DNA of 64,000 nt, from NCBI GenBank assembly GCA_963706025.1, contig CAVPLM010000010.1, positions 31,959 to 95,958 on the forward strand, read 5' to 3'. This DNA comes from an uncultured Actinomycetes bacterium. GTDB taxonomy: Bacteria; Actinomycetota; Thermoleophilia; RBG-16-64-13. Positions 1-64,000 of the stretch are shown one piece after another (the stretch's first letter is position 1; every line of letters begins with the position of its first letter). The notes below the pieces were generated by a model. The model ran no database searches and was not told where the DNA came from. It was given only the letters and a program-made list of their open reading frames with translations. Both the position numbers and the translations under genes were made by a program.

Positions 1-209
1 GTGTAGCCGTCGAGGACCGGCATGGCGAGGTCCATGATCACGATGTCGGGGTGAAGGGCGCGCGCCTGCTCAATTGCCTCTCGTCCATTCCTCGCCTCGC
101 CGACGACCTGAAAGTCGCCGACCACCTCAAGGAAGACGCGAAGGTCTTGACGCACGTCGGCCACATCGTCGACGATTAGGACCCGAGTCTTTGAATCTTG
201 CTTGAACAT
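1..209 (-). CDS. Response regulator receiver domain (runs off window start)
   Basis: Manual translation MFKQDSKTRVLIVDDVADVRQDLRVFLEVVGDFQVVGEARNGREAIEQARALHPDIVIMDLAMPVLDGY; GGAGG RBS upstream of ATG at 209. Confidence 0.85.
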   Translation of the reverse strand, partial: MFKQDSKTRVLIVDDVADVRQDLRVFLEVVGDFQVVGEARNGREAIEQARALHPDIVIMDLAMPVLDGY

Positions 210-348
210 GCCCGCCTCCGATGGCGTAGATCACGTTTCAAGCATGACGCCGATGAAGGCGCGGCACATCGATCCGGCGATGTATTTACCGGTGGCCAGC
301 AGGACGGTTTTTCTGTTACGACCGGAGGCCTATGCGACTACGACTTAG

Positions 349-523
349 GACCTATCCCGGTAGGCATGTTCTGCTGCGGCCGGCTGCAAAGGCCATGGGC
401 CGTGTCCTCGGAGCAAACAGTCCTCAACGTACCTATCGGTACGCCTCTGGGCTGTTTGCCCCTCGATCCTTGCCCATGTCCTTTTCGCTCGGTCTCGCTG
501 CGAACAACCTACCGGGATAGGTC
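349..523. mobile_element. MITE-like foldback element with 16-bp perfect terminal inverted repeats and 5-bp flanking direct repeat CTTAG
   Basis: GACCTATCCCGGTAGG (349-364) / CCTACCGGGATAGGTC (508-523); CTTAG at 344-348 and 524-528; three further nested stems inside. Confidence 0.65.
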
Positions 524-1321
524 CTTAGGTCTGAGATCGGCGACGAATGCCCGCATTCGCGCGAGCGCTTCCCTGGTGAGTTCTTGTAGCAGCGCGAGCT
601 GCTCCTGTACCCCTTCGGGCTCTGTTCGGCGCATCAGTTGGGCAGAGCGGACCGTGAGCAGGATGCTAAACATGGCTTGGGAAACCGAGTCGTGCAACTT
701 TCGGGCCAGACGGTTGCGCTCTTGCAGAGCCGCCAGTTCGTCCGCTTGGGCCGCACGCCTCTTGAGTTCGGCGTTGGTCCTCTCCAACTGCGCGAGCATC
801 TTGTCGCTCTCGCTCTTTGCCGCTTCGATCTCCTGGCCGGCGATAGCCAGGGCGGCCATGGCCATGCCGATGGCCATCGTGGTCAGAGCCAAGCCGAGCC
901 CCTCGAGTGGACCCGCGAAGATCATCAGAGATACACCGATGAGGGCGACGCAGACGGCGATCCACAGCCAGCGGAACCACCCTCTGAAGACCATCGCCGC
1001 CTGGTAAGCAAGGAGCACGAAGAGGCCGGTCACGTAGTCGAACTCCGGTCCCAGGGCGAGCAGCGCCAAGACGATGGCAGATTGTACGACGAAGATGAGG
1101 TGGAGCAACGGCGGGTGTCGACTCGGTAGCACCCACACCAGTGAAAAGAGGGCGAAGAACACGACCAAAAGCGCGACAAACCAGGGGAAACGCGCACTGT
1201 ACTCGATTGAGATGAGTAGTCTCGCCGCGAGACCTACTCCGGCCAGGTAGATGACGACAAGCACCACCCGCGGCCAGACGCCAATGTCAGTCAGCTTCGG
1301 CAAGACCGTTGCGGATCGCAA
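509..1321 (-). CDS. Membrane sensor with HisKA_3 dimerisation/phosphoacceptor domain, lacking the HATPase domain (true start uncertain)
   Basis: Several TM segments, then ERNRLARKLHDSVSQ H-box; ends at DLRPKDLSR with no N/G1/G2 boxes. Confidence 0.8.
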   Translation of the reverse strand: MRSATVLPKLTDIGVWPRVVLVVIYLAGVGLAARLLISIEYSARFPWFVALLVVFFALFSLVWVLPSRHPPLLHLIFVVQSAIVLALLALGPEFDYVTGLFVLLAYQAAMVFRGWFRWLWIAVCVALIGVSLMIFAGPLEGLGLALTTMAIGMAMAALAIAGQEIEAAKSESDKMLAQLERTNAELKRRAAQADELAALQERNRLARKLHDSVSQAMFSILLTVRSAQLMRRTEPEGVQEQLALLQELTREALARMRAFVADLRPKDLSR

Positions 1322-2003
1322 AGATGGCCAGTTGAGTGCGGTCCTTGAGTCCTAGCTTGGCCAGGATATGGCTGATGTGCGTCTTCACCGTCTTCTCGCT
1401 GATGTAAAACTGACTGGCGATCTCCCGGTTGCTCTTGCCCTGGGCGACCAATCGGATGACCTCTCGCTCGCGGTCGGTCAGATCGCCCGCAGGTGAGCCT
1501 CGATCTGCCGCCGAGGACGGCGCCGAGTCGGCATCCGTGTCGGGGCCCGAGGGCTCTGGGGCCCGCATGGCTTCCATCAGCTTCCGGGCCACGTCAGGAT
1601 GCAATCGCGGCTCCCCGCGGGAGGCCGCACGTACGGCGTCGACTAGTTCATCGGGGGAAACATCTTTGAGAAGATAACTGGAAGCGCCCGCCTGGATGGC
1701 GGGGAACACCTGGGCGTCTTCGGCGAAGCTCGTCAAGGCGATCACCCGAGTGTGGACGTCCATCTCCATGATCTGTTTGGTAGCGGACACACCGTCCAGC
1801 CGGGGCATCATGAGATCCATCAACACGACATCCGGCGCCGTCTGCCGCACCATTTCCACCGCCACCTGCCCGTCGGACGCCTCTCCAACAACCGCCATGT
1901 CCTCGTGCAACTCGAGAAAAGTGCGTAGCCCTTGACGGACAATCTGATGATCGTCCACGATGAGTATCCGGATCTTCTCGCCCTCGATCTCGTGCGTGCT
2001 CAT
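1287..2003 (-). CDS. NarL/LuxR-family response regulator
   Basis: REC (ILIVDDH...DVVLMDLMMP) plus LuxR HTH (LTDREREVIRLVAQGKSNREIA...EKTVKTHISHILAKL). Confidence 0.95.
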   Translation of the reverse strand: MSTHEIEGEKIRILIVDDHQIVRQGLRTFLELHEDMAVVGEASDGQVAVEMVRQTAPDVVLMDLMMPRLDGVSATKQIMEMDVHTRVIALTSFAEDAQVFPAIQAGASSYLLKDVSPDELVDAVRAASRGEPRLHPDVARKLMEAMRAPEPSGPDTDADSAPSSAADRGSPAGDLTDREREVIRLVAQGKSNREIASQFYISEKTVKTHISHILAKLGLKDRTQLAIFAIRNGLAEAD

Positions 2004-3238
2004 CTCCCACCTCTCTGGCCTAAAGATCGCTGGACCACGACCCGCGTCCCCTGCCCCGGTGCACTTTCCATTTCAAAGACCCAGCCTATTTCGGCGGCGC
2101 GTTCGCTCATGCTCGCCAATCCCATGCCCGTCCCATCCACTGCGTTCTGAGGGTCGAAGCCTCTTCCCTGATCCCTAATCTCGAGCCTAGGTCTGCCTCC
2201 CAGGCGAAGAAGGATCGTTGCCTGAGACGTACCGGCATGCTTGACGACGTTGTTGAGTGCCTCCCGGGCGATGCGAGCGAGGGCGGTTTCCTCCGCGGCC
2301 GACAGCGGCTCGGTGTCGGCATCGAGCGGCTCTTCCTGGACATCGAACGAGACGCTGACGCCGTCACTCCGTCGCCGATCCACATCGCGACGTATTGCTT
2401 CGACCAGACTCCCGCCGCCGATGGCGTCCGGTTTGAGCTCTGAAACGAGGAGGCGCATCTCAGCTAGCGCGCTCTCGGCCAACTGACGGAGGCGCTCGAG
2501 CTGCTCATCAGCTTTCGATGGCTCGCGTCGTAGGAGGATGGCGGCAGACTGGCTGGCCAGTGTCATACTGAAAATGGTCTGGGTGACGGAGTCGTGTAGC
2601 TCGCGGGCCACCCGGTTGCGCTCTTCGGCCACAACAAGGCTCTCTACTCGCTCCAGATACTCGGTGAGTTCGGCGTTCGTCATCTCCAACTCGTGGCCCA
2701 GGGCCTTGTTGCGAAGGCGCGCCTGCTCGGCCCGGCGCGTCGCGAACGCATACAGGCCAAGGAAGACGTTGACGGCGGTGTAGACGAGAGTCAACGTCAT
2801 CGCTTGGGGAAGCTCGTAGTCCCCGAGGAAGGCGAAGAGCATAAGAGGTATGAACGCGACCAGCCACAAAGCCCCAAGCCGGCCGAAACGCTGCAGCGCC
2901 TGCATGGAGAGGACAGCGAACAGGACGGCGAAGAAGTCCTCATCTCCGGGGAGGAGAAACAGGCCAACCACGATGCCTATCTGCAGGACCATGTAGAGAA
3001 TGGACCACGTCCCCCATCTCTTGGAGATCAACGGTTCACTGGCAAAGAACACCAGCCAGGCGAGTAGCAGTAGCAACGCCTCGAGCAGGACCGTGCCGTC
3101 CTCGAGCACTAGCACCGAACGTAGCACCACACCGGCAAAAAGGAGTCCGGCGGAGGCATAGAAGACCCAGATGTACGACCTGTCGGAAAACGGGCTCATG
3201 TACGGGTCCCAGCGTTGGTGGCGGTTGATGATCATCAT
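2000..3238 (-). CDS. NarX-like HisKA_3 sensor histidine kinase
   Basis: N-terminal TMs; ERNRVARELHDSVTQ; EALNNVVKHA, DQGRGF, GMGLASM boxes; start may be the later ATG (MSPFSD). Confidence 0.93.
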   Translation of the reverse strand: MMIINRHQRWDPYMSPFSDRSYIWVFYASAGLLFAGVVLRSVLVLEDGTVLLEALLLLLAWLVFFASEPLISKRWGTWSILYMVLQIGIVVGLFLLPGDEDFFAVLFAVLSMQALQRFGRLGALWLVAFIPLMLFAFLGDYELPQAMTLTLVYTAVNVFLGLYAFATRRAEQARLRNKALGHELEMTNAELTEYLERVESLVVAEERNRVARELHDSVTQTIFSMTLASQSAAILLRREPSKADEQLERLRQLAESALAEMRLLVSELKPDAIGGGSLVEAIRRDVDRRRSDGVSVSFDVQEEPLDADTEPLSAAEETALARIAREALNNVVKHAGTSQATILLRLGGRPRLEIRDQGRGFDPQNAVDGTGMGLASMSERAAEIGWVFEMESAPGQGTRVVVQRSLGQRGGR

Positions 3239-3486
3239 AGTCCAGGACCGTGGATGGAAGAAGCGGCCACGCCTTGTTTAGCCTCGGCGATCAGGGGGTC
3301 GCTTTGGCGTATTTGCTGGCGCCGGACCACCATTCCGCGTCTAATCTGTTCCAGGACCGGTCTGTGCTGTTGTGTGCTGTCTGATGGTGCCGACTTTGCC
3401 CCCGACTTACCCCCGAACTCGCCCGAAAGATGTGAGAGGCTCGACCCTGGCGGCCGAGCCTCGCCTCAGGAAACCCCTGCAAATGA

Positions 3487-3567
3487 GCGGAGAGGGGGGA
3501 TTCGAACCCCCGGTACCGCTTGCGCGGCAGAACGGTTTTCGAGACCGCCCCACTAAGCCGCTCTGCC
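3487..3567 (-). pseudogene. tRNA-Ser(CGA) remnant lacking the 5' acceptor strand (att-site scar)
   Basis: Reverse complement GGCAGAGCGGCTTAGTGGGGCGGT-CTCGAAA-ACCGT...long variable arm...GGTTCGAATCCCCCCTCTCCGC; upstream bases cannot pair with the 3' acceptor strand. Confidence 0.75.
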
Positions 3568-3789
3568 GGCGGGGGCTTGGCGCTAGCTCACGGCGCACCG
3601 GGCATGATGCCTCGTGTCTTCGCGTCCACCTTCGTCCATTCGTTGCGTGCGATGACTGCCTCACGGTTTCTGCTCCCTTTCGGCTCCCTTTCGGCGTCTT
3701 TGCCACCGACTTGCCACCGAACTCGCCCGAAAGACGCAAAAACCGGGCTTTTCGGACCGGGTCTCGACACACGATTCTTGGCTTTCCTA

Positions 3790-3832
3790 AGCGGAGAGGG
3801 GGGATTCGAACCCCCGGTACCGCTTGCGCGGC
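3790..3832 (-). repeat. Exact 43-bp direct repeat of the tRNA-Ser 3' end (copy of 3486-3528)
   Basis: AGCGGAGAGGGGGGATTCGAACCCCCGGTACCGCTTGCGCGGC present at 3486 and 3790. Confidence 0.9.
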
Positions 3833-3955
3833 TCCGGTCACAACGCGGTTTCTGGGATGAAAGCTGGCCCTTGCAGAGCTTGCCACGTTCATCGACCACC
3901 TGCGCGCTATAGAGGAACGGAGACTCAAAGAGCCCTGGGTTCCCAGAGGTTACGA

Positions 3956-6721
3956 CTAGACATCCGTGACGGTGAGCACCATGGTGTCGGAGCCGACGCC
4001 CCCATTGTTGTCCGTTACGGTGAAGGTCACCACGTACAGACCAGGTGTGGTCAATCTGATCATCTCAGCCACCTTCCCAAGTGAGGTGGCTGTCGGTTCA
4101 GTCACTATCAAGTCGACCGTGAGCCCATCCACGTAGGCCAGGGCTGTATGGGTGTCGGAAGCATCGGCATCTGTAAAGTTGGCGCCCAGTGGGAAGAGGG
4201 AACCCGCGGTCACGCTCTTGTCGAGACCCGCGTCGACAACTGGGGGATGATTGGATGAAGGAGGAGTGCCCCCGATCCGGGCGAGTACGTTGTAGAGCAC
4301 CTGAGCCGTCTCCCCGCGCGTGGCCACCCTCCACGGATCCCAAGAAGGTCCGAAGCCGACCAGTCCGGCCAGGAGCCCGTTGTACTCGGCCATCTGCATG
4401 TTGCGAGCGTGATCGAGGCTGAAGTCACCCAGTGTTCCGACATAGCCCGCGGGTGGATCCGTCAACACGCCGGGGCGCAGATTCTGCACGGCTCTCACCG
4501 TCATGGTGACCACCTGGGCGCGTCTGATGCCCACATACGGGGCGAAGGTAGTCGCCGTCTGCCCTCTGGTGATGCCGGCGAGATAGGCGTTCGCCACGTA
4601 CTCGTGCGGGTAGAGGCTGTTGACGACGCCTGGACCGGGCAGTATGTCGGGACCCAGGTCGGTGAAAGGCACCGCAGGGTCGGGCCAATCGTCCTCCAGC
4701 ACCAGAAAGCCAATGACCCCGCAGATCATCTTGGCGAACTGGGCACGATAGACGCTGTTATCGGGCCGGAACTCCCAGGTATCTCCGACCTGGTAGCCGT
4801 CGATGATGTGGGCGTCGCGCATGCCGTTGATGGCATCGTAGTAGGGGTGTCCAGACGGAACATCGGTGAAAGGCGTTGGATCAGGGGTATCGCTTGGTAT
4901 CAACTCGATGGTGTCGCTGACCAGCCCGTCTCCCGCCACGTGGCCATGGACGTCCTCGAAGCTGCACCACACGGTCTTGATTCCCAGCCCAGTGGTCAAG
5001 GTCCACGACTTGGTAGCCGCGTAGGGCTCCCAGGCCGACCAGGTAGTGCCGTCGTTGCTGAATCGCATCCGCATGAGGGGTGAGCCGTCGGTCACTGTGT
5101 AGGTGAGCGTGACGGTGGTCGAGTCGGTCTGGGCCGCACCGCCATTGATCGTGAAGCCGCTGATGACCGGGCTGATGCGGTCCACGTATACCACCGGCTG
5201 ATCGGTGCTCGTTTGCGAGTTGCCGGCCAGGTCCAGAGCACGGGCGTAGATCACGTGACCCACCCCGGCGTCCTCTACCGGGAGGCTCCAGTCGTAGTGC
5301 CAGGTGGCCAGCGGGGTCCCTGCACCCGAGTCGATGGTGGCCTCCTGCCAGGGCCAGCCATCGATCGACACCTGCACCGACGTCACGCCGACGTTGTCGG
5401 TCGCTGTGCCGGAGATCACGGCCGGCGACACGCTCAGGACTGCGCCGTCGGCAGGAGCGAGGATCTCCGTCATCGGCGGCTCGACGTCATGCGTGGCCAC
5501 GAATATCTCCCAGTCACCCCCGGCGTCACGGCCCTGCCACACCACCGCTTCGTTTCCCAGCCGAGGATACCGGTCGTCATAGGGACTGTTGCTCAGGTTC
5601 ACCACTTCGCCGGTGGGGGCGTCGCCGGGTGGGAGATAGACGTATACCTGGGAGACGCCCGGGCCACCGAACCAGACCGCCCCACGACCGGTGACGTCGG
5701 TGGGCAGATCATTCGCCGTGTTGTTGGTGAGCGTGGCGTCTTTCCAGATAGGACTGACGGGCGTCCTGGTGGCCAGTCGCACCTCCCAATCGGTGCCGTC
5801 GTAGTACCGCCAGCCTATCGTGGTACCCATCGCCGAGACATCTATGAAGGGCTCCGAGTCGTTCCGCGTGTTGTTGGTCAGCTTGGTCGTGACACCGTCG
5901 GAGCGGTAGAACACCTCCGAATCCCCGTCGTCTTGCCCCTCCCAGACGATCTGGTGCTCGCTGATCTCCGGGAAGACATCGTCGTAATCGTTATCGGTGA
6001 CCCGGCGGACCATGGACCCGTCCCAGTACTGGATCTCGAAGTCGAAACCCGGATCATGGATGGATTGAATCTGCCAGACGACCCATGACCCGTCGGTCTG
6101 AGGGTGGCTTATTTGACCATGGTCGCCCACGACCGATTGGAGCGTGGCCGTAGCGATGTCGTAGACGTACACGAGGTCGAGGACAAGGGACGTATCATGG
6201 CACACCCACACCACCAGGTATCCGTGGATCTGTACCTGAGTGTCGTCATAGGTGTTGTCGGTCAGCTTGGTGGTGAGGCCGGTGGAGAAGCGGTGCAGGT
6301 AGATCTCCCAATCTCCGTCGGCATCTCGGCCTTGCCATACAACAGCGTCTCCACAGATCTTCGGGTATGCTTCGTCAGTAGCGTTGGATGTAAGCTGCCT
6401 GCCTAGGCCAAGCCGATAGTTCCAGGCCCATATCTCCGAGTCTTGGCCCGCAGGCTTCTGTTGCCACACGACTACCGGGTTGGTGGTGTCAATGTCGGGC
6501 CATTCGTCGGCTGCCGCGTTGTCCGTGATCTTGTTGAGAGTCCATCCAGCGGGTCCGCCCTCTATGGCCGAGGCGGGTGTCCCCGATAGAAGAACGGCCG
6601 TCACGGCCAGAAGCAACGTAGCCGTAAACACCAAGAGACGGTGAACTGCTTCCGGTACTGCGGGGGGCGTCCTCATGCTCAGCCCTATCGGGATCTTGGT
6701 ATGCTGCTTCAGTCGAAGCAT
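3956..6721 (-). CDS. Secreted surface protein: beta-propeller-like repeats, Ig-like domains, S-layer homology (SLH) domains, C-terminal PKD-like domain
   Basis: Signal-peptide-like N-terminus; repeated TDN..DD..P.I....VVWxG..D..DWEI blades; SLH motifs FTDVPSGHPYYDAI, FRPDNSVYRAQFAKMI, ATRGETAQVL. Confidence 0.85.
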   Translation of the reverse strand: MLRLKQHTKIPIGLSMRTPPAVPEAVHRLLVFTATLLLAVTAVLLSGTPASAIEGGPAGWTLNKITDNAAADEWPDIDTTNPVVVWQQKPAGQDSEIWAWNYRLGLGRQLTSNATDEAYPKICGDAVVWQGRDADGDWEIYLHRFSTGLTTKLTDNTYDDTQVQIHGYLVVWVCHDTSLVLDLVYVYDIATATLQSVVGDHGQISHPQTDGSWVVWQIQSIHDPGFDFEIQYWDGSMVRRVTDNDYDDVFPEISEHQIVWEGQDDGDSEVFYRSDGVTTKLTNNTRNDSEPFIDVSAMGTTIGWRYYDGTDWEVRLATRTPVSPIWKDATLTNNTANDLPTDVTGRGAVWFGGPGVSQVYVYLPPGDAPTGEVVNLSNSPYDDRYPRLGNEAVVWQGRDAGGDWEIFVATHDVEPPMTEILAPADGAVLSVSPAVISGTATDNVGVTSVQVSIDGWPWQEATIDSGAGTPLATWHYDWSLPVEDAGVGHVIYARALDLAGNSQTSTDQPVVYVDRISPVISGFTINGGAAQTDSTTVTLTYTVTDGSPLMRMRFSNDGTTWSAWEPYAATKSWTLTTGLGIKTVWCSFEDVHGHVAGDGLVSDTIELIPSDTPDPTPFTDVPSGHPYYDAINGMRDAHIIDGYQVGDTWEFRPDNSVYRAQFAKMICGVIGFLVLEDDWPDPAVPFTDLGPDILPGPGVVNSLYPHEYVANAYLAGITRGQTATTFAPYVGIRRAQVVTMTVRAVQNLRPGVLTDPPAGYVGTLGDFSLDHARNMQMAEYNGLLAGLVGFGPSWDPWRVATRGETAQVLYNVLARIGGTPPSSNHPPVVDAGLDKSVTAGSLFPLGANFTDADASDTHTALAYVDGLTVDLIVTEPTATSLGKVAEMIRLTTPGLYVVTFTVTDNNGGVGSDTMVLTVTDV

Positions 6722-6920
6722 CCGTCTCTCCCTTCCTGGCACGAACCTGACCGAACCGCGATGGACTCCTGCCCCGCTGGATCAATGGTGCTTGAGATGA
6801 AGCGCCTTTGAAGGAGGCCGGACTCGAAGTTGGGCGTCTACCCCAATCCTATTACCATGCGTGGTTCAACGCAATGTTCAGTCGGCTTGGGGCCCGCCGA
6901 GTATGTGGAATGCTTGTCGT

Positions 6921-7009
6921 CTTGTGTCCTTGTGTCCGTCTCGCACCCATGAGTGCTGTCAGCAACGATTTCAGCAACGATTTCCTCCGGTGCCAAAATG
7001 GTGCCAAAA
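6921..7009. repeat. Three pairs of short tandem direct repeats next to the tRNA 3' end (arm-type/RDF-site-like)
   Basis: CTTGTGTC x2 (6921-6936), TCAGCAACGATT x2 (6959-6982), GGTGCCAAAA x2 (6989-7009). Confidence 0.7.
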
Positions 7010-7077
7010 CCAGGCCTGAAGGTCGTTGGCGGCCAGACTAGCTAGATTATCTGCGAGTAAAACCCCTGCAAACAAGG

Positions 7078-7164
7078 CGGAGGGGGCGGGATTCGAACCC
7101 GCGAGACCTTGCGGCCTGCCGGTTTTCAAGACCGGTGCGATCAACCAGACTCCGCCACCCCTCC
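7078..7164 (-). tRNA. tRNA-Ser(TGA)
   Basis: GGAGGGGTGGCGGAGTCTGGTTGATCGCACCGGT-CTTGAAA-ACCGG, long variable arm, GGTTCGAATCC, CCCCTCCG. Confidence 0.95.
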
Positions 7165-7305
7165 GCAGTACTGGCTGCGCGGCCGCCCGGGAGAGCGTCG
7201 CTCATCGGCACCGCACAGCGCGGCCCGATGACGCGCCCAGGGCCGCGAGGCTTCGGCTCGCCGGCCCCGGCCAGGGCTCAGTCGCGGATGCGCCGAGTAT
7301 AGCTC

Positions 7306-7842
7306 CTAGTAAACGGTGACGCTTGCCGCGGCCAGCAGGATGGTGGCGAGGATGGCGATCACGATCCCGGCTATGCCGATGCCGAAGGTCACCCAGGACC
7401 ACGTCTTGGCCTTGCGCGAGGACTGCTGGGCGCCGGTGATATCTCCCAGGGCCAGCTTGTTCCCCACCTGGCTCGCATACACCACTGCCACGATGCCGGT
7501 GGGCCAGAAGCAGAGGATCAGGGTGGCGATCGCCCAGCCCATGTAGCTGGGGACCCGGGGGACTGCCCCATATGGGGGCGTCGTCTTGTAGTACTGAGGA
7601 GCTGGGTAGGCCGGAGGGTACTGCGGCTGGTACTGCTGCTGGTACTGCTGCTGGTAGGGGGGCGGCTGCGATCCCGGCTGGTAGACTGCCGGTTGCTGCT
7701 CGACCGGCTGCCCGGCCGGCTGCTCGGTCGCCTGCGCCCCCGGCTCTTGCCATTGCTGCCGGTACTTGTCCAGATCCAGGCCACACGCGGCGCAGAACCT
7801 GGCCGACTCCTCGTTTGTGCCACCGCACTGCGGGCAATACAT
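7306..7842 (-). CDS. Zinc-ribbon + CD225/dispanin-family membrane protein
   Basis: MYCPQCG...FCAACG; Q/P/Y-rich linker; PSYMGWAIATLILCFWPTGIVAVVYASQV CD225-type motif. Confidence 0.88.
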   Translation of the reverse strand: MYCPQCGGTNEESARFCAACGLDLDKYRQQWQEPGAQATEQPAGQPVEQQPAVYQPGSQPPPYQQQYQQQYQPQYPPAYPAPQYYKTTPPYGAVPRVPSYMGWAIATLILCFWPTGIVAVVYASQVGNKLALGDITGAQQSSRKAKTWSWVTFGIGIAGIVIAILATILLAAASVTVY

Positions 7843-7978
7843 GTGTGCCTCCTGTTGCGCCTGTCTTACGCCAGTCTCAGATGTCGCTCTCCCGGTTCTT
7901 ACCCCATGTTAGACGCTGAAGCCGGCAAAGCGTATGTCCGAACAACTTACCGTACCATCGGCTGCCGGAGGAAAGTGC

Positions 7979-8005
7979 TAAAGAACGGCGAAATTGTGCC
8001 GACAA
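7979..8005 (+). promoter_or_regulatory. Putative sigma28 (FliA/WhiG-type) promoter
   Basis: TAAA-N15-GCCGACAA (consensus TAAA-N15-GCCGATAA). Confidence 0.55.
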
Positions 8006-8069
8006 CGGAGGCATAGGGCGGAGGGACGCGCCCGAGTGACGGACGTGTCGAAGGCGTGGAGGCTAAGCC

Positions 8070-8333
8070 ATGAAAGCGGCGTATCTCGGCGGTTTGAGAG
8101 GTCATCAGGCGGCGATCTACCGGCCGGGAGCGGGCTGGAGCGGGAACGACCAGGTTCGGCGCTTCGGTCGTCAACCGCGGGCGTTCAAGAACGACGGCCA
8201 CCTGCACGTGTGCCCTTTGACCACCACCCATCGGCGTCGTCCCGGACTGCGAACCAAGACCTTCATAATCTCAATGGTGGTCGTCGTTGCGGCTCTGTTG
8301 ACGTTGGTTCTGAACGCGGGCTCCCAGCTCTAG
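8070..8333 (+). CDS. Small hypothetical protein with C-terminal transmembrane helix
   Basis: GGAGG RBS before ATG; fills the intergenic gap; hydrophobic C-terminus FIISMVVVVAALLTLVL. Confidence 0.55.
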   Translation: MKAAYLGGLRGHQAAIYRPGAGWSGNDQVRRFGRQPRAFKNDGHLHVCPLTTTHRRRPGLRTKTFIISMVVVVAALLTLVLNAGSQL

Positions 8334-8357
8334 AGGCACGAGGAGAGGCTCGAGGCT

Positions 8358-8759
8358 TCAGCCCCCTTCCCCGGCGGGGGATACCACGCGGATTCCCTCA
8401 CCCTCCCGCGCCGTGGACAGCACTGCTTTGACGGCGTCTGGGGCCCCGTCGATCCTTCCGAAGGGATTCACGTTGCTGTAGGCTCGCGGCAACGATCCCA
8501 TGCTGGCCGGGGTGGGTCCCCAGAAGATGCAGAACGCGGCACCCAGCGGCCAGTAGCCAAGCTCGCCCACGGCCATGTCCTGCCGGGCATCCGGGGCTTC
8601 CTCGACAGTGACGGGGATGCTGAAGTAGAGCTCATCGCCCCAACGGGACACGTTTCCTTGCAGAGGAAGCGCAGCGCGGATGGCTGCCGCTGTCGGTGAA
8701 TCATCGAAAGTAGCGTCGACCTCACCATCCTCCAGGATGATCCGCATACGGCTGGGCAT
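8358..8759 (-). CDS. Cyclophilin-like fold protein (DUF369/TM1367-type)
   Basis: WGDELYFSIPV, GELGYWPLGAAFCIFWGPTP motifs; AAGGAGG RBS. Confidence 0.85.
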   Translation of the reverse strand: MPSRMRIILEDGEVDATFDDSPTAAAIRAALPLQGNVSRWGDELYFSIPVTVEEAPDARQDMAVGELGYWPLGAAFCIFWGPTPASMGSLPRAYSNVNPFGRIDGAPDAVKAVLSTAREGEGIRVVSPAGEGG

Positions 8760-8987
8760 CAGCGCCTCCTTTCCTTCAAGTCGATCGTCGGCCGGCACGG
8801 CCGTTTGTCTCAGTGGGCCGGCGGCGCACGCGGCGCGTCAATCACGGTGGTTCACAGTCTATCCTTCCGGTGCTAGTTTGAGCAGGGACGCTTCGCCGGG
8901 ACGCCGTCGGCACGACGCGATGCGCGTGACGCGCGCCGGGGCGCGAAATCGCCAGAACGAGCTTCTGACTAGGCAGGGGAGGTACAC

Positions 8988-9416
8988 GTGGCCGAGCAGA
9001 CCATCAGCGACCGGGTCGGCAGATTGATCGCGGGCGACAGGCTCCTCGCGTTGTTCGGGATGGAGGTGGAAGAAGCTGGGGGGGACCACGCCCGGGTCTC
9101 GGCTGTGGTGACGGACCAGTTCTTGCAGGTCCACGGGTTGGCGCACGGCGCGTTCGTCTTTGCTCTCCTCGATGTGGCCTTCGCCCTCACCGTCAATGCG
9201 AAGGTCGACGCGGTGGCGGTGCAGTGGAGCATCAGTCAGTTCCGCTCTGCCGGCCTCGGCGAAAAGGTCACCGCCGAATGTCGCCTGCTTCACGGGGGGC
9301 GCCGCCTGATGGTGGTGGAACTAGTGGCATCTGGGGCCGAGGGAAAGGTGCTGGCTAAGGGCCAGGCAACCGCGATCCCGGTGGGAGAGAGCCCCCCACG
9401 GCAAAGAAACTGCTAG
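8988..9416 (+). CDS. PaaI-family hotdog-fold thioesterase
   Basis: HGLAHGAFVFALLDVAFA motif; GGAGG RBS. Confidence 0.88.
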   Translation: MAEQTISDRVGRLIAGDRLLALFGMEVEEAGGDHARVSAVVTDQFLQVHGLAHGAFVFALLDVAFALTVNAKVDAVAVQWSISQFRSAGLGEKVTAECRLLHGGRRLMVVELVASGAEGKVLAKGQATAIPVGESPPRQRNC

Positions 9417-9483
9417 GCCGGAGGGGCCGGGCCCGCGCCGGCTATAGGGGCCGCGCCGGCGCCCTTGTGCGTCCGACGCCGCC

Positions 9484-10997
9484 CTAGGACGCGGCTGGGC
9501 CCGCCCCCAGCACACCCGGCGCCTGTCTGATCAGGCGCACCTTCTCTGCCGCCAACCGCGGGGACAGTCCGACCGCATATATCTCGGGGTTCCGCAGACG
9601 TCTGATCTCCTCGGGCAGCGCGCCCACCTGGGCGCGCGCCCGGGCCCGGATCTCATCGAGCGAAGGCCGGTGGTCCAGGCGGGCGCCGTCGATCATCACA
9701 GGCTGCAACAGCGGTTCGCAGCGGGTTGCATCCCATACGGCCCTGAGGAACGACAGGTCGTGCCGCTCGGCGAAAGGTACCGGTGGGTAGGCCTGCCCGG
9801 GGTCTATGGAATCGGGTACCTCGTCGTCCAGGCGGATGAGGTCGGCCAGAGGGCGGTCCGCGCCGTCGTAGTAGCGTACGAGCCGCTTGCGGCCGGGGTC
9901 GGTCATCTTCGCAGGATTCGACGACAGCTTGATGCGGGGCTCCCAGGCGCCCTCGCCCGGTTGCGACCGCCACCAGCTTGTAGACTCCGCCCAGGGCCGG
10001 ATGGTCGGACGAGGTGATGAGGTGCGTCCCTACTCCCCAGGAGTTGATGGGCGCCCCTTGCCGCTTGAGATCGGCGATGAGGTCCTCGTCCAGCTCGTTC
10101 GAGGCCACGATGAGCGGGTCATCGAACCCGGCCTCGGCGAACATCCTCCGGGCTGCCTTGCTGAGCCGGGCGAGGTCGCCGGAGTCGAGTCGGACCGCTG
10201 CGCGCACCGGCCGGCCGGCTGCGCGCAGCTCCTTGAACACGGTGACCGCGTTGGGCAACCCCGAGGTCAGCGTGTCGTAGGTGTCGACGAGCAGGATGGG
10301 GTCGGGATAGCAGGCCGCATAGGTGCGGAAGGCCTCGAGCTCGTCCTCGAAACTCATCACCCAGGAGTGGGCATGCGTGCCCTGTATCGGGATGCCGAAG
10401 ACCTTGCCGGCGAGCACGTTAGACGTGCTGTCGGCGCCACCGACGTATGCGGCCCGGGAGCCGCTCAGCCCGCCGTCGGGCCCCTGGGCCCGGCGCAGGC
10501 CGAACTCCACCAGGTTGTCGTTCGCCACAGGCCAGCCGGATGCGCGCCGCCTTGGTGGCGATCAGGGTCTGGTAGTTGAGCGTGTTGAGTACCGCGGTCT
10601 CCAGCAACTGAGCCTCGATCAGGGGCCCCTCCACCTGCAGGATGGGCTCGTGCGGGAAGACGACCGTACCCTCGGGCACGGCCTCGATGCTGCAGCGCGA
10701 CCGGAAGGTGCGCAGATAGTCGATAAAGGCCTGGTCGAAGACTCCCAGCCCGGAAAGGTAGCTCAGGTCCTGTTCGGTGAAACGGAGGCCCTCCACCAGA
10801 TCGAGCAGTTGCTCCAATCCCGCGGTGATGGCGAAACCGTTGTGAGGGGGAAGGTCGCGGAACGAGTAGTTGAAGCAGGCGGTCAGGTCCTTGCGGCCGC
10901 TCTTCCAGTAGCCCCCCATCATGGTGAGCTGGTAGAAGTCGGTCAGCAGAGCCAGGTTCTCGCGCCGGGCCCAGCGTTGGGAGACGTCGCGCTCCAT
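9484..10997 (-). CDS. pncB: Nicotinate phosphoribosyltransferase (split over three frames)
   Basis: [51 protein letters not shown] motifs in consecutive ORF pieces. Confidence 0.92.
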
Positions 10998-11036
10998 CAG
11001 TGGTCGCGCTCCATCAGTGGTCGAGCTCCATCAGTG
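10986..11036. repeat. Three tandem 17-bp units at the pncA-pncB junction
   Basis: GTCG(C/A)GCTCCATCAGTG at 10986, 11003, 11020. Confidence 0.9.
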
Positions 11037-11690
11037 ATGCTCCACTGGGTTTCCATCCTCGTCGTAGTCGGCCGGCGGCCGCTCGCCCGAGTCCTCCAGT
11101 TGGTCCGACCTCACCCGTATCACTCCGGCCGCGTCCATGTCTGCCAGAGCTTGGGCGGTGGTCTCCGGGGCGACGCCGCGCACGGCGTCTTCCACCAGGT
11201 AGACGGTGAAGCCTGCGGCCCGCGCATCCAGCGCCGTCTCCCGTACGCAGTAGTCGGTGGCCAGACCGGTGATGAACACCCGCTCGACCTTGCGATGGCG
11301 GAGGAACCGGCCCAGGTCGAACCGGTCCACCTGGAAGGCGCTGTAGGCCTCGTGGAGGGCGTCGTCGGCCTTGCTGACCAGGATGGCGTTCATGGGCATC
11401 TCCAGACCGGCGCACCATTCCGCGCCCGGCGTTCCCTGCACGGCGTGTGGCGGCCAGGAGCCATCGCGGAACTCCGGTCGATCGGAGAAGCTGACGTGAT
11501 CGGCAGGGTGCCAGTCGCGGGTGTAGACCCAGCGGCCGAAAAGAGGGACGATGCGGTTGATCACGGGGATGACCTCGTCCCCTCCTGGGACCCCCAGGCT
11601 CCCGCCCGGGCAGAAATCCCGCTGCACGTCGGCCACGATAAGGGCGTCCCGGGCCCCGATGAGTATCCGTCCTTCCGCGCTCGCTTCCAC
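11031..11690 (-). CDS. pncA: Nicotinamidase/pyrazinamidase
   Basis: DVQRDFCPGGSLGV, TRDWHPADHVSF, WPPHAVQGT, GLATDYCV; GTG start with GAGGAG RBS. Confidence 0.92.
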   Translation of the reverse strand: MEASAEGRILIGARDALIVADVQRDFCPGGSLGVPGGDEVIPVINRIVPLFGRWVYTRDWHPADHVSFSDRPEFRDGSWPPHAVQGTPGAEWCAGLEMPMNAILVSKADDALHEAYSAFQVDRFDLGRFLRHRKVERVFITGLATDYCVRETALDARAAGFTVYLVEDAVRGVAPETTAQALADMDAAGVIRVRSDQLEDSGERPPADYDEDGNPVEHH

Positions 11691-11692
11691 CT

Positions 11693-12969
11693 TCAGCTCC
11701 TCAGTGCGTCCATGCCGGCGGGCAGATAGGGCCGCAGCGCGGCCGGGACCTCGATGCTTCCGTCCTCGGTCTGGTAGTTCTCCATGATGGCGATGATGGT
11801 GCGGCCGATCGCGACCACGGTCCCGTTGAGGGTGTGGAGCAGATACGGCCCGCCCTTGTCTCCCTTGGCCCGCACCTTCAGGCGTCGCGCCTGGTAGTCG
11901 GTGCAGTTGGAGCAGGAGGTCACCTCGCGGTAGCGCTCCTGGGTGGGCAGCCAGGCCTCCAGGTCGTACTTCTTGGCGGCCGGCGCGCCCAGGTCGCCGG
12001 CGGCGATGTTGACCGCCCGGTAGGGGAGCCCGAGCTCCTGCAGGATCTCCTCCTCGATGGAGCGCATGAAGTCGTGCTCTTCGCTCGATCTGTCGGGGGC
12101 GCAGAAGCTGAACATCTCCACCTTGTCGAACTGGTGCACCCGGAAGATGCCGCGGGTGTCCTTGCCGGCGGCCCCCGCCTCGCGCCGGAAGCAACTGGAG
12201 TAGCCCACGTAGCGCAGGGGAAGCTCGGCCTCGTCCAGGATCTCGTCCATGTGCAGAGCGGCCAGCGGGACCTCCGAGGTGCCCACCAGGTTCAGCCCGT
12301 CGGCCTCCACGCGGTAGACCTGCTGCATGTCGGTGGGGAAGAAGCCGGTGCCGTACATGGCCTCGTCGCGCACCAGCACCGGCACCACCACCGGCCGGAA
12401 GCCTTTGGAGGCAAGTTTCTGCAGGGCGAACTGCACCAGCGCGAACTGCAGGAACACCAGGTCGCCCTTGAGATAGGCGAAGCGGCTGCCCGAGGTACGG
12501 GCTCCGCGCTCCATGTCGATGAGGTCGCGGTCCAGAGCCAGGTCGAGGTGGTCCAGGGGGGGGAAGGCGAACTTCCGAGGAGTGCCCCAGTGGTGCATCA
12601 CCACCGAGTCTTCTTCGCCCCCGGCCGGGGCGGACGGTTCGGGCAGGTTGGGCACCTGGAGCAGCTCCTCCTCCAGCAAGGCTTCCACGTCCTTGAGCCT
12701 CGCCTCCAGGTCCTTGATCTCGTCGCCCACGACCCGCATGGCCTCGATCTTGGCCGTCGCGTCTTCGCTTGTTGCGCTTGGCGCGGGCGATCTCCTCGCT
12801 CACCGCGTTCCGCAGGCTGCGTCTCTCCTCCACCTCCACCAGGATCTCCCGGCGCCGGCGGTCGAGTTCCAGCAGCTCCTCCAGTGCGGCCTCGGCCTGG
12901 GCGCCGCGGCGGCGCAGCGCCTCGCGCACCGAGCTCGGGTTCGCTGCGGATGAGCTTGAGGTCGAGCAC
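11693..12969 (-). CDS. serS: Serine--tRNA ligase (frameshifted in 5' part)
   Basis: MLDLKLIR N-terminus; GTSEVPL, CFRREAG, FRVHQFDKVE, SCSNCTDYQARR, HTLNGT. Confidence 0.95.
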
Positions 12970-13009
12970 GAGCTCTCCTAGGGCAGGGTGATCAAGAGCG
13001 GAGCGAACG

Positions 13010-13959
13010 TCATGGCCGCGTCGACTGGCGGGGCGGCCGTCCCACCGGGTAGCTGCCCAGCACGGTCAGACGGGGCAGCTTGCAGCACAGGCAGCGCAGG
13101 GCGTCGGCCACCGGAGCGTCGTCCACCTTGCCCTCCATGTCGACGAGGAAGATGTAGTCGCCCAACCTCCGCTTCGAAGGCCGGGATTCGATCTTGGTCA
13201 GGTTGATGTGGCGGAAAGCGAACTCCTGCAGGATCAGAAGCAGCGCGCCCGGCTGGTCCTTGATGATCTCGCACACCACCGAGGTCTTGTAGGGCTCGAA
13301 CCAATCCTGGCGCTCTCGCTGCCGGGCCAGGAACACGAAGCGGGTCTCGTTGTCATTATGATCTTCGATATCGGCCTCGAGCACCGCGCAACCGTACCGT
13401 TTACCCGCCAGCTGGTTGCCGATGGCCGCCCAGGGCTCCTGCGAAGACGCGACCCGCTCGACCGCGTTGGCGGTGGAGTTGGCGGCTTCGACCTCCCGAC
13501 CGGGCAGGTTGCGGCGCAGCCAACCGCGGCACTGGGCATTGGCGTGCGGGTGTGAGAACACCTTGGTGATCTGGTCGAGGGTCACCCCGGGGCGAGCCAG
13601 GAGGCTGTGGCGGATCGGGTGCCGTACCTCTCGGACGATCTGCAGGTTGTCGATCTCGTGAGCCAGGATGTCGACCGTCGCCGAAACCGAGCCCTCTATG
13701 GAGTTCTCGATGGGGACGATGGCGCAATCGACCTCGCCGGTCGACACCGCCTCGATGGTGTCCTGCATGGTGGGAAGGGCACGAACTCCCGGTTGCGGCC
13801 TTCGGGCTCTTCCTCGCCCAGGGTGGCCCGAAGCGCCTCCTCCGTGAAAGTGCCGCCTGGCCCCAGGAAGCCGAGTGTCGACGCGGCCAGGGGGAGCGGC
13901 TCGCTCAGGGACGATACCGGCCAGCGGGCAAGATCACGACCGGCGGGTTCACAGCTCAC
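13010..13959 (-). CDS. pheA: Prephenate dehydratase (one frameshift)
   Basis: FLGPGGTFTEEA, VPIENSIEGSV, NETRFVFL, NLTKIESRP ACT domain. Confidence 0.92.
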
Positions 13960-14789
13960 GGTCGTCCACCTCTCCCTGGGAGCCGGCGTACATCGGCCCC
14001 GTTGTCGGCCCCGAGCCGGGCGGCTTTCTGCTCCTCGAGGAACTGGTCTGCCAGGGTCGCGCCTGCCGGAGTCGGGGTCTGGGGTTCCTCCCATCCCTTG
14101 GCCGACGGTACCACCACCTCTTCCACCGGGGGCAGGCCCTGGCGCTTGCGCCTGCGGTTCTCTCTCGCGACCTCCCTATCGTTCTGGGGGCGGCGGCCCG
14201 GGATACCCACCGACACGGGCACTTCCTCCGCCTCCAAGTCCGCACCCTTGTCGGTGCCCAGGCTGTTGGCGAGGCCGCCTTCCACCCGGGGCCGGATGGT
14301 GAAGGGACCGCTGCCGCGTGCCTGCTCCACCGCCTCGCTCTCCTCCGGCGCCAAAGGTATGTCGGGACCCCCTTCTTTGAGGAGCTTCACGTACATGCGG
14401 GCGAAATCACGACTGACCACGGTCGTGATGACCACGCCGTCCCCTTGGCTGTTGAGGAGGGCCACCGCGGTGCTTTGCCTGCCGCCCAGGTCCTGATAGG
14501 CATCGAAGCGCACTATGCCCACCCGAGAGAAGGAACTGTCCAAGCGCACGTCGTGATCCCGGACTGCCAGGGTGAGGTCCTCCAGGGCGACGCGCATGTT
14601 TACGAGCTTCTCGTCCAGGGTCGTCACGTGCTCGACGATATCGACCGTCCCTCGGGAGCCCATGATCACATGCTGATTGTGCTGATAGCGCTGGAGGCGT
14701 CTATAGACCAGCGCCAGCCCGACTCCGGCGGCCGCGGCGATAACTATGGCCACGATGGCGACGATCTCGAATGCCTGCTCTGCGCTCAT
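13956..14789 (-). CDS. DUF4446-like membrane-anchored protein
   Basis: N-terminal TM; VGIVRFDAYQDLGGRQSTAVALLNSQGDGVV...YVK...L.PEE motif. Confidence 0.78.
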   Translation of the reverse strand: MSAEQAFEIVAIVAIVIAAAAGVGLALVYRRLQRYQHNQHVIMGSRGTVDIVEHVTTLDEKLVNMRVALEDLTLAVRDHDVRLDSSFSRVGIVRFDAYQDLGGRQSTAVALLNSQGDGVVITTVVSRDFARMYVKLLKEGGPDIPLAPEESEAVEQARGSGPFTIRPRVEGGLANSLGTDKGADLEAEEVPVSVGIPGRRPQNDREVARENRRRKRQGLPPVEEVVVPSAKGWEEPQTPTPAGATLADQFLEEQKAARLGADNGADVRRLPGRGGRP

Positions 14790-14798
14790 TCCAGACCC

Positions 14799-15880
14799 CT
14801 AGAGTGTGAAGATGACGTCGGCCTCTATCCAGTTGTTGTCCTTATACTTCTCGTCCTTGACCGGTCCTACCTCCACCCTTAACAGGGCTACCTCGCCATA
14901 GGCCGTGGGATTCAGGCCCTCGACGGTGATCGTCTGGTCCTCTTTGGGTTTCAGCTCGGGGATCTCGACCGTGACTTTCTGGGGTTCTGTAGAATCGGCG
15001 GAAAGGAGAGTGACGACGACCGGCACGTTCTTCTCTGCCATGTTCCCCTGGTTCTCGACGGTAACCTGGAAGGCCAGCTCGTCACTGGACTGGAGGTTGT
15101 AGGTGTCGCCGCTGACGATCTCCTTCTCATCGGGCATGGCCACCAGTCTTGACAGAGCCACTCCGTGGACGGCCTGGAGGTTACCCGTGCTCTTCAGTTT
15201 GGCAAGGATCTGCTGGACCTGAGATTTAGAGGCGATATCCGGGTCGGGAAGGAACTCAGTGTCGGGGACGATGACCCCGGTAAGCTGCTTTTCCTTGAGG
15301 ATCTCGGTGGCCTTGGGCATGAAGACCTCCCTGTAAAGGAAGTCCGAGTTGGTCAGATAGTAGAGCGAGCGGGAAATCTGCTCGGACGACACCTCTGTGT
15401 CCTGCACCTCGAGAGCGTTCATGAGGGAAGGCTTGAGATCCGTCAGCCCCGTGTGGCGGAACGCCATGACCATCACGAAGAACTGGTGGATGTTCTGTTC
15501 GATGAACGCGTTCGGAGCCTCAAGGGCTTTGGCTTCCAGCTTCAACCTCTCCGACGTGGCGAGGTATTGGTCGAGCTGGGTCTGGATCTCGGCGCGGGTG
15601 GTGTCACCTGGGTCGGTGAGCAGGCCGGCCAATTCGGCACCCAACGCGTCCGATTGCTCGAGGATGTCGGCCACTCCGCTCATGTAGCGCTGGTAGTCGG
15701 CGGCTTCATCGCCACCCATGACGCTCCGGACCACGACGACGATGACCACCACCACGATGATGATGCCTGCCAGCAGCAGGATCAGTCGGAGCAGAGGCTT
15801 GGGCAGGAGCTTGCAACTGCCGCCGTTTCTGCTCTCCCGTGGCTATCGGCTAGAGTGTCGTCCTTGTCCAGATCGGTCAT
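14799..15880 (-). CDS. Membrane-anchored hypothetical protein with C-terminal CARDB-like Ig domain (probable 5' frameshift)
   Basis: Long hydrophobic anchor; FQVTVENQG...E...DNN C-terminal motif. Confidence 0.7.
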
Positions 15881-15903
15881 ACGCAGTGGCAACGCGAGAA
15901 TGA

Positions 15904-15990
15904 TGGTGGGCGAGGGGGGACTTGAACCCCCATGAGCGTAAGCTCACTAGACCCTGAACCTAGCGCGTCTGCCAATTCCGCCACTCGCCC
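15904..15990 (-). tRNA. tRNA-Leu(CAG), CCA encoded
   Basis: GGGCGAGTGGCGGAATTGGCAGACGCGCTAGG-TTCAGGG-TCTAG...GGTTCAAGTCCCCCCTCGCCCACCA; extended -10 TGTTATACT upstream. Confidence 0.95.
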
Positions 15991-16031
15991 GGAGTGCGCA
16001 CGAGTATAACATAGCCCCCCGTGACGCCTAT

Positions 16032-16268
16032 CCTTACGGTGAGTGAGCCCCGGGGCGGGCGTGTCTCTTCCGGCTGCGCGCGGAGCCCCCGAGCCCAACC
16101 GCTCCTATCAGCAAGCTCTCGGGGGCCGGGTATCTGCTCCGGCTGCGCGCAAAAGCCTGCGCGACTCCTCCCCCAGACACCCGGCCCCCGAGAGGTCCCT
16201 GACTATCAGTCGGGCTCGGGGGCCCCACGCGGACCATGAGGTGCGCCCGCCCCGGGGCCCCTTACGGT
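16032..16268. repeat. ~212-bp nested-palindrome (rod) element flanked by 9-bp direct repeat CCTTACGGT
   Basis: Perfect stems 16047-61/16244-58, 16085-96/16212-23, 16116-31/16179-94, 16146-51/16158-63; direct repeats at 16032 and 16260. Confidence 0.8.
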
Positions 16269-16382
16269 CAGGTCCGGCATTGCAGGGCGCTCTCTTATGA
16301 TGAGAAGGTTTGGAATAGGTGGGCTGATGTCCGTTCGCGGGGCAGTCGCGCCCGGCGCCCCGCCGCCCCACCCTTCGGTCAG

Positions 16383-16447
16383 TGCGCTGATACCCGTTCG
16401 TGGAAGGGTCGCACCCGCGCAGCTGGAAGCGAACGGGTATCAGCGCA
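16383..16447. repeat. Perfect 18-bp inverted repeat with 29-nt spacer
   Basis: TGCGCTGATACCCGTTCG / CGAACGGGTATCAGCGCA. Confidence 0.85.
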
Positions 16448-16469
16448 GCCCTGACGATATACTGGGGCC

Positions 16470-18170
16470 ATGGCCGACACGCCTCTCCTCCACGATCGCT
16501 ACCGGATCGTCCGCAAGCTGGGCAGTGGGGCGTTCGCCACCGTGTATCTGGCCGACGACCTGCACATGGGGCGGCCGGTCGCCATCAAGATCGTGGAGCA
16601 GACCGTCGACGTCGACGACCGGGTGCTGCGGGAGGCCCAGGCGGCGGCCAAGCTCAGCCACCACCACATCCTCACCGTTTACGAGATGGTCCGCGAGCCC
16701 GAGAGGACGCTGCTCTTCACCGAGTACATCCAGGGCAACACCCTTCGCGAGCACTATCGGGACCAGACTTTGAGCGATCCCGAGATCCTGGAAGCCGGCA
16801 TCCAGCTGTGCCGCGCCCTGGAGCACGCCCACAAGCGGGGCGTGGTGCACCGCGACATCAAGCCGGAGAACATCATGCTGGTCGAGGGAGCGGCCGTCGA
16901 CGTGCGGCTGATGGACTTCGGGGTCGCACAACTGGAGGATCGGGCCTCCGATCACCCTGGACGGCGACCTGGTGGGGACCCTGGCCTACATGTCGCCGGA
17001 GCAGAGGGAGGGCAGGAACGTCGATTCCCGCAGCGACGTCTACTCGCTGGCCCTGACCCTCTACGAAGGTTTCACCCGGAGGAACCCATTAAAGGGCAAG
17101 AAGCTTCAGGATCTCCTTCGCGACGTTTCCCGCCCGGAGATCCCTCCTCTCTCCGTCAATCGTCCGGATCTGCCCCTCGCCTTGAGCGATGCCCTGGGAC
17201 GGGCCATGGCCCACGACCGTTACGCTCGTCCCGACGCGGAGGCCTTCGGGCGGCTCTTGACTCAAGCGGCCAAGCAGATGCCGGAAGAGGTCCCGGACGA
17301 GCGCTTGGCCACCCGGGTTCGAGAGCGGCTCGCCCCGTCCAGATTGGACCGGGACCGGGTCGTCTATCTGGGTCAGCACGTGGCGGCCGGCGGTCTTCGC
17401 GCTCTGCTGTCTCCTGTACCTGCTGCCGCGGGCACCCTTCTATCCGCAGGTGGCGATCAGCCCCGCTGATCGCCGTGCCGGCCTTCGTGGCTCTGATCTG
17501 GCCGTTCGGAGGCGCGATGCTCACGTTGGCGCTGCTGGCGCCCCCGATCTTCGCGTTCGGCGCCGGCTGGGGGGTGATCTACGTGGTGCCGGCTGCGGTG
17601 ACGCTGGGCCTACTTCGCTGGAGGCGGCTGGAGTGGGCGGCCCTGCTCCCGGGGGTCATGCCCTTCGCCGTGATGGGGTGGGTGGGACTGGCCGTGCTGC
17701 CTCTGGCCGGCGCACTGGTCCGCCGCTGGGGAGCGTTGGTGGGGTTCATGAGCGGACTGGTGCTGGTGGTCGCCGGGGGGCTGGCCGGCTGGGAGACGCT
17801 GCCCTATACGTTCAATCCGAGTCCGGGCACGCCGCTCATGGCGGCCGAGCACGCGACCTCTCCCTGGACGGTGCTGACGGAGATCGCCCGGTTCCTGGAT
17901 TCCCGGCCGGAACTGACGCTGCAGATCCTTCTGTTCACCGTGTTCGCGTTGCCTCTGTACGTCCTTGCCGGTGGGCGCTCCCGGGAGCGGCGGATGTGGG
18001 GAGCAAGTGCGTATCTCAGCGTTCTTCTCGCGGGCTTCGTGCTTCTTCCCATCCTGCTTCTCGGGGTGCCGGTGGCGTTGGGCCCGTTCCTGGTGGCGTT
18101 TGTGCCGTGCGCTATAATCGCGTTTCTGTCCGCTCTTCTCATCTCGTCCGAGGGTATGGAGACCCTGTAG
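16470..18170 (+). CDS. Ser/Thr protein kinase with multi-TM C-terminal domain (internal frameshifts)
   Basis: LGSGAFATV, VAIK, HRDIKPEN, DFG; GTLAYMSPE in alternative frame 16972-17469; many hydrophobic helices. Confidence 0.88.
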   Translation: MADTPLLHDRYRIVRKLGSGAFATVYLADDLHMGRPVAIKIVEQTVDVDDRVLREAQAAAKLSHHHILTVYEMVREPERTLLFTEYIQGNTLREHYRDQTLSDPEILEAGIQLCRALEHAHKRGVVHRDIKPENIMLVEGAAVDVRLMDFGVAQLEDRASDHPGRRPGGDPGLHVAGAEGGQERRFPQRRLLAGPDPLRRFHPEEPIKGQEASGSPSRRFPPGDPSSLRQSSGSAPRLERCPGTGHGPRPLRSSRRGGLRAALDSSGQADAGRGPGRALGHPGSRAARPVQIGPGPGRLSGSARGGRRSSRSAVSCTCCRGHPSIRRWRSAPLIAVPAFVALIWPFGGAMLTLALLAPPIFAFGAGWGVIYVVPAAVTLGLLRWRRLEWAALLPGVMPFAVMGWVGLAVLPLAGALVRRWGALVGFMSGLVLVVAGGLAGWETLPYTFNPSPGTPLMAAEHATSPWTVLTEIARFLDSRPELTLQILLFTVFALPLYVLAGGRSRERRMWGASAYLSVLLAGFVLLPILLLGVPVALGPFLVAFVPCAIIAFLSALLISSEGMETL

Positions 18171-18175
18171 GAGGT

Positions 18176-19028
18176 ATGTCTATGGGATTGATGCGGAGGG
18201 TCGAGTCGCGTATCGAGGGCGCGGTGGGCGCGGGGCCGAAAGACGGCCCCTCGAGCGAACCTCCGGACGCCCCCTCCAAGAAGGAATCCAGACTGCACGT
18301 GCAGCCGGATGAGCTGGCTCGCACACTCGTCAAGGAGATGGAAGCCCGAAAGGTCACGTGGTCGTCGGGAACCTCGGTGCCCAACCGTTACACGGTCTAT
18401 CTCTGCCCGGAGGATCACGACCGGCTCGAAAGTCGGCAGGATCAGATCGAGGCCAAGCTCGAGCGTCACCTGGTGAAGCACGCGCATTCCAAGAGATACG
18501 AAGTGCATGGATGAGATCAGGGTGTCACTCGAGCTCGATCCCGATCTCAAGTTGGGCCACTTCGGCCTGCTGGCCCAGCGGTCCGGTGCGGAGAGCGTTG
18601 CCGGGCCGACGGCCGCCATGCCGGCGGTCGCGGCGCCGGCCGCCGTCGCGCCGGTCATGGACCGAATGGCCTCCGTCGGGCCGGCGAATCCTGCCGGCGG
18701 AGGAACCGAGGTCATCCGTGCGGCGGAGGCGGCGGAACACGGCTTGGTCCGGCAGACGATCGTCCTGAAAGCGGGGAGCCGCGTGCGCGAGTTCGATCAC
18801 GGGCGGGTCATCGTGGGCAGGGCCAAAGACGTCGATTTCAGGGTCGACGACCCAAACGTCTCTCGCCGGCACGCCGCCATCTACTGGGCGGACGGCAGTC
18901 TCATGGTAACGGATCTCGATTCGACCAATGGGACGATGGTGAACGGGTATCCGGTGAAGAGCAGCGTGCTCGGTCCGGACGACGTGGTGACCGTCGGGGA
19001 CTGCAGGATCACGGTGGAGACGAGATAG
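18176..19028 (+). CDS. fhaA: FhaA-like protein (DUF3662 + FHA), frameshifted
   Basis: AGGAGG RBS; VQPDELARTLVKEME...VPNRYTVYL; FHA GR...DPNVSRRHA...DLDSTNGT. Confidence 0.85.
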
Positions 19029-19065
19029 CACCTGGAAGCCGGGAGATGATCCGGGAGATGGGGCA

Positions 19066-19574
19066 ATGCTGCAGATAGTACTGCTGGCCGGGAAGTTCGT
19101 CTTTCTGGTCGTTCTCTACCTGTTCGTCTACAGGGTGATCCGCTCCGCCAGCCGCGAGTTGCGCGCGACCGGCCCGGTCGGCGGCGGGCAGCCGTGGTCC
19201 TCCGAGCTCGACATGCCTGTCGTAGCGGGGGGAGTAGCGGCTTCCGGCGGCGTTCCCCCCGCGCGGGGAGCGGCGTATGGACCCTCGTGGTGCAGAAGAG
19301 CCCCTATCTGCCGGCGGGGGAGGCCTACTCCTTCCCTGTGGGAGCGCACGCCCTGGCCGGGCGTTCTTCCGACATGGACATCTACCTCGAAGACACCTTC
19401 GTCTCGTCCAAGCACGCGCTTTTCGAAGCGGCTGCGGACGGCTTCAAGGTGGAGGACCTGCGCAGCACCAATGGGACTCAGGTGAACGGCTCCGATATCT
19501 CCGGTCCTCGGCAGCTGGGCGCCGGTGACCGGGTGGAGGTGGGCGACACCGTCTTCCAGGTGGAGGTGCGGTGA
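19066..19574 (+). CDS. fhaB: FhaB-like membrane-anchored FHA protein, frameshifted
   Basis: N-terminal TM; GR...DTFVSSKHA...DLRSTNGT. Confidence 0.82.
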
Positions 19575-20962
19575 TGCGCCTCCGGGCCGGCGTAGCCAGC
19601 GATCGCGGCCTCGTCCGCCAGAACAACGAGGACTCCTATCTGGTCCGGCGAGGGCTCTACGCGGTCTGCGACGGCATGGGAGGCGCGCGGGCCGGCGAGG
19701 TGGCGTCCGAGATGGCCTGCCGGGGCCTTCTCGCCCTGGATACGGCCCAGGCCACGGCGGACGAACTCCGCGAGGCCATCATCAAGGTCGACCGGGCCAT
19801 AGTCGACCGCAGTCTCGGGGAGGAGGGTCTTCTGGGCATGGGCACCACCCTGACGGCTGCTCTGGCCGGCGAAGGATCTTTGACTCTGGCCCACGTGGGG
19901 GATTCGCGGGCCTACCTGCTGCGCGAGGGCGACCTGATCCAGCTCACCGACGATCACTCCTGGGTGGGGGAGATGGTCCGCCGGGGAGAGCTGACCCCGG
20001 CCCAGGCAGCCGTCCATCCGCACCGGAGCGTCATCACCAGGGTGCTCGGCACCGAGGGCGAGCTCGAGCCCGACATGATCGAAGTGCCCGTGGAAGCGGG
20101 CGACCGCGTCCTGCTCTGCAGCGACGGATTGACGGGCATGGTCTCCGATCAGGAACTGGCTGGGATCCTTCAACAGGACGCCGATCCGCAGACGGTCGCC
20201 GAGCTCCTGGTTCAGGCCGCCCTATCCGGCGGCGGCGAAGACAACGTGACCGTCGTCGTGGTGGACGTGATGCCATCCTCCCCGGCTCCCGGGTCGCCGC
20301 CCGGCGACGGAGAGACCGATGAAGGGGGCGAGACCGCCGGCGGCGGCGAGACCCCCGGCGAAGGCGACGAGGCTGGCGATGAGGGCGCGCCCCCCGGCGA
20401 AGACGAGACCCCCCAGGATGGCGGAGACGAGATCTTGCTGGGACCAAGCGACCGCGGGATCGTCTCCGCGGCGACGGCAGGCCGCGGCGGGCGAGCGGGC
20501 GCGGGGATGCGCGGGCGCCTTGGCGGGCGCATCGGTCCGTTCCTAAGCCCCTCTGTCCGCCGCCCCGTGGGCGGGGCCACGGCGGCGGGGCAGGCGGGGG
20601 GCACGGTGTCCTCTCTGGAGGCGACCACACAGGTGGAGCCGGCCGAGGCCGGGAGCAGGCGGTGGACCCGGCGGCGGTGGGCCATCCTCGCGGTAACGAT
20701 TGTGGTCGTGGTGGCGGTCTTGGTCGGCGGGTTTGCCGTCTACAACTCCACCGTCTACTACATCGGCACCTTCGCCGGCACCGTGGCCCTCTTCCAGGGT
20801 CTGCCGGCAAGCATCCTCGGCATCGACCTCTCCTCCGTCATCGAGATGGGGGCGGTAGCCCGTGATTCGCTCGCCCCCCACCTGCAGGCGCGGGTGGACG
20901 CGCATGATCTCATCAGCAAGGAAGAGGGACAGCTGTTCCTCCGGACCCTGAGCGCGCAGTAG
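19571..20962 (+). CDS. pstP: PP2C-family Ser/Thr phosphatase (Stp1/PstP) with TM
   Basis: RQNNEDS, CDGMGG, HVGDSRAY, CSDGLT, GGEDNVT. Confidence 0.93.
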   Translation: MMRLRAGVASDRGLVRQNNEDSYLVRRGLYAVCDGMGGARAGEVASEMACRGLLALDTAQATADELREAIIKVDRAIVDRSLGEEGLLGMGTTLTAALAGEGSLTLAHVGDSRAYLLREGDLIQLTDDHSWVGEMVRRGELTPAQAAVHPHRSVITRVLGTEGELEPDMIEVPVEAGDRVLLCSDGLTGMVSDQELAGILQQDADPQTVAELLVQAALSGGGEDNVTVVVVDVMPSSPAPGSPPGDGETDEGGETAGGGETPGEGDEAGDEGAPPGEDETPQDGGDEILLGPSDRGIVSAATAGRGGRAGAGMRGRLGGRIGPFLSPSVRRPVGGATAAGQAGGTVSSLEATTQVEPAEAGSRRWTRRRWAILAVTIVVVVAVLVGGFAVYNSTVYYIGTFAGTVALFQGLPASILGIDLSSVIEMGAVARDSLAPHLQARVDAHDLISKEEGQLFLRTLSAQ

Positions 20963-22319
20963 TGAGCACACGCAATCGCGAGCTGGTGTTCCTCGTCCCG
21001 GCGCTGGTCCTCACCACTCTGGGGTTCGCCCTGGTCTACACCCAGAAGTCCTCCGTCCTCACCCTGTCCTCTCTGACGTACGGCGCCCTCTTTCTAGCCC
21101 TGTTCGCGATCGCCCACATCGGCCGCCGGGTGCTGGCCCCCTACGCCGATCCCTATCTGCTGCCCATCACAGCTCTGCTGTCGACCCTCGGCATCCTGTT
21201 CCTGTACCGCCTGAACGAGAAGCTGGCCCTTCAGCAGGCCATGTGGCTGGTGGTCGGGCTGGCGGCCTTTCTGCTGGTGCTGGTGTTCGTGCGCGATCTC
21301 AAGGTGCTGCGCGACTACCGGTTCTTGATCGGCATCGCCGGGCTTCTCCTGCTCCTCCTAACGGCCGTCTTCGGGCGCGAGATCAATGGAGCCCGGCTGT
21401 GGGTGGCCTTCGGTCCCATCCGCTTCCAGCCCGCGGAATTCGGCAAGATCTTGCTCATGGTCTTCTTTGCCGCCTACCTGGTGGACATCAGGGAGGCGCT
21501 CACGGTGAGCACCCGCCGCGTGCTGGGGGTGCCTCTGCCGCCGTTTCGCTACCTGGCGCCGCTCCTCACCATCTGGGTCCTGTCGATGATGCTGATGATC
21601 TTCATGAAGGACCTGGGCACCAGCCTCCTCTTCTTCGGCGCGCTTCTCGCCCTTCTGTACGTCGCCACCGGGCGCGTCTTCTACGTGGTTGGTCGGAATG
21701 GCGCTGTTCATCGCCGGCGCGGCTCTGCTCTACTTCATTTTCCCCCATGTGCAGACCCGTATCGACATCTGGCTCGATCCCTGGAAAGACCCCACCGGGA
21801 AGGGCTATCAGATCGTCCAGTCCTTGTTCGCGCTGGCAGCCGGGGGCCTGTTCGGCCGCGGCTTGGGCCAGGGGTATCTGCATCCTGCAATCGGGCGATA
21901 CCATCATCCCCGCTCTGGAGACCGACTTCATCTTCTCCGCCATCGGGGAGGAGCTGGGACTGGTGGGGGCGGTGGGCGTCATCCTCCTCTACCTGATCTT
22001 CACCTATCGGGGCTTTCGCATCGCCGTGCGGGCTCGGGACGATTTCTCCCGTTTGCTGGCCACCGGACTCACCAGCATCTTCGCGTTGCAGGCCTTCCTC
22101 ATCATGGGCGGGGTCATCAAGCTGATCCCCCTCACCGGCATAACCCTGCCGTTCGTGAGCTATGGCGGCAGCTCCATCGTGTCCAACTTCGTCCTCTTGG
22201 CCCTGCTGCTCCGTACGAGCGACAGCGTGGCGCGCCAGGAGGCAGCCGAGCACCGGCTGGGGCCGCGGCCGGCGCCGGGCGTCGGGGGCCCGCGGCCGGC
22301 CGTGGGGACGGGGGCGTAG
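20962..22319 (+). CDS. rodA: SEDS-family RodA/FtsW (frameshifted)
   Basis: NGARLW, FQPAEFGK, KDLGTS, GYQIVQS, TDFIFSAIGEELG, PLTGITLPFVSYGGSS. Confidence 0.92.
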
Positions 22320-23717
22320 ATGAGCCGTCCTCTCCGCCGGCTGTTCCTCGTCTTCGTGCTGCTCTTCGTGGCCCTGGTGGTGCAGCTCACCTATGTCCAG
22401 GTGTGGGCCGCGCCGAAGCTGAAGGTCAACCCGGCGAACACCCGGGCCCTGGAAGAAGAGATGAAGGTGGAACGGGGAGTGATCGTGTCCGCCGACGGGG
22501 AGGAGCTGGCCGTGAACCGCAAGGAGGGCCAGTACTATCTTCCGCGAATACCCGCTGGGCAGTCTCACCTCTCCCTGGCTGGGCTACAACAGCCTGCGCT
22601 ACGGCCGGGCCGGCGTGGAGCGGGTCTACAACGAGGAGCTCTCCGGCCAGTCCGGGATCCTGGGGATCACGAACTACTGGGACCAGATCGTAGGCAATCC
22701 CCATCGGGGGGCCGACCTCAAGCTCACCGTGAACATGGCGTTGCAGAGGGTGGCGGCCGAGGCCCTCGGCGATAGGAAGGGGGCGGTGGTGGCCCTCGAT
22801 CCCAAGACGGGGGCGGTGCTGGCCATGGTCTCGTACCCGCGCTACGACCCCAACGACATCGACGAGCAATGGGAGGAGATCAACTCCGACCCCGGCAGGC
22901 CCCTGATCAACAGGGCGACTCAGGGCCTCTATCCACCCGGCTCGGTCTTCAAGATAGTGGTGGCCGGCGCCGCCCTGCAGACCGGCACGGTCACTCCCCA
23001 GACCGAGTTCGAAGACACAGGGGAGTACGTCGCCGGGGGATATCGTGGTGACCAACTACGGCGACAAAGTCTACGGGGTGCACGACTTCACCAAGGCCTT
23101 CGCGAGCAGTATCAACACCACTTTCGCCAAGGTAGGGGTGGAGATGGGGGCGGACACGCTCGCGGACTACGCGTCCGCTTTCGGCTTCAACAGGGAGTCG
23201 CCCTGGCCGCTGGGCGCGAGCAGGAGTTTCTTCCCCGATCCGGCGGATATGGACGAGGCCCACGTGGCCCAGGCCTCCTTCGGGCAGGGAGAGGTGCTCT
23301 CCACCCCCCTCGCAGATCGCACTGGCCGCCGCGGCCGTGGCCAATGGGGGCGAGATCATGGAGCCCTATCTGGTGAGCCAGGTACTGGACTATCACAAGA
23401 ACATGCTCCAGGAGACCCGGCCCCGGGTCTGGCTACGGCCGCTCAACAGCGAGACGGCGGCCATGATGCGCGACCTCATGATCGAAGTGGTCAACAACGG
23501 CACGGGAACCTCGGCCGCCATCGATGGCGTCCAGGTAGCGGGCAAGACAGGGACAGCTGAGGTGGCTGACGCCGGTCCACACTCCTGGTTCGCCGCGTTT
23601 GCTCCGGCCGACGATCCCCAAGTGGTGGTGGCCGTGCTGGTCGAGAACGCGGGCACCGGCAGCAGTGTCGCGGCGCCTATCGCACGTCAAGTCATCTCCG
23701 CAGCCCTGGGGCTCTGA
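22320..23717 (+). CDS. pbpA: Class B penicillin-binding protein PbpA (frameshifted)
   Basis: YPPGSVFK (SxxK), SSIN (SxN), GKTGT motifs in successive fragments. Confidence 0.92.
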
Positions 23718-23721
23718 TACT

Positions 23722-23730
23722 TGTGGATAA
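23722..23730 (-). promoter_or_regulatory. Consensus DnaA box
   Basis: TGTGGATAA (= TTATCCACA) in the short pbpA-pknB gap. Confidence 0.45.
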
Positions 23731-23775
23731 GGTAGTATTGCGCGCTATGGACCGTGAGCAAACGGGCGAAACTGC

Positions 23776-25806
23776 ATGGCGGAGGGCGAGAAAGCTTTGA
23801 TAGGGCGCGTTTTCGACAACCGCTACGAAGTCGTTCAGGCGCTGGGGAGCGGCGGGATGGCCGAGGTCTACCTCGCCAACGACCGACTCCTCGGCAGGCA
23901 GGTCGCGCTCAAGGTCCTCTCCTCACGCTACGCCAACGATGCCCAGTTCGTGGAGCGGTTCCGCCGCGAGGCCAGCAGTGCCGCAGGCCTCAACCACTCC
24001 AACATCGTGCAGATCTACGACCGCGGCGAGGCTGAGGGTACCTACTACATCGCCATGGAGTACCTCGAGGGGCGCTCGCTCAAAGAGATCATTTTGAAGT
24101 ACGCCCCGCTCAGCCCCGACCTCGTCGTGTCGGTCTCCGTGCAGATCCTCGAGGCCCTGCGTTTCGCACACCGCCGGGACGTCATCCACCGGGACATCAA
24201 GCCCCAGAACATCATCATCGACGGCGACGGGCGGGTGAAGGTGACCGACTTCGGCATCGCCCGGGCGGGCAGCGCCGCCACCATGACCGAAGCCGGTTCC
24301 ATCCTGGGTACGGCTCACTACCTGTCTCCGGAGCAGGCCCAGGGGCAGCCGGTGGAGGCGGCCTCCGACCTCTATTCGCTGGGCGTGGTCATGTACGAGA
24401 TGGCCACCGGCAAGCTGCCTTTCGACGGTGACAACCCGGTGGGCATCGCCATGCAACACGTGCACGAGCGGCCGGTGGCGCCGCGCACGATCGCACCCGA
24501 CATCCCCGAGAATCTGGAGGGCGTCATCCTGCGCTCCCTGGGCAAACAGCCCACCGAACGTTATATCACCGCTCAGGCCATGCTCGCGGACCTGAGACGC
24601 GTGCAGGACGGGGAGTCGGTCAGCGCGCCCGCCGCGTTCGTCGAGGAAGCCACCCAAGTCATGACCCCGGCCGCGGTCGCCGCGGCGGCGCAGCCCACGC
24701 AGGTGCGCCCGAGAGGCCCTGAATATGCCGAGCAGCTTCCGGAGCCTTTCTATGGTCAGGCACCGCGCCGGCGGAGCGTCTGGCCCTGGATACTGGTGAT
24801 AGTCCTCCTGCTGGCCCTCGGCGGCGGGGCCTACGCCGTCTTCTCCAACTGGGAGAGATCCGCGGTGGAGACTGCGGCCGTGCCGGGGGTGGTGGGCCTG
24901 AGTGAGGCGAAGGCCAAGGAGGTCATCGAGGCGGCGGGCTTCAAGTTCGACCTTGCGGGAGAGCAACCCTCGGGCGACGTCGCGAAAGGCGACATCGCCC
25001 GGCAGGACCCGGAAGAAGGCACCAATTTGGAACTGGGGAAGACGGTCGGCGTGTGGATCTCTTCGGGCCAAGGGAAGGTAGAGGTGCCGAACGTGGTCGG
25101 CAAGACCCAGGTCGCGGCGGCCCAACAGTTGGGCGCGCTCGGGCTGGACGTGGCCACAAAGGAAGAGACCGCCAAGGATAAGGAGGTGGGTACGGTCATC
25201 CGCCAGAGCCCGGGAGCCGGCGAGCAAGTCGATGCCGGTACCAAGGTGACCATCGTCGTGGTCGCGCCGAGCAACACGGTGAACATACCGCGTCTCATCG
25301 GCATGAGTCAGGACTCCGCCGTGGCTCTCATCGAGGGGATGAAGCTGGTGCCCAAGGTGGAGGAGCGAGACTCCACCGAGCCGGGGAAGACCTGCGTCGA
25401 CCAGGATCCCAAAGAGGGCGCGGAGGCCCTGCCGGGGGATACGGTCACCATCTACGTCAGCAACGCCCCCGAGGTGACGACCGTCAGAGTGCCACCGGTA
25501 GCACAGATGGGGTACACGGTCGCTCAAGCCCGAGCCAGGCTGGCAACCTACGGCCTACGCTCGAACACGGTCGAGGCGGAGACGCCGGACTACCCGCCCG
25601 GCGAGGTCATCGGCCAGGATCCGCCCGCCGGGCGCGAGGTGGAGAGGGGTAGTATCGTGGAACTCACCGTCGCCAAGGAGCCGCCGACGACCACCACCAC
25701 GACCCTGCCGCCGACTACCACCACGACCCAGCCGACCACCACGACGACCAGGCCGCCGACAACCACGACGACCCAACCCCCCTCCACCTCCACCACGTCC
25801 TTCTGA
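23776..25806 (+). CDS. pknB: PASTA-domain Ser/Thr kinase PknB
   Basis: LGSGGMAEV, HRDIKPQN, DFGIAR, GTAHYLSPE; TM; four PASTA repeats; Thr-rich tail. Confidence 0.96.
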   Translation: MAEGEKALIGRVFDNRYEVVQALGSGGMAEVYLANDRLLGRQVALKVLSSRYANDAQFVERFRREASSAAGLNHSNIVQIYDRGEAEGTYYIAMEYLEGRSLKEIILKYAPLSPDLVVSVSVQILEALRFAHRRDVIHRDIKPQNIIIDGDGRVKVTDFGIARAGSAATMTEAGSILGTAHYLSPEQAQGQPVEAASDLYSLGVVMYEMATGKLPFDGDNPVGIAMQHVHERPVAPRTIAPDIPENLEGVILRSLGKQPTERYITAQAMLADLRRVQDGESVSAPAAFVEEATQVMTPAAVAAAAQPTQVRPRGPEYAEQLPEPFYGQAPRRRSVWPWILVIVLLLALGGGAYAVFSNWERSAVETAAVPGVVGLSEAKAKEVIEAAGFKFDLAGEQPSGDVAKGDIARQDPEEGTNLELGKTVGVWISSGQGKVEVPNVVGKTQVAAAQQLGALGLDVATKEETAKDKEVGTVIRQSPGAGEQVDAGTKVTIVVVAPSNTVNIPRLIGMSQDSAVALIEGMKLVPKVEERDSTEPGKTCVDQDPKEGAEALPGDTVTIYVSNAPEVTTVRVPPVAQMGYTVAQARARLATYGLRSNTVEAETPDYPPGEVIGQDPPAGREVERGSIVELTVAKEPPTTTTTTLPPTTTTTQPTTTTTRPPTTTTTQPPSTSTTSF

Positions 25807-25898
25807 CGGCGCCTTCTGGCTGCCGCCCGCCGATGTAGGTCGGCCGCCCTGCGCGGGGCTGCTACAATCGCTGCTCAAGCGCGAAGGTGAGGTCGACA

Positions 25899-28800
25899 GT
25901 GAGCGTAGAGAAGCCCACGTTTCAGAATGTTCTGCTGGGCCTGGAGGAGTTTTGGGCCAGGCAGGGTTGTGTCATCTGGCAGCCGCATCACACCGAAGTG
26001 GGAGCGGGCACTTTCAATCCGGCCACGTTCCTCAAGGTGCTGGGCCCGGACCCGTGGAAGGTGGCTTACACGGAACCCTCCATCCGCCCCACCGATGGGC
26101 GCTACGGGGAGAACCCCTACCGCCTCGGTCATTACTATCAGTATCAGGTGATCCTCAAGCCCTGCCCCGACGACGTGCAGGATGTCTACCTGGCTTCTCT
26201 GGAGTACTTGGGCATCGATCTTGCCAAGCACGACGTTCGTTTCGTGGAAGACGACTGGGAATCTCCAACCCTGGGCGCCTGGGGACTGGGCTGGGAAGTG
26301 TGGATCGACGGCATGGAGTGCACTCAGTTCACCTACTTCCAGCAGGTGGGAGGCATCGATCTCGATCCCCCCAGCGTGGAACTCACCTACGGCACCGAGC
26401 GGCTCGCGATGTATCTGCAGGGTGTGGACAACGTCTTCGATCTGGTGTGGGTCCCGGGCGTCACCTATGGGGACGTGCACAAGGCCAACGAGGCCCAGTG
26501 GTCGGTGTACAACTTCGATCTGGCCGATGTGGGTATGTTGCAGAAGGCCTTCGCCGACAACGAGCGCGAGTGCGAGCGGTGTCTGGAACGGGGGCTGGTG
26601 AGGCCGGCATACGACTTCGTACTCAAGAGCTCGCACATGTTCAACCTGCTGGACGCCCGGGGTGCGATCAGCGTGACCGAGCGGACCGGCTACATCGCCC
26701 GGGTCCGCAACCTTGCCCGCAAAGTGGCCGAGGGGTACGTCGGTCAACTCGATGGAGGGGCCGCCGCCGGGCCTGCTAGTGCCGCGGACACTGGCGTGGC
26801 CGTCGCTGCCGCGGCCGTGGCTGCCGCGGACGGCGCCGCCGAGGTAGCGACCGGGGCCGGTGCCGCCCCGGCCCCCGCCGACTATGCGGTCGGGCAGGGT
26901 GTCGACGGAGAGGGTACCGCCTGGATTCCGCCCGAGAGCCGCGAGGGCCGCGATCTGCTGCTCGAGATCGGCGTGGAGGAGATGCCCGCGTCTGCGTGCC
27001 GAGCCGCGATCGACCTGCTGCCCGACCGGGTGGCGGGACTTTTCGGCGCCGAAGGGGTGGAGCTCAGACGCGAGGACGTCCAGGTGATGGTGTCTCCCCG
27101 GCGCATCGCGGTGCTGATCAAGGACGTGCCCGGCGAACAGACCCCTCGGGAGATCGTCCAGCGCGGCCCCGCGCTCGAGGCTGCCTTCGACGCGGAAGGC
27201 AGGCCCACCAAAGCCGCGGAAGGCTTCGCCCGGGCCAAAGGCGTGTCCGCCGACGATCTCGAGGTGCGGGAGGAGGCGGGGCGCCGGTTCGTCTACTACG
27301 TGACCAGGAGCGAAGCCAGGCCAACGGCAGGGCTCCTTCCCGACATCTGCCTCAAGATCGTCCGCGACATGTATTTCCCCAAGAACATGCGCTGGGGTTA
27401 TCGCGATCTGCGGTTCTCCAGGCCGGTACGCTGGTTGGTGGGCCTTTGGGGAGAGACGGTGATCCCGTTCGGCCTCGCCGGGCTGGTCTCGGGAAGGACC
27501 AGCCACGGCCATCGCTGGCTTGGGGGTGCGGTGGATATCGCCCGTGCGGCCGACTACGTCGAGGCGCTCCGCTCGGCGGCGGTCGTGGTCGACCATCGCG
27601 AGCGGGAGGCGTTGATCTGGTCGGAATTGGAGCGGGCGGCCGGTGAGGAAGATCTCGAGGTCGTGGATCCCGGCGGCAAGATGGAAGAAGTGCTGTTCCT
27701 GGTGGAGCAGCCCACCGTGGCCAGGGGCCTTTTTGCTCATCACCACCTAGCCCTGCCCGCCGAAGTGCTGGTGACGGCCATGCAGTCGCATCAGCGTTAC
27801 TTCCCGCTGGTGCAGGGGGACGGGACCCTCTCGAACCGGTTCCTCTACGTGACCAATGGCGACCCCGCCTGGGTGAAGCAGATCACCGCCGGCAACGAGC
27901 GGGTGCTCCAGGGCAGGATAGAAGACGCGGAGTTCTCCTTCGAAAAAGACAAGGTCACGGGGCTCGAACAGATGGCGGCCCAACTCGGCAAGATCGTCTT
28001 CCACGAGAAGGCCGGGAGTATGAAGGACAAGACCGACCGCCTGGTGGGTCTCACCGCGTACCTGGCGGAGGTGACCGGCGCTCCCGACGAAGTCCGGGAG
28101 CGCGCCCTCGAAGCCGCCCGTCTGGCCAAGGCCGACCAGGTCTCGGTGATGGTGCGCGAGTTCGCCGACCTGGAAGGGGTCATGGGCGAGAAGTACGCCC
28201 TCATGGAAGGTCATCACCCCGAGGTGGCCCAAGCGCTCCGGGAGCAGTTCCTCCCCGACGCGGCCGGCGGCGTGGTCCCGGTGACCGCGCCCGGAGCTTT
28301 GCTGGCCACGGCGGAGAAGGTGGACAACATCGCCGCCGCCTTCGCCTGCGGCGAGCCCCCGTCCGGCTCGAAAGACCCCTACGGCCTGCGCCGGGCGGCG
28401 GCCGGCATGGTGGCCATCGCCGGTCACCACCGACTCGGTTATGACGTCGAGCGCTTGCTAGGTCGTGCCTACGACGGGCTGGAGCGTTTTCCGGGCCTGG
28501 TGGAACGCGAGTCCGTGGTGCCCGAAGCGACGGCCTTCATCCTGGAGCGGCTGGCCAAAAGCCTCACCGATGAGGGGGTGGCGCGTGACACGGTCGACGC
28601 GGTGCTTCCCACCTCTCGCGACTTCCTGGATCTGCGGGCCCGGGCCGCGGCGCTGCACGGATTCCGGTCGGGAGAGTCGTGGGAGGACCTGGTGACCGTC
28701 TTCACCCGGCCGTCGAATCTGGCGCGGAAGTTGCCCCCCGACGAAGCCGCCGAGGCGACCGCCCGCCCGCAGGGCGGAGTGTCGCCGGCGCTGTTCCAGG

Positions 28801-29052
28801 CCGAGGCCGAGTCGGCGCTGTTCGACGCCTGGCAAGAGGCGGCGGGCGCGGTCGCGGCGGCGGTCGAAGGACAGCAGTATGGTGATGCCCTCACCGCTCT
28901 GGCGGCGCTGCGTCCGGCAGTCGACCGGTACTTCGACGACGTGCTGGTCATGGCGGAGGATGAGGCGGTCCGGCGTCAACCGGCTGCGCCAGTTGGCCGC
29001 GATAGCGGCGACGGTGCGCAGCGTGGCCTGGCTGGAGTTGGTCCAGGGCTGA
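25899..29052 (+). CDS. glyQS: Fused glycine--tRNA ligase alpha+beta (frameshift near 3' end)
   Basis: Alpha: [21 protein letters not shown]; beta: [27 protein letters not shown]; one ORF with Ala-rich linker; shifted end VNRLRQL...LVQG*. Confidence 0.92.
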
Positions 29053-29061
29053 AGAACAATC

Positions 29062-29087
29062 CAGGGGGCGCCTTCCGGCGCCCCCTG
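29062..29087. terminator. Hairpin between convergent genes
   Basis: CAGGGGGCGCC-TTCC-GGCGCCCCCTG. Confidence 0.6.
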
Positions 29088-29175
29088 CGTCATGCTACGT
29101 ACGGTGTTTCTCTGTCGTCCTGCGCGCGCCGCGCAGTCCGGCGCCCGCGTGGCGTCAGTTGCGGCCGGCCACCTC

Positions 29176-30636
29176 TTAGGCGACCCTATCGCCGGCTTCT
29201 TCGGCCAACTGAGCGGCATCTTGGCCGCGTTGCTTGCGGCGCTGGTACTCCGGATCGGCTTCCAGCCAGGCATGCGCCCAGGGCATCTCGTTCTCCCAGA
29301 TGGGATTCAGCTTGTCGCGAACGCCGGCCGCATAGGTGTGAAGACCGGGCTGCAGTTCGTTGATCAACGACTCGGCCCCTTCATGGGTCGCGTAGGCGTG
29401 GTTGCGCTCGACGGCCCTCTTCATCACCGCCGGATGGTCGATGATGGGGCAAGGCCGCAGCAGGTTCTTGCCGAAGGGCTGCATCCGACGGAGGTCCTTG
29501 AAGAAGTCGGAGCACAGGCAATCGAGCAGCGGCTTGTCCTTGATGTTGTCGGTGGCGAAATGGGCGAAGATGCAAGGCTCTACATCGCCCTTGTTGTTGA
29601 TGTGGATGTACTTGCGTCCACCGGACAGGCATCCGCCGGTCAGGGTGCCGTCGCCCCAGAAATCGGCTACCAGAAGCGGCCGGGTGTTGCGGATGTGCAT
29701 CACCCCGCGGCGCAGCTGGTCCCGCTGGTCGGGGCTGGGCATGAGGCTGAGGTCGGGGTCGCGGCCCACCGGCATGTACGAGAAGTACCAGCCGTAGAAC
29801 GCGCCCTTTTCCACCATCAGATCGGCGAACTCGTCGGAGATGATCTCCTCGATGTTCTGGCTGGTGGCGGTGGCCGAAAAGGCGACCATGGCTCCGCGCT
29901 CGCGTAGGCGGTCCATGGCCGCCATGATGCGGTCGTAGGTGCCTGCACCGCGGCGGGCGTCGGTAGCCTCTCGACCACCTTCGATGCTGATCGTCGGGCA
30001 GAGGTTGCCCAACTCGACGATCCTGTCGGCCACCCGGTCGTTGATCATGGTGGCGTTGGTGAACACCATGAACACCGATTGCGGATGACGCTCGATCACG
30101 TCGAGGAGTGGCCGCCATACGAACGGCTCCCCTCCCAACATGACGAAGACTCGAGAGCCGATCTCCTCACTCTGGCAGATGATGCTTTCCACCTCTTCCT
30201 CGGTGAGGTCGTCCTCCGAGTCGTACTCGGCCGCATAGCACCCCACGCAGCGCAGGTTGCAGCGCATGGAGGGGCTGATGAGTATTGCCGTCGGCGAAGA
30301 AATGCCTCGTTCTTTCAGGAGCGACTCTGTGTAGTCCGGGTCCCGCATGAAGAAGTTGGCCATCATCCCGGCAACGAAACGTTTACGTACATTAGGATGA
30401 AGATGACGGATGTTCTTGAACAACTGGTTGCCGGGATTGCCGGGAGCCGTGTAGGTCTTGAGCCACTCGGCAATCATCTGCTGCTGCGGCGATTTAACCG
30501 TGCGCTTCACCGCCGTGGTGAGACCGCGCATGGCTAGATCGGAACTGCCGACTACGGCAAGGGCCCCCGAGATGATGGAGGCGGTCCTTTCGTAGTCGCG
30601 TCGTTCCCGAGCTGCTGTAAGTGAGAGCTCGGGCAT
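29176..30636 (-). CDS. Radical SAM protein with SPASM/twitch-like C-terminus
   Basis: [19 protein letters not shown]...EPC...RPCP; AAAGGAGG RBS. Confidence 0.9.
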
Positions 30637-30834
30637 AAGACCTCCTTTCCTTGTCACGTTTTGTGTCTACCGCACTACCATAACACACCCTGAAGTGCCC
30701 GGCCGAGGGAGGGAGGGGGCCGGCCGGCCCTCGGCATTCGCTTCCCTTCGGTCGGCTGCTTCGTTAGAATATCTGGTTCCGGGGGGACAGGCAAAAGTGG
30801 TTCGCGTCGCGTTGTTCGAAGGGAGTTCCTGCTG

Positions 30835-33501
30835 ATGAGCCCTACCAAACTCGTGTATGACTTCTCCGAGGGAAATGCCACCATGAAGCCCCTTCTGGGG
30901 GGCAAAGGGGCGAACCTGGCGGAGATGACTAGACTCGGCATCCCCGTGCCTCCCGGTTTCATCGTGACCACGGCCGCCTGTGTCCAGTACTCTTCCACCG
31001 GCGCTTACCCCGATGGGCTCACCGAACAGATCGAAGATCACCTCCACGCCCTCGAGAAGCTCACCGGCAAGACTCTGGGCGATCCCCGGAATCCCCTCCT
31101 ACTCTCCATCCGTTCCGGCGCGGTGTTCTCCATGCCTGGGATGATGGACACCGTCCTCAACCTCGGCCTGAACGACGAGACGGTGGAGAGCCTTGCGCAG
31201 GGCACCGGCAACCCGCGCTTCGCCTACGACTCCTACCGGCGGTTCATCTCCATGTTCGGCGACGTGGTCATGGGGGTGGACCCGCAGGCGTTTGAGGACG
31301 CCCTCACCGCCAAGAAGGCCGAGGTCGGCGCTGCCCTGGATACGGATCTCTCGGCAGACGACCTTCGCGATCTCACCGTCCGCTTCAAGAAGATCCTGGG
31401 CGATCACGCCGGTGAGCAGTTCCCCGCCGATCCGCTCAAGCAACTTCACATGAGCGTGGTGGCCGTCTTCAAGAGCTGGGATAACCATCGAGCCAAGGTC
31501 TATCGGCGCACGCAAGGCATCCCCGATGATCTGGGCACCGCCGTCAACGTCCAGACCATGGTCTTTGGCAACAAGGGCGAGACTTCCGGAACCGGCGTGG
31601 CCTTCACGCGCGACCCCTCCACGGGCGAGAACTTCTTCTACGGGGAGTTCCTGATGAACGCCCAGGGTGAAGACGTGGTGGCCGGCGTGCGCCATCCTCG
31701 CCCGCTCGAAGAGATGCGCGAAGTGATGCCTCACGCCTTGGACGAGCTCTACGCCATCCGGGAGACCCTGGAGAAGCACTATCGGGATATGCAGGACGTG
31801 GAGTTCACCATCGAGGACGGCAAGCTCTACATGCTCCAGACCCGCAACGGCAAGCGCACCGCCCAGGCGGCGCTGCGTACCGCCGCCGAGATGGTGAGCG
31901 AAGGCCTCATCACGAAGGAAGAGGCTCTGCAACGGGTCGACCCCAGCCAACTCGATCAACTGCTACACCCTCGTCTCGATCCCAAAGCCACGTATGCCGT
32001 CCTGGCTACTGGGCTGGGCGCGTCCCCGGGGGCGGCGGTGGGCCGGGTCGTGTTCGATGCGGACGAGGCCGAAGAGAAAGGCTCGCGGGGCGAGCCGGTC
32101 ATACTGGTGCGCTGGGAGACCAACCCCGACGACATCCACGGTCTCATCAAGGCCCAGGGAGTCATCACCAGCCACGGAGGCATGACTTCCCATGCGGCGG
32201 TGGTCGCCCGGGGGATGGGCAAGCCCTGCATCGCCGGCGCCCAAGACCTCAACATCGACGTCGAGGCCCGCAAGTTCACCGTGGGCGACGTGGTAGTGAA
32301 CGACGGCGATTGGATCTCCATGGACGGAGCCAGCGGGAAGGTGATCCTGGGCCAGGCCGCCCTGTCCCCGGCTGCCATCGACGAGAACGTGAACACCGTG
32401 CTTTCGTGGGCCGACGAGGTGCGCCGTCTGAGGGTACGCACCAACGCCGACACGCCCGAGGATGCTGAGAAGGCCCGGGAGTTCGGAGCTGAGGGTATCG
32501 GGCTGTGCCGCACCGAGCACATGTTCATGCAGGAAGACCGGCTGCCGCACGTGCGGGCCATGATCATGGCCGAGACCGAGGAGGAGCGCAAGGGCCATCT
32601 GGCCAAGCTCCTGCCCTTCCAGCGGGAGGACTTCGACGGCATCTTCCGGGCCATGTCCGGGCTGCCGGTGACCATCCGGCTGCTCGACCCGCCTCTGCAC
32701 GAGTTCCTGCCCAACTACACCGAGGTGATGGTGGACCTGGAGCGCCTGCGGCTGACCGGCGCCCCGGCGGAGGAAGTGCAGAAGCAAGAGGAGTTGGCCG
32801 CCAAAGTCAAGGCTCTGGCCGAGGCCAACCCCATGCTGGGCACCCGCGGCTGCCGGCTGGGCATCCAGTGGCCGGAGATCTATGCGATGCAGGTGCGGGC
32901 CATCATGGAAGCGGCCTGCGACGTGCTGGCCGAGTCGGGCGAGATGCCGCACGTGGAGATCATGATCCCGCTGGTGGGGTTCGAGCAGGAGCTCAAGCTC
33001 ATGCGCGAACTCACCGAAGAAACGGCCACGGAAGTGCTGGCCGAACGCGGGGTCACCGTCGACTACACTGTCGGCACGATGATCGAGGTGCCCCGGGCGG
33101 CTCTCACTGCCGACGAGATAGCCCGGCAGGCCGACTTCTTCAGCTTCGGCACCAACGACCTCACCCAGACCACCCTGGCCTTCTCCCGCGACGACGCCGA
33201 GGGCAAGTTCCTCACCCACTACCTGCGCATCGATCTGCTCAGGGACAATCCCTTCGAGAAGCTCGACCAAGCCGGGGTGGGGCAGCTGATCGAAATGGCC
33301 GCGCAGAAGGCCCGGTCGGTCAAGCCGTCTATCAAGCTTGGTATCTGCGGAGAGCACGGGGGAGAGCCGTCGAGCGTGAAGTTCTGTCATCGCGCCGGGC
33401 TAAACTACGTAAGCTGCAGTCCCTACCGGGTGCCCCTGGCCCGGCTGGCGGCCGCGCAGGCGGTCCTGGAGGAGTCGGCGGCCGGTAAGGTGGGCGACTG
33501 A
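30835..33501 (+). CDS. ppdK: Pyruvate, phosphate dikinase
   Basis: LLGGKGANL, GGMTSHAAVVAR, GIGLCRTEHMF, SFGTNDLTQ, GICGEHGG. Confidence 0.98.
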   Translation: MSPTKLVYDFSEGNATMKPLLGGKGANLAEMTRLGIPVPPGFIVTTAACVQYSSTGAYPDGLTEQIEDHLHALEKLTGKTLGDPRNPLLLSIRSGAVFSMPGMMDTVLNLGLNDETVESLAQGTGNPRFAYDSYRRFISMFGDVVMGVDPQAFEDALTAKKAEVGAALDTDLSADDLRDLTVRFKKILGDHAGEQFPADPLKQLHMSVVAVFKSWDNHRAKVYRRTQGIPDDLGTAVNVQTMVFGNKGETSGTGVAFTRDPSTGENFFYGEFLMNAQGEDVVAGVRHPRPLEEMREVMPHALDELYAIRETLEKHYRDMQDVEFTIEDGKLYMLQTRNGKRTAQAALRTAAEMVSEGLITKEEALQRVDPSQLDQLLHPRLDPKATYAVLATGLGASPGAAVGRVVFDADEAEEKGSRGEPVILVRWETNPDDIHGLIKAQGVITSHGGMTSHAAVVARGMGKPCIAGAQDLNIDVEARKFTVGDVVVNDGDWISMDGASGKVILGQAALSPAAIDENVNTVLSWADEVRRLRVRTNADTPEDAEKAREFGAEGIGLCRTEHMFMQEDRLPHVRAMIMAETEEERKGHLAKLLPFQREDFDGIFRAMSGLPVTIRLLDPPLHEFLPNYTEVMVDLERLRLTGAPAEEVQKQEELAAKVKALAEANPMLGTRGCRLGIQWPEIYAMQVRAIMEAACDVLAESGEMPHVEIMIPLVGFEQELKLMRELTEETATEVLAERGVTVDYTVGTMIEVPRAALTADEIARQADFFSFGTNDLTQTTLAFSRDDAEGKFLTHYLRIDLLRDNPFEKLDQAGVGQLIEMAAQKARSVKPSIKLGICGEHGGEPSSVKFCHRAGLNYVSCSPYRVPLARLAAAQAVLEESAAGKVGD

Positions 33502-33552
33502 CGTATCCCGGGGGCTCCGCGAGCCCGACGATCAAGCGAGGCCGGTGACGTT

Positions 33553-34596
33553 GTGAAGCACGAGAGAGCCGGTAGGGTCCACTTGTCCGCCGACCTCTTC
33601 GAGGCGGGGCTCTCCCAGTGGGCCCAGCGCTCGTCCGCTTCCCGGGGACGGGAGAGGCCGGAGGAGCCGTGCACGCTCCGGACTCCCTACCAGCGCGACC
33701 GCGACCGTATCGTCCACAGCAAGTCGTTCCGGCGGCTCAAGCACAAGACCCAGGTGTTCATATCGCCCGAGGGGGACCACTACCGCACCCGGCTGACCCA
33801 CACCCTCGAGGTCTCCGGCATAGCCCGCACCATCACCCGGGCGTTGCGACTCAACGAGGATCTTGCCGAAGCGATCTCTCTGGGGCACGACTTGGGCCAC
33901 ACTCCGTTCGGCCACGCCGGCGAAGCAGTCATCGACCAGATGCTCAAGCGTCTGGGCGCGGGAAGGTTCCGGCATAACGAGCAGAGCGCCCGGGTAGTGG
34001 AAGTGGTGGAGAACGACGGCCTTGGCCTCAATCTCACCTGGGAGGTGCGGGACGGGATCCGGTACCACAACGGGAAGAGAATGCCGGCCACTCTCGAAGG
34101 CCGTGTCGTCCATCTGGCCGATCGTATCGCCTATATCAACCACGATATCGATGACGCTCTCCGGGCCGGCCTGATCAACCCGGGAGATCTGCCTCAAGAC
34201 CCGGTCGCGCTACTGGGCCGGACGGGGAGCGACCGGATCGACGCCCTGGTGCACGATCTGGTCGACAGCAGCGCCGACATCGGCGCCATCGTCCAGACCC
34301 CGGAGGTAGGCCGAGCGATGGACGAACTCAGGGCCTTTCTCTTCCGGACGGTGTACGCGCGCTCTCTCGAGGAGGCAGGCAGGCAGAAGGTGGAGCAGCT
34401 CGTCACGCAACTGATGGAGTACTACCTTGGTCATCCCCAGGCTCTGCCGTCGCCGCCCACGCTCACCGGCGACGAGGAAGCGGACCGGCTGGAACTCATC
34501 CGTGCCGTCACCGATCACGTGGCCGGCATGACCGACCGCTACGCCCAGCGGATGTACCTGGATCTGTTCGTGCCCAAATGCTGGGCCGACCAATGA
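33553..34596 (+). CDS. dgt: dGTP triphosphohydrolase-like HD protein
   Basis: RDRDRIVHSKSFRRLKHKTQVF, RTRLTHTLEV, GHDLGHTPFGHAGE. Confidence 0.95.
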   Translation: MKHERAGRVHLSADLFEAGLSQWAQRSSASRGRERPEEPCTLRTPYQRDRDRIVHSKSFRRLKHKTQVFISPEGDHYRTRLTHTLEVSGIARTITRALRLNEDLAEAISLGHDLGHTPFGHAGEAVIDQMLKRLGAGRFRHNEQSARVVEVVENDGLGLNLTWEVRDGIRYHNGKRMPATLEGRVVHLADRIAYINHDIDDALRAGLINPGDLPQDPVALLGRTGSDRIDALVHDLVDSSADIGAIVQTPEVGRAMDELRAFLFRTVYARSLEEAGRQKVEQLVTQLMEYYLGHPQALPSPPTLTGDEEADRLELIRAVTDHVAGMTDRYAQRMYLDLFVPKCWADQ

Positions 34597-36455
34597 GTCC
34601 CATGATCAAAGACGCCAGCGTGCAGGCGGTCTTGTCGACGGCAAGCATCGTGGATGTGGTGTCCGGGTACACCAGTCTGCGCAAACGGGGAGCCACGTAC
34701 ACGGGATTGTGCCCGTTCCATCAGGAGAAGACCCCCTCGTTCACAGTGAGTGCCGAAAAGGGCCTTTACTACTGTTTCGGTTGCGGGGAAGGCGGCGACG
34801 TCGTTCGCTTCGTGGAGCGGATGGAGAGCCTTTCGTTCACCGAAGCTATCGAGCAACTGGGGGAGCGTTTCGGGGTGCCGGTGGAGTTCGAAGAGGGGGC
34901 GGGGTCCGACCCCGGCCGCAAAGACCGGCAGGCGCGTCTGCTACAGGTGCTCGACAAGGCGGCCACGTTTTACGAGCGGTTCCTCTGGGAAACAGAAAGT
35001 GGCCGTGTGGCCAGGGAGTACCTCGAGAAGCGAGGGCTGGAGCAGAAGGTCTGCCGCACCTTCCGAGTGGGCCTCTCGCCGGACGAATGGAGAGGGCTGC
35101 ACCGCCGGGCCTCGAAGGAGGGTTTCACAGACCGCGAGTTGGAGGATGCCGGTCTGCTGATCCGGCAGGCCGGGAAGACCTACGACCGATTTCGGGGACG
35201 ACTCATGTTCCCGCTGGTCGACCACAGAGGGAGGGTCGTGGGATTCGGGGGGAGGACTCTCAAAGACGAGACCCCTAAGTACCTGAACTCCCCTGAGGGG
35301 CCCCTCTACCAGAAAGGGCACCTTCTCTATGGCTTGTACCAGGCTCGGCGGGCCGTAGCCGATGCCGACGAGGTAGTGGTGGTGGAGGGCTATACAGATG
35401 TCCTCGGACTCGTGCAGGCAGGCATGGACAACGTGGTCGCTTCCATGGGGACCGCGCTCACCGACGCCCAGATCGGACTCATGATGCGCTTCACCCGGAA
35501 CGTCACCTTCATGTTCGACGCCGACCGGGCCGGCACCGAAGCGGTGTTGCGCTCGGGCGATCTGGCCCGCGGGCAGGGGCTGCGACCCACGGTCGCCGTC
35601 CTGCCCGGCGGCCGGGACCCGGCAGACGTGGCCGTGGCCGACGGGCGGGAAGGCGTTTCCCAGGTTATGGCGGGGAAGATCTCGCTCTTGGGGTTCGAAC
35701 TGCGGCAGGCCCTGACTCGGGGAGACACAGGCACGGCCGAAGGGCGGGTGCGGGTCTTCGAGGATGTGCGCCGGATCATGGGTAAGGCCCGATCACCCAA
35801 AGAACGGGAAGAAGAGATCCCGGTGGTGGCCGACCGGCTCCGGCTGTCGCCGGACAGCGTCGCGTTGCTGCTGCGGGGTGATGCGGGGGGCGGGGCGCGC
35901 GGGCGAAGGCCCGCGCGCCCCGCCCCCGGACCCGACGACTCCCACGAGGCGTACTCCCAGCCCTCACTCGCTCGTCGTCTCCTGAGCAGCGAGGCCGTTC
36001 TCGAGCGGGATTTCCTGGTGGCGGCGGCCTGCAACCCCGGCAGGGCGGCACAACTCCTCCCAGCCCTCAATCCCGAGCATTTCGCCGATCCCAGCAATCG
36101 TGAAGTATTCATCGGGCTCCGCGATGCTCTGGCGCCGACGAAGGACGCCGAGGACCACCAGACTGCCATCACTCAGCTCAAAGCCAAGGCTCGTGGCGAC
36201 TCTGAGGCCGGCCGCTTCTTCGTGCGACTGGTGATGGAGGCGGACCAAGGACGGTACGCACCGCCCGTGCTCGAGGAACTCCATCTCCGGCTCCAGGAAC
36301 AGCATCTGATCCGAGAGATCCGCAGCCTCCGGGAGAGTCTCGATAAAGGCAACGACACAGACAGCCAGCAGCGCCACCTCTTCCGCTTGGAGCAGCTCCT
36401 GCAGGCGGTACGGGCGAACCTGACCAATCTGGACCCCGAGGAAGGACAGGCCTGA
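34593..36455 (+). CDS. dnaG: DNA primase
   Basis: CPFH..KTPSF...CFGC zinc finger; DRFRGRLMFP; KYLNSPE; VEGYTDV; FDADRAG. Confidence 0.96.
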   Translation: MSPMIKDASVQAVLSTASIVDVVSGYTSLRKRGATYTGLCPFHQEKTPSFTVSAEKGLYYCFGCGEGGDVVRFVERMESLSFTEAIEQLGERFGVPVEFEEGAGSDPGRKDRQARLLQVLDKAATFYERFLWETESGRVAREYLEKRGLEQKVCRTFRVGLSPDEWRGLHRRASKEGFTDRELEDAGLLIRQAGKTYDRFRGRLMFPLVDHRGRVVGFGGRTLKDETPKYLNSPEGPLYQKGHLLYGLYQARRAVADADEVVVVEGYTDVLGLVQAGMDNVVASMGTALTDAQIGLMMRFTRNVTFMFDADRAGTEAVLRSGDLARGQGLRPTVAVLPGGRDPADVAVADGREGVSQVMAGKISLLGFELRQALTRGDTGTAEGRVRVFEDVRRIMGKARSPKEREEEIPVVADRLRLSPDSVALLLRGDAGGGARGRRPARPAPGPDDSHEAYSQPSLARRLLSSEAVLERDFLVAAACNPGRAAQLLPALNPEHFADPSNREVFIGLRDALAPTKDAEDHQTAITQLKAKARGDSEAGRFFVRLVMEADQGRYAPPVLEELHLRLQEQHLIREIRSLRESLDKGNDTDSQQRHLFRLEQLLQAVRANLTNLDPEEGQA

Positions 36456-36456
36456 G

Positions 36457-37540
36457 GTGCCGGACGAGAGCGAACTCACCCGCGACGTGCTGCAAGAGGT
36501 GCTCGACCGAGGACGCGCGCGCGGCTCCCTGACCGTGGACGAGATCGGCGCCCTCGTCCAGGACGCGGATCTTTCCCCCGACGATCTCGAGTTCCTTTAC
36601 TCGCTGCTGTTCGACATGGGGGTGGAGGTAGTCGATGAACGGGCCGAGGAACTGGGCGACTTCTCTGAAGAGGAGGAGTTCCTTGGTTTCCTCGACGTCA
36701 CCATCGACCACAGCGTCGACGACCCGGTGCGTATGTATCTGCGCGAGATAGGGAAGATCCCGCTTCTGACCATAGAGCAGGAAGATAGAGCTGGCCCGCC
36801 TCATCGAGAAGAAGGACGTGGAGGCGAAGCGCCGTCTGACCGAGGCCAACCTCCGGCTCGTGGTCTCCATCGCCAAGCGCTACATGGGCCGGGGCCTCTT
36901 GTTCCTCGATCTTATCCAGGAAGGGAACCTGGGGCTCATAAGGGCGGTGGAGAAGTTCGACTATCGGTTGGGATACAAGTTCTCCACCTACGCCACTTGG
37001 TGGATCCGGCAGGCGGTGACTCGGGCGATCGCTGATCAGGCGCGAACCATCCGGGTGCCGGTGCATGCTGTGGAGACCATGAACAAACTGAGCCGGGTGC
37101 GGCGCGAATTGGTGCAAAGGCACGGCCGGGAGCCCACCGTGGCCGAGATGGCCGCGGCCCTGGGGGTGACCGCCGGCAAGATCCGAGAGATACAGAAGAC
37201 GGCCCAGGAGCCGGTGTCGCTGGAGACCCCGGTGGGCGACGAGGACGATTCGGAGTTGGGTGACTTCATCGAGGACGTGGATGCCGACCAGCCTCTCGAG
37301 GTGGTCTTCCGCCAGCTGAGGAGAGAGGAGCTCTTCAAGGTCCTCGACAGTCTCCCCACCCGGGATCGCAAGGTCCTGGAGCTGCGTTTCGGCCTCAAGG
37401 GGGAGCGCCCGCGGACCCTGGAGGAGGTGGGAGAAAGGTTCGGCGTGACCCGGGAGCGCATACGCCAGGTCGAAGCCAAGACCCTGAACCGACTCAAGAA
37501 CTACCGTGACGCCCAAGCCCTCCGAGACCTCGACGGGTGA
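36457..37540 (+). CDS. rpoD: RpoD/SigA-family sigma factor (one frameshift)
   Basis: [53 protein letters not shown]; directly after dnaG. Confidence 0.9.
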
Positions 37541-37713
37541 AACGGCATCCAGCGCCGGCGCAAGTTTTTACCAGAATCCTTCGCCAGAAGGCTTGACCGC
37601 GCTCTTAGGTTCCGCTAATGTAACCGGGCGAGTCCGGACTTTCCGGGCCGCGTGCGTTAGAGAGGGGTGGGCCCGGGATCCGCGTCGCCCCGAAAGACAT
37701 GGAGGTTGCAGGG

Positions 37714-37917
37714 TTGGCTGAGGGGACTGTCAAGTGGTTTAGTCCCGAGAAGGGCTACGGTTTCATCGAACAGCCGGAGGGAGAAGATCTCTTCGTGCAT
37801 TTCAGTGAGATCCAGACGGAGGGGTTCCGCACGCTCACGGAGGGACAGGCCGTCACGTTCGATGTGGTCCAGGGCCCGAAAGGCCTGCAGGCGGCGAACG
37901 TCTCGGCTGTAGTCTAA
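37714..37917 (+). CDS. cspA: Cold-shock protein
   Basis: [22 protein letters not shown]; GGAGG RBS, TTG start; TTGACC-N17-TAATGT promoter upstream. Confidence 0.95.
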
Positions 37918-37947
37918 AACGAAGAGGTACGCTCTTCCCGTCATTCG

Positions 37948-37976
37948 AGCCCCGCTTCGGCGGGGCTTTTTCTTTT
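37948..37976 (+). terminator. Intrinsic terminator after csp
   Basis: AGCCCCGC-TTCG-GCGGGGCT followed by a T-rich tract. Confidence 0.9.
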
Positions 37977-38018
37977 GGAGGACAAAGGGCTGATCCTTGA
38001 TCCGCTGTACCAGGTAGC

Positions 38019-38045
38019 TAAAGTCCTCGTCTCTCAAGCCGATAT
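38019..38045 (+). promoter_or_regulatory. Putative sigma28 (FliA/WhiG-type) promoter
   Basis: TAAAGT...GCCGATAT with exact 15-nt spacer after TAAA. Confidence 0.65.
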
Positions 38046-38050
38046 AGGGA

Positions 38051-38118
38051 ACGAGAGTTTCCCATTCAAAACTCTCCTTTCTCCTCTCGGGCGCCTCGCC
38101 AAGGCGCCCACTTTTTTT
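38051..38118 (+). ncRNA. Putative small regulatory RNA
   Basis: Promoter, 8-bp stem-loop GAGAGTTT/AAACTCTC, C/U-rich linker, GGGCGCCT/AGGCGCCC terminator with T7; no ORF on this strand. Confidence 0.6.
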
Positions 38119-38209
38119 CGGCTATAATCCCCCGGGGTCCGCGCTGCCGCCGTCCTGGGGCCCCCACCCGGTCTCGAGCGCGGACGAGTCGCCCAAGGAG
38201 AGCTGCACC

Positions 38210-38492
38210 ATGATTTCCCGGCAAGAGGTCGAGCATGTGGCGCGTCTCGCGCGCCTCCACTTCGAGGAAGAGGAGCTCGGCCCGGCTGCAGCCGGAACTC
38301 GGTCAGATCATCGACTACGTGCAGCAGCTTTCCGAGCTCGACCTCTCCGGTCTGGAGCCACCTCCCACGCGGTGGCTCTCAAGAACGTGCTCCGCCCGGA
38401 CGAGCCGGTGCCGGGCCTGACCCAGGAAGAGGCCACCGCCAACGGTCCTCGATGTCGAGCGGGGTCAGTTCGTGGTCCCCAGGATAGGCTAG
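38210..38492 (+). CDS. gatC: Asp/Glu-tRNA amidotransferase subunit C (frameshifted)
   Basis: [16 protein letters not shown]...[14 protein letters not shown]...GQFVVPRIG*; TATAAT at ~38123. Confidence 0.9.
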
Positions 38493-38521
38493 GAAACGGC
38501 TATGACCACGAGGGGCCGGCT

Positions 38522-40032
38522 ATGACCGCGGGGAGAGCCGCGACCGGGGAACGGAGTGACGGAAGCGCCATCGACGTCACCACGCTGACGGCCCATCGGT
38601 GCCGGGAGCTGCTGGCCGCCGGGGAGGTTTCGGCCACCGAACTGACGCGGGCCTACCTCGACCGCATCGCCGCGGTCGATGAAGCCGTCCAGTCTTACCT
38701 GCTGGTCGACGAGGCGGGCGCGCTGGCCGCCGCGGCGACCGTGGACGCCAAGCCGCGGGCGGAGCGATCCCCCTGGGAGGGCGTGCCCATCGGTCTCAAG
38801 GACATCTTCTGCGTCAAGGGCATGGAGACCACCTGCGCGTCGCGGATCCTCAAGGGCTACGTCCCGCCTTACGACGCCACCGTCATCTCCAAGTTGCGGG
38901 CGGCCGGTCTGATCTTCTTGGGCAAGCTCAACATGGACGAGTTCGCCATGGGCAGCTCCACCGAGAACTCGGCCTTCAAGACCACGCGGAACCCCTGGGA
39001 CCTCGACCGGGTGCCGGGCGGCTCCAGCGGCGGCTCCGCCGCCTGCGTCGCCGCCTCCGAGGCCCCCTGGGCTCTCGGCACGGACACGGGCGGCTCCATC
39101 CGGCAGCCGGCCTCGCTGTGCGGTGTCGTGGGCCTCAAGCCCACCTACGGCGCCGTGAGTCGCTATGGCCTGATAGCGTTCGCCAGCTCGCTCGACCAGA
39201 TCGGGCCCCTCACTCGCGACGTGAGGGACGCCGCGGCCCTGCTCGATCTCATCGCCGGGCGCGACCCGCGGGACTCCACCAGCATCGGGCTCTCGGAGCC
39301 GGCCGGCGTGCCCGACCGGGGTGATCTGGAAGGCCTGCGTTTCGGGGTCATCAAGGAGTTCGTGGGTGACGCCTGCGATCCCGGGGTGCGGGACGTGTTC
39401 GACTCGGCCGTGGACGCCATCGCGCTGCTGGGCGGGGTGTGCGAAGAGGTCAGCCTGCCCAGCGTGGAGCGCGGCGTCGCCGCCTACTACATCATCGCCC
39501 CTTCGGAGGCCAGCTCCAACCTGGCCCGCTTCGACGGAGTCCGTTACGGTCACCGCACCGCGCACAGCCGAGGACTTGCTACGAGATGTACACCCGCACC
39601 CGCAGCGAAGGCTTCGGAACCGAGGTCAAGCGCCGCATCATGATCGGCACCTATGCCCTCTCCGCCGGCTACTACGATGCCTACTACGCTCAGGCACAGC
39701 GGACGCGCACTCTCATCATCCAGGACTTCGAGCAGGCCTTCGGCCGTTTCGACTTCCTGATCTCGCCCACCTCTCCGACCGTGGCTTTCAAGATCGGGGA
39801 GCGCATGGCCGATCCGCTGGCCATGTACCTGTCCGACCTGTGCACGATCCCGGTGAACCTGGCCGCCCTGCCCGGCATCAGCATACCGGCCGGCTTCTCG
39901 GGCGGGCTGCCGGTGGGCCTGCAGATCATCGGGCCCCACTTCTCGGAGCGGGGGCTGCTGGACGCGGCCCACGCGGTGGAGCAGAAGCTCCAGGTCGACG
40001 TGGTCGCGCCGCTGGCGGAGGTGGAGCGATGA
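38522..40032 (+). CDS. gatA: Amidotransferase subunit A (frameshifted)
   Basis: [45 protein letters not shown]. Confidence 0.95.
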
Positions 40033-41582
40033 GCGCCGAGCCGGCTCGGCGCACTCAGTCCGGCGGCGGCGCCGGCGCTGGGCGCGGCCCGAGCGCGGGC
40101 GGCGCCGACTTCGGCACGGTGACTGGGAGGCCGTCATCGGCCTCGAGATCCACGTGCAACTGAACACGCGCACCAAGATGTTCTGCGGCTGCGAGGTCAC
40201 CTTCGGGGAACCGCCGAACACCCACGTCTGCCCGGTCTGCCTGGGGCATCCCGGCGTGCTGCCGGTGACCAACGAGAAGGCGATGGAGTACGCCACGCGC
40301 ATCGCCCTGGCTCTCAACTGCCGGATCGCGGAGCGCACCATCTTCCACCGCAAGAACTACTTCTATCCCGATCTGCCCAAGGCCTACCAGATCTCGCAGT
40401 ACGACCTGCCGCTGGGCATCGGCGGACATCTGGACGTGGAACTGGAGGATGGCAGCAACCTGCGGGTGGGCATCACCCGGGTGCACATGGAAGAGGACGC
40501 CGGGCAAGCTCGTCCACGCCGGCGGGGCCTCAGGACGCATCGATGGCGCCGACTACTCCCTGGTGGACTTCAACCGGGGCGGCACGCCACTGGTGGAGAT
40601 CGTGAGCGAGCCGGACATCTCCACGCCCGACCAGGCCCGGGCCTTCCTGACGCAGCTGCGCAGCCTCGTAGAGCAGCTGGGAGTCTCCGACGTCAACATG
40701 GAAGAGGGCTCGCTGCGCTGCGACGCCAACGTCTCGGTGCGCAAGCCCGGGGAGCCCTTCGGCACCAAGACCGAGCTCAAGAACATGAACTCCTTCCGCT
40801 TCCTGCATCGGGGCCTGGAAGCCGAGATCGAGCGCCAGATCGATGCCCTGGAGTCGGGCGAGCGCATCGTGCAGGAGACGGTGCACTTCGATCCGGCCAC
40901 CGGCCTGGTGTCGACCCTGCGCAGCAAGGAAGAGGCGCACGACTACCGCTACTTCCCCGAGCCCGACCTGACTCCTATCGAGCTGGACGAGGCCTACGTG
41001 GAGCGGGTGCGGGCCGGCCTCCCGGAGCTGCCGGCGGCCCGCAAGGAACGGTTGATCGACCAGTACGGCCTGCCCCCCAAGGATGCCGCCCTCCTGGCTG
41101 CCAACAAGCCTCTGGGCGACTACTTCGAGGCCTTGGCCGCAGCTACCGGTCGACGCGCGCTCGTCGGCCAACTGGGTGCTGGGCGATCTGTCCGCCTATC
41201 CTCAACGCCGCCGGGCTGGAAGTGACCCAGTGCCCGGTCACCGTCGAAGGTCTGGCCGAGTTGCTGGGCTTGGTGAGTGACGGCACTCTTTCCGGGCAAG
41301 ATGGCCAAAGAGGTGTTCGAGGCCATGACCGCCACCGGCAAGAGCGCCCAGGCGATCGTCGCCGAGAAGGGGCTGGGCCAGATCTCCGACGCGGGGGAGC
41401 TCGAAGCCATCGTGGCCAGGATCGTGGAGGCCAACCCGGGTCCGGCCGAGGAGTTCCGGCAGGGGCGCGACCGGGTCCTGGGTTTCTTCGTCGGGCAGGT
41501 GATGAAGGAGACGCGGGGCCAGGCGAATCCTCAGATGGTGAACGAACTGCTCCGGAAGCATCTACAGACCCCCGACGGGTGA
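40029..41582 (+). CDS. gatB: Amidotransferase subunit B (frameshifted)
   Basis: [56 protein letters not shown]. Confidence 0.95.
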
Positions 41583-41722
41583 GGGACTTCCGCCGGATGG
41601 GTCGCGCGAACGGCCGCAGAAGCCCTGGCGCAGGGCATTCTCAAGGTTGAAAACCCAGCCCATGTCTGTTACTTTGCCTTACCTTTTCTAACGCTCGACC
41701 ACCTTAGGAAGGCGCAAGCGTC

Positions 41723-42094
41723 GTGCAATCCACAGATGCGCACCCGGAATCGTGTCCTGTTCTCAGAACCGCGGATATCATCTCGGGCAAGTGGACGCTC
41801 CTCATCCTCCGCGACCTCTCCAAAGGCATCAACCGTTTCAGCGCTCTGGAACGCTCGCTGGCCGGCATCAGCCCCAAGACCCTGTCGGAACGGCTCAAGG
41901 GACTGGAGAAGGCCGGGATCGTCACGCGCAAGAGCTATGCCGAAGTCCCGCCCCGGGTCGAGTACACACTCACCAGCATGGGTTGGGACCTTATCCCCCT
42001 TATCGACCACATGCGCGACTACGGGAGCAAGTGGCTCGGGGACGGTGGCCCGCAGGCAGGCATGTCATCTGATGACGACGTGCCCGGTGCGTAG
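41723..42094 (+). CDS. HxlR-family winged-helix regulator
   Basis: CPV...IISGKWTLLIL, GISPKTLSERLK, EVPPRVEYTLT. Confidence 0.92.
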   Translation: MQSTDAHPESCPVLRTADIISGKWTLLILRDLSKGINRFSALERSLAGISPKTLSERLKGLEKAGIVTRKSYAEVPPRVEYTLTSMGWDLIPLIDHMRDYGSKWLGDGGPQAGMSSDDDVPGA

Positions 42095-42130
42095 TCTCCT
42101 TCCCGAGCGCATCGGGCCGGGAGGTAGTAG

Positions 42131-43255
42131 TTGACCGGAATCCCTGCCTCGGAAGGTTGGATCATCCACCTCGAAGAAGTCGATGGGCTGATCGAGCTCG
42201 GCCGCGGTCGGGGTTTTGTCACGACCGAGGATATCGCGGAAGTACTGGCCGAGATCGATCTCACCACCGAGCAGATCGAGCAGATGTACACCACTCTCCT
42301 CGATCAGGGGATAGAGGTCGTCGATGAGTCTTGTGTCGAGACCGACGAGGATCTGGAGCTTGACGCTCGGGGAGAGCAACGCGAGTGGCGCCGGGGGGCC
42401 GAAGATCTCGATCTGAGCGTGGACGTGCCGACCACCGATCCTGTGCGGATGTACCTCAAAGAGATCGGCCGGGTCAAGCTGCTCACCGCCCAGCAAGAGG
42501 TCTCTCTGGCCAAGCGCATCGAACGGGGCGATATCCGGGCAAAACATGAGCTGACCGAGGCCAACCTGCGCCTGGTGGTCTCCATCGCCAAGCGCTACCA
42601 CACCGATGGGATGAGCTTTCTCGACCTTATCCAGGAGGGCAACCTGGGTCTGATCAGGGCGGTGGAGAAGTTCGACTATCGCAAGGGTCACAAGTTCTCC
42701 ACCTATGCTACCTGGTGGATCCGACAGGCCATTACCCGGGCCATCGCCGACAAGGCCCGCACCATCCGCATCCCCGTGCACATGGTGGAGAAGATCAACA
42801 AGCTGATCCGGGTCCAGCGGCAACTGCTTCAGAACATGGGCCGGGAGCCGACTCCGGAGGAGATCGCCTCCGAGATGGGCATGAGCGATGTCGAGATCCG
42901 GGAGATCCTCCGGATCAGCCAGACCACTGTCTCCCTGGAGACGCCCATCGGAGAAGAGGAAGACTCCGAACTGGGCGATTTCATCGAGGACGAAGATGCC
43001 GTGCGCTCCTTCGACGCCGTGGCTTCGCAGCTAGACCGCGACGGGGTGAACGAGGCCCTCAACACGCTCCCCTACCGCGAGCGCAAGGTCATCGAGCTCC
43101 GGTTCGGCCTCAAGGGCGAGCACCCACGCACCCTGGAAGAAGTGGCCAGGCGCTTCGGCGTGACCCGGGAGCGCATCCGCCAGATCGAAGCTAAGGCTTT
43201 AGCTAAGCTACAGGCTATCGACAAGACCCGTAACCTGCGGAGCAAGGCGCAGTAG
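42131..43255 (+). CDS. Second RpoD/SigA-like sigma factor
   Basis: [64 protein letters not shown]. Confidence 0.92.
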
Positions 43256-43308
43256 GGGTCGGGGGCGCGGCGCGACCGGACTGCCGACGCCGCATCCCTG
43301 GGATACCG

Positions 43309-46003
43309 ATGGACGCAGAAGCCAAGGTTCCGGGCGAGCCCTCGATCTCCGGCACTCCCTCGGCCTTCGACGAGTCCTCGGATTCCGACCTCAGGGGCGG
43401 CTCGGCAGCGCCGGGCGGCTCCGCACCTCCGCGCGACTCGCCGGCGCCGAGCGGCTCGCCGCCGCCGGGCGGCCTGGCGACAATCCAGATCCCCATCGGT
43501 CAGATGAGTTGCGCCGCGTGCGCGGCCCGGGTGGAGAAGGCGCTGGGAGAAGTCCCGGGTGTATCGACGGCTGCGGTCAACTTCGCCACCGAGCGGGCCC
43601 AGGTGAGCTACGACCCTGCAAAGGTCGGAGCCGGTGCTCTGGTAGACGCCGTCCGAGCGGCCGGCTATGGGGTGACCCTGGAGACGGCCACCTATCCGGT
43701 GACGGGCATGAACTGCGCCGCCTGCTCCGCGCGGGTGGAGAAGACGGTGCAGGGGCTGTCGGGCGTGACCCGGGCGGCGGTCAATCTGGCCACCGAGACT
43801 GTGACGGTGACGTACCTGCCGGGCGTGATCACCCCTGGTGAGATAGCAAAGGCCGTGGAGAAAGCGGGGTACGGGCTGATTCTGCCGGTGGAGGGGGCCG
43901 CGCCGGCGGAGCCGGGCGCGGCCGCCGAAGCCGCCCGCCGGAAGCAGGCGCGACTCATCAGGCTGAAGTTCATCGTGGCTTTGGCGGTCGGGGCCGTCCT
44001 CATGCTGATGATGCTCATCCCCGAGTCGTGGCTGAGCATGGAGCAGCAGTGGATCGTCATGTTCGTCCTTGCCACCCCGGTTCAGTTCTGGGCGGGAGGG
44101 CAGTTCTATCGGGGTGCTTGGGCTGCGCTTCGTCATCGCACCAGCGACATGAACACACTCATCGCGGTAGGCACCTCGGTGGCGTATCTCTACTCGGCCG
44201 CGGTCACCTTCTTCCCCGAGGCTTTCGAGGAGGCAGCTGGGGCCGGTGTCGAAGCCGCCGTCTACTACGATTCGGCTGTCATCATCATAGGTCTCATCCT
44301 CCTGGGACGTTACCTGGAGGCCCGGGCTAAGGGGCAGACCTCTGCAGCCATGCGCCGGCTCATCGGCCTGCAGGCGAAGACTGCCCGGGTGGTGCGTTCC
44401 GAAACGATGGAGATCGATATCCCCGTGGAGGAAGTCGTGGTGGGCGACGTGGTCGTCGTCCGTCCCGGGGAGAAGATCCCCGTGGATGGGGTGGTGACCG
44501 AGGGGCGCTCGGCCGTGGACGAGTCCATGCTCACGGGCGAATCCATCCCTGTCGAGAAGGGGCCGGGGGACGAGGTCATCGGGGCGACCCTCAACCGCAC
44601 CGGTTCGTTCCGCTTTCGCGCGACCAAGGTGGGACGCGATACCGCCCTCGCCCAGATCGTCCGCTTGGTGGAGGAAGCCCAGGGCTCCAAGGCCCCCATC
44701 CAGCGCGTGGCCGACTACATAGCCAGCATCTTCGTGCCCGTGGTGCTGGCGGTGGCGGTGGTCACCTTCTTGGTCTGGTACTTCCTGGGGCCGGAGCCGG
44801 CCTTCACTCTGGCCCTGCTGGCTTTCGTTTCCGTGGTCATCATCGCCTGTCCCTGTGCCATGGGTTTGGCTACGCCTACCGCCATCGTGGTGGGGACGGG
44901 CAAGGGGGCCGAGAACGGCATCCTTATCCGTTCGGGCGAAGCGCTCGAGCGCGCGTACAAGTTGGACGTGGTCGTCCTGGACAAGACCGGGACGCTCACC
45001 CGGGGTAAGCCCCAGGTGACCGATATCGTCATCGCCTCCGCGGCCGGTCCGACTTCCAGCTCCACTGGATGCAGACGGTCTGCTGGCCCTCGCCGCCTCG
45101 GCCGAACGTGGCTCCGAGCACCCACTGGGGGAGGCGATCGTCGAAGAAGCGCGTCTCCGGGGCCTGACGCTTCTGGAGGCCATCGAGTTCTCGGCCATCC
45201 CTGGACGGGGCGTCGAAGCGACCCTCGCCCGGCCCGCGGCCTGGCGGCCGGAGCCGGCGCAAGCTCGCGGGGAGGGCGGTCCGCCGGAGAGCATCCGGGT
45301 CCTTCTGGGTAACCGCCGCCTTCTGGACGACAGCGGCCACGATCTCGGCGCTCTCGAGGCGAAAGCCGAACAACTGGCCGAAGAAGGCAAGACCCCCATG
45401 TTCGTCGTCGTCGAAGGAGTGGTGGCGGGCATGATCGGGGTCGCCGACGTGCTCAAGCCGGATTCTCCCGCGGCGGTGCGGAACCTCGAGTCGCTCGGTC
45501 TGGAGGTCTACATGATCACCGGCGATAACCAGCGCACCGCAGAGGCCATCGGCCGTCAGGCGGGTATCCGTAACGTACTTGCGGAAGTCCTTCCGGAGCG
45601 CAAAGCGCAGGCGGTCAAAGATCTGCAGGCAGCAGGCAAAGTGGTGGCGATGGTGGGAGACGGCATCAACGATGCCCCTGCCCTTGCCCAGGCCGACATC
45701 GGCATGGCCATCGGCACGGGCACCGATGTGGCCATGGAGGCCTCGGACATCACGCTCATGCGAGGCGACCTCACCCCCATCGGGACTGCCATCCGGTTGA
45801 GCCGGGCCACCATGCGGGTCATCAAGCAGAACCTGGGCTGGGCGTTCGGCTACAACATCGCCCTGATCCCGGTGGCCGCGGGTGTTCTCTATCCGGCTTT
45901 CGGCATCTTGCTCGACCCCGTGTTCGCCGCCGTGGCCATGGCGCTCTCCTCGGTGAGCGTGCTCTCCAACTCGCTACGGCTGCGGCGCTTCCGGGCCGAG
46001 TGA
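43309..46003 (+). CDS. copA: Cu(I)-type P1B ATPase (frameshifted)
   Basis: Two CxxC HMA domains; TGE; CPC; DKTGT; GDGINDAP; YN and MALSS TM motifs. Confidence 0.93.
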
Positions 46004-46125
46004 GTGCGAAGCGACGGGCATCTCGGGAGGGGTCCAGGCGTCCGAGCGCGCTACGGCTGATCTTGGTGACCCGCTCGGTCTTGGCGGTCCGCGAAGGCTG
46101 CTGGTATCATCTTCAGCCCTGACGT

Positions 46126-46197
46126 GGGCGATTAGCTCAGGGGGAGAGCGCTGTCTTCACACGGCAGAAGTCGCTGGTTCAAATCCAGCATCGCCCA
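46126..46197 (+). tRNA. tRNA-Val(CAC)
   Basis: GGGCGATTAGCTCAGGGGGAGAGCGCTGTC-TTCACAC-GGCAG...GGTTCAAATCCAGCATCGCCCA. Confidence 0.95.
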
Positions 46198-46205
46198 CCT
46201 AAGAC

Positions 46206-46233
46206 GAGGAGCCCCGGATATCCGGGGCTCCTC
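46206..46233. terminator. Hairpin between tRNA-Val and the convergent hydrogenase operon
   Basis: GAGGAGCCCCGGA-TA-TCCGGGGCTCCTC. Confidence 0.7.
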
Positions 46234-46284
46234 CTTCGTCGTAGGGCTTGATCACGCCACCAACCGGCGTCGCGGGCCGGGACG

Positions 46285-48216
46285 CTATTCGATGAACTTG
46301 CCCCGATCCACGTAGCTTGTGTGAAGCAACTCGTGGCTCTTGTGGCCGCAAGGCCCGTCGGTGAGGAACTCCTCGTAGACCTTCAGCACCGCTGGATTCT
46401 CGAACGACTTCCGTATGTCGAGAGTCTTTTCTTCGCCGTAGATGGCTCTGGCCCGAGCGGCGCGTATCTCCTTGTTGGTGGGGATGGGTTGGCCGCCACC
46501 ACCAAGGCACCCGCCTGGGCAGGCCATGAACTCGATGAAGTGGCACTCGCTGAACTTGCCGCCGAGCTTGATGTCCTCCATGACCCTGCGGGCGTTGGCC
46601 GTGCCATGGGCCACCGCCACCTTGAGGGTAGCCCCCTTCAGCCATTCCCAGTCGGGCACCAAGTGCGCGAGTAGACCCGGCACTGGGCCGACCTCGCTGA
46701 TGGTCAGCTCTGCGTAGCGGACGCCTTCGAACCCTCGCACCGGCAGGATGTCGCCGTGCTCGTAGATGGTCTCCAGCTTCTTGCCGGTCACCAGCTCCAG
46801 CACCGTCCTCAAGGCCGCCTCCATCACGCCGCCGCTGGCGCCGAAGATGAGGCCCGAGCCGGTGGCGGTCCCGAACGGATCGTCGAACTCGGACTTGGGC
46901 ATGGTGGGGACGTCCAGCCCGGCCTGCCTGAACATCGCTCCGAGCTCGCGGGTGGTTAGGCCGAAGTCGACATCCTTGTAGCCGCTGTCGCGCATCTCCG
47001 GGCGGTTACACTCGAACTTCTTGGCCGAGCAGGGCATGAGGGCCACGCTGACGATGTTGGCCGGGTCCACACCCATCTTCTCGGCGTAGAAGGTCTTGAT
47101 CAGGGCGCCGAACATCTGTTGCGGACTCTTGGCGCTCGAGAGATTGGGGATGTACTCGGGGTAGAAGTGTTCGCAGTACTTGACCCAGCCCGGAGAGCAA
47201 CTGGTGAACTGCGGGAGGGCGACACTCGTATCTCCCTGAACCAGAGCCTTGTAGAGGCGGATGATGAGCTCCGTGCCTTCCTCGATGATCGTAAGGTCGG
47301 CGGTGAAGTTGGTATCGAACACGTGATCGAAGCCCATACGCCGGAGCGCCGTGTTCATCTGGTAGGTGACGGTGGTCCCCGGCTCCAGACCGAACATCTC
47401 GCCCATGGCCGCCCGAGGGGACGGAGCCGTCTGGATGACCACGTGCTTGGTAGGATCGTCAAGGGCTTTCCAAACCGGGGTCAGAGCGGGCTTCGCGTAG
47501 AGGGCAGCCGTGGGACAACGGTTGATGCACTGCCCGCAGTTGATGCAGACCACGTTCGCGAGGGGTTTGTGGAGGAACGTAGAGACCTCGACCTGGTTCG
47601 ACCGGTTGACGGCCTCGAGCACACCCACCTCTTGCACGTCGATGCACGTGCGTATGCAACGGCGGCAGCGGATGCACTTGTTCATGTCGCGCACGACCGA
47701 GTAGCTCGAGTCGTCGACGGGCACCGGGATCTCGGGATGGCCGAAGCGGAACTTGTCGACCCCGTACTCCTCGGCCAGAGACTGCAGCTCGCACTTGCCG
47801 TTGCGGATACAGGCGTAGCAGTCCCCGCAGTGCTCGGAAAGGAGCAGGTCGAGCACGTGACGCCGGGCGATGCGCACCGCCTTGGAGTAGGTGTTGATCT
47901 TGATGGGCGCGGTGATGGGATAGGCGCATGCGGCCTGCAGAGTCCGCTGACCCTCCACTTCGACCACGCAGATTCGGCACAAGCCCGCGACTTCGAGGTC
48001 CGGGTGGTAGCACAGAGTGGGGATGCCGACGCCTATGCTCTTGGCCGCTTCCAGTATGGTCGTGCCCAGGGGTACCTTGGTCTCCATACCGTCGATGGTG
48101 ACGGAGATGTTTGCGCCGAGCGCGTCAGGCGAGACCGACCGCTGCGACTCCGGATCCGGCTGGAAAAGCTGGCTGAGCGGGGCTCGCCGCTTGAGGAGAG
48201 GTGCTTTAGGACTCAT
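46285..48216 (-). CDS. hydA: Group A [FeFe]-hydrogenase catalytic subunit (module 2)
   Basis: 2Fe-2S, His-ligated 4Fe-4S, 2x4Fe-4S; H-cluster motifs FTSCSPGW, MPCSAKKFE, EFMACPGGCLGGGGQP. Confidence 0.95.
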   Translation of the reverse strand: MSPKAPLLKRRAPLSQLFQPDPESQRSVSPDALGANISVTIDGMETKVPLGTTILEAAKSIGVGIPTLCYHPDLEVAGLCRICVVEVEGQRTLQAACAYPITAPIKINTYSKAVRIARRHVLDLLLSEHCGDCYACIRNGKCELQSLAEEYGVDKFRFGHPEIPVPVDDSSYSVVRDMNKCIRCRRCIRTCIDVQEVGVLEAVNRSNQVEVSTFLHKPLANVVCINCGQCINRCPTAALYAKPALTPVWKALDDPTKHVVIQTAPSPRAAMGEMFGLEPGTTVTYQMNTALRRMGFDHVFDTNFTADLTIIEEGTELIIRLYKALVQGDTSVALPQFTSCSPGWVKYCEHFYPEYIPNLSSAKSPQQMFGALIKTFYAEKMGVDPANIVSVALMPCSAKKFECNRPEMRDSGYKDVDFGLTTRELGAMFRQAGLDVPTMPKSEFDDPFGTATGSGLIFGASGGVMEAALRTVLELVTGKKLETIYEHGDILPVRGFEGVRYAELTISEVGPVPGLLAHLVPDWEWLKGATLKVAVAHGTANARRVMEDIKLGGKFSECHFIEFMACPGGCLGGGGQPIPTNKEIRAARARAIYGEEKTLDIRKSFENPAVLKVYEEFLTDGPCGHKSHELLHTSYVDRGKFIE

Positions 48217-49396
48217 GGATATCGTCTCCGAAGTGCTCGAGGATAGAGAGGAACGCCACCGAGCTAGTTTGGCCGAGGCCGCATTTGGCGGCGACCTGCA
48301 TAGTGTTCGCCAGAGCCTTGAGGTCGTTCAGGTACTCGAGAGTGCAGGTGCCCGCTTGGAGCATCTCCACTCCCTCAAGTAGCTTGCCGTTGCCGAGCCG
48401 GCACGGGGTGCACTGCCCGCACGATTCGTCCACGAAGAAGTCGAGCAGATTGTGGGCTATGGCGAGCATATCCCGACCCGGGCCGAACACGACCACCGAG
48501 CCTCCCGTGGGGATGTCTTCGAACGCCAGGCGTCTTTCGAACTGCGATCTGGGCACGCAGCGTCCGGACGCACCGCCGATCAGCACGGCCTTGGCATCCT
48601 CGCCACCCACTTCTTTCAGCAGCTCTCCCACGGTGATCCCGAAGGGGAATTCGTACACTCCGGGCCGTTCGCAATCCCCGGAGACACTAAAGAGCTTGTG
48701 GCCTGTGGAGAGGTCCGTCCCGACGCTCTTGAACCAGTCCACGCCCTTGGCGAAGATGCAGGAGACCCAGGCCAGCGTCTCCACGTTGTTGACCACCGAC
48801 GGGCGGCTCAGGAAACCGGAGACCACCGGGAACGGCGGGCGGTTCCGGGGCTCGCCCCGGAAACCCTCGAGCGATTCGATGAGCGCCGTCTCCTCGCCGC
48901 AGACGTAGGCGCCCGCGCCCATCGCCACCATGATGTCGAAATCGAAGCCCTTGATCCCGCCAATATCCACCCCGAGGAGTCCGGCCTCGCGGCGAGCGTG
49001 GATGGCCTCTTCCAGGCGGGAGCGCAGGTAGCCATACTCGGCCCGTAGGTAGATGAGCCCGAGGGCGGCGTTCATGGCCCGGGCCCCGATGGTCATCCCA
49101 TCCAAGACCAGGTCGGCATACTCTGTGAGGATCAGACGGTCCTTGAAGGTCCCTGGCTCGCCTTCGTCGGCGTTACAGATGATGTACTTGCGGGGGTGCT
49201 TCTCGGCTGCGGCGAAGTTCCATTTGATACCGGTCGGGAATCCCGCCCCGCCACGCCCCTTCAGCTTGGAATCGCGCACGGTGTCGATGATCTCGACCCT
49301 CGACATCGCGAGCGCCTTGGCGAGCCCTTCCCCGGGGGGGACGCTTGCGAAGGTCAACTCGTTGGCCACCGTGGTCACCATTGAATCACTGTTCAT
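48206..49396 (-). CDS. Short NuoF/HydB-like NADH-binding subunit (module 2)
   Basis: GRGGAGF, ADEGEPGTFKDR, GAGAYVCGEE, CGQCTPC...CGLG; no extra Fe-S domains. Confidence 0.92.
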   Translation of the reverse strand: MNSDSMVTTVANELTFASVPPGEGLAKALAMSRVEIIDTVRDSKLKGRGGAGFPTGIKWNFAAAEKHPRKYIICNADEGEPGTFKDRLILTEYADLVLDGMTIGARAMNAALGLIYLRAEYGYLRSRLEEAIHARREAGLLGVDIGGIKGFDFDIMVAMGAGAYVCGEETALIESLEGFRGEPRNRPPFPVVSGFLSRPSVVNNVETLAWVSCIFAKGVDWFKSVGTDLSTGHKLFSVSGDCERPGVYEFPFGITVGELLKEVGGEDAKAVLIGGASGRCVPRSQFERRLAFEDIPTGGSVVVFGPGRDMLAIAHNLLDFFVDESCGQCTPCRLGNGKLLEGVEMLQAGTCTLEYLNDLKALANTMQVAAKCGLGQTSSVAFLSILEHFGDDIHES

Positions 49397-49914
49397 GCTG
49401 TCCGCTCCGGAGCCCGTTTTGTCGCGCGACCTTCTTTGTGGCTGCGATAGTCGTCGACGATCTCGTGCACCATCTCAGGCGTAAGCCGTGAGTAGACCGT
49501 CTCGTTGACGAGCATCGCGGGGCCCTGGTCGCACATGCCCATGCAGTTGGCCCATTCGAGGCTGAAGACCCCGTCTTCCGTAGCCTCCCCGAAACCGATG
49601 CCCAGGTCCTTCTGAAGCTGGCGGGCAACGATGTCTTTGCTCGCCAGGTCGCAGGATAGAGTGCGGCAGAGCCGGAAGACGAAGCGCCCTTCCGCCTGAG
49701 GCTGGGTATAGGCGTAGAAAGTGGCTACCGCGTACACCTCTACCGGATGGATGCCGAGCACGTCGGCGATGAGCTGCATGGCGTAGCTGTCGACGCCCCG
49801 GTACTTCTCTTTGACCTCGCGCAGGATGGGGATGAGTGAGGCGCGGTTGAAGCCTGTGAGCTGCGCGACCGCCATCACATCCTCGCGCAGCCTGTCTCGT
49901 TCGGTGATCAGCAT
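49393..49914 (-). CDS. NuoE/HydC-like 2Fe-2S subunit (module 2)
   Basis: VATFY, CRTLSC, CMGMC. Confidence 0.92.
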   Translation of the reverse strand: MLITERDRLREDVMAVAQLTGFNRASLIPILREVKEKYRGVDSYAMQLIADVLGIHPVEVYAVATFYAYTQPQAEGRFVFRLCRTLSCDLASKDIVARQLQKDLGIGFGEATEDGVFSLEWANCMGMCDQGPAMLVNETVYSRLTPEMVHEIVDDYRSHKEGRATKRAPERTA

Positions 49915-50297
49915 GAGGCCCCTTCCCGTCCCGCGAGCAGCGCCCTCACCTTCTCCACCAGGGCGGCGGGGTCGACCGGCTTCTCCACGAACTCATCGAC
50001 GGGCACGATCTCTTCGTCCTTGTCGATATTCAGTCCCATGGCCCGGTTGACGCTCGTCAACATGAGTATGGGCAGCTTGTGGCCCCTGCGCCTCACTTGA
50101 CGGGCAAAGAGAAGGCCGTCGTCGGATTCCTCCATCATGACATCGAGGATCAGAAGGTCCGGATCGCTCTCCTCGAGCACCTTCAAGCCGTCGACGATGT
50201 TCGACGCGCTTTCGACCGTGTGGCCCTCTCTCTCCAGCACGATCCGACCCGCTTCGACCATATCCGGGTCGTCATCCACAATCAAGATCTTTGGCAC
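49908..50297 (-). CDS. Stand-alone response-regulator receiver
   Basis: ILIVDDD, DLLILDVMM, LTS, KP. Confidence 0.9.
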   Translation of the reverse strand: MPKILIVDDDPDMVEAGRIVLEREGHTVESASNIVDGLKVLEESDPDLLILDVMMEESDDGLLFARQVRRRGHKLPILMLTSVNRAMGLNIDKDEEIVPVDEFVEKPVDPAALVEKVRALLAGREGASC

Positions 50298-50380
50298 AAC
50301 AGCTCTCCCTCACTCGATCAGCACGTTCGCGTAGCACAACCGGCGCCGTTCATCCCCGGTGCCACTGCATGAGGTGAATA

Positions 50381-51607
50381 CTAACTCAGCTGGGGTTCGG
50401 CGGGTAGTGGAGCCGACGTCGCAGCCGAGCCGGTCGCGGCGACGCCGGGCCCAGCGGTGTCACGCGGAGCGGCGTCACCCGTCACCGCGTCGCGCAGCGT
50501 GACCGTGAAGATGCTGCCGGCGCCCTTCTCGCTCTTCACGGTGGCGTCGCCGCCGTAGAGTTGGGCCAGCTTGCGCACCGTGGAGAGCCCCAGACCGCTA
50601 CCCAAGATCTTGATCGTGTCCTCGTTCTTGATGCGCACGAACTCGGTGAAGAGCTTGGCGCTCTCCTCGGGGGTCATGCCGATCCCGGTGTCGGCCACAG
50701 TAATGCGGACCGTGTCGCCCTCACGGACGAGAGCCACGGTCACGCTGCCTCCGTCGCGGTTGTACTTGACCGCGTTGGAGACGAGATTGTTGAGGACTAT
50801 CTCGAGCTCGTCGGGGTCGGCGATCATCTCCACGGGATCCGGCGCGCGCAGAGTGATGGTGATGCTCCGTTCGGCAGCTTCGGTCGCAAAGAGGTCGATG
50901 GCCGCTTTGGCGGGGGTGCGAACGTCAACTTCAGCGAAGCTGCGCTGCTTCTGCCCCGATTCGATGCGAGTCAGGTCGAGCAGGTCGAAGATGAGCTTGC
51001 GCATCCCGTCGAGCCGGATCAGGCTGCGGTCGATCATCGGCAGGGGCTCAGGGGGCTCGTCCATCTGCAGGATCTTGAGGTAGCCCTCGATGGCGTTGAG
51101 GGGAGCCTTCAATTCGTGTGCCAGCACGGAGATGAAATTGAAGCGCACCTGACGCTTCTCCTCGGCCAACCTACGGGCCTCCCGGCTGATGATCAGTTGA
51201 TCGGTGGCCTTGCGGACCGCATACCTCAGTTCTTCCGGAGAGAACGGTTTGGGCAAGAAATCGAAGGCCCCCAGCTTCGTGGCCTGGACCGCGGTCTCGA
51301 AAGTGGCGTAGGCCGTGATCATGATGGTGAGGATGCTGCGGTTCCGTAGACCGAGCTCGGTCAAGACATCCAGGCCGCTCATGCCGGGGAGCTTCAGATC
51401 GAGGAGCAGCAGATCGTACCCGGCTCCTGCGGCGATACTCTCGAGAAACTGCTCGCCGCTCGTGAAATGGATGGAGTCGTAGGTGACCGCGACGCCCACT
51501 TCGGCGACGTCCGCCTGGTACTTGGCCAGGATGCGGCGGACGGCGAGGCAGAGGGGCTCTTCGTCGTCCACCATGGCGACTCTGAGTACCTGTGTCTGCT
51601 CTCCCAC
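50381..51607 (-). CDS. Hybrid REC-histidine kinase
   Basis: VDDEE...LLDLKLP REC; HELKAPL H-box; NAVKY, DTGIG, GSGLGL. Confidence 0.92.
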   Translation of the reverse strand: MGEQTQVLRVAMVDDEEPLCLAVRRILAKYQADVAEVGVAVTYDSIHFTSGEQFLESIAAGAGYDLLLLDLKLPGMSGLDVLTELGLRNRSILTIMITAYATFETAVQATKLGAFDFLPKPFSPEELRYAVRKATDQLIISREARRLAEEKRQVRFNFISVLAHELKAPLNAIEGYLKILQMDEPPEPLPMIDRSLIRLDGMRKLIFDLLDLTRIESGQKQRSFAEVDVRTPAKAAIDLFATEAAERSITITLRAPDPVEMIADPDELEIVLNNLVSNAVKYNRDGGSVTVALVREGDTVRITVADTGIGMTPEESAKLFTEFVRIKNEDTIKILGSGLGLSTVRKLAQLYGGDATVKSEKGAGSIFTVTLRDAVTGDAAPRDTAGPGVAATGSAATSAPLPAEPQLS

Positions 51608-51613
51608 TGGCGG

Positions 51614-53794
51614 TTATCTAGTAGGCGCCCAGCCGGCGCCGGTGTTCGCGGTGGCGGGCGCAACGGCGGCGCTCTCAGGTAAGGCCGTCTCTGCCCACAG
51701 GCCGGCGCCGGTGGCGACCAGCGCACCCGGGGCCGGCTCATCGATGCCCCCGGAGGCCATCCCGGGGCTCCCGCCGGCGGAGCCCCGCTCCTCGCGGCGC
51801 GGCAGCGCGATGGTGAAAGTCGTGCCCCGGGGCCCGGCGGAAGGATCGGCGTTCGACTCCACCGTGATCTGTCCCCGGTGCATCTTGACGATGCCGTGGG
51901 TGACCGCCAGTCCGAGGCCGGTGCCCATGCCCACTTGCTTGGTGGTGAAGAACGGGTCGAACAGTTTGGCCATGTTCTCCTTGGCTATACCTTCTCCCGT
52001 GTCGGAGACCCGGATGGTCACCGTCTCCGGGTCGTCGCTCAGACTGATGCCGAGCAGTCCGCCCTCCGGCATGGCATGCTGGGCGTTGCTGAACAGGTTG
52101 GTCAGCACCTGTACGATCTGGTCGGCGTCGATCTCGGCTATCGGGTCGGCGAGCTTGCCGCGCACCTCTACGGACACGTTCTCCTCTACCGGAGCCATGC
52201 GCACGACCTTCTCCACCAACTCCTCGACGTCCGTCGGTTGACGGACCACCCGGCTCTGGCGGGCGAAGTTGAGCAGGCCGGAGATGATGCGCTTGCAGCG
52301 GTTGGCCTGGTCTACGATGGTCTCCAGGTCCTCTCTGACCTGCGCATCCTCTTCGCACTCCTCGAGCAACAGGTTGGCGTGCAGGAGGAGGGTGCCCAGA
52401 GGGTTGTTGACCTCGTGGGCGATGCCGGCGGCCAATTGACCCATGCTGGCCAGCTTGCCCGAGCGCTCCAAGGCTTCCTGGGCGTCCTCGAGCGAGCGGT
52501 GCGATTCTTCCAGATCGTCGTACGCGGCGCGCAGCTGCTCGATGGTGTGAGGCAGGCACATCTCCGAGCCGGCCAGCCCGGCGTAGAAGGCGCGGGCGTG
52601 TTCGAGGCAGCTCTCATACCCGCAGGCGCCGCAGTTGAGCAGGTCCTCGGCTGTGAACTTGCCCATGCGGTGGAGGATCTCCTCCAGCTCTTCTGGAGTG
52701 GCCGAATCGCCCAGGGTCTGTTCGTCGACGTCGTGCTCCCGAGACAGGTCGAGGTTGCGATACTTCTCCTTCGCCCCCTCGATCTCAGCCGACTGCTCTT
52801 CGGTGTATTTGCCCAAACGGTCCCTGGCGTACGCACTCACGCGGGTCCGCCGCTGGAGCATGGTGACGTCACTGGTCATGCCGGCTCCCGCGTAGCAGCC
52901 CTGGCAGGCCAGTACGTCCAGAAGCCGGGTATCGGCGTGGGACACGTCGAACTCGCTGATCGTGTCGACGAACTCGTCCCTTCCCTCGGCGATGATCACC
53001 TCGCCGCTCAGGAGGTCTTCCTTCATCTCGGCGGTCTGTAGCAATCCTCCCGCGATGGGGAACACCATCCCCACGCCACCGTATGGGGGGTCGAAGTCGT
53101 CTTCGTCGGTGAAGGCCTCAGGCTTGATGCCGCGCTTTTCGAACATGTCTCGCAGCTCGGCGAAAGTGAGGACCGCTTCGATCTCGTGGTGTGTGAAGTC
53201 GATGGATGCGCGCTTCTTGGCCACGCATGGGCCCATGAAGACCACCTTGAGGTCTTGTCCCAGCTCGTGGCGCAACACCCGCGCCATGGCCACCATCGGA
53301 GAGACCAGGGGCGCCAGATTGGGCATGAGGCGGGGATGGTACTTGCGCACGTAAGAGACCACGGCCGGGCAAGGAGTGGTGATGTAGCGCTTGTCCGGAT
53401 TCTCCTCCAGCAAGCGGCGATACGCCTCCGCCACCAGATCGGCGCCCAACGACACTTCATGCACCGAATCGAAGCCGAGCGCCCTGATCATCGCCACGAG
53501 CTTCCCGGTCGGGATGTCGACGAACTCCGCGGGGAAGCTGGGCGCCACCATGGCTGCCACCTGCGCGCCCGACCCGAGCACTTCGAAGGTCCGTTCGGTG
53601 TCGTCGCGCACCTGCTTGGCATTCTGGCTGCACACACGCAGGCAGTTTCCACAACCGATGCAGCGCGGTTGGATGACGCTGGCCTGCCCGTCGACCACTC
53701 GGATCGCCTTGGCAGGGCATTCCCGCACGCACGCATAGCACATGCGGCACTTGTCGGTGACGATCGTTATGAGGGGGTTGTCCCAGGTGGGCAT
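51614..53794 (-). CDS. Sensory (group C-like) [FeFe]-hydrogenase domain fused to histidine kinase
   Basis: 2x4Fe-4S; variant H-motifs TTPCPAVV, GPCVAKK, DVLACQGC; FeS domain CGACGYESC..C; HEVNNPL, DTGEG, FFTTK, GTGLGL. Confidence 0.88.
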   Translation of the reverse strand: MPTWDNPLITIVTDKCRMCYACVRECPAKAIRVVDGQASVIQPRCIGCGNCLRVCSQNAKQVRDDTERTFEVLGSGAQVAAMVAPSFPAEFVDIPTGKLVAMIRALGFDSVHEVSLGADLVAEAYRRLLEENPDKRYITTPCPAVVSYVRKYHPRLMPNLAPLVSPMVAMARVLRHELGQDLKVVFMGPCVAKKRASIDFTHHEIEAVLTFAELRDMFEKRGIKPEAFTDEDDFDPPYGGVGMVFPIAGGLLQTAEMKEDLLSGEVIIAEGRDEFVDTISEFDVSHADTRLLDVLACQGCYAGAGMTSDVTMLQRRTRVSAYARDRLGKYTEEQSAEIEGAKEKYRNLDLSREHDVDEQTLGDSATPEELEEILHRMGKFTAEDLLNCGACGYESCLEHARAFYAGLAGSEMCLPHTIEQLRAAYDDLEESHRSLEDAQEALERSGKLASMGQLAAGIAHEVNNPLGTLLLHANLLLEECEEDAQVREDLETIVDQANRCKRIISGLLNFARQSRVVRQPTDVEELVEKVVRMAPVEENVSVEVRGKLADPIAEIDADQIVQVLTNLFSNAQHAMPEGGLLGISLSDDPETVTIRVSDTGEGIAKENMAKLFDPFFTTKQVGMGTGLGLAVTHGIVKMHRGQITVESNADPSAGPRGTTFTIALPRREERGSAGGSPGMASGGIDEPAPGALVATGAGLWAETALPESAAVAPATANTGAGWAPTR

Positions 53795-54270
53795 CAGACC
53801 TCCTCGTCGGCGCTTCGGTTGTCGGCGCCGCAACTCGAGTCGCCGACCGACGCGCCCCGGGCGCGTCGGGCCGACAGCAGTCCGGCGATGGCGGCGATCA
53901 GCCGGGTGGGATCGAGCGGTTTGTCGAAGTATGCGTCCACGTGCATATGGGCCATGTCCTCATCCGAGCGGGGGCGGAAATCGAGCCCCATAGCGCTCGA
54001 CACGGACGTGGCGATGACGACCGGGATGTCCGCGTATCGTGGGTCTTCTTTGATGGTGCGGGAGAAGGAGAAGCCGGAGTCGATGCTGGTCATCATCAGG
54101 TCGGTGATGACCAGGTCCGGCTTCTCCGCCTCCATCCTGGCGAACGCCTGACGCGGCTCGGCCGCGGTGACCACGCGATAGCCCGCCCTCTCGAGGATCA
54201 TGCGATTGATCTCGAGGAAGTCGTAGTCGTCGTCGACGATGAGTATGAGTGCGGACGTGTCTGTAGTCAT
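53794..54270 (-). CDS. Stand-alone response-regulator receiver
   Basis: ILIVDDD, DLVITDLMM, ATS, KP. Confidence 0.9.
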   Translation of the reverse strand: MTTDTSALILIVDDDYDFLEINRMILERAGYRVVTAAEPRQAFARMEAEKPDLVITDLMMTSIDSGFSFSRTIKEDPRYADIPVVIATSVSSAMGLDFRPRSDEDMAHMHVDAYFDKPLDPTRLIAAIAGLLSARRARGASVGDSSCGADNRSADEEV

Positions 54271-54308
54271 GGCATCTTCACAATAGCACGGGTCGTTTTC
54301 CCCGCTCC

Positions 54309-56081
54309 CTATACCCGCTCCTTCTCCGTGTACTTGGTGTGCAACAACTTATGCGAGGTCTTGCCTAACGGCTCACCCAGGAACTCGTCGTAGAGGGCCA
54401 TCACTTCCGGGTTCTCGTGCGACTTGCGCAGCTCGCGCCCCTCGTCCTCGGCATAGATGGCACGGATACGGGCCTGCCGCACCGCGTCCGAGGTCAGACG
54501 GGGTTGGCCGCCGCCGCCGATGCAGCCACCGGGGCAGGTCATCACTTCGACGAAGTGGTAGGCCTTCTCGCCGCTGCGGACGCGGTCGATCACCTTCTGG
54601 GCGTTGGCCAGCCCGTGAGCCACGGCCACGTTGAGCGTCGCTCCTTTCAGAAACTCCCACTCCGGAGTGGTCCGCTCGATGGTTACCGAGGCTTCCTTGA
54701 CGCCGTCGAGACCGGCGATGGGAGTGACGTGCAGGTTGGCGAAGGGGAAGGACTCGCCGGTGACGATCTCATACGCCGTCCGCAAGGCCGCCTCCATGAC
54801 CCCGCCGGTCACGGCAAAGATATCCGCCGCCCCGGTCGAGATGCCGAGGGGCTTGTCCATCTTGTCGTCGGGAAGGCTGGTGAAGTCGATGCCGGCCTGT
54901 TTGACCATGCGGGCCAACTCGCGTGTGGTGAGGACCATGTCGACGTCGGGTACACCATCGGACCCCATCTCAGGGCGGGCGCACTCGAACTTCTTGGCCG
55001 TGCAGGGCATGACCGATACCACCACGATATTCTCGGGCTTGATGCCGAGCTTCTTGGCGTAGTAGGTCTTGGCCAGGGCGCCGAACATCTGCTGGGGCGA
55101 CTTGCACGTGGACAGGTTGGCGAGCATGTCTGGGTTGTAATGCTCCATGTAGTTGATCCAACCCGGGGAGCAGCTGGTGAACATGGGCAGGGCCACCTGC
55201 TCGCCGTCCACCAGGGCCTTCTTCAGCCGGGTCAGGAGTTCCGTCCCCTCTTCCATGATGGTGAGGTCGGCGGTGAAGTTGGTGTCGAACACCGCGTCGA
55301 AACCCAGACGACGGAGGGCCGCCACCATCTTGCCGGTGACCACAGTGCCGGGCTCGTAACCGAACTCCTCTCCGAGCGCTCCCCGGATGGCAGGAGCGGT
55401 CTGGACGATCACATGTTTGCTCGGGTCGTCCAGCGCAGCCCACACTTGTTCGATGGCGGTGTGCTCGGTGATAGCCCCGACCGGGCACACAGCGGCGCAC
55501 TGGCCGCACTGCACGCAGGTGACGTCGCTTAAGTTGCTGGCGAACGCCGGGCCGATGAGAGTGGTGAACCCCCGGCCCTGTGGGAAGAGCGCGCCCACAC
55601 CCTGGATCTCGTTGCAGACGGTGACGCAACGACGGCAGGACACGCACTTGCCGGTGTCTCGCACCAGCGCGGGGGTAGTGGAATCGCTCATCTTCCGCGT
55701 CTTCTCACCCGCATAGGGGATGTCGGTGATATGCAGGTCGATGGCCAACTGGCGGAGCTCGCAGTCGCCGCTGCGGACACACGTCTGGCAGTCTCCGTCG
55801 TGCTCCGAGAGCAACAGTTCGAGGACCGCCCTCCGCCCCTCGCGCGCGCGGTGGGTGTTGGTCCTCACCACCATGCCGTCGTCCGCCGGCTGAGCGCAGG
55901 ACGCGACCAGCGTCCGCGCTCCCTCGACTTCCACCAGGCACAGGCGGCAGGCGCCGATGGTCTGTACGCCCTCCAGGTAGCAGAGCGTGGGTATCTTGGC
56001 GCCGGCCTGGCGGCAGGCATCCAAGAGGGTGGTGCCTTCCGGCACCTCGACTTTGATGTCGTCTACAGTGAGGACTGGCAT
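54309..56081 (-). CDS. hydA: Group A [FeFe]-hydrogenase catalytic subunit (module 1)
   Basis: FTSCSPGW, MPCTAKKFE, EVMTCPGGCIGGGGQP; accessory Fe-S domains. Confidence 0.96.
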   Translation of the reverse strand: MPVLTVDDIKVEVPEGTTLLDACRQAGAKIPTLCYLEGVQTIGACRLCLVEVEGARTLVASCAQPADDGMVVRTNTHRAREGRRAVLELLLSEHDGDCQTCVRSGDCELRQLAIDLHITDIPYAGEKTRKMSDSTTPALVRDTGKCVSCRRCVTVCNEIQGVGALFPQGRGFTTLIGPAFASNLSDVTCVQCGQCAAVCPVGAITEHTAIEQVWAALDDPSKHVIVQTAPAIRGALGEEFGYEPGTVVTGKMVAALRRLGFDAVFDTNFTADLTIMEEGTELLTRLKKALVDGEQVALPMFTSCSPGWINYMEHYNPDMLANLSTCKSPQQMFGALAKTYYAKKLGIKPENIVVVSVMPCTAKKFECARPEMGSDGVPDVDMVLTTRELARMVKQAGIDFTSLPDDKMDKPLGISTGAADIFAVTGGVMEAALRTAYEIVTGESFPFANLHVTPIAGLDGVKEASVTIERTTPEWEFLKGATLNVAVAHGLANAQKVIDRVRSGEKAYHFVEVMTCPGGCIGGGGQPRLTSDAVRQARIRAIYAEDEGRELRKSHENPEVMALYDEFLGEPLGKTSHKLLHTKYTEKERV

Positions 56082-59000
56082 TACTTCACGTCTCCTTGGG
56101 TATCGGCGACAGTCGCCGCCTCGGCGCCGGCCGTCGTGGCCCCCACCGGGATCTTGCCGTAGTCGCAGCGCAGGCAGCGCTTGGCCTCGGCGCAGGCGGT
56201 GTCGAGGTTCCAGGACAGCTCCACTTCATCGAAGGTGCAGGCCCGGGCCTCGGGGTCGAGGCACACGACCCCGGCCCGCGGAGTCTCCACCGGGTCGGCG
56301 TCGGGATCGAAGAACACGTCGACCGCGATGTCGCGACGCCAGAAGGCGTGGTTGGCTCCGGTGAGGAGCTGGTCGATGGCCACGGCGGCCCGCTCGCCCG
56401 CGCCCACGGCTTCTACCACCGAGGCCGGGCCGGTGACCGCGTCCCCTCCGGCGAAGAGCCACTCCACACTGGTGGCGCCGGTGGAGCGATCGGTCTTGAA
56501 CCAGCCGTTCTGCAGCTCCACCGGCATGTCACCGACGAGCTCCTGAGCGTTGAGCGACTGGCCGACGGCCGCGATCACGTGGTCGCAGAGCACGGTGAAG
56601 TCGGGATTGCGCCCGGCCACCGGACGGCGCCGGCCGCTCCTGTCGTAGTCGCCCAGGGCCATCTGCTGGCACAGGACGCCGGTGAGCTTACCGGTGGCGT
56701 CGCGAAGGATCTGCTTGGGCGCGGTCAAGGGCAATACGGTGATGCCCTCCTCGTCGGCGGCCAGGATCTCCTCGGCCCAGGCGGGCATCTGCTCGCGCTG
56801 GCGCCGGTAGAGGATGGTCACGTGGTTCGCCCCGAGGCGGAGAGCCGTGCGCGCGGCGTCGATGGCTGAGTTACCGCCTCCGACGATGGCCACCTCTTTG
56901 CCCACCCAGGTGGTGCCGTGCACGTTGTATTCGCGCAAGAAGGTGAGACCATCACTGACTCCTGCGCCTCTTTCCCCGGGGATGCCCAGAGCGATGCCCG
57001 CGGGGGCTCCTACACCGAGGAACACCGCCTCATAGCCTTCGGCGCGCAGACCTGCGAGTGTCAAGTCGCGCCCCAGAGCCTTGCCGGTCTCGATCTTGAC
57101 GCCCAGGCTCTCGATCATGCTGATCTCGCGTCCCAGCTCTTCCCGGGGGAGCCGGTAGGCCGGGATGGCCTGCACCAGCATGCCGCCCGGGCTGGGCTCT
57201 TTCTCGAAGATGGTGGGCGCATATCCGAGCCGGGCCAGGAAATAGGCGCAGGACAGGCCGGCCGGACCGCTCCCGACGATCGCCACCTTCTTCGCGGCGT
57301 TCTCGGCGCTCGCGCGGACCTCCGGCACTTGGACCTCGGTCTCTTGCTCGGTCATGAAGCGCTTAAGGCTGCGGATGGCCACCGATTCGTCGAGGGAGGC
57401 ACGCTGGCACTTACTCTCGCAGGGATGGAAGCACACCCGGCCGCAGATGCTGGCCAGGGGGTTGCGCTCCCGGTGCAGCTTGAGGGCCTCGTCGAAGCGC
57501 TTCTCGCCGATGAGGCTGACGAAGCCGGGCACGTTCACATCGGCCGGGCAGGCGTTGGTGCACCGGGCGGTGAACATGGTCGAGCAGACGCCCGCTTCGC
57601 AGTAGTGGTCCTTGATGTGGGCCTCGTACTCGTGGCGGAAGTGGCGGATCGTGGACAGCACCGGGTTGGCGGCCGTCTGCCCCAGACCGCACAGAGCGGT
57701 GTCTTTGATGATGTTGCCCAGGTCGATGAGCCTCTCGATGTCGCCCTCTTCGCCCTCACCGTTGCAGATGCGGGTGACGATCTCGAGCATGCGCTTGGTC
57801 CCCACCCGGCAGGGCGGGCACTTGCCGCAGCTCTCGTCCTGGATGAAGTCGAGGAAGTAGCGGGCCACGTCGACCATGCAGCTGTCGTCGTCCATGACGA
57901 TGCAGCCGCCGGAGCCCATGATGGCGCCGAGCTCCTGCAGGGTCTCGTAGTCGACCGGGATGTTCAGGTCGGTCTTGGGGATGCAGCCCCCGGAGGGACC
58001 GCCCAGCTGCACGGCCTTGAGTTCCTTGCCATCCGGCACGCCGCCGCCGATCTCGTATACGATCTCGCCCAACTGCACCCCGATGGGCACCTCCACCAGG
58101 CCTGCATGCTGGATGGCGCCGCCGAGCGCGAACACTTTGGTGCCCTTGCTCTTCTCTGTGCCGGTACTCGCGTACCACTCAGCCCCTTTCAGGATGATGG
58201 GGGCGATGTTGGCGAAGGTCTCGACGTTGTTGAGCACGCTGGGTTTGTCCCAGAGGCCCTTGACCGCGGGGAACGGGGGACGGGGCCGGGGCTCGCCGCG
58301 TTGCCCCTCGATGGAGCGCATGAGGGCGGTCTCCTCACCGCAGACGAACGCGCCGGAGCCCATGCGGATCTCGAGGTCGAACTCGAAGCCGGTCCCCATG
58401 ATGTCGGTGCCCAGGAGCCCCAGTTCCCGCGCCTGGTCGATCGCGTACTGGAGCCGCTCGACCGCCAGCGGATACTCGGCGCGCAGATAGACGAATCCTT
58501 GCTTCGCGCCGACAGCATAGGCCCCGATGGCCATGCCTTCGATAAGGCTGTGCGGGTCGCCTTCCAGCACCGACCGGTCCATGAAGGCGCCGGGGTCACC
58601 CTCGTCGGCGTTGCAGATGATGTACTTGACGTCGGACTCGGTCTGCCGGGCGAACTTCCATTTGAGCCCGGTCGGGAAGCCGGCGCCGCCGCGGCCGCGC
58701 AGGCCGCTGCGGAGCACCTCGCTCACCACGTCGGCCGGTTCCATCTCGGTGAGGACCTTGGCCAGGGCCTGGTAGCCCTCGCGGGCGATGTACTCCTCGA
58801 TCTTGAGCGGGTCGATGATCCCGGAGTTGCGCAGGACGATCTTGACCTGCCGGTTGAAGAACTCCACGTCGCCCATCTCGGCGACCGTCTTGTCGGTACC
58901 CGGGGCGTGGCTCACCAGCCGCTCTACGATCCGGCCTTTGAGCAGGTGCTCCTCCACGATCTCGTGGACGTCTTCTATCTTGACGTTCTGGTAGAAGACC

Positions 59001-59191
59001 CCGTCCGGGTAGACGAGGATCACCGGTCCTACGGCGCACGGTCCCAGGCAGCCGGTCTCGACGACCCGGTTCTCCTGGGCCAGGCCCATGTCTTCCAGTT
59101 CTTTGCTGAAGGCGGCGCTGACTTCGAGCGCCCCCGATGCGATGCACCCGCCCCCCGTGCAGACGAGGACGTGGTTCTTGATGTGATCCAT
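56081..59191 (-). CDS. hydB: HydB/NuoF subunit fused to GltD/NfnB-like FAD oxidoreductase
   Basis: Trx-like 2Fe-2S; ADEGDPGAFMDR, GAFVCGEE, GGPSGG; then CTNACP, CGRVCFHPCESKC, GSGPAG, GGGNSAID, AGGD. Confidence 0.9.
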   Translation of the reverse strand: MDHIKNHVLVCTGGGCIASGALEVSAAFSKELEDMGLAQENRVVETGCLGPCAVGPVILVYPDGVFYQNVKIEDVHEIVEEHLLKGRIVERLVSHAPGTDKTVAEMGDVEFFNRQVKIVLRNSGIIDPLKIEEYIAREGYQALAKVLTEMEPADVVSEVLRSGLRGRGGAGFPTGLKWKFARQTESDVKYIICNADEGDPGAFMDRSVLEGDPHSLIEGMAIGAYAVGAKQGFVYLRAEYPLAVERLQYAIDQARELGLLGTDIMGTGFEFDLEIRMGSGAFVCGEETALMRSIEGQRGEPRPRPPFPAVKGLWDKPSVLNNVETFANIAPIILKGAEWYASTGTEKSKGTKVFALGGAIQHAGLVEVPIGVQLGEIVYEIGGGVPDGKELKAVQLGGPSGGCIPKTDLNIPVDYETLQELGAIMGSGGCIVMDDDSCMVDVARYFLDFIQDESCGKCPPCRVGTKRMLEIVTRICNGEGEEGDIERLIDLGNIIKDTALCGLGQTAANPVLSTIRHFRHEYEAHIKDHYCEAGVCSTMFTARCTNACPADVNVPGFVSLIGEKRFDEALKLHRERNPLASICGRVCFHPCESKCQRASLDESVAIRSLKRFMTEQETEVQVPEVRASAENAAKKVAIVGSGPAGLSCAYFLARLGYAPTIFEKEPSPGGMLVQAIPAYRLPREELGREISMIESLGVKIETGKALGRDLTLAGLRAEGYEAVFLGVGAPAGIALGIPGERGAGVSDGLTFLREYNVHGTTWVGKEVAIVGGGNSAIDAARTALRLGANHVTILYRRQREQMPAWAEEILAADEEGITVLPLTAPKQILRDATGKLTGVLCQQMALGDYDRSGRRRPVAGRNPDFTVLCDHVIAAVGQSLNAQELVGDMPVELQNGWFKTDRSTGATSVEWLFAGGDAVTGPASVVEAVGAGERAAVAIDQLLTGANHAFWRRDIAVDVFFDPDADPVETPRAGVVCLDPEARACTFDEVELSWNLDTACAEAKRCLRCDYGKIPVGATTAGAEAATVADTQGDVK

Positions 59192-59242
59192 ATCAGATTC
59201 CCTCGTTATAGATTAGAGCGCGCACGCTTGGCACGGCAGGTT

Positions 59243-59627
59243 CTAGGCCGACTTGACAAGATAGGCCGACACCGGGGTGCCGCCCACCAGATGCGATCTC
59301 CACGATCTCGTGCACCTTGTCCCGGCTTTCCAGATGCCCGTAGTGGAACACGCCGCCGTCGGCGAACTGCACCGTGGCCATCGGCTCCATCTCGCACAGG
59401 CCGGCACAGCCGGACTGGTGGATGGTCACGTTGTCGAGCTTCGCGTCGGCTATCTCGCTGAAGAAGGCGACCACCACGTCCCGAGCCCCGGCGGCTATTC
59501 CGCAGGTGCCCATGTGGACCGTGACCTTGATCTCCTTGGCCCCCGAACGCAGGTCGATACCCTCCTTGGCCTTGCCGGCCATGGCCAGCAGCTCCGCAGG
59601 GCTCTTGATCTTCTCGGGCATGATCAC
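59243..59627 (-). CDS. Thioredoxin-like [2Fe-2S] ferredoxin subunit (HydD/HndB-like; 3' frameshift)
   Basis: VHMGTCGIAAGAR, SGCAGLCEMEP; shifted end HLVGGTPVSAYLVKSA*. Confidence 0.85.
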
Positions 59628-60220
59628 ATGCTCCTTTCGCCGGCTCCGACCGCGACGGGCTCACCCGCTGCGGGTTCCGGGCAGTACTGGACGAGGATCG
59701 CGTTCACTCGAGCGGGCTTGACCCGATGGTGGACGATGTCGTTGACCGTGATGACCGGGGCCAGTCCGCAGGCGCCGAAGCAGCGCGCCACCTCGAGTGA
59801 GAATTCCCGGTCTTCGGTCGTTTCGCCCACGTCGATCCCCAGTTCCTTTCTCAAGGCGTCGAGGACGGCCATGCTGCCGCGCACGTAGCAGGCCGTACCC
59901 AGACAGACGCGGATGAGGTTGCGTCCCCGCGGTACGGTCGAGAAGAACGAGTAGAAGCTGACGACCCCCGCCACCTCGCTGTAGGGCTTGTCCATCCTCC
60001 TGGCGATGTGCTTGAGAGCGACCTCGGGAAGGTACCCGAAGATCCCCTGGGCCTGCTGCAACACGGGGATCAGCGCACCCGGCCGGTCCTCGTAGCGGTC
60101 GATCACTTCGTCGAGCCGGGCGAGCAGCTCCTCTTCGGATGCCTCCTCGCAGCACCCCGAACAGCCGCCGTGTGCGCCGTTTGTTCCGTTAGTTTTCTCG
60201 GTCTCGTCGGGCATCCTCAT
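59624..60220 (-). CDS. hydC: NuoE/HydC-like 2Fe-2S subunit (module 1)
   Basis: LIPVLQQAQGIFGYLP, CLGTAC, CFGACGLAP. Confidence 0.93.
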   Translation of the reverse strand: MRMPDETEKTNGTNGAHGGCSGCCEEASEEELLARLDEVIDRYEDRPGALIPVLQQAQGIFGYLPEVALKHIARRMDKPYSEVAGVVSFYSFFSTVPRGRNLIRVCLGTACYVRGSMAVLDALRKELGIDVGETTEDREFSLEVARCFGACGLAPVITVNDIVHHRVKPARVNAILVQYCPEPAAGEPVAVGAGERSM

Positions 60221-60314
60221 AACCCCCTTAGGTCGTTTCTCATTCGCTCCATACGCTCCATGCGGTTCACACGATCTTGGTCCACGCGATCCCTTCCTTT
60301 GTGGTGTGGCGTCT

Positions 60315-60812
60315 TCAGGTCACGAGCCCCTCCGTATAACGGGCAAGCCGGTCGGCGCCCTCGGCGAGCGGCGCGTCAACGAGCGGTGGCTCGAACTCGT
60401 CGCCCGACAGGCTCACGGTGAACTCGATCTGGGGATTGGTCGCAGCCATGACTACCATCGTTGTGGCCACATCCCCCAAGGGGAGTCGGTCCACATGGCT
60501 GAACCTCATGTAGACGGTCACTCTTGTACCCCCCGAATACTCAGAGGGCCCGATGTCAAGACCGCCCTCCGCCGCTTCGGCTTCCGCTTTCAGCAAACTC
60601 AGCCCCAAGCCGGTCTTCTTGCCCGGCTTCGTGGTGTAGAAGGGGTCGAGAGTCTGCTCGGGGCTGGCGGTGAGCCCGTGCCCGTCGTCGTCCACGGTCA
60701 GCCACAACTCGTCGGAGCTGCGGTCGATGACCAGGCCTACGTCGACCCGGTCGGCCCCGGCCCGCACCGAGTTCTCAAGCATCTCCAGCAGATAGAGGGA
60801 GAGGTCATGCAT
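60315..60812 (-). CDS. Stand-alone HATPase_c protein
   Basis: MHDLSLYLLEMLENSVRAGA, DDGHG, DPFYTTK, GLGLSL, SHVDRLPLGD. Confidence 0.85.
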   Translation of the reverse strand: MHDLSLYLLEMLENSVRAGADRVDVGLVIDRSSDELWLTVDDDGHGLTASPEQTLDPFYTTKPGKKTGLGLSLLKAEAEAAEGGLDIGPSEYSGGTRVTVYMRFSHVDRLPLGDVATTMVVMAATNPQIEFTVSLSGDEFEPPLVDAPLAEGADRLARYTEGLVT

Positions 60813-61597
60813 GGGCCCCGCTCCCTCCCTCCGCGATCCTGCCCTGCACGGTCCTGCCCTCCGCCCCGGCGAGCGCCAAGGCCAATTCGGCAAAAGTCGC
60901 GTCCTTGACCCACAACTCGGTAGCGGCGGTGCCTATCTCCTCGAGGAAGTGGCTGTCGGAGGAGCTGGTCATGGGCAGCCCCAGATCCGCGAACTCCTCC
61001 AGACGGGGGGAGTCCGAGACGCAGGTGGCGCGATACCTCCACCCCGTCGAATCCCGCGTCTTGAGGGAAGAAGCCCAGCTGAGAGAAGACGCTGAACGAC
61101 TTGCGGTCCACGTGGGCGGCAATGGCCAATCCTCCGACGCTATGGACCAGTTCCACGCTCTCGGTGAGATCGAGCGGAGTGGCCAGAGCCAGGCAGGCAG
61201 TCTCGGCGCCTGTGGCATGGCCGTCGGCCGCCAGCACCGGCTGTTCGCCGAAGAAGGCGTAGTAATCGGGGTCCGCGGCCGGGAGATGGGCGCGGATCTT
61301 GGCTGCCACCTCTTCGGCTGCCGCCAGGTCGGGGAACAGGCCCAACACATGCACTTCCTCGACGCTGGTTATCTCCATGCCGGCAAGTACCGCCAGCCTG
61401 CCTCCGGCCACCTGGGCCGCCTGCTGGGTAGCGCCGACGTTGCCCGCGGTGTTGTGGTCGCAGACGGCGATCATGTCAAGCCCTTTCGCCAGCGCCGCGG
61501 CGACGATCGCAGGCGGCGTCATCTCGTCCGACCCGCACGGCGAAAGCGCCGTGTGGACGTGCAGGTCGGCACGGATCGATCTGAGGCTCGGTCTCAT
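60805..61597 (-). CDS. PHP-domain phosphoesterase (frameshifted)
   Basis: DLHVHTALSPC, CDHN, AHVDR, SSDSH. Confidence 0.88.
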
Positions 61598-61643
61598 AGC
61601 TGCCGGCTCGGCGCTCAAACATGGTTTCCTTCCGCTGGCGGCT

Positions 61644-62007
61644 TCATGCGGCACTTCCTCTGATGCCCAGTTCGTGGAGGCGGCCGACGACGTCGAACGT
61701 GTCGGCGGGGGTGGCGTAAAGCGAGAGGCCTTCCTCGGCCGCCCTCTCGATGATCTCGTCGTCGGGGATCCGCCCGCAGGAGAAGATGACCGCGCGCAGG
61801 CCGGCGTGGCTGGCGACGGCGATGACGTTCAGATGCACCTGCAGAGTCACGAGGACTCCTCCGACCGGGGCGTGAGCCAAGACGTCGCTCAGCAGATCGG
61901 ACGCATAACCTCGAGTGATGTCGGCGTCGCCCCGCCTCGTCTGTCACGCCCAGTGCGGGGGTGAGCTCCTTGAGAGCCAGGGACTGGGCCAATTCCTGTA
62001 GTCTCAT
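61644..62007 (-). CDS. DRTGG-domain protein (frameshifted)
   Basis: MRLQELAQSLAL...VLVTLQVHLNVIAVA...DTFDVVGRL. Confidence 0.78.
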
Positions 62008-63807
62008 CTGTCCGGGTCCTCCTTCTCGCCTTCGGCGTAGGGGCACAGTTCGACGCCGGCCCGTTCCATGACCACATCTTCCGCGAGGGCCGCGCAGGTG
62101 GGGGCGCCGCAGGTGCCGCAGTCCCTTCCCGGCAGTGAGCGGATCACTGCTTGCATACGTCCGAGTTTCTCGATGGCCCGAGACATGTCGGCGTCGAGGC
62201 GGATGCCGGGACGAGCGGCATAGGGCCGCCGCCTGGTCGTTGCGGCCGCGGGGCGGGCCGCGCCGCCTTCGGCCTGCATGGCCTCGACGGCATCGACGGC
62301 CGCCCGGCCCTGATCCCACCGCCGACAGGCCACATGATGGTCTTCGAAAAGCAGGGGAGAGCCGAAACAGCCGCCCTCACAGGCGTAAGGATCGATGACA
62401 GCCATGTCTTCAAGTAGACCGTTCTCCACCTGTTCGAGGACGGCGATGACGTGGCTCATGCCCGTGACCTTGAGCAGGCGGTCGGTGGAGGCTGCGGCAG
62501 GAGCGGCCGGGCTCGCGTCGACCGGGGCCGGGCTCGCCCCGACCGGGGCTGCAGCCCCTCGGCCGTCGCCGGCCACGCCGTCCGCAGGCCACGCCGTCCA
62601 CAGCCACGCCGTCGCCGTGCCCGGTGAGTCGCATCATGACGGCCTGACGGATCAGCTCGGGGACCAGGTACTCGGCGCGTTCCGGCCCGGAACCACCGGG
62701 TGGGCCTGGCTGGTCGTGGTCGATCTGATCGTGGCTAAGCAGCGCCGATCGCTGGCTGGGGCAGGAGACGACGTAGGCGACCGGACGGTCCGCGTAGGTG
62801 GCCTGCAGCGCCTCCCAAGGAGACTCGAACGGTACCAGTTGCGGCACCAGCGACGGAAAGCGGAGTTCGATGAGGTTGACCACGGCCGGACATGAGGGCA
62901 CGATCAGCGGCCCGCGGCTCGGTGGCTCGTCCGGCGGCGCGGGCTCGAGCGCCCCGGGCGCGAGCCCGGGCGCCGCCCCCCTCGGGGCCGGTGCATCCGC
63001 CGCGGCCAGCGCCGCCTCCCGCAGGGCCTGCTCGAACGGGGCCGCGGTGACCACTTCGGCGAAGCCCAGGGTCTGAAGCGCCGCGAGAACCTGGACCGGG
63101 GGATAGGCGGACCCACAGCCGGCAAGGAGCGCCGGCGGCACCGCCAAGACCATGCCCCCTCTGTCTGTGAGGTCATCGAGAGAAGAGACTTCGTCGCGGA
63201 TGGTCAACGCCTGAGGCGCGCACGCGCCGATGCAGGCGGTGCAGTCCACGCACAGATGCTCGAGCACGCTGGGGCGCCCCATCCTGACCCGCATCGCCTG
63301 GGTGGGGCAGGCCACCAGGCAGGCACGGCAGTCGCGGCACCGATCGGCGGAGGCATAGAGCGAGATGATGCGCGGCGCGGCGGTGGCCTCGGGCTTGAGA
63401 TAGACGGTGAAGCTCACCCGAGTGCCCTCGTCGACCCGCGAGGTGACCCGCAGACGGTCGCTGTTGCGACGGATGTTCGGAAGTCCCATACCCGCGCCGA
63501 AACCGAGCGCGCGCGCCTCCGCACTCGCCGTGGAGAACCCCTCGGTCATCGCCAGCTCTATGTCCGGGATGCCCGGGCCCCCGTCGACGACGTTGACATC
63601 GATCTGCGTGTCGCTCAGGGAAGCCTCCAACCGGCCTCCGTTCGCGTGGATGACCACGTTCATCTCCGCCTCATACGCGGCGATCATGGTGCGCCGGATG
63701 GCTTCCGCATCGGCCCCGATGCGCTTCAAGTGCTCCTTTATGGAGCGCGAGGCCGCGCCGGCCCGGCGAAAATCGTTGCTCTCTATGTCGTATGACACGA
63801 ATTCCAT
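62004..63807 (-). CDS. RsbT-like anti-sigma/Ser kinase domain fused to ferredoxin, degenerate Fe-hydrogenase-like and FeS domains (one frameshift)
   Basis: YEAEMNVVIHA, DGGPGI, GFGAGMGLPN; CRDCRAC, CVDCTAC; SCPAVV, ACEGGCFGSP; LPGRDCGTCGAPTC. Confidence 0.82.
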
Positions 63808-63855
63808 GTGCGGCGATCGCTGGTCTTGCTCCTGACCCCTGGTTGCTCTCGAGCC

Positions 63856-64000
63856 CTAACTCTGGCCGTTGGCAGAGAGGATCTGATAAATGAGACCGCA
63901 GGTCTCGAAAACCCCCACCGGCGAGACCATGATCAGTGTCTGGTTGGCCGTCGCCAACTCGATGATCTCCTCGTCAGGATCCACTCCCTCGACGAAGCAG
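63856..64000 (-). CDS. DRTGG-domain protein, 3' end only
   Basis: Manual translation CFVEGVDPDEEIIELATANQTLIMVSPVGVFETCGLIYQILSANGQS*. Confidence 0.7.
   Translation of the reverse strand, partial: CFVEGVDPDEEIIELATANQTLIMVSPVGVFETCGLIYQILSANGQS

Follow-up and report, generated by a model that had tools for sequence, protein, structure and literature searches.

A conserved arrangement of two known [FeFe]-hydrogenase types around a putative H2-sensing relay in uncultured Actinomycetota

Closest described systems

Both enzyme architectures discussed here are in print as sub-types I and II of BfuABC, according to Zheng & Huang (2024; PMC11406978). As described there, sub-type I, BfuABC(D), has the B3/B4 domain replaced by a DPD_II domain and a C-terminal FAD/NAD(P)-binding domain, often includes a small BfuD, and has Ser as the fifth residue of its P1 motif (TSCSP); it is known from sequence, with no member assayed. 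Sub-type II is stated there to "lack bifurcating ability"; it is found in Actinomycetota too, and strains holding it nearly always hold another sub-type. Module 1 of our locus has the sub-type I features, but whereas that paper describes sub-type I for Hydrogenedentota and reference genomes, module 1 occurs in Actinomycetota, its neighbours being a sub-type II enzyme and a sensor fused to a kinase.

Module 2 resembles the NADH-only enzymes of the Syntrophomonas wolfei and Syntrophus aciditrophicus type in its minimal NuoF, its T/K, Y and non-GGPSG residues and its lack of extra Fe-S domains. It has a separate NuoE, as in S. wolfei, and the NuoE-NuoF fusion of S. aciditrophicus is found in its relatives. 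Unlike those enzymes, whose activity it is predicted to share, module 2 is headed by a receiver-domain gene.

Putative group C sensors (R. albus HydS, T. maritima HydS, HydDB C1/C3; PMC5037454, PMC6776011, PMC8924675) share with our sensor gene, g6, an H-domain without the proton-relay cysteine, linked signalling domains, and a position beside catalytic hydrogenases. The known proteins have PAS and a phosphatase partner, whereas the H-domain of g6 is fused directly to HisKA and HATPase_c and belongs to a set of two kinases and three receivers. In R. albus, the group C sensor shares a transcript with a hydrogenase under H2 regulation, with a 111-fold lower level in co-culture (PMC6776011).

Two more distant systems are also informative. 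The Stn/Nfn-Bfu transhydrogenases (PMC7483475, PMC9304861; PDB 9bov, 8oh5, 9n5u), like module 1, carry an NADPH/FAD/2x[4Fe-4S] module on a Bfu BC core; there the module lies in BfuA and replaces the H-cluster, whereas in module 1 it lies on BfuB, replaces B3/B4, and an H-cluster subunit is also present. The [NiFe] group 2b regulatory hydrogenase (HydDB table, PMC5037454) resembles what we propose here, in that an H2-sensing hydrogenase feeds a two-component system that governs how hydrogenase is expressed. Its metal centre is unrelated to that of g6. Moreover, the response regulator of the group 2b system binds DNA; here none does.

Gene content and conservation of the locus

The window is the whole stretch of DNA that was analysed, 64,000 nucleotides long, and all coordinates are positions in it. 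The co-directional cluster described in the original prediction is present as 11 genes, g1-g11 (46285-60220), all on the minus strand; upstream of g1 lie four further accessory genes that had gone unmentioned. From upstream to downstream, the genes are:

Upstream sensor-like gene, 62004..63807, minus strand: SpoIIAB/HATPase_c_2, 2x[4Fe-4S], weak [FeFe]-hydrogenase H-domain (Fe_hyd_lg_C) and PF04060 (Pfam, NCBIfam)
DRTGG-domain protein, 61644..61880, minus strand: 78-aa ORF (133 aa in the relative L002), PF07085 (E 1.9e-6 in the window, 5.4e-7 in L002)
PHP-domain protein, 60737..61654, minus strand: PF02811
HATPase_c-only protein, 60315..60893, minus strand: about 165 aa in L002, PF02518
g1, 59624..60220, minus strand: NuoE/HydC (BfuC) of module 1, thioredoxin-like [2Fe-2S] domain (PF01257, E 7.7e-49)
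g2, 59193..59627, minus strand: small thioredoxin-fold protein, BfuD/HydD/HndB-like, containing just 3 Cys
g3, 56081..59191, minus strand: 1,036 aa, BfuB/HydB core fused to a DPD_II 2x[4Fe-4S]+FAD+NADP(H) module
g4, 54309..56081, minus strand: HydA1, M3-type [FeFe]-hydrogenase catalytic subunit (Pfam, NCBIfam)
g5, 53794..54270, minus strand: stand-alone receiver (REC, PF00072)
g6, 51614..53794, minus strand: sensory-type [FeFe]-hydrogenase (2x[4Fe-4S], H-domain, PF04060) fused to HisKA and HATPase_c (Pfam)
g7, 50381..51607, minus strand: hybrid REC-HisKA-HATPase_c kinase (Pfam)
g8, 49908..50297, minus strand: stand-alone REC (PF00072) at the head of the module-2 unit
g9, 49393..49914, minus strand: NuoE2 (PF01257, E 1.1e-39)
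g10, 48206..49396, minus strand: NuoF2, 396 aa, minimal flavoprotein with FMN and a single [4Fe-4S], non-bifurcating signature
g11, 46285..48216, minus strand: HydA2, M3-type [FeFe]-hydrogenase catalytic subunit

The upstream sensor-like gene encodes the fourth H-domain-like protein of the region. It is frameshifted in the window, giving ORFs of 465 aa (62410-63807) and 190 aa (62004-62576), and is intact in L002 (18-1736, 572 aa); the indels between the two fall within a G/A/P-rich linker. Scans untuned to this phylum found one promoter-like site (1.5 expected) and nine terminator-like sites (7.6 expected), with no signal standing out.

Genomes of related uncultured Actinomycetota show this layout again. 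Synteny in relatives had been named as a check on the original prediction, and it is borne out: a full-length sensor is present in 27 loci, of which 16 keep the gene order over whatever their contigs cover, 11 of these carrying all of g1-g11, and g5, g6 and g7 are adjacent wherever a contig covers them. HydA2 is absent from five of the 27 loci, where a formate dehydrogenase lies within the cluster and NuoE2 and NuoF2 are fused; these variants indicate that the relay is not tied to the hydrogenase pair as such. In L001 there is no module 2 within 10 kb, and L005 and L027 have it inverted at a distance of about 6 kb. Taken with the HydA2-less loci, these placements suggest that what the relay controls may be a NuoEF diaphorase unit, and not which of two hydrogenases is used.

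The two hydrogenase modules

The flavoprotein of module 1, g3, contains all three motifs attributed to it, DEGDPGAFM (residue 196), GAFVCGEE (280) and GGPSG (397). The latter two occur in 17 of 17 loci with a g3 orthologue and the first in 16; L007 reads DEGDPGRVH next to a frame break. Over residues 5-540, g3 gives a gap-free alignment with the bifurcating HydB proteins of A. mobile (786 bits) and A. woodii (783 bits), and it retains the B5 [2Fe-2S], the FMN/NADH site, the B1 [4Fe-4S] and the B2 ligands; all five ligands of B2 in A. mobile HydB (Cys438, Cys476, Cys531, Cys536 and His525; PMC8880783) are found in g3 with identical numbering.

The C-terminal half of g3, absent from the original prediction, consists of Fer4_20 and Pyr_redox_2 domains and is GltD/NfnB-like (Pfam). 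Residues 543-1010 align with the NADPH module of the Bfu-type Nfn/Stn chain 9bov_A (E 2.9e-106) and also match T. maritima NfnB (4ylf_B), and they keep the YRR segment and the GxGxxA motif that the Stn paper proposed to be NADP-specific (PMC7483475). This NfnB/GltD-like 2x[4Fe-4S]+FAD+NADP(H) module takes the place of a ferredoxin-like C-terminal domain that holds clusters B3/B4 and has been proposed as the site for ferredoxin (PMC8880783), and therefore ferredoxin coupling of module 1 cannot be assumed. Thus the bifurcating pattern assigned to module 1 stands for the NuoF-core motifs, but the enzyme is not a HydABC of the Thermotoga/Acetobacterium type; by its sequence, g3 matches the sub-type I BfuB of PMC11406978.

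There is no Pfam match to g2; its kinship is with the domain at the N-terminus of Bfu-type flavoproteins (9n5u_B, E 5e-8), and it is 42% identical to g3 residues 13-80. HydA1 (g4) carries the motifs TSCSPGW (L1), MPC (L2) and CPGGC (L3) and scores 886 bits with NCBIfam NF040763 (cut-off 765); its best PDB match, A. woodii HydA1, likewise has TSCSPGW. HydA2 (g11) is 51% identical to HydA1.

In module 2, g10 contains DEGEPGTFK at residue 77, GAYVCGEE at 162 and GGASG at 274, as predicted, and DEGEPGTFK, GAY[VI]CGEE and GGASG are present in 25 of 25 loci with a g10 orthologue. The three diagnostic sites chosen in the original prediction are exactly those published (PMC7311640), and module 2 has the non-bifurcating pattern at all of them; with T83/K85, Y164, GGASG and no extra Fe-S domains (Pfam finds only the NuoF core), g10 shows four of the four features of Losey given there. 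No Cys aligns to the B2 ligands Cys438 or Cys476, and the C-terminus falls short of the positions of His525, Cys531 and Cys536. The best solved match is HoxF (5xf9, 327 bits; bifurcating HydBs about 304 bits), and no solved relative is especially close. Judging from motifs and domain loss, rather than clade membership, module 2 is predicted to be non-bifurcating and NADH-only.

The relay and its possible output

The middle genes are as originally claimed: Pfam and alignment identify a fusion of a sensory-type H-domain with a histidine kinase, together with REC, REC-HK and REC genes. Aligned to T. kivui HydA1, g6 retains the four H-cluster Cys residues and has Pro in place of the proton-relay Cys. 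None of the three receiver proteins, g5, g7 and g8, has an output domain (Pfam), and a domain search found no DNA-binding regulator in the cluster.

The last receiver gene, g8, overlaps the nuoE2 start by 7 nt (ATGCTGA), as had been noted, and the g8-g9 junction ranges from -7 to +13 nt in the window and 12 other loci. The claim that it is tied to module 2 is strengthened in relatives: g8 adjoins g9 in 12 of the 12 where both genes can be delimited and lies beside NuoE2/NuoF2 matches wherever the contig extends, including the inverted modules of L004 and L010 and all five formate-dehydrogenase variants lacking HydA2. The g7-g8 spacer measures 83-393 nt (2,985 nt in L023), leaving room for a separate promoter.

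We give about even odds (roughly 0.5) to the reading that an uncultured anaerobic actinobacterium has here a conserved locus for hydrogen metabolism, built of three blocks: module 1, module 2, and a relay with g8 as its output. Module 1 (g1-g4 and the upstream accessory genes) would be a sub-type I Bfu-family [FeFe]-hydrogenase whose low-potential branch ends at NADP(H), linking H2 to NAD(H) as well as to NADP(H), with ferredoxin use possible and not required. Module 2 (g8-g11) would be a sub-type II, non-bifurcating NADH-only enzyme of the Syntrophomonas wolfei type, running only at very low H2 and forming its own transcription unit with the receiver gene at its head. In the relay, which comprises g5-g7, a fusion of group C sensory [FeFe]-hydrogenase and histidine kinase would work with a receiver and a receiver-kinase hybrid; H2 binding at the g6 H-cluster would set kinase activity, and phosphoryl groups would pass among the three receivers, g8 acting on module 2. 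The sequences show gene content, cofactor-ligand motifs, conservation and linkage; that H2 is the signal, which way regulation runs, what module 1 uses as substrates and whether control acts on transcription or on the enzyme itself are our inference. Several observations count against this reading: the HydA2-less loci, the placement of module 2 in L001, L005 and L027, the putative status of group C sensing, sub-type I being unassayed (PMC11406978), the featureless promoter and terminator scans, and the distance of g10 from solved structures. The missing output domain and DNA-binding regulator also count against it, since the cluster genes do not reveal how a signal would reach its effect.

The pH2 switch of the original prediction, if transcriptional, would have the sensor turn on the NADH-only enzyme when H2 is low and a ferredoxin-coupled bifurcating HydABC when it is high; this seems to us unlikely. 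The opposite diagnostic motifs on the two flavoproteins, the sensor's place between the two enzyme sets in 16 of 27 loci and the R. albus precedent for H2-dependent hydrogenase choice (PMC6776011) argue for it, but no receiver carries a DNA-binding or other output domain, so that a transcriptional switch stays hypothetical. Furthermore, module 1 has the NADP(H)/FAD module instead of B3/B4 and, upstream, sensor-like and regulatory genes of its own, and the relay is kept in variants without HydA2. A pH2 switch of some kind is plausible from the sequence; which enzyme would be favoured at which H2 level we purely infer.

It is similarly doubtful that g8, perhaps with its paralogue g5, is a phospho-switchable subunit on NuoE2/NuoF2, gating NADH-linked H2 or formate production with transcription unchanged. 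Translational coupling of g8 to nuoE2 points this way, as does its persistence beside NuoE2/NuoF2 despite inversion, HydA2 absence and NuoE2-NuoF2 fusion; its phospho-acceptor residues (D8-10, D52, T81, K106) are invariant (n=23 sequences), yet it has no output domain. Complex prediction weakly suggests docking of g8 on NuoE2/NuoF2: the score is 0.60 (runs 0.60, 0.64 and 0.60), against 0.02 for the best of three controls and 0.00 when NuoF2 is replaced, with partner pLDDT at least 85 and at least 97% of contacts shared between the runs. In calibration, 116 of 157 solved complexes and 2 of 215 mismatched pairs came up to the mark, but a score of 0.60 or less occurred in only 18 of the 157 and in both passing mismatches, and by the method's own rating a pass of this kind is wrong more often than right, save where the guess was already a likely one. 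Also against it, REC is not fused to NuoE or NuoF among the matches listed: PF00072 is in 0 of the 120 longer NuoE2 relatives (217 matches). Nor are we aware of any hydrogenase with a receiver domain among its subunits.

Least probable is that the blocks are neighbours only because hydrogen-metabolism genes cluster, the relay sensing Fe-S redox state or an unrelated signal and regulating unlinked targets: output domains are lacking, module positions vary between relatives, H2 sensing by group C proteins is still termed putative (PMC8924675; PMC5037454) and H-cluster motifs are hardly detectable in some HATPase-bearing group C proteins (PMC11406978), but g6 keeps all four H-cluster Cys ligands, and the stop/start overlaps of g5/g6 (TGATG) and g8/g9 point to expression together with the enzyme genes.

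The locus is a real and conserved new arrangement of known parts: both enzyme types were already described, and their arrangement around the sensor is what is new. Two different hydrogenase sets flank a putative H2 sensor, and the cell could thereby match its enzyme to the hydrogen level.

Organisation of the hydrogenase locus

The locus consists of eleven co-directional genes, g1 (upstream-most) to g11, with junctions of -11 to +83 nt, and four further genes upstream of g1:

46285-60220, minus strand: the cluster g1 to g11
Module 1: g1, NuoE/HydC; g2, a small thioredoxin-fold protein; g3, a 1,036-aa flavoprotein; g4, HydA1
Relay: g5 (53794-54270), a receiver; g6, H-domain with HisKA and HATPase_c; g7, a receiver-kinase hybrid
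Module 2: g8 (49908-50297), a second stand-alone receiver; g9, NuoE2; g10, NuoF2 (396 aa); g11, HydA2
Upstream of g1: HATPase-only, PHP and DRTGG proteins and a fourth H-domain-like protein
62004-63807, minus strand: the fourth H-domain-like gene, with a SpoIIAB-like ATPase, two [4Fe-4S] clusters, a weak Fe_hyd_lg_C match and PF04060

All six flavoprotein motifs quoted in the original prediction were found in the genes to which it had assigned them; it had missed the C-terminal fusion in g3 and the four genes upstream of g1. The stop codon of g5 overlaps the start of g6 in a TGATG preceded by a GAGGAGG ribosome-binding site, which places the g6 start at 53794 and gives a protein of 726 aa. In the window, g8 and g9 share 7 nt at their stop-start junction. 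A scan for promoters and terminators returned signals not above shuffled expectation.

The fourth H-domain-like gene is frameshifted within a G/A/P-rich linker, and an unbroken orthologue of 572 aa is encoded in the relative L002 (18-1736). The break at 62004-63807 is either a pseudogene or an assembly indel. Genes for GatB (40449-41582), a penicillin-binding transpeptidase (22615-23717) and a heavy-metal P-type ATPase (43309-46003) each appear split into two ORFs as well. Since other genes of the window are also broken, assembly indels are likely, and the splits in these three suggest assembly errors and not gene decay. On the plus strand, 16470-25806 holds an actinobacterial-type cell-division and signalling cluster (Ser/Thr kinase, two FHA proteins, PP2C, FtsW/RodA, PBP and PASTA kinase), followed by the core genes GlyQS, PPDK, DnaG and sigma-70; with these as neighbors, the hydrogenase locus lies in the core chromosome and not in an obvious island.

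Cofactor signatures of the two modules

Module 2 carries the non-bifurcating signature originally predicted for it. By Pfam, g10 consists of Complex1_51K, SLBB and NADH_4Fe-4S domains only, with no extra Fe-S domain; its motifs are DEGEPGTFK, GAYVCGEE and GGASG, that is, T83/K85 and Y164, which are kept in 25 of the 25 loci bearing an orthologue. No Cys aligns to the B2 cluster ligands Cys438 and Cys476, and the protein ends before His525, Cys531 and Cys536. Published features of non-bifurcating NADH-dependent enzymes of the S. wolfei type are T/S with K/S/A in the NADH site, Tyr in the FMN site, the absence of GGPSG and the absence of extra Fe-S domains (PMC7311640); given its motifs and its lack of B2 ligands and further Fe-S domains, g10 shows all four. 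It matches "sub-type II", described in PMC11406978 as lacking B3, B4 and B5 and as present in Actinomycetota. We also tried to place g10 by its solved relatives, and the scores (327 bits for non-bifurcating vs ~304-314 bits for bifurcating chains) are too close to decide.

Module 1 had been taken for a bifurcating HydB, and this holds for the first half of g3. Over residues 5-540 there is a gapless alignment to HydB from two bifurcating enzymes, those of A. mobile (786 bits) and A. woodii (783 bits). The flavoprotein has A202/M204, F282 and GGPSG at 397, corresponding to the A/E with M, F and GGPSG of bifurcating-type NADH, FMN and SLBB sites (PMC7311640). The B2 [2Fe-2S] ligands named by PMC8880783 (Cys438, Cys476, Cys531, Cys536 and His525) stand at the same numbers as in A. 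mobile, and the N-terminal [2Fe-2S] cluster (B5) has its ligands at Cys11/16/48/52, with PF01257 at residues 5-81. What is missing from g3, by alignment and Pfam, is the ferredoxin-like C-terminal domain with the B3 and B4 [4Fe-4S] clusters, the proposed ferredoxin site (PMC8880783).

In its place, the NuoF core is followed by Fer4_20 and Pyr_redox_2 (Pfam). Beyond about residue 543 g3 no longer resembles HydB and instead matches GltD/NfnB-like chains, so we file it as a sub-type I variant and not as a canonical HydABC subunit. This C-terminal half aligns with the NADPH/FAD/2x[4Fe-4S] module found in Nfn/Stn chains of the Bfu type and in T. maritima NfnB (9bov_A, E 2.9e-106, 9n5u_A, 4ylf_B and 8oh5_C). 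GSGPAG and a conserved GGGNSA...YRR segment are present, so that DPD_II, FAD and the NADPH Rossmann signature (GxGxxA, YRR) are all found. The architecture has been published under the name "sub-type I" BfuB and is often accompanied by BfuD; none of these enzymes has been studied, and the authors consider a second bifurcation center at the FAD possible (PMC11406978). Whereas Stn/Nfn-Bfu enzymes carry the NADPH module in BfuA in place of the catalytic domain, g3 carries it as the C-terminal half of BfuB. Our preferred reading is that module 1 links H2 to NAD(H) at the FMN and to NADP(H) via the appended module, where the low-potential branch would end. From its sequence, g2 fits BfuD: it is related to the thioredoxin-like domain at the N terminus of Bfu flavoproteins, though it has just three Cys.

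Judged from database matches, the g3-type fusion is widespread. As read from the table of the best 120 cluster representatives (68-94% identity), all have NuoF with Fer4_20/Pyr_redox domains, and nearly all are ~1,000-1,060 aa long; the two shorter entries are P0042 (974 aa, a partial record) and P0113 (808 aa). At the 50% identity level, the best 150 representatives include 10 to 13 full-length fusions (35-51% identity). PMC11406978 alone among the works found describes a HydB-GltD fusion.

The catalytic subunits HydA1 and HydA2 are 51% identical and both pass NCBIfam NF040763, g4 with 886 bits against a cut-off of 765. The H-cluster motifs L1-L3 of g4 are TSCSPGW, MPCTAKKFE and MTCPGGCIGGGGQP. 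Both HydAs have TSCSPGW; we considered whether this motif, with Ser for the proton-relay Cys, marks an abnormal or sensory enzyme and rejected this, since the characterised A. woodii HydA1 is identical there and the motif is thus no anomaly. Ser at the relay position is reported as common in four of five Bfu sub-types (PMC11406978). The pattern occurs in 13 of 17 HydA1-bearing and 20 of 20 HydA2-bearing loci; in four more distant loci (L011, L018, L022 and L025) a HydA1 orthologue is present and the pattern was not found.

Conservation of the layout in relatives

A scan of species-representative genomes with g6 returned 65 loci (L001-L065), among them 27 with full-length relatives at 58-82% identity. 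By record title, 26 of these belong to uncultured Actinomycetota, Thermoleophilia or Gaiellales; L010 is titled only "bacterium". Synteny counts cover these 27 loci and leave out the 38 loci L028-L065, which match in the kinase half only or are otherwise distant. No match to NuoE, NuoF or HydA1 was found in L028-L065, where just L055 has a weak HydA2-like match (69 bits), in an H-domain gene closer to g6 (199 bits).

Table. Layout classes of the 27 loci from tblastn mapping
All of g1-g11 colinear: 11 loci (L002, L003, L007, L011, L015, L016, L018, L020, L023, L025, L026)
Colinear up to the contig end: 5 loci (L006, L014, L017, L022, L024)
g8-g11 inverted, directly after g7: 3 loci (L004, L009, L010)
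Module 1 and relay, with module 2 ~6 kb away and inverted: 2 loci (L005, L027)
Module 2 absent within 10 kb: 1 locus (L001)
Formate-dehydrogenase variants: 5 loci (L008, L012, L013, L019, L021)

The gene order proposed to be conserved is thus fully colinear in 11 of 27 loci by tblastn, and in 5 more as far as the contig extends. The arrangement is real, beyond chance by a wide margin, and the diagnostic motifs of the flavoproteins are kept across the relatives. The receiver gene g8 adjoins g9 in all 12 relatives in which both genes were delimited, with a junction of -7 to +13 nt there and in the window, and the spacer between g7 and g8 is 83-393 nt, or 2,985 nt in L023, where a ~3-kb insertion lies between the two genes (13201-16165). 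In L003, 13891-15811 repeats part of g6 together with g7, g8 and g9 (a partial tandem repeat), and in L022 the N-terminal half of g3 is present in two copies (118-3381); these repeats are either real duplications or assembly artefacts.

The formate-dehydrogenase class has a Pfam basis in L012 and is assigned by tblastn pattern alone in L008, L013, L019 and L021. Between g3 and g5, L012 (4432-9473) has a formate transporter, a formate dehydrogenase alpha subunit and a Crp-like gene (Pfam). The alpha subunit is split at an in-frame stop, which we would guess to be a selenocysteine codon. Further on (13689-15434), NuoE2 and NuoF2 are fused into a 581-aa protein with no HydA2 after it. The sensor-linked diaphorase may serve formate as well as H2.

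The putative H2 sensor, its receivers and proposed control of the two enzymes

The original prediction held that the locus is a pH2 switch, in which the sensor favours the NADH-only enzyme at low H2 and the coupled bifurcating enzyme otherwise. Aligned to T. kivui HydA1, the H-domain of g6 has TTPCPA, GPC and ACQGC: the four H-cluster Cys are kept, Pro takes the proton-relay Cys position, and the L3 motif is one residue shorter. H-cluster Cys retained without the relay Cys is the pattern of putative sensory enzymes (PMC8924675). The same polypeptide carries HisKA and HATPase_c, the signalling domains expected of group C. Pfam assigns HisKA/HATPase_c to g6 and g7 and Response_reg to g5, g7 and g8; across 23 sequences, the receiver residues D8-10, D52, T81 and K106 of g8 do not vary. 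The receivers g5 and g8 are paralogues, 39% identical, with a common stretch after the beta-4 Thr (SV..AMGL...D...V..F..KP). The g6 sensor is predicted to report H2; the relay would end at g8, and g8-g11 would form a separately controlled unit. Transcriptomic precedent for H2-dependent hydrogenase choice via a group C sensor exists in R. albus (PMC6776011).

The proposed switch is only partly supported: its parts, cofactor ligands and linkage are in place, but the receivers have no output domain and g3 has no B3/B4 domain. Neither a DNA-binding nor an enzymatic output domain was found by Pfam or NCBIfam in g5 and g8, which are receiver only, or in g7, a receiver joined to a kinase. A LuxR-type regulator at 1287-2003 lies 48 kb off and is paired with its own kinase.

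Because g8 has no output domain and was never found apart from NuoE2/NuoF2, we predicted its docking with these two proteins. When the method was calibrated, 116 of 157 solved complexes reached the mark, as did 2 of 215 mismatched pairs. The complex of g8, NuoE2 and NuoF2 scored 0.60 (runs 0.60, 0.64 and 0.60) against 0.02 for the best of three controls. Only 18 of the 157 solved complexes had scores of 0.60 or less, and so did both of the mismatches that reached the mark. A pass at this level is likelier to be false than true unless binding was probable beforehand. The partners had a pLDDT of 85 or more, contacts agreed between runs to 97% or better, and replacing NuoF2 reduced the score to 0.00. 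These models lend weak support to docking of g8 on NuoE2/NuoF2. We also looked for fusions of a receiver to NuoE/NuoF: PF00072 occurs in 0 of the 120 longer NuoE2 relatives listed, of 217 matches. These 120 all have NuoE, in nearly every case joined to NuoF domains, and the majority are ~565 aa long.

A second reading is that the kinase acts not, or not only, on transcription, and phosphorylates stand-alone receivers that are regulatory subunits of NAD(P)H-linked enzymes, with module 1 ferredoxin-independent and working on NADH and NADPH; we regard this as unlikely, at a probability of roughly 0.15. If it held, g8 on the NuoE2/NuoF2 diaphorase would gate NADH-driven H2 production (or formate production in the variants) within seconds of a change in H2, and module 1 would work at intermediate H2 levels.

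With potentials of -380 mV for NADPH and -414 mV for H+/H2, a simple Nernst calculation puts the equilibrium H2 at ~3 Pa with NADH alone, ~150 Pa with NADH and NADPH, and ~15 kPa with NADH and ferredoxin. The other inputs, -280 mV and -500 mV, are from the abstract of PMC9304861. Given these different equilibria, it would make sense to have two enzymes, each suited to its own H2 range.

Each of the three blocks is of a known kind. Earlier work describes both enzyme types, finds that sub-type II often occurs together with another sub-type, and reports group C genes beside group A3 genes, for 21 of 53 C1 genes (PMC11406978); the searched part of its Data Set S1 held nothing relevant. In the literature searched, which did not extend to supplementary figures S4 and S5 of PMC11406978, where similar clusters may be shown, we found no description of the three-block layout, of the set of two kinases and three receivers, or of a non-bifurcating hydrogenase operon that starts with a receiver gene. 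H2 sensing by group C [FeFe]-hydrogenases is still regarded as putative, as are their targets (PMC8924675, PMC5037454), and the locus offers a compact test system: one conserved unit combines a sensor fused to a kinase, three receivers and a pair of enzymes of predicted different cofactor use. It also sets a sub-type I hydrogenase, carrying an NADP(H) module, next to an enzyme predicted to use NADH only, which would allow direct comparison of NAD(P)H electron disposal across H2 levels, a matter relevant to syntrophy and to the exchange of hydrogen and formate. Binding of g8 to the diaphorase, if true, would be a new mode of redox-enzyme regulation.
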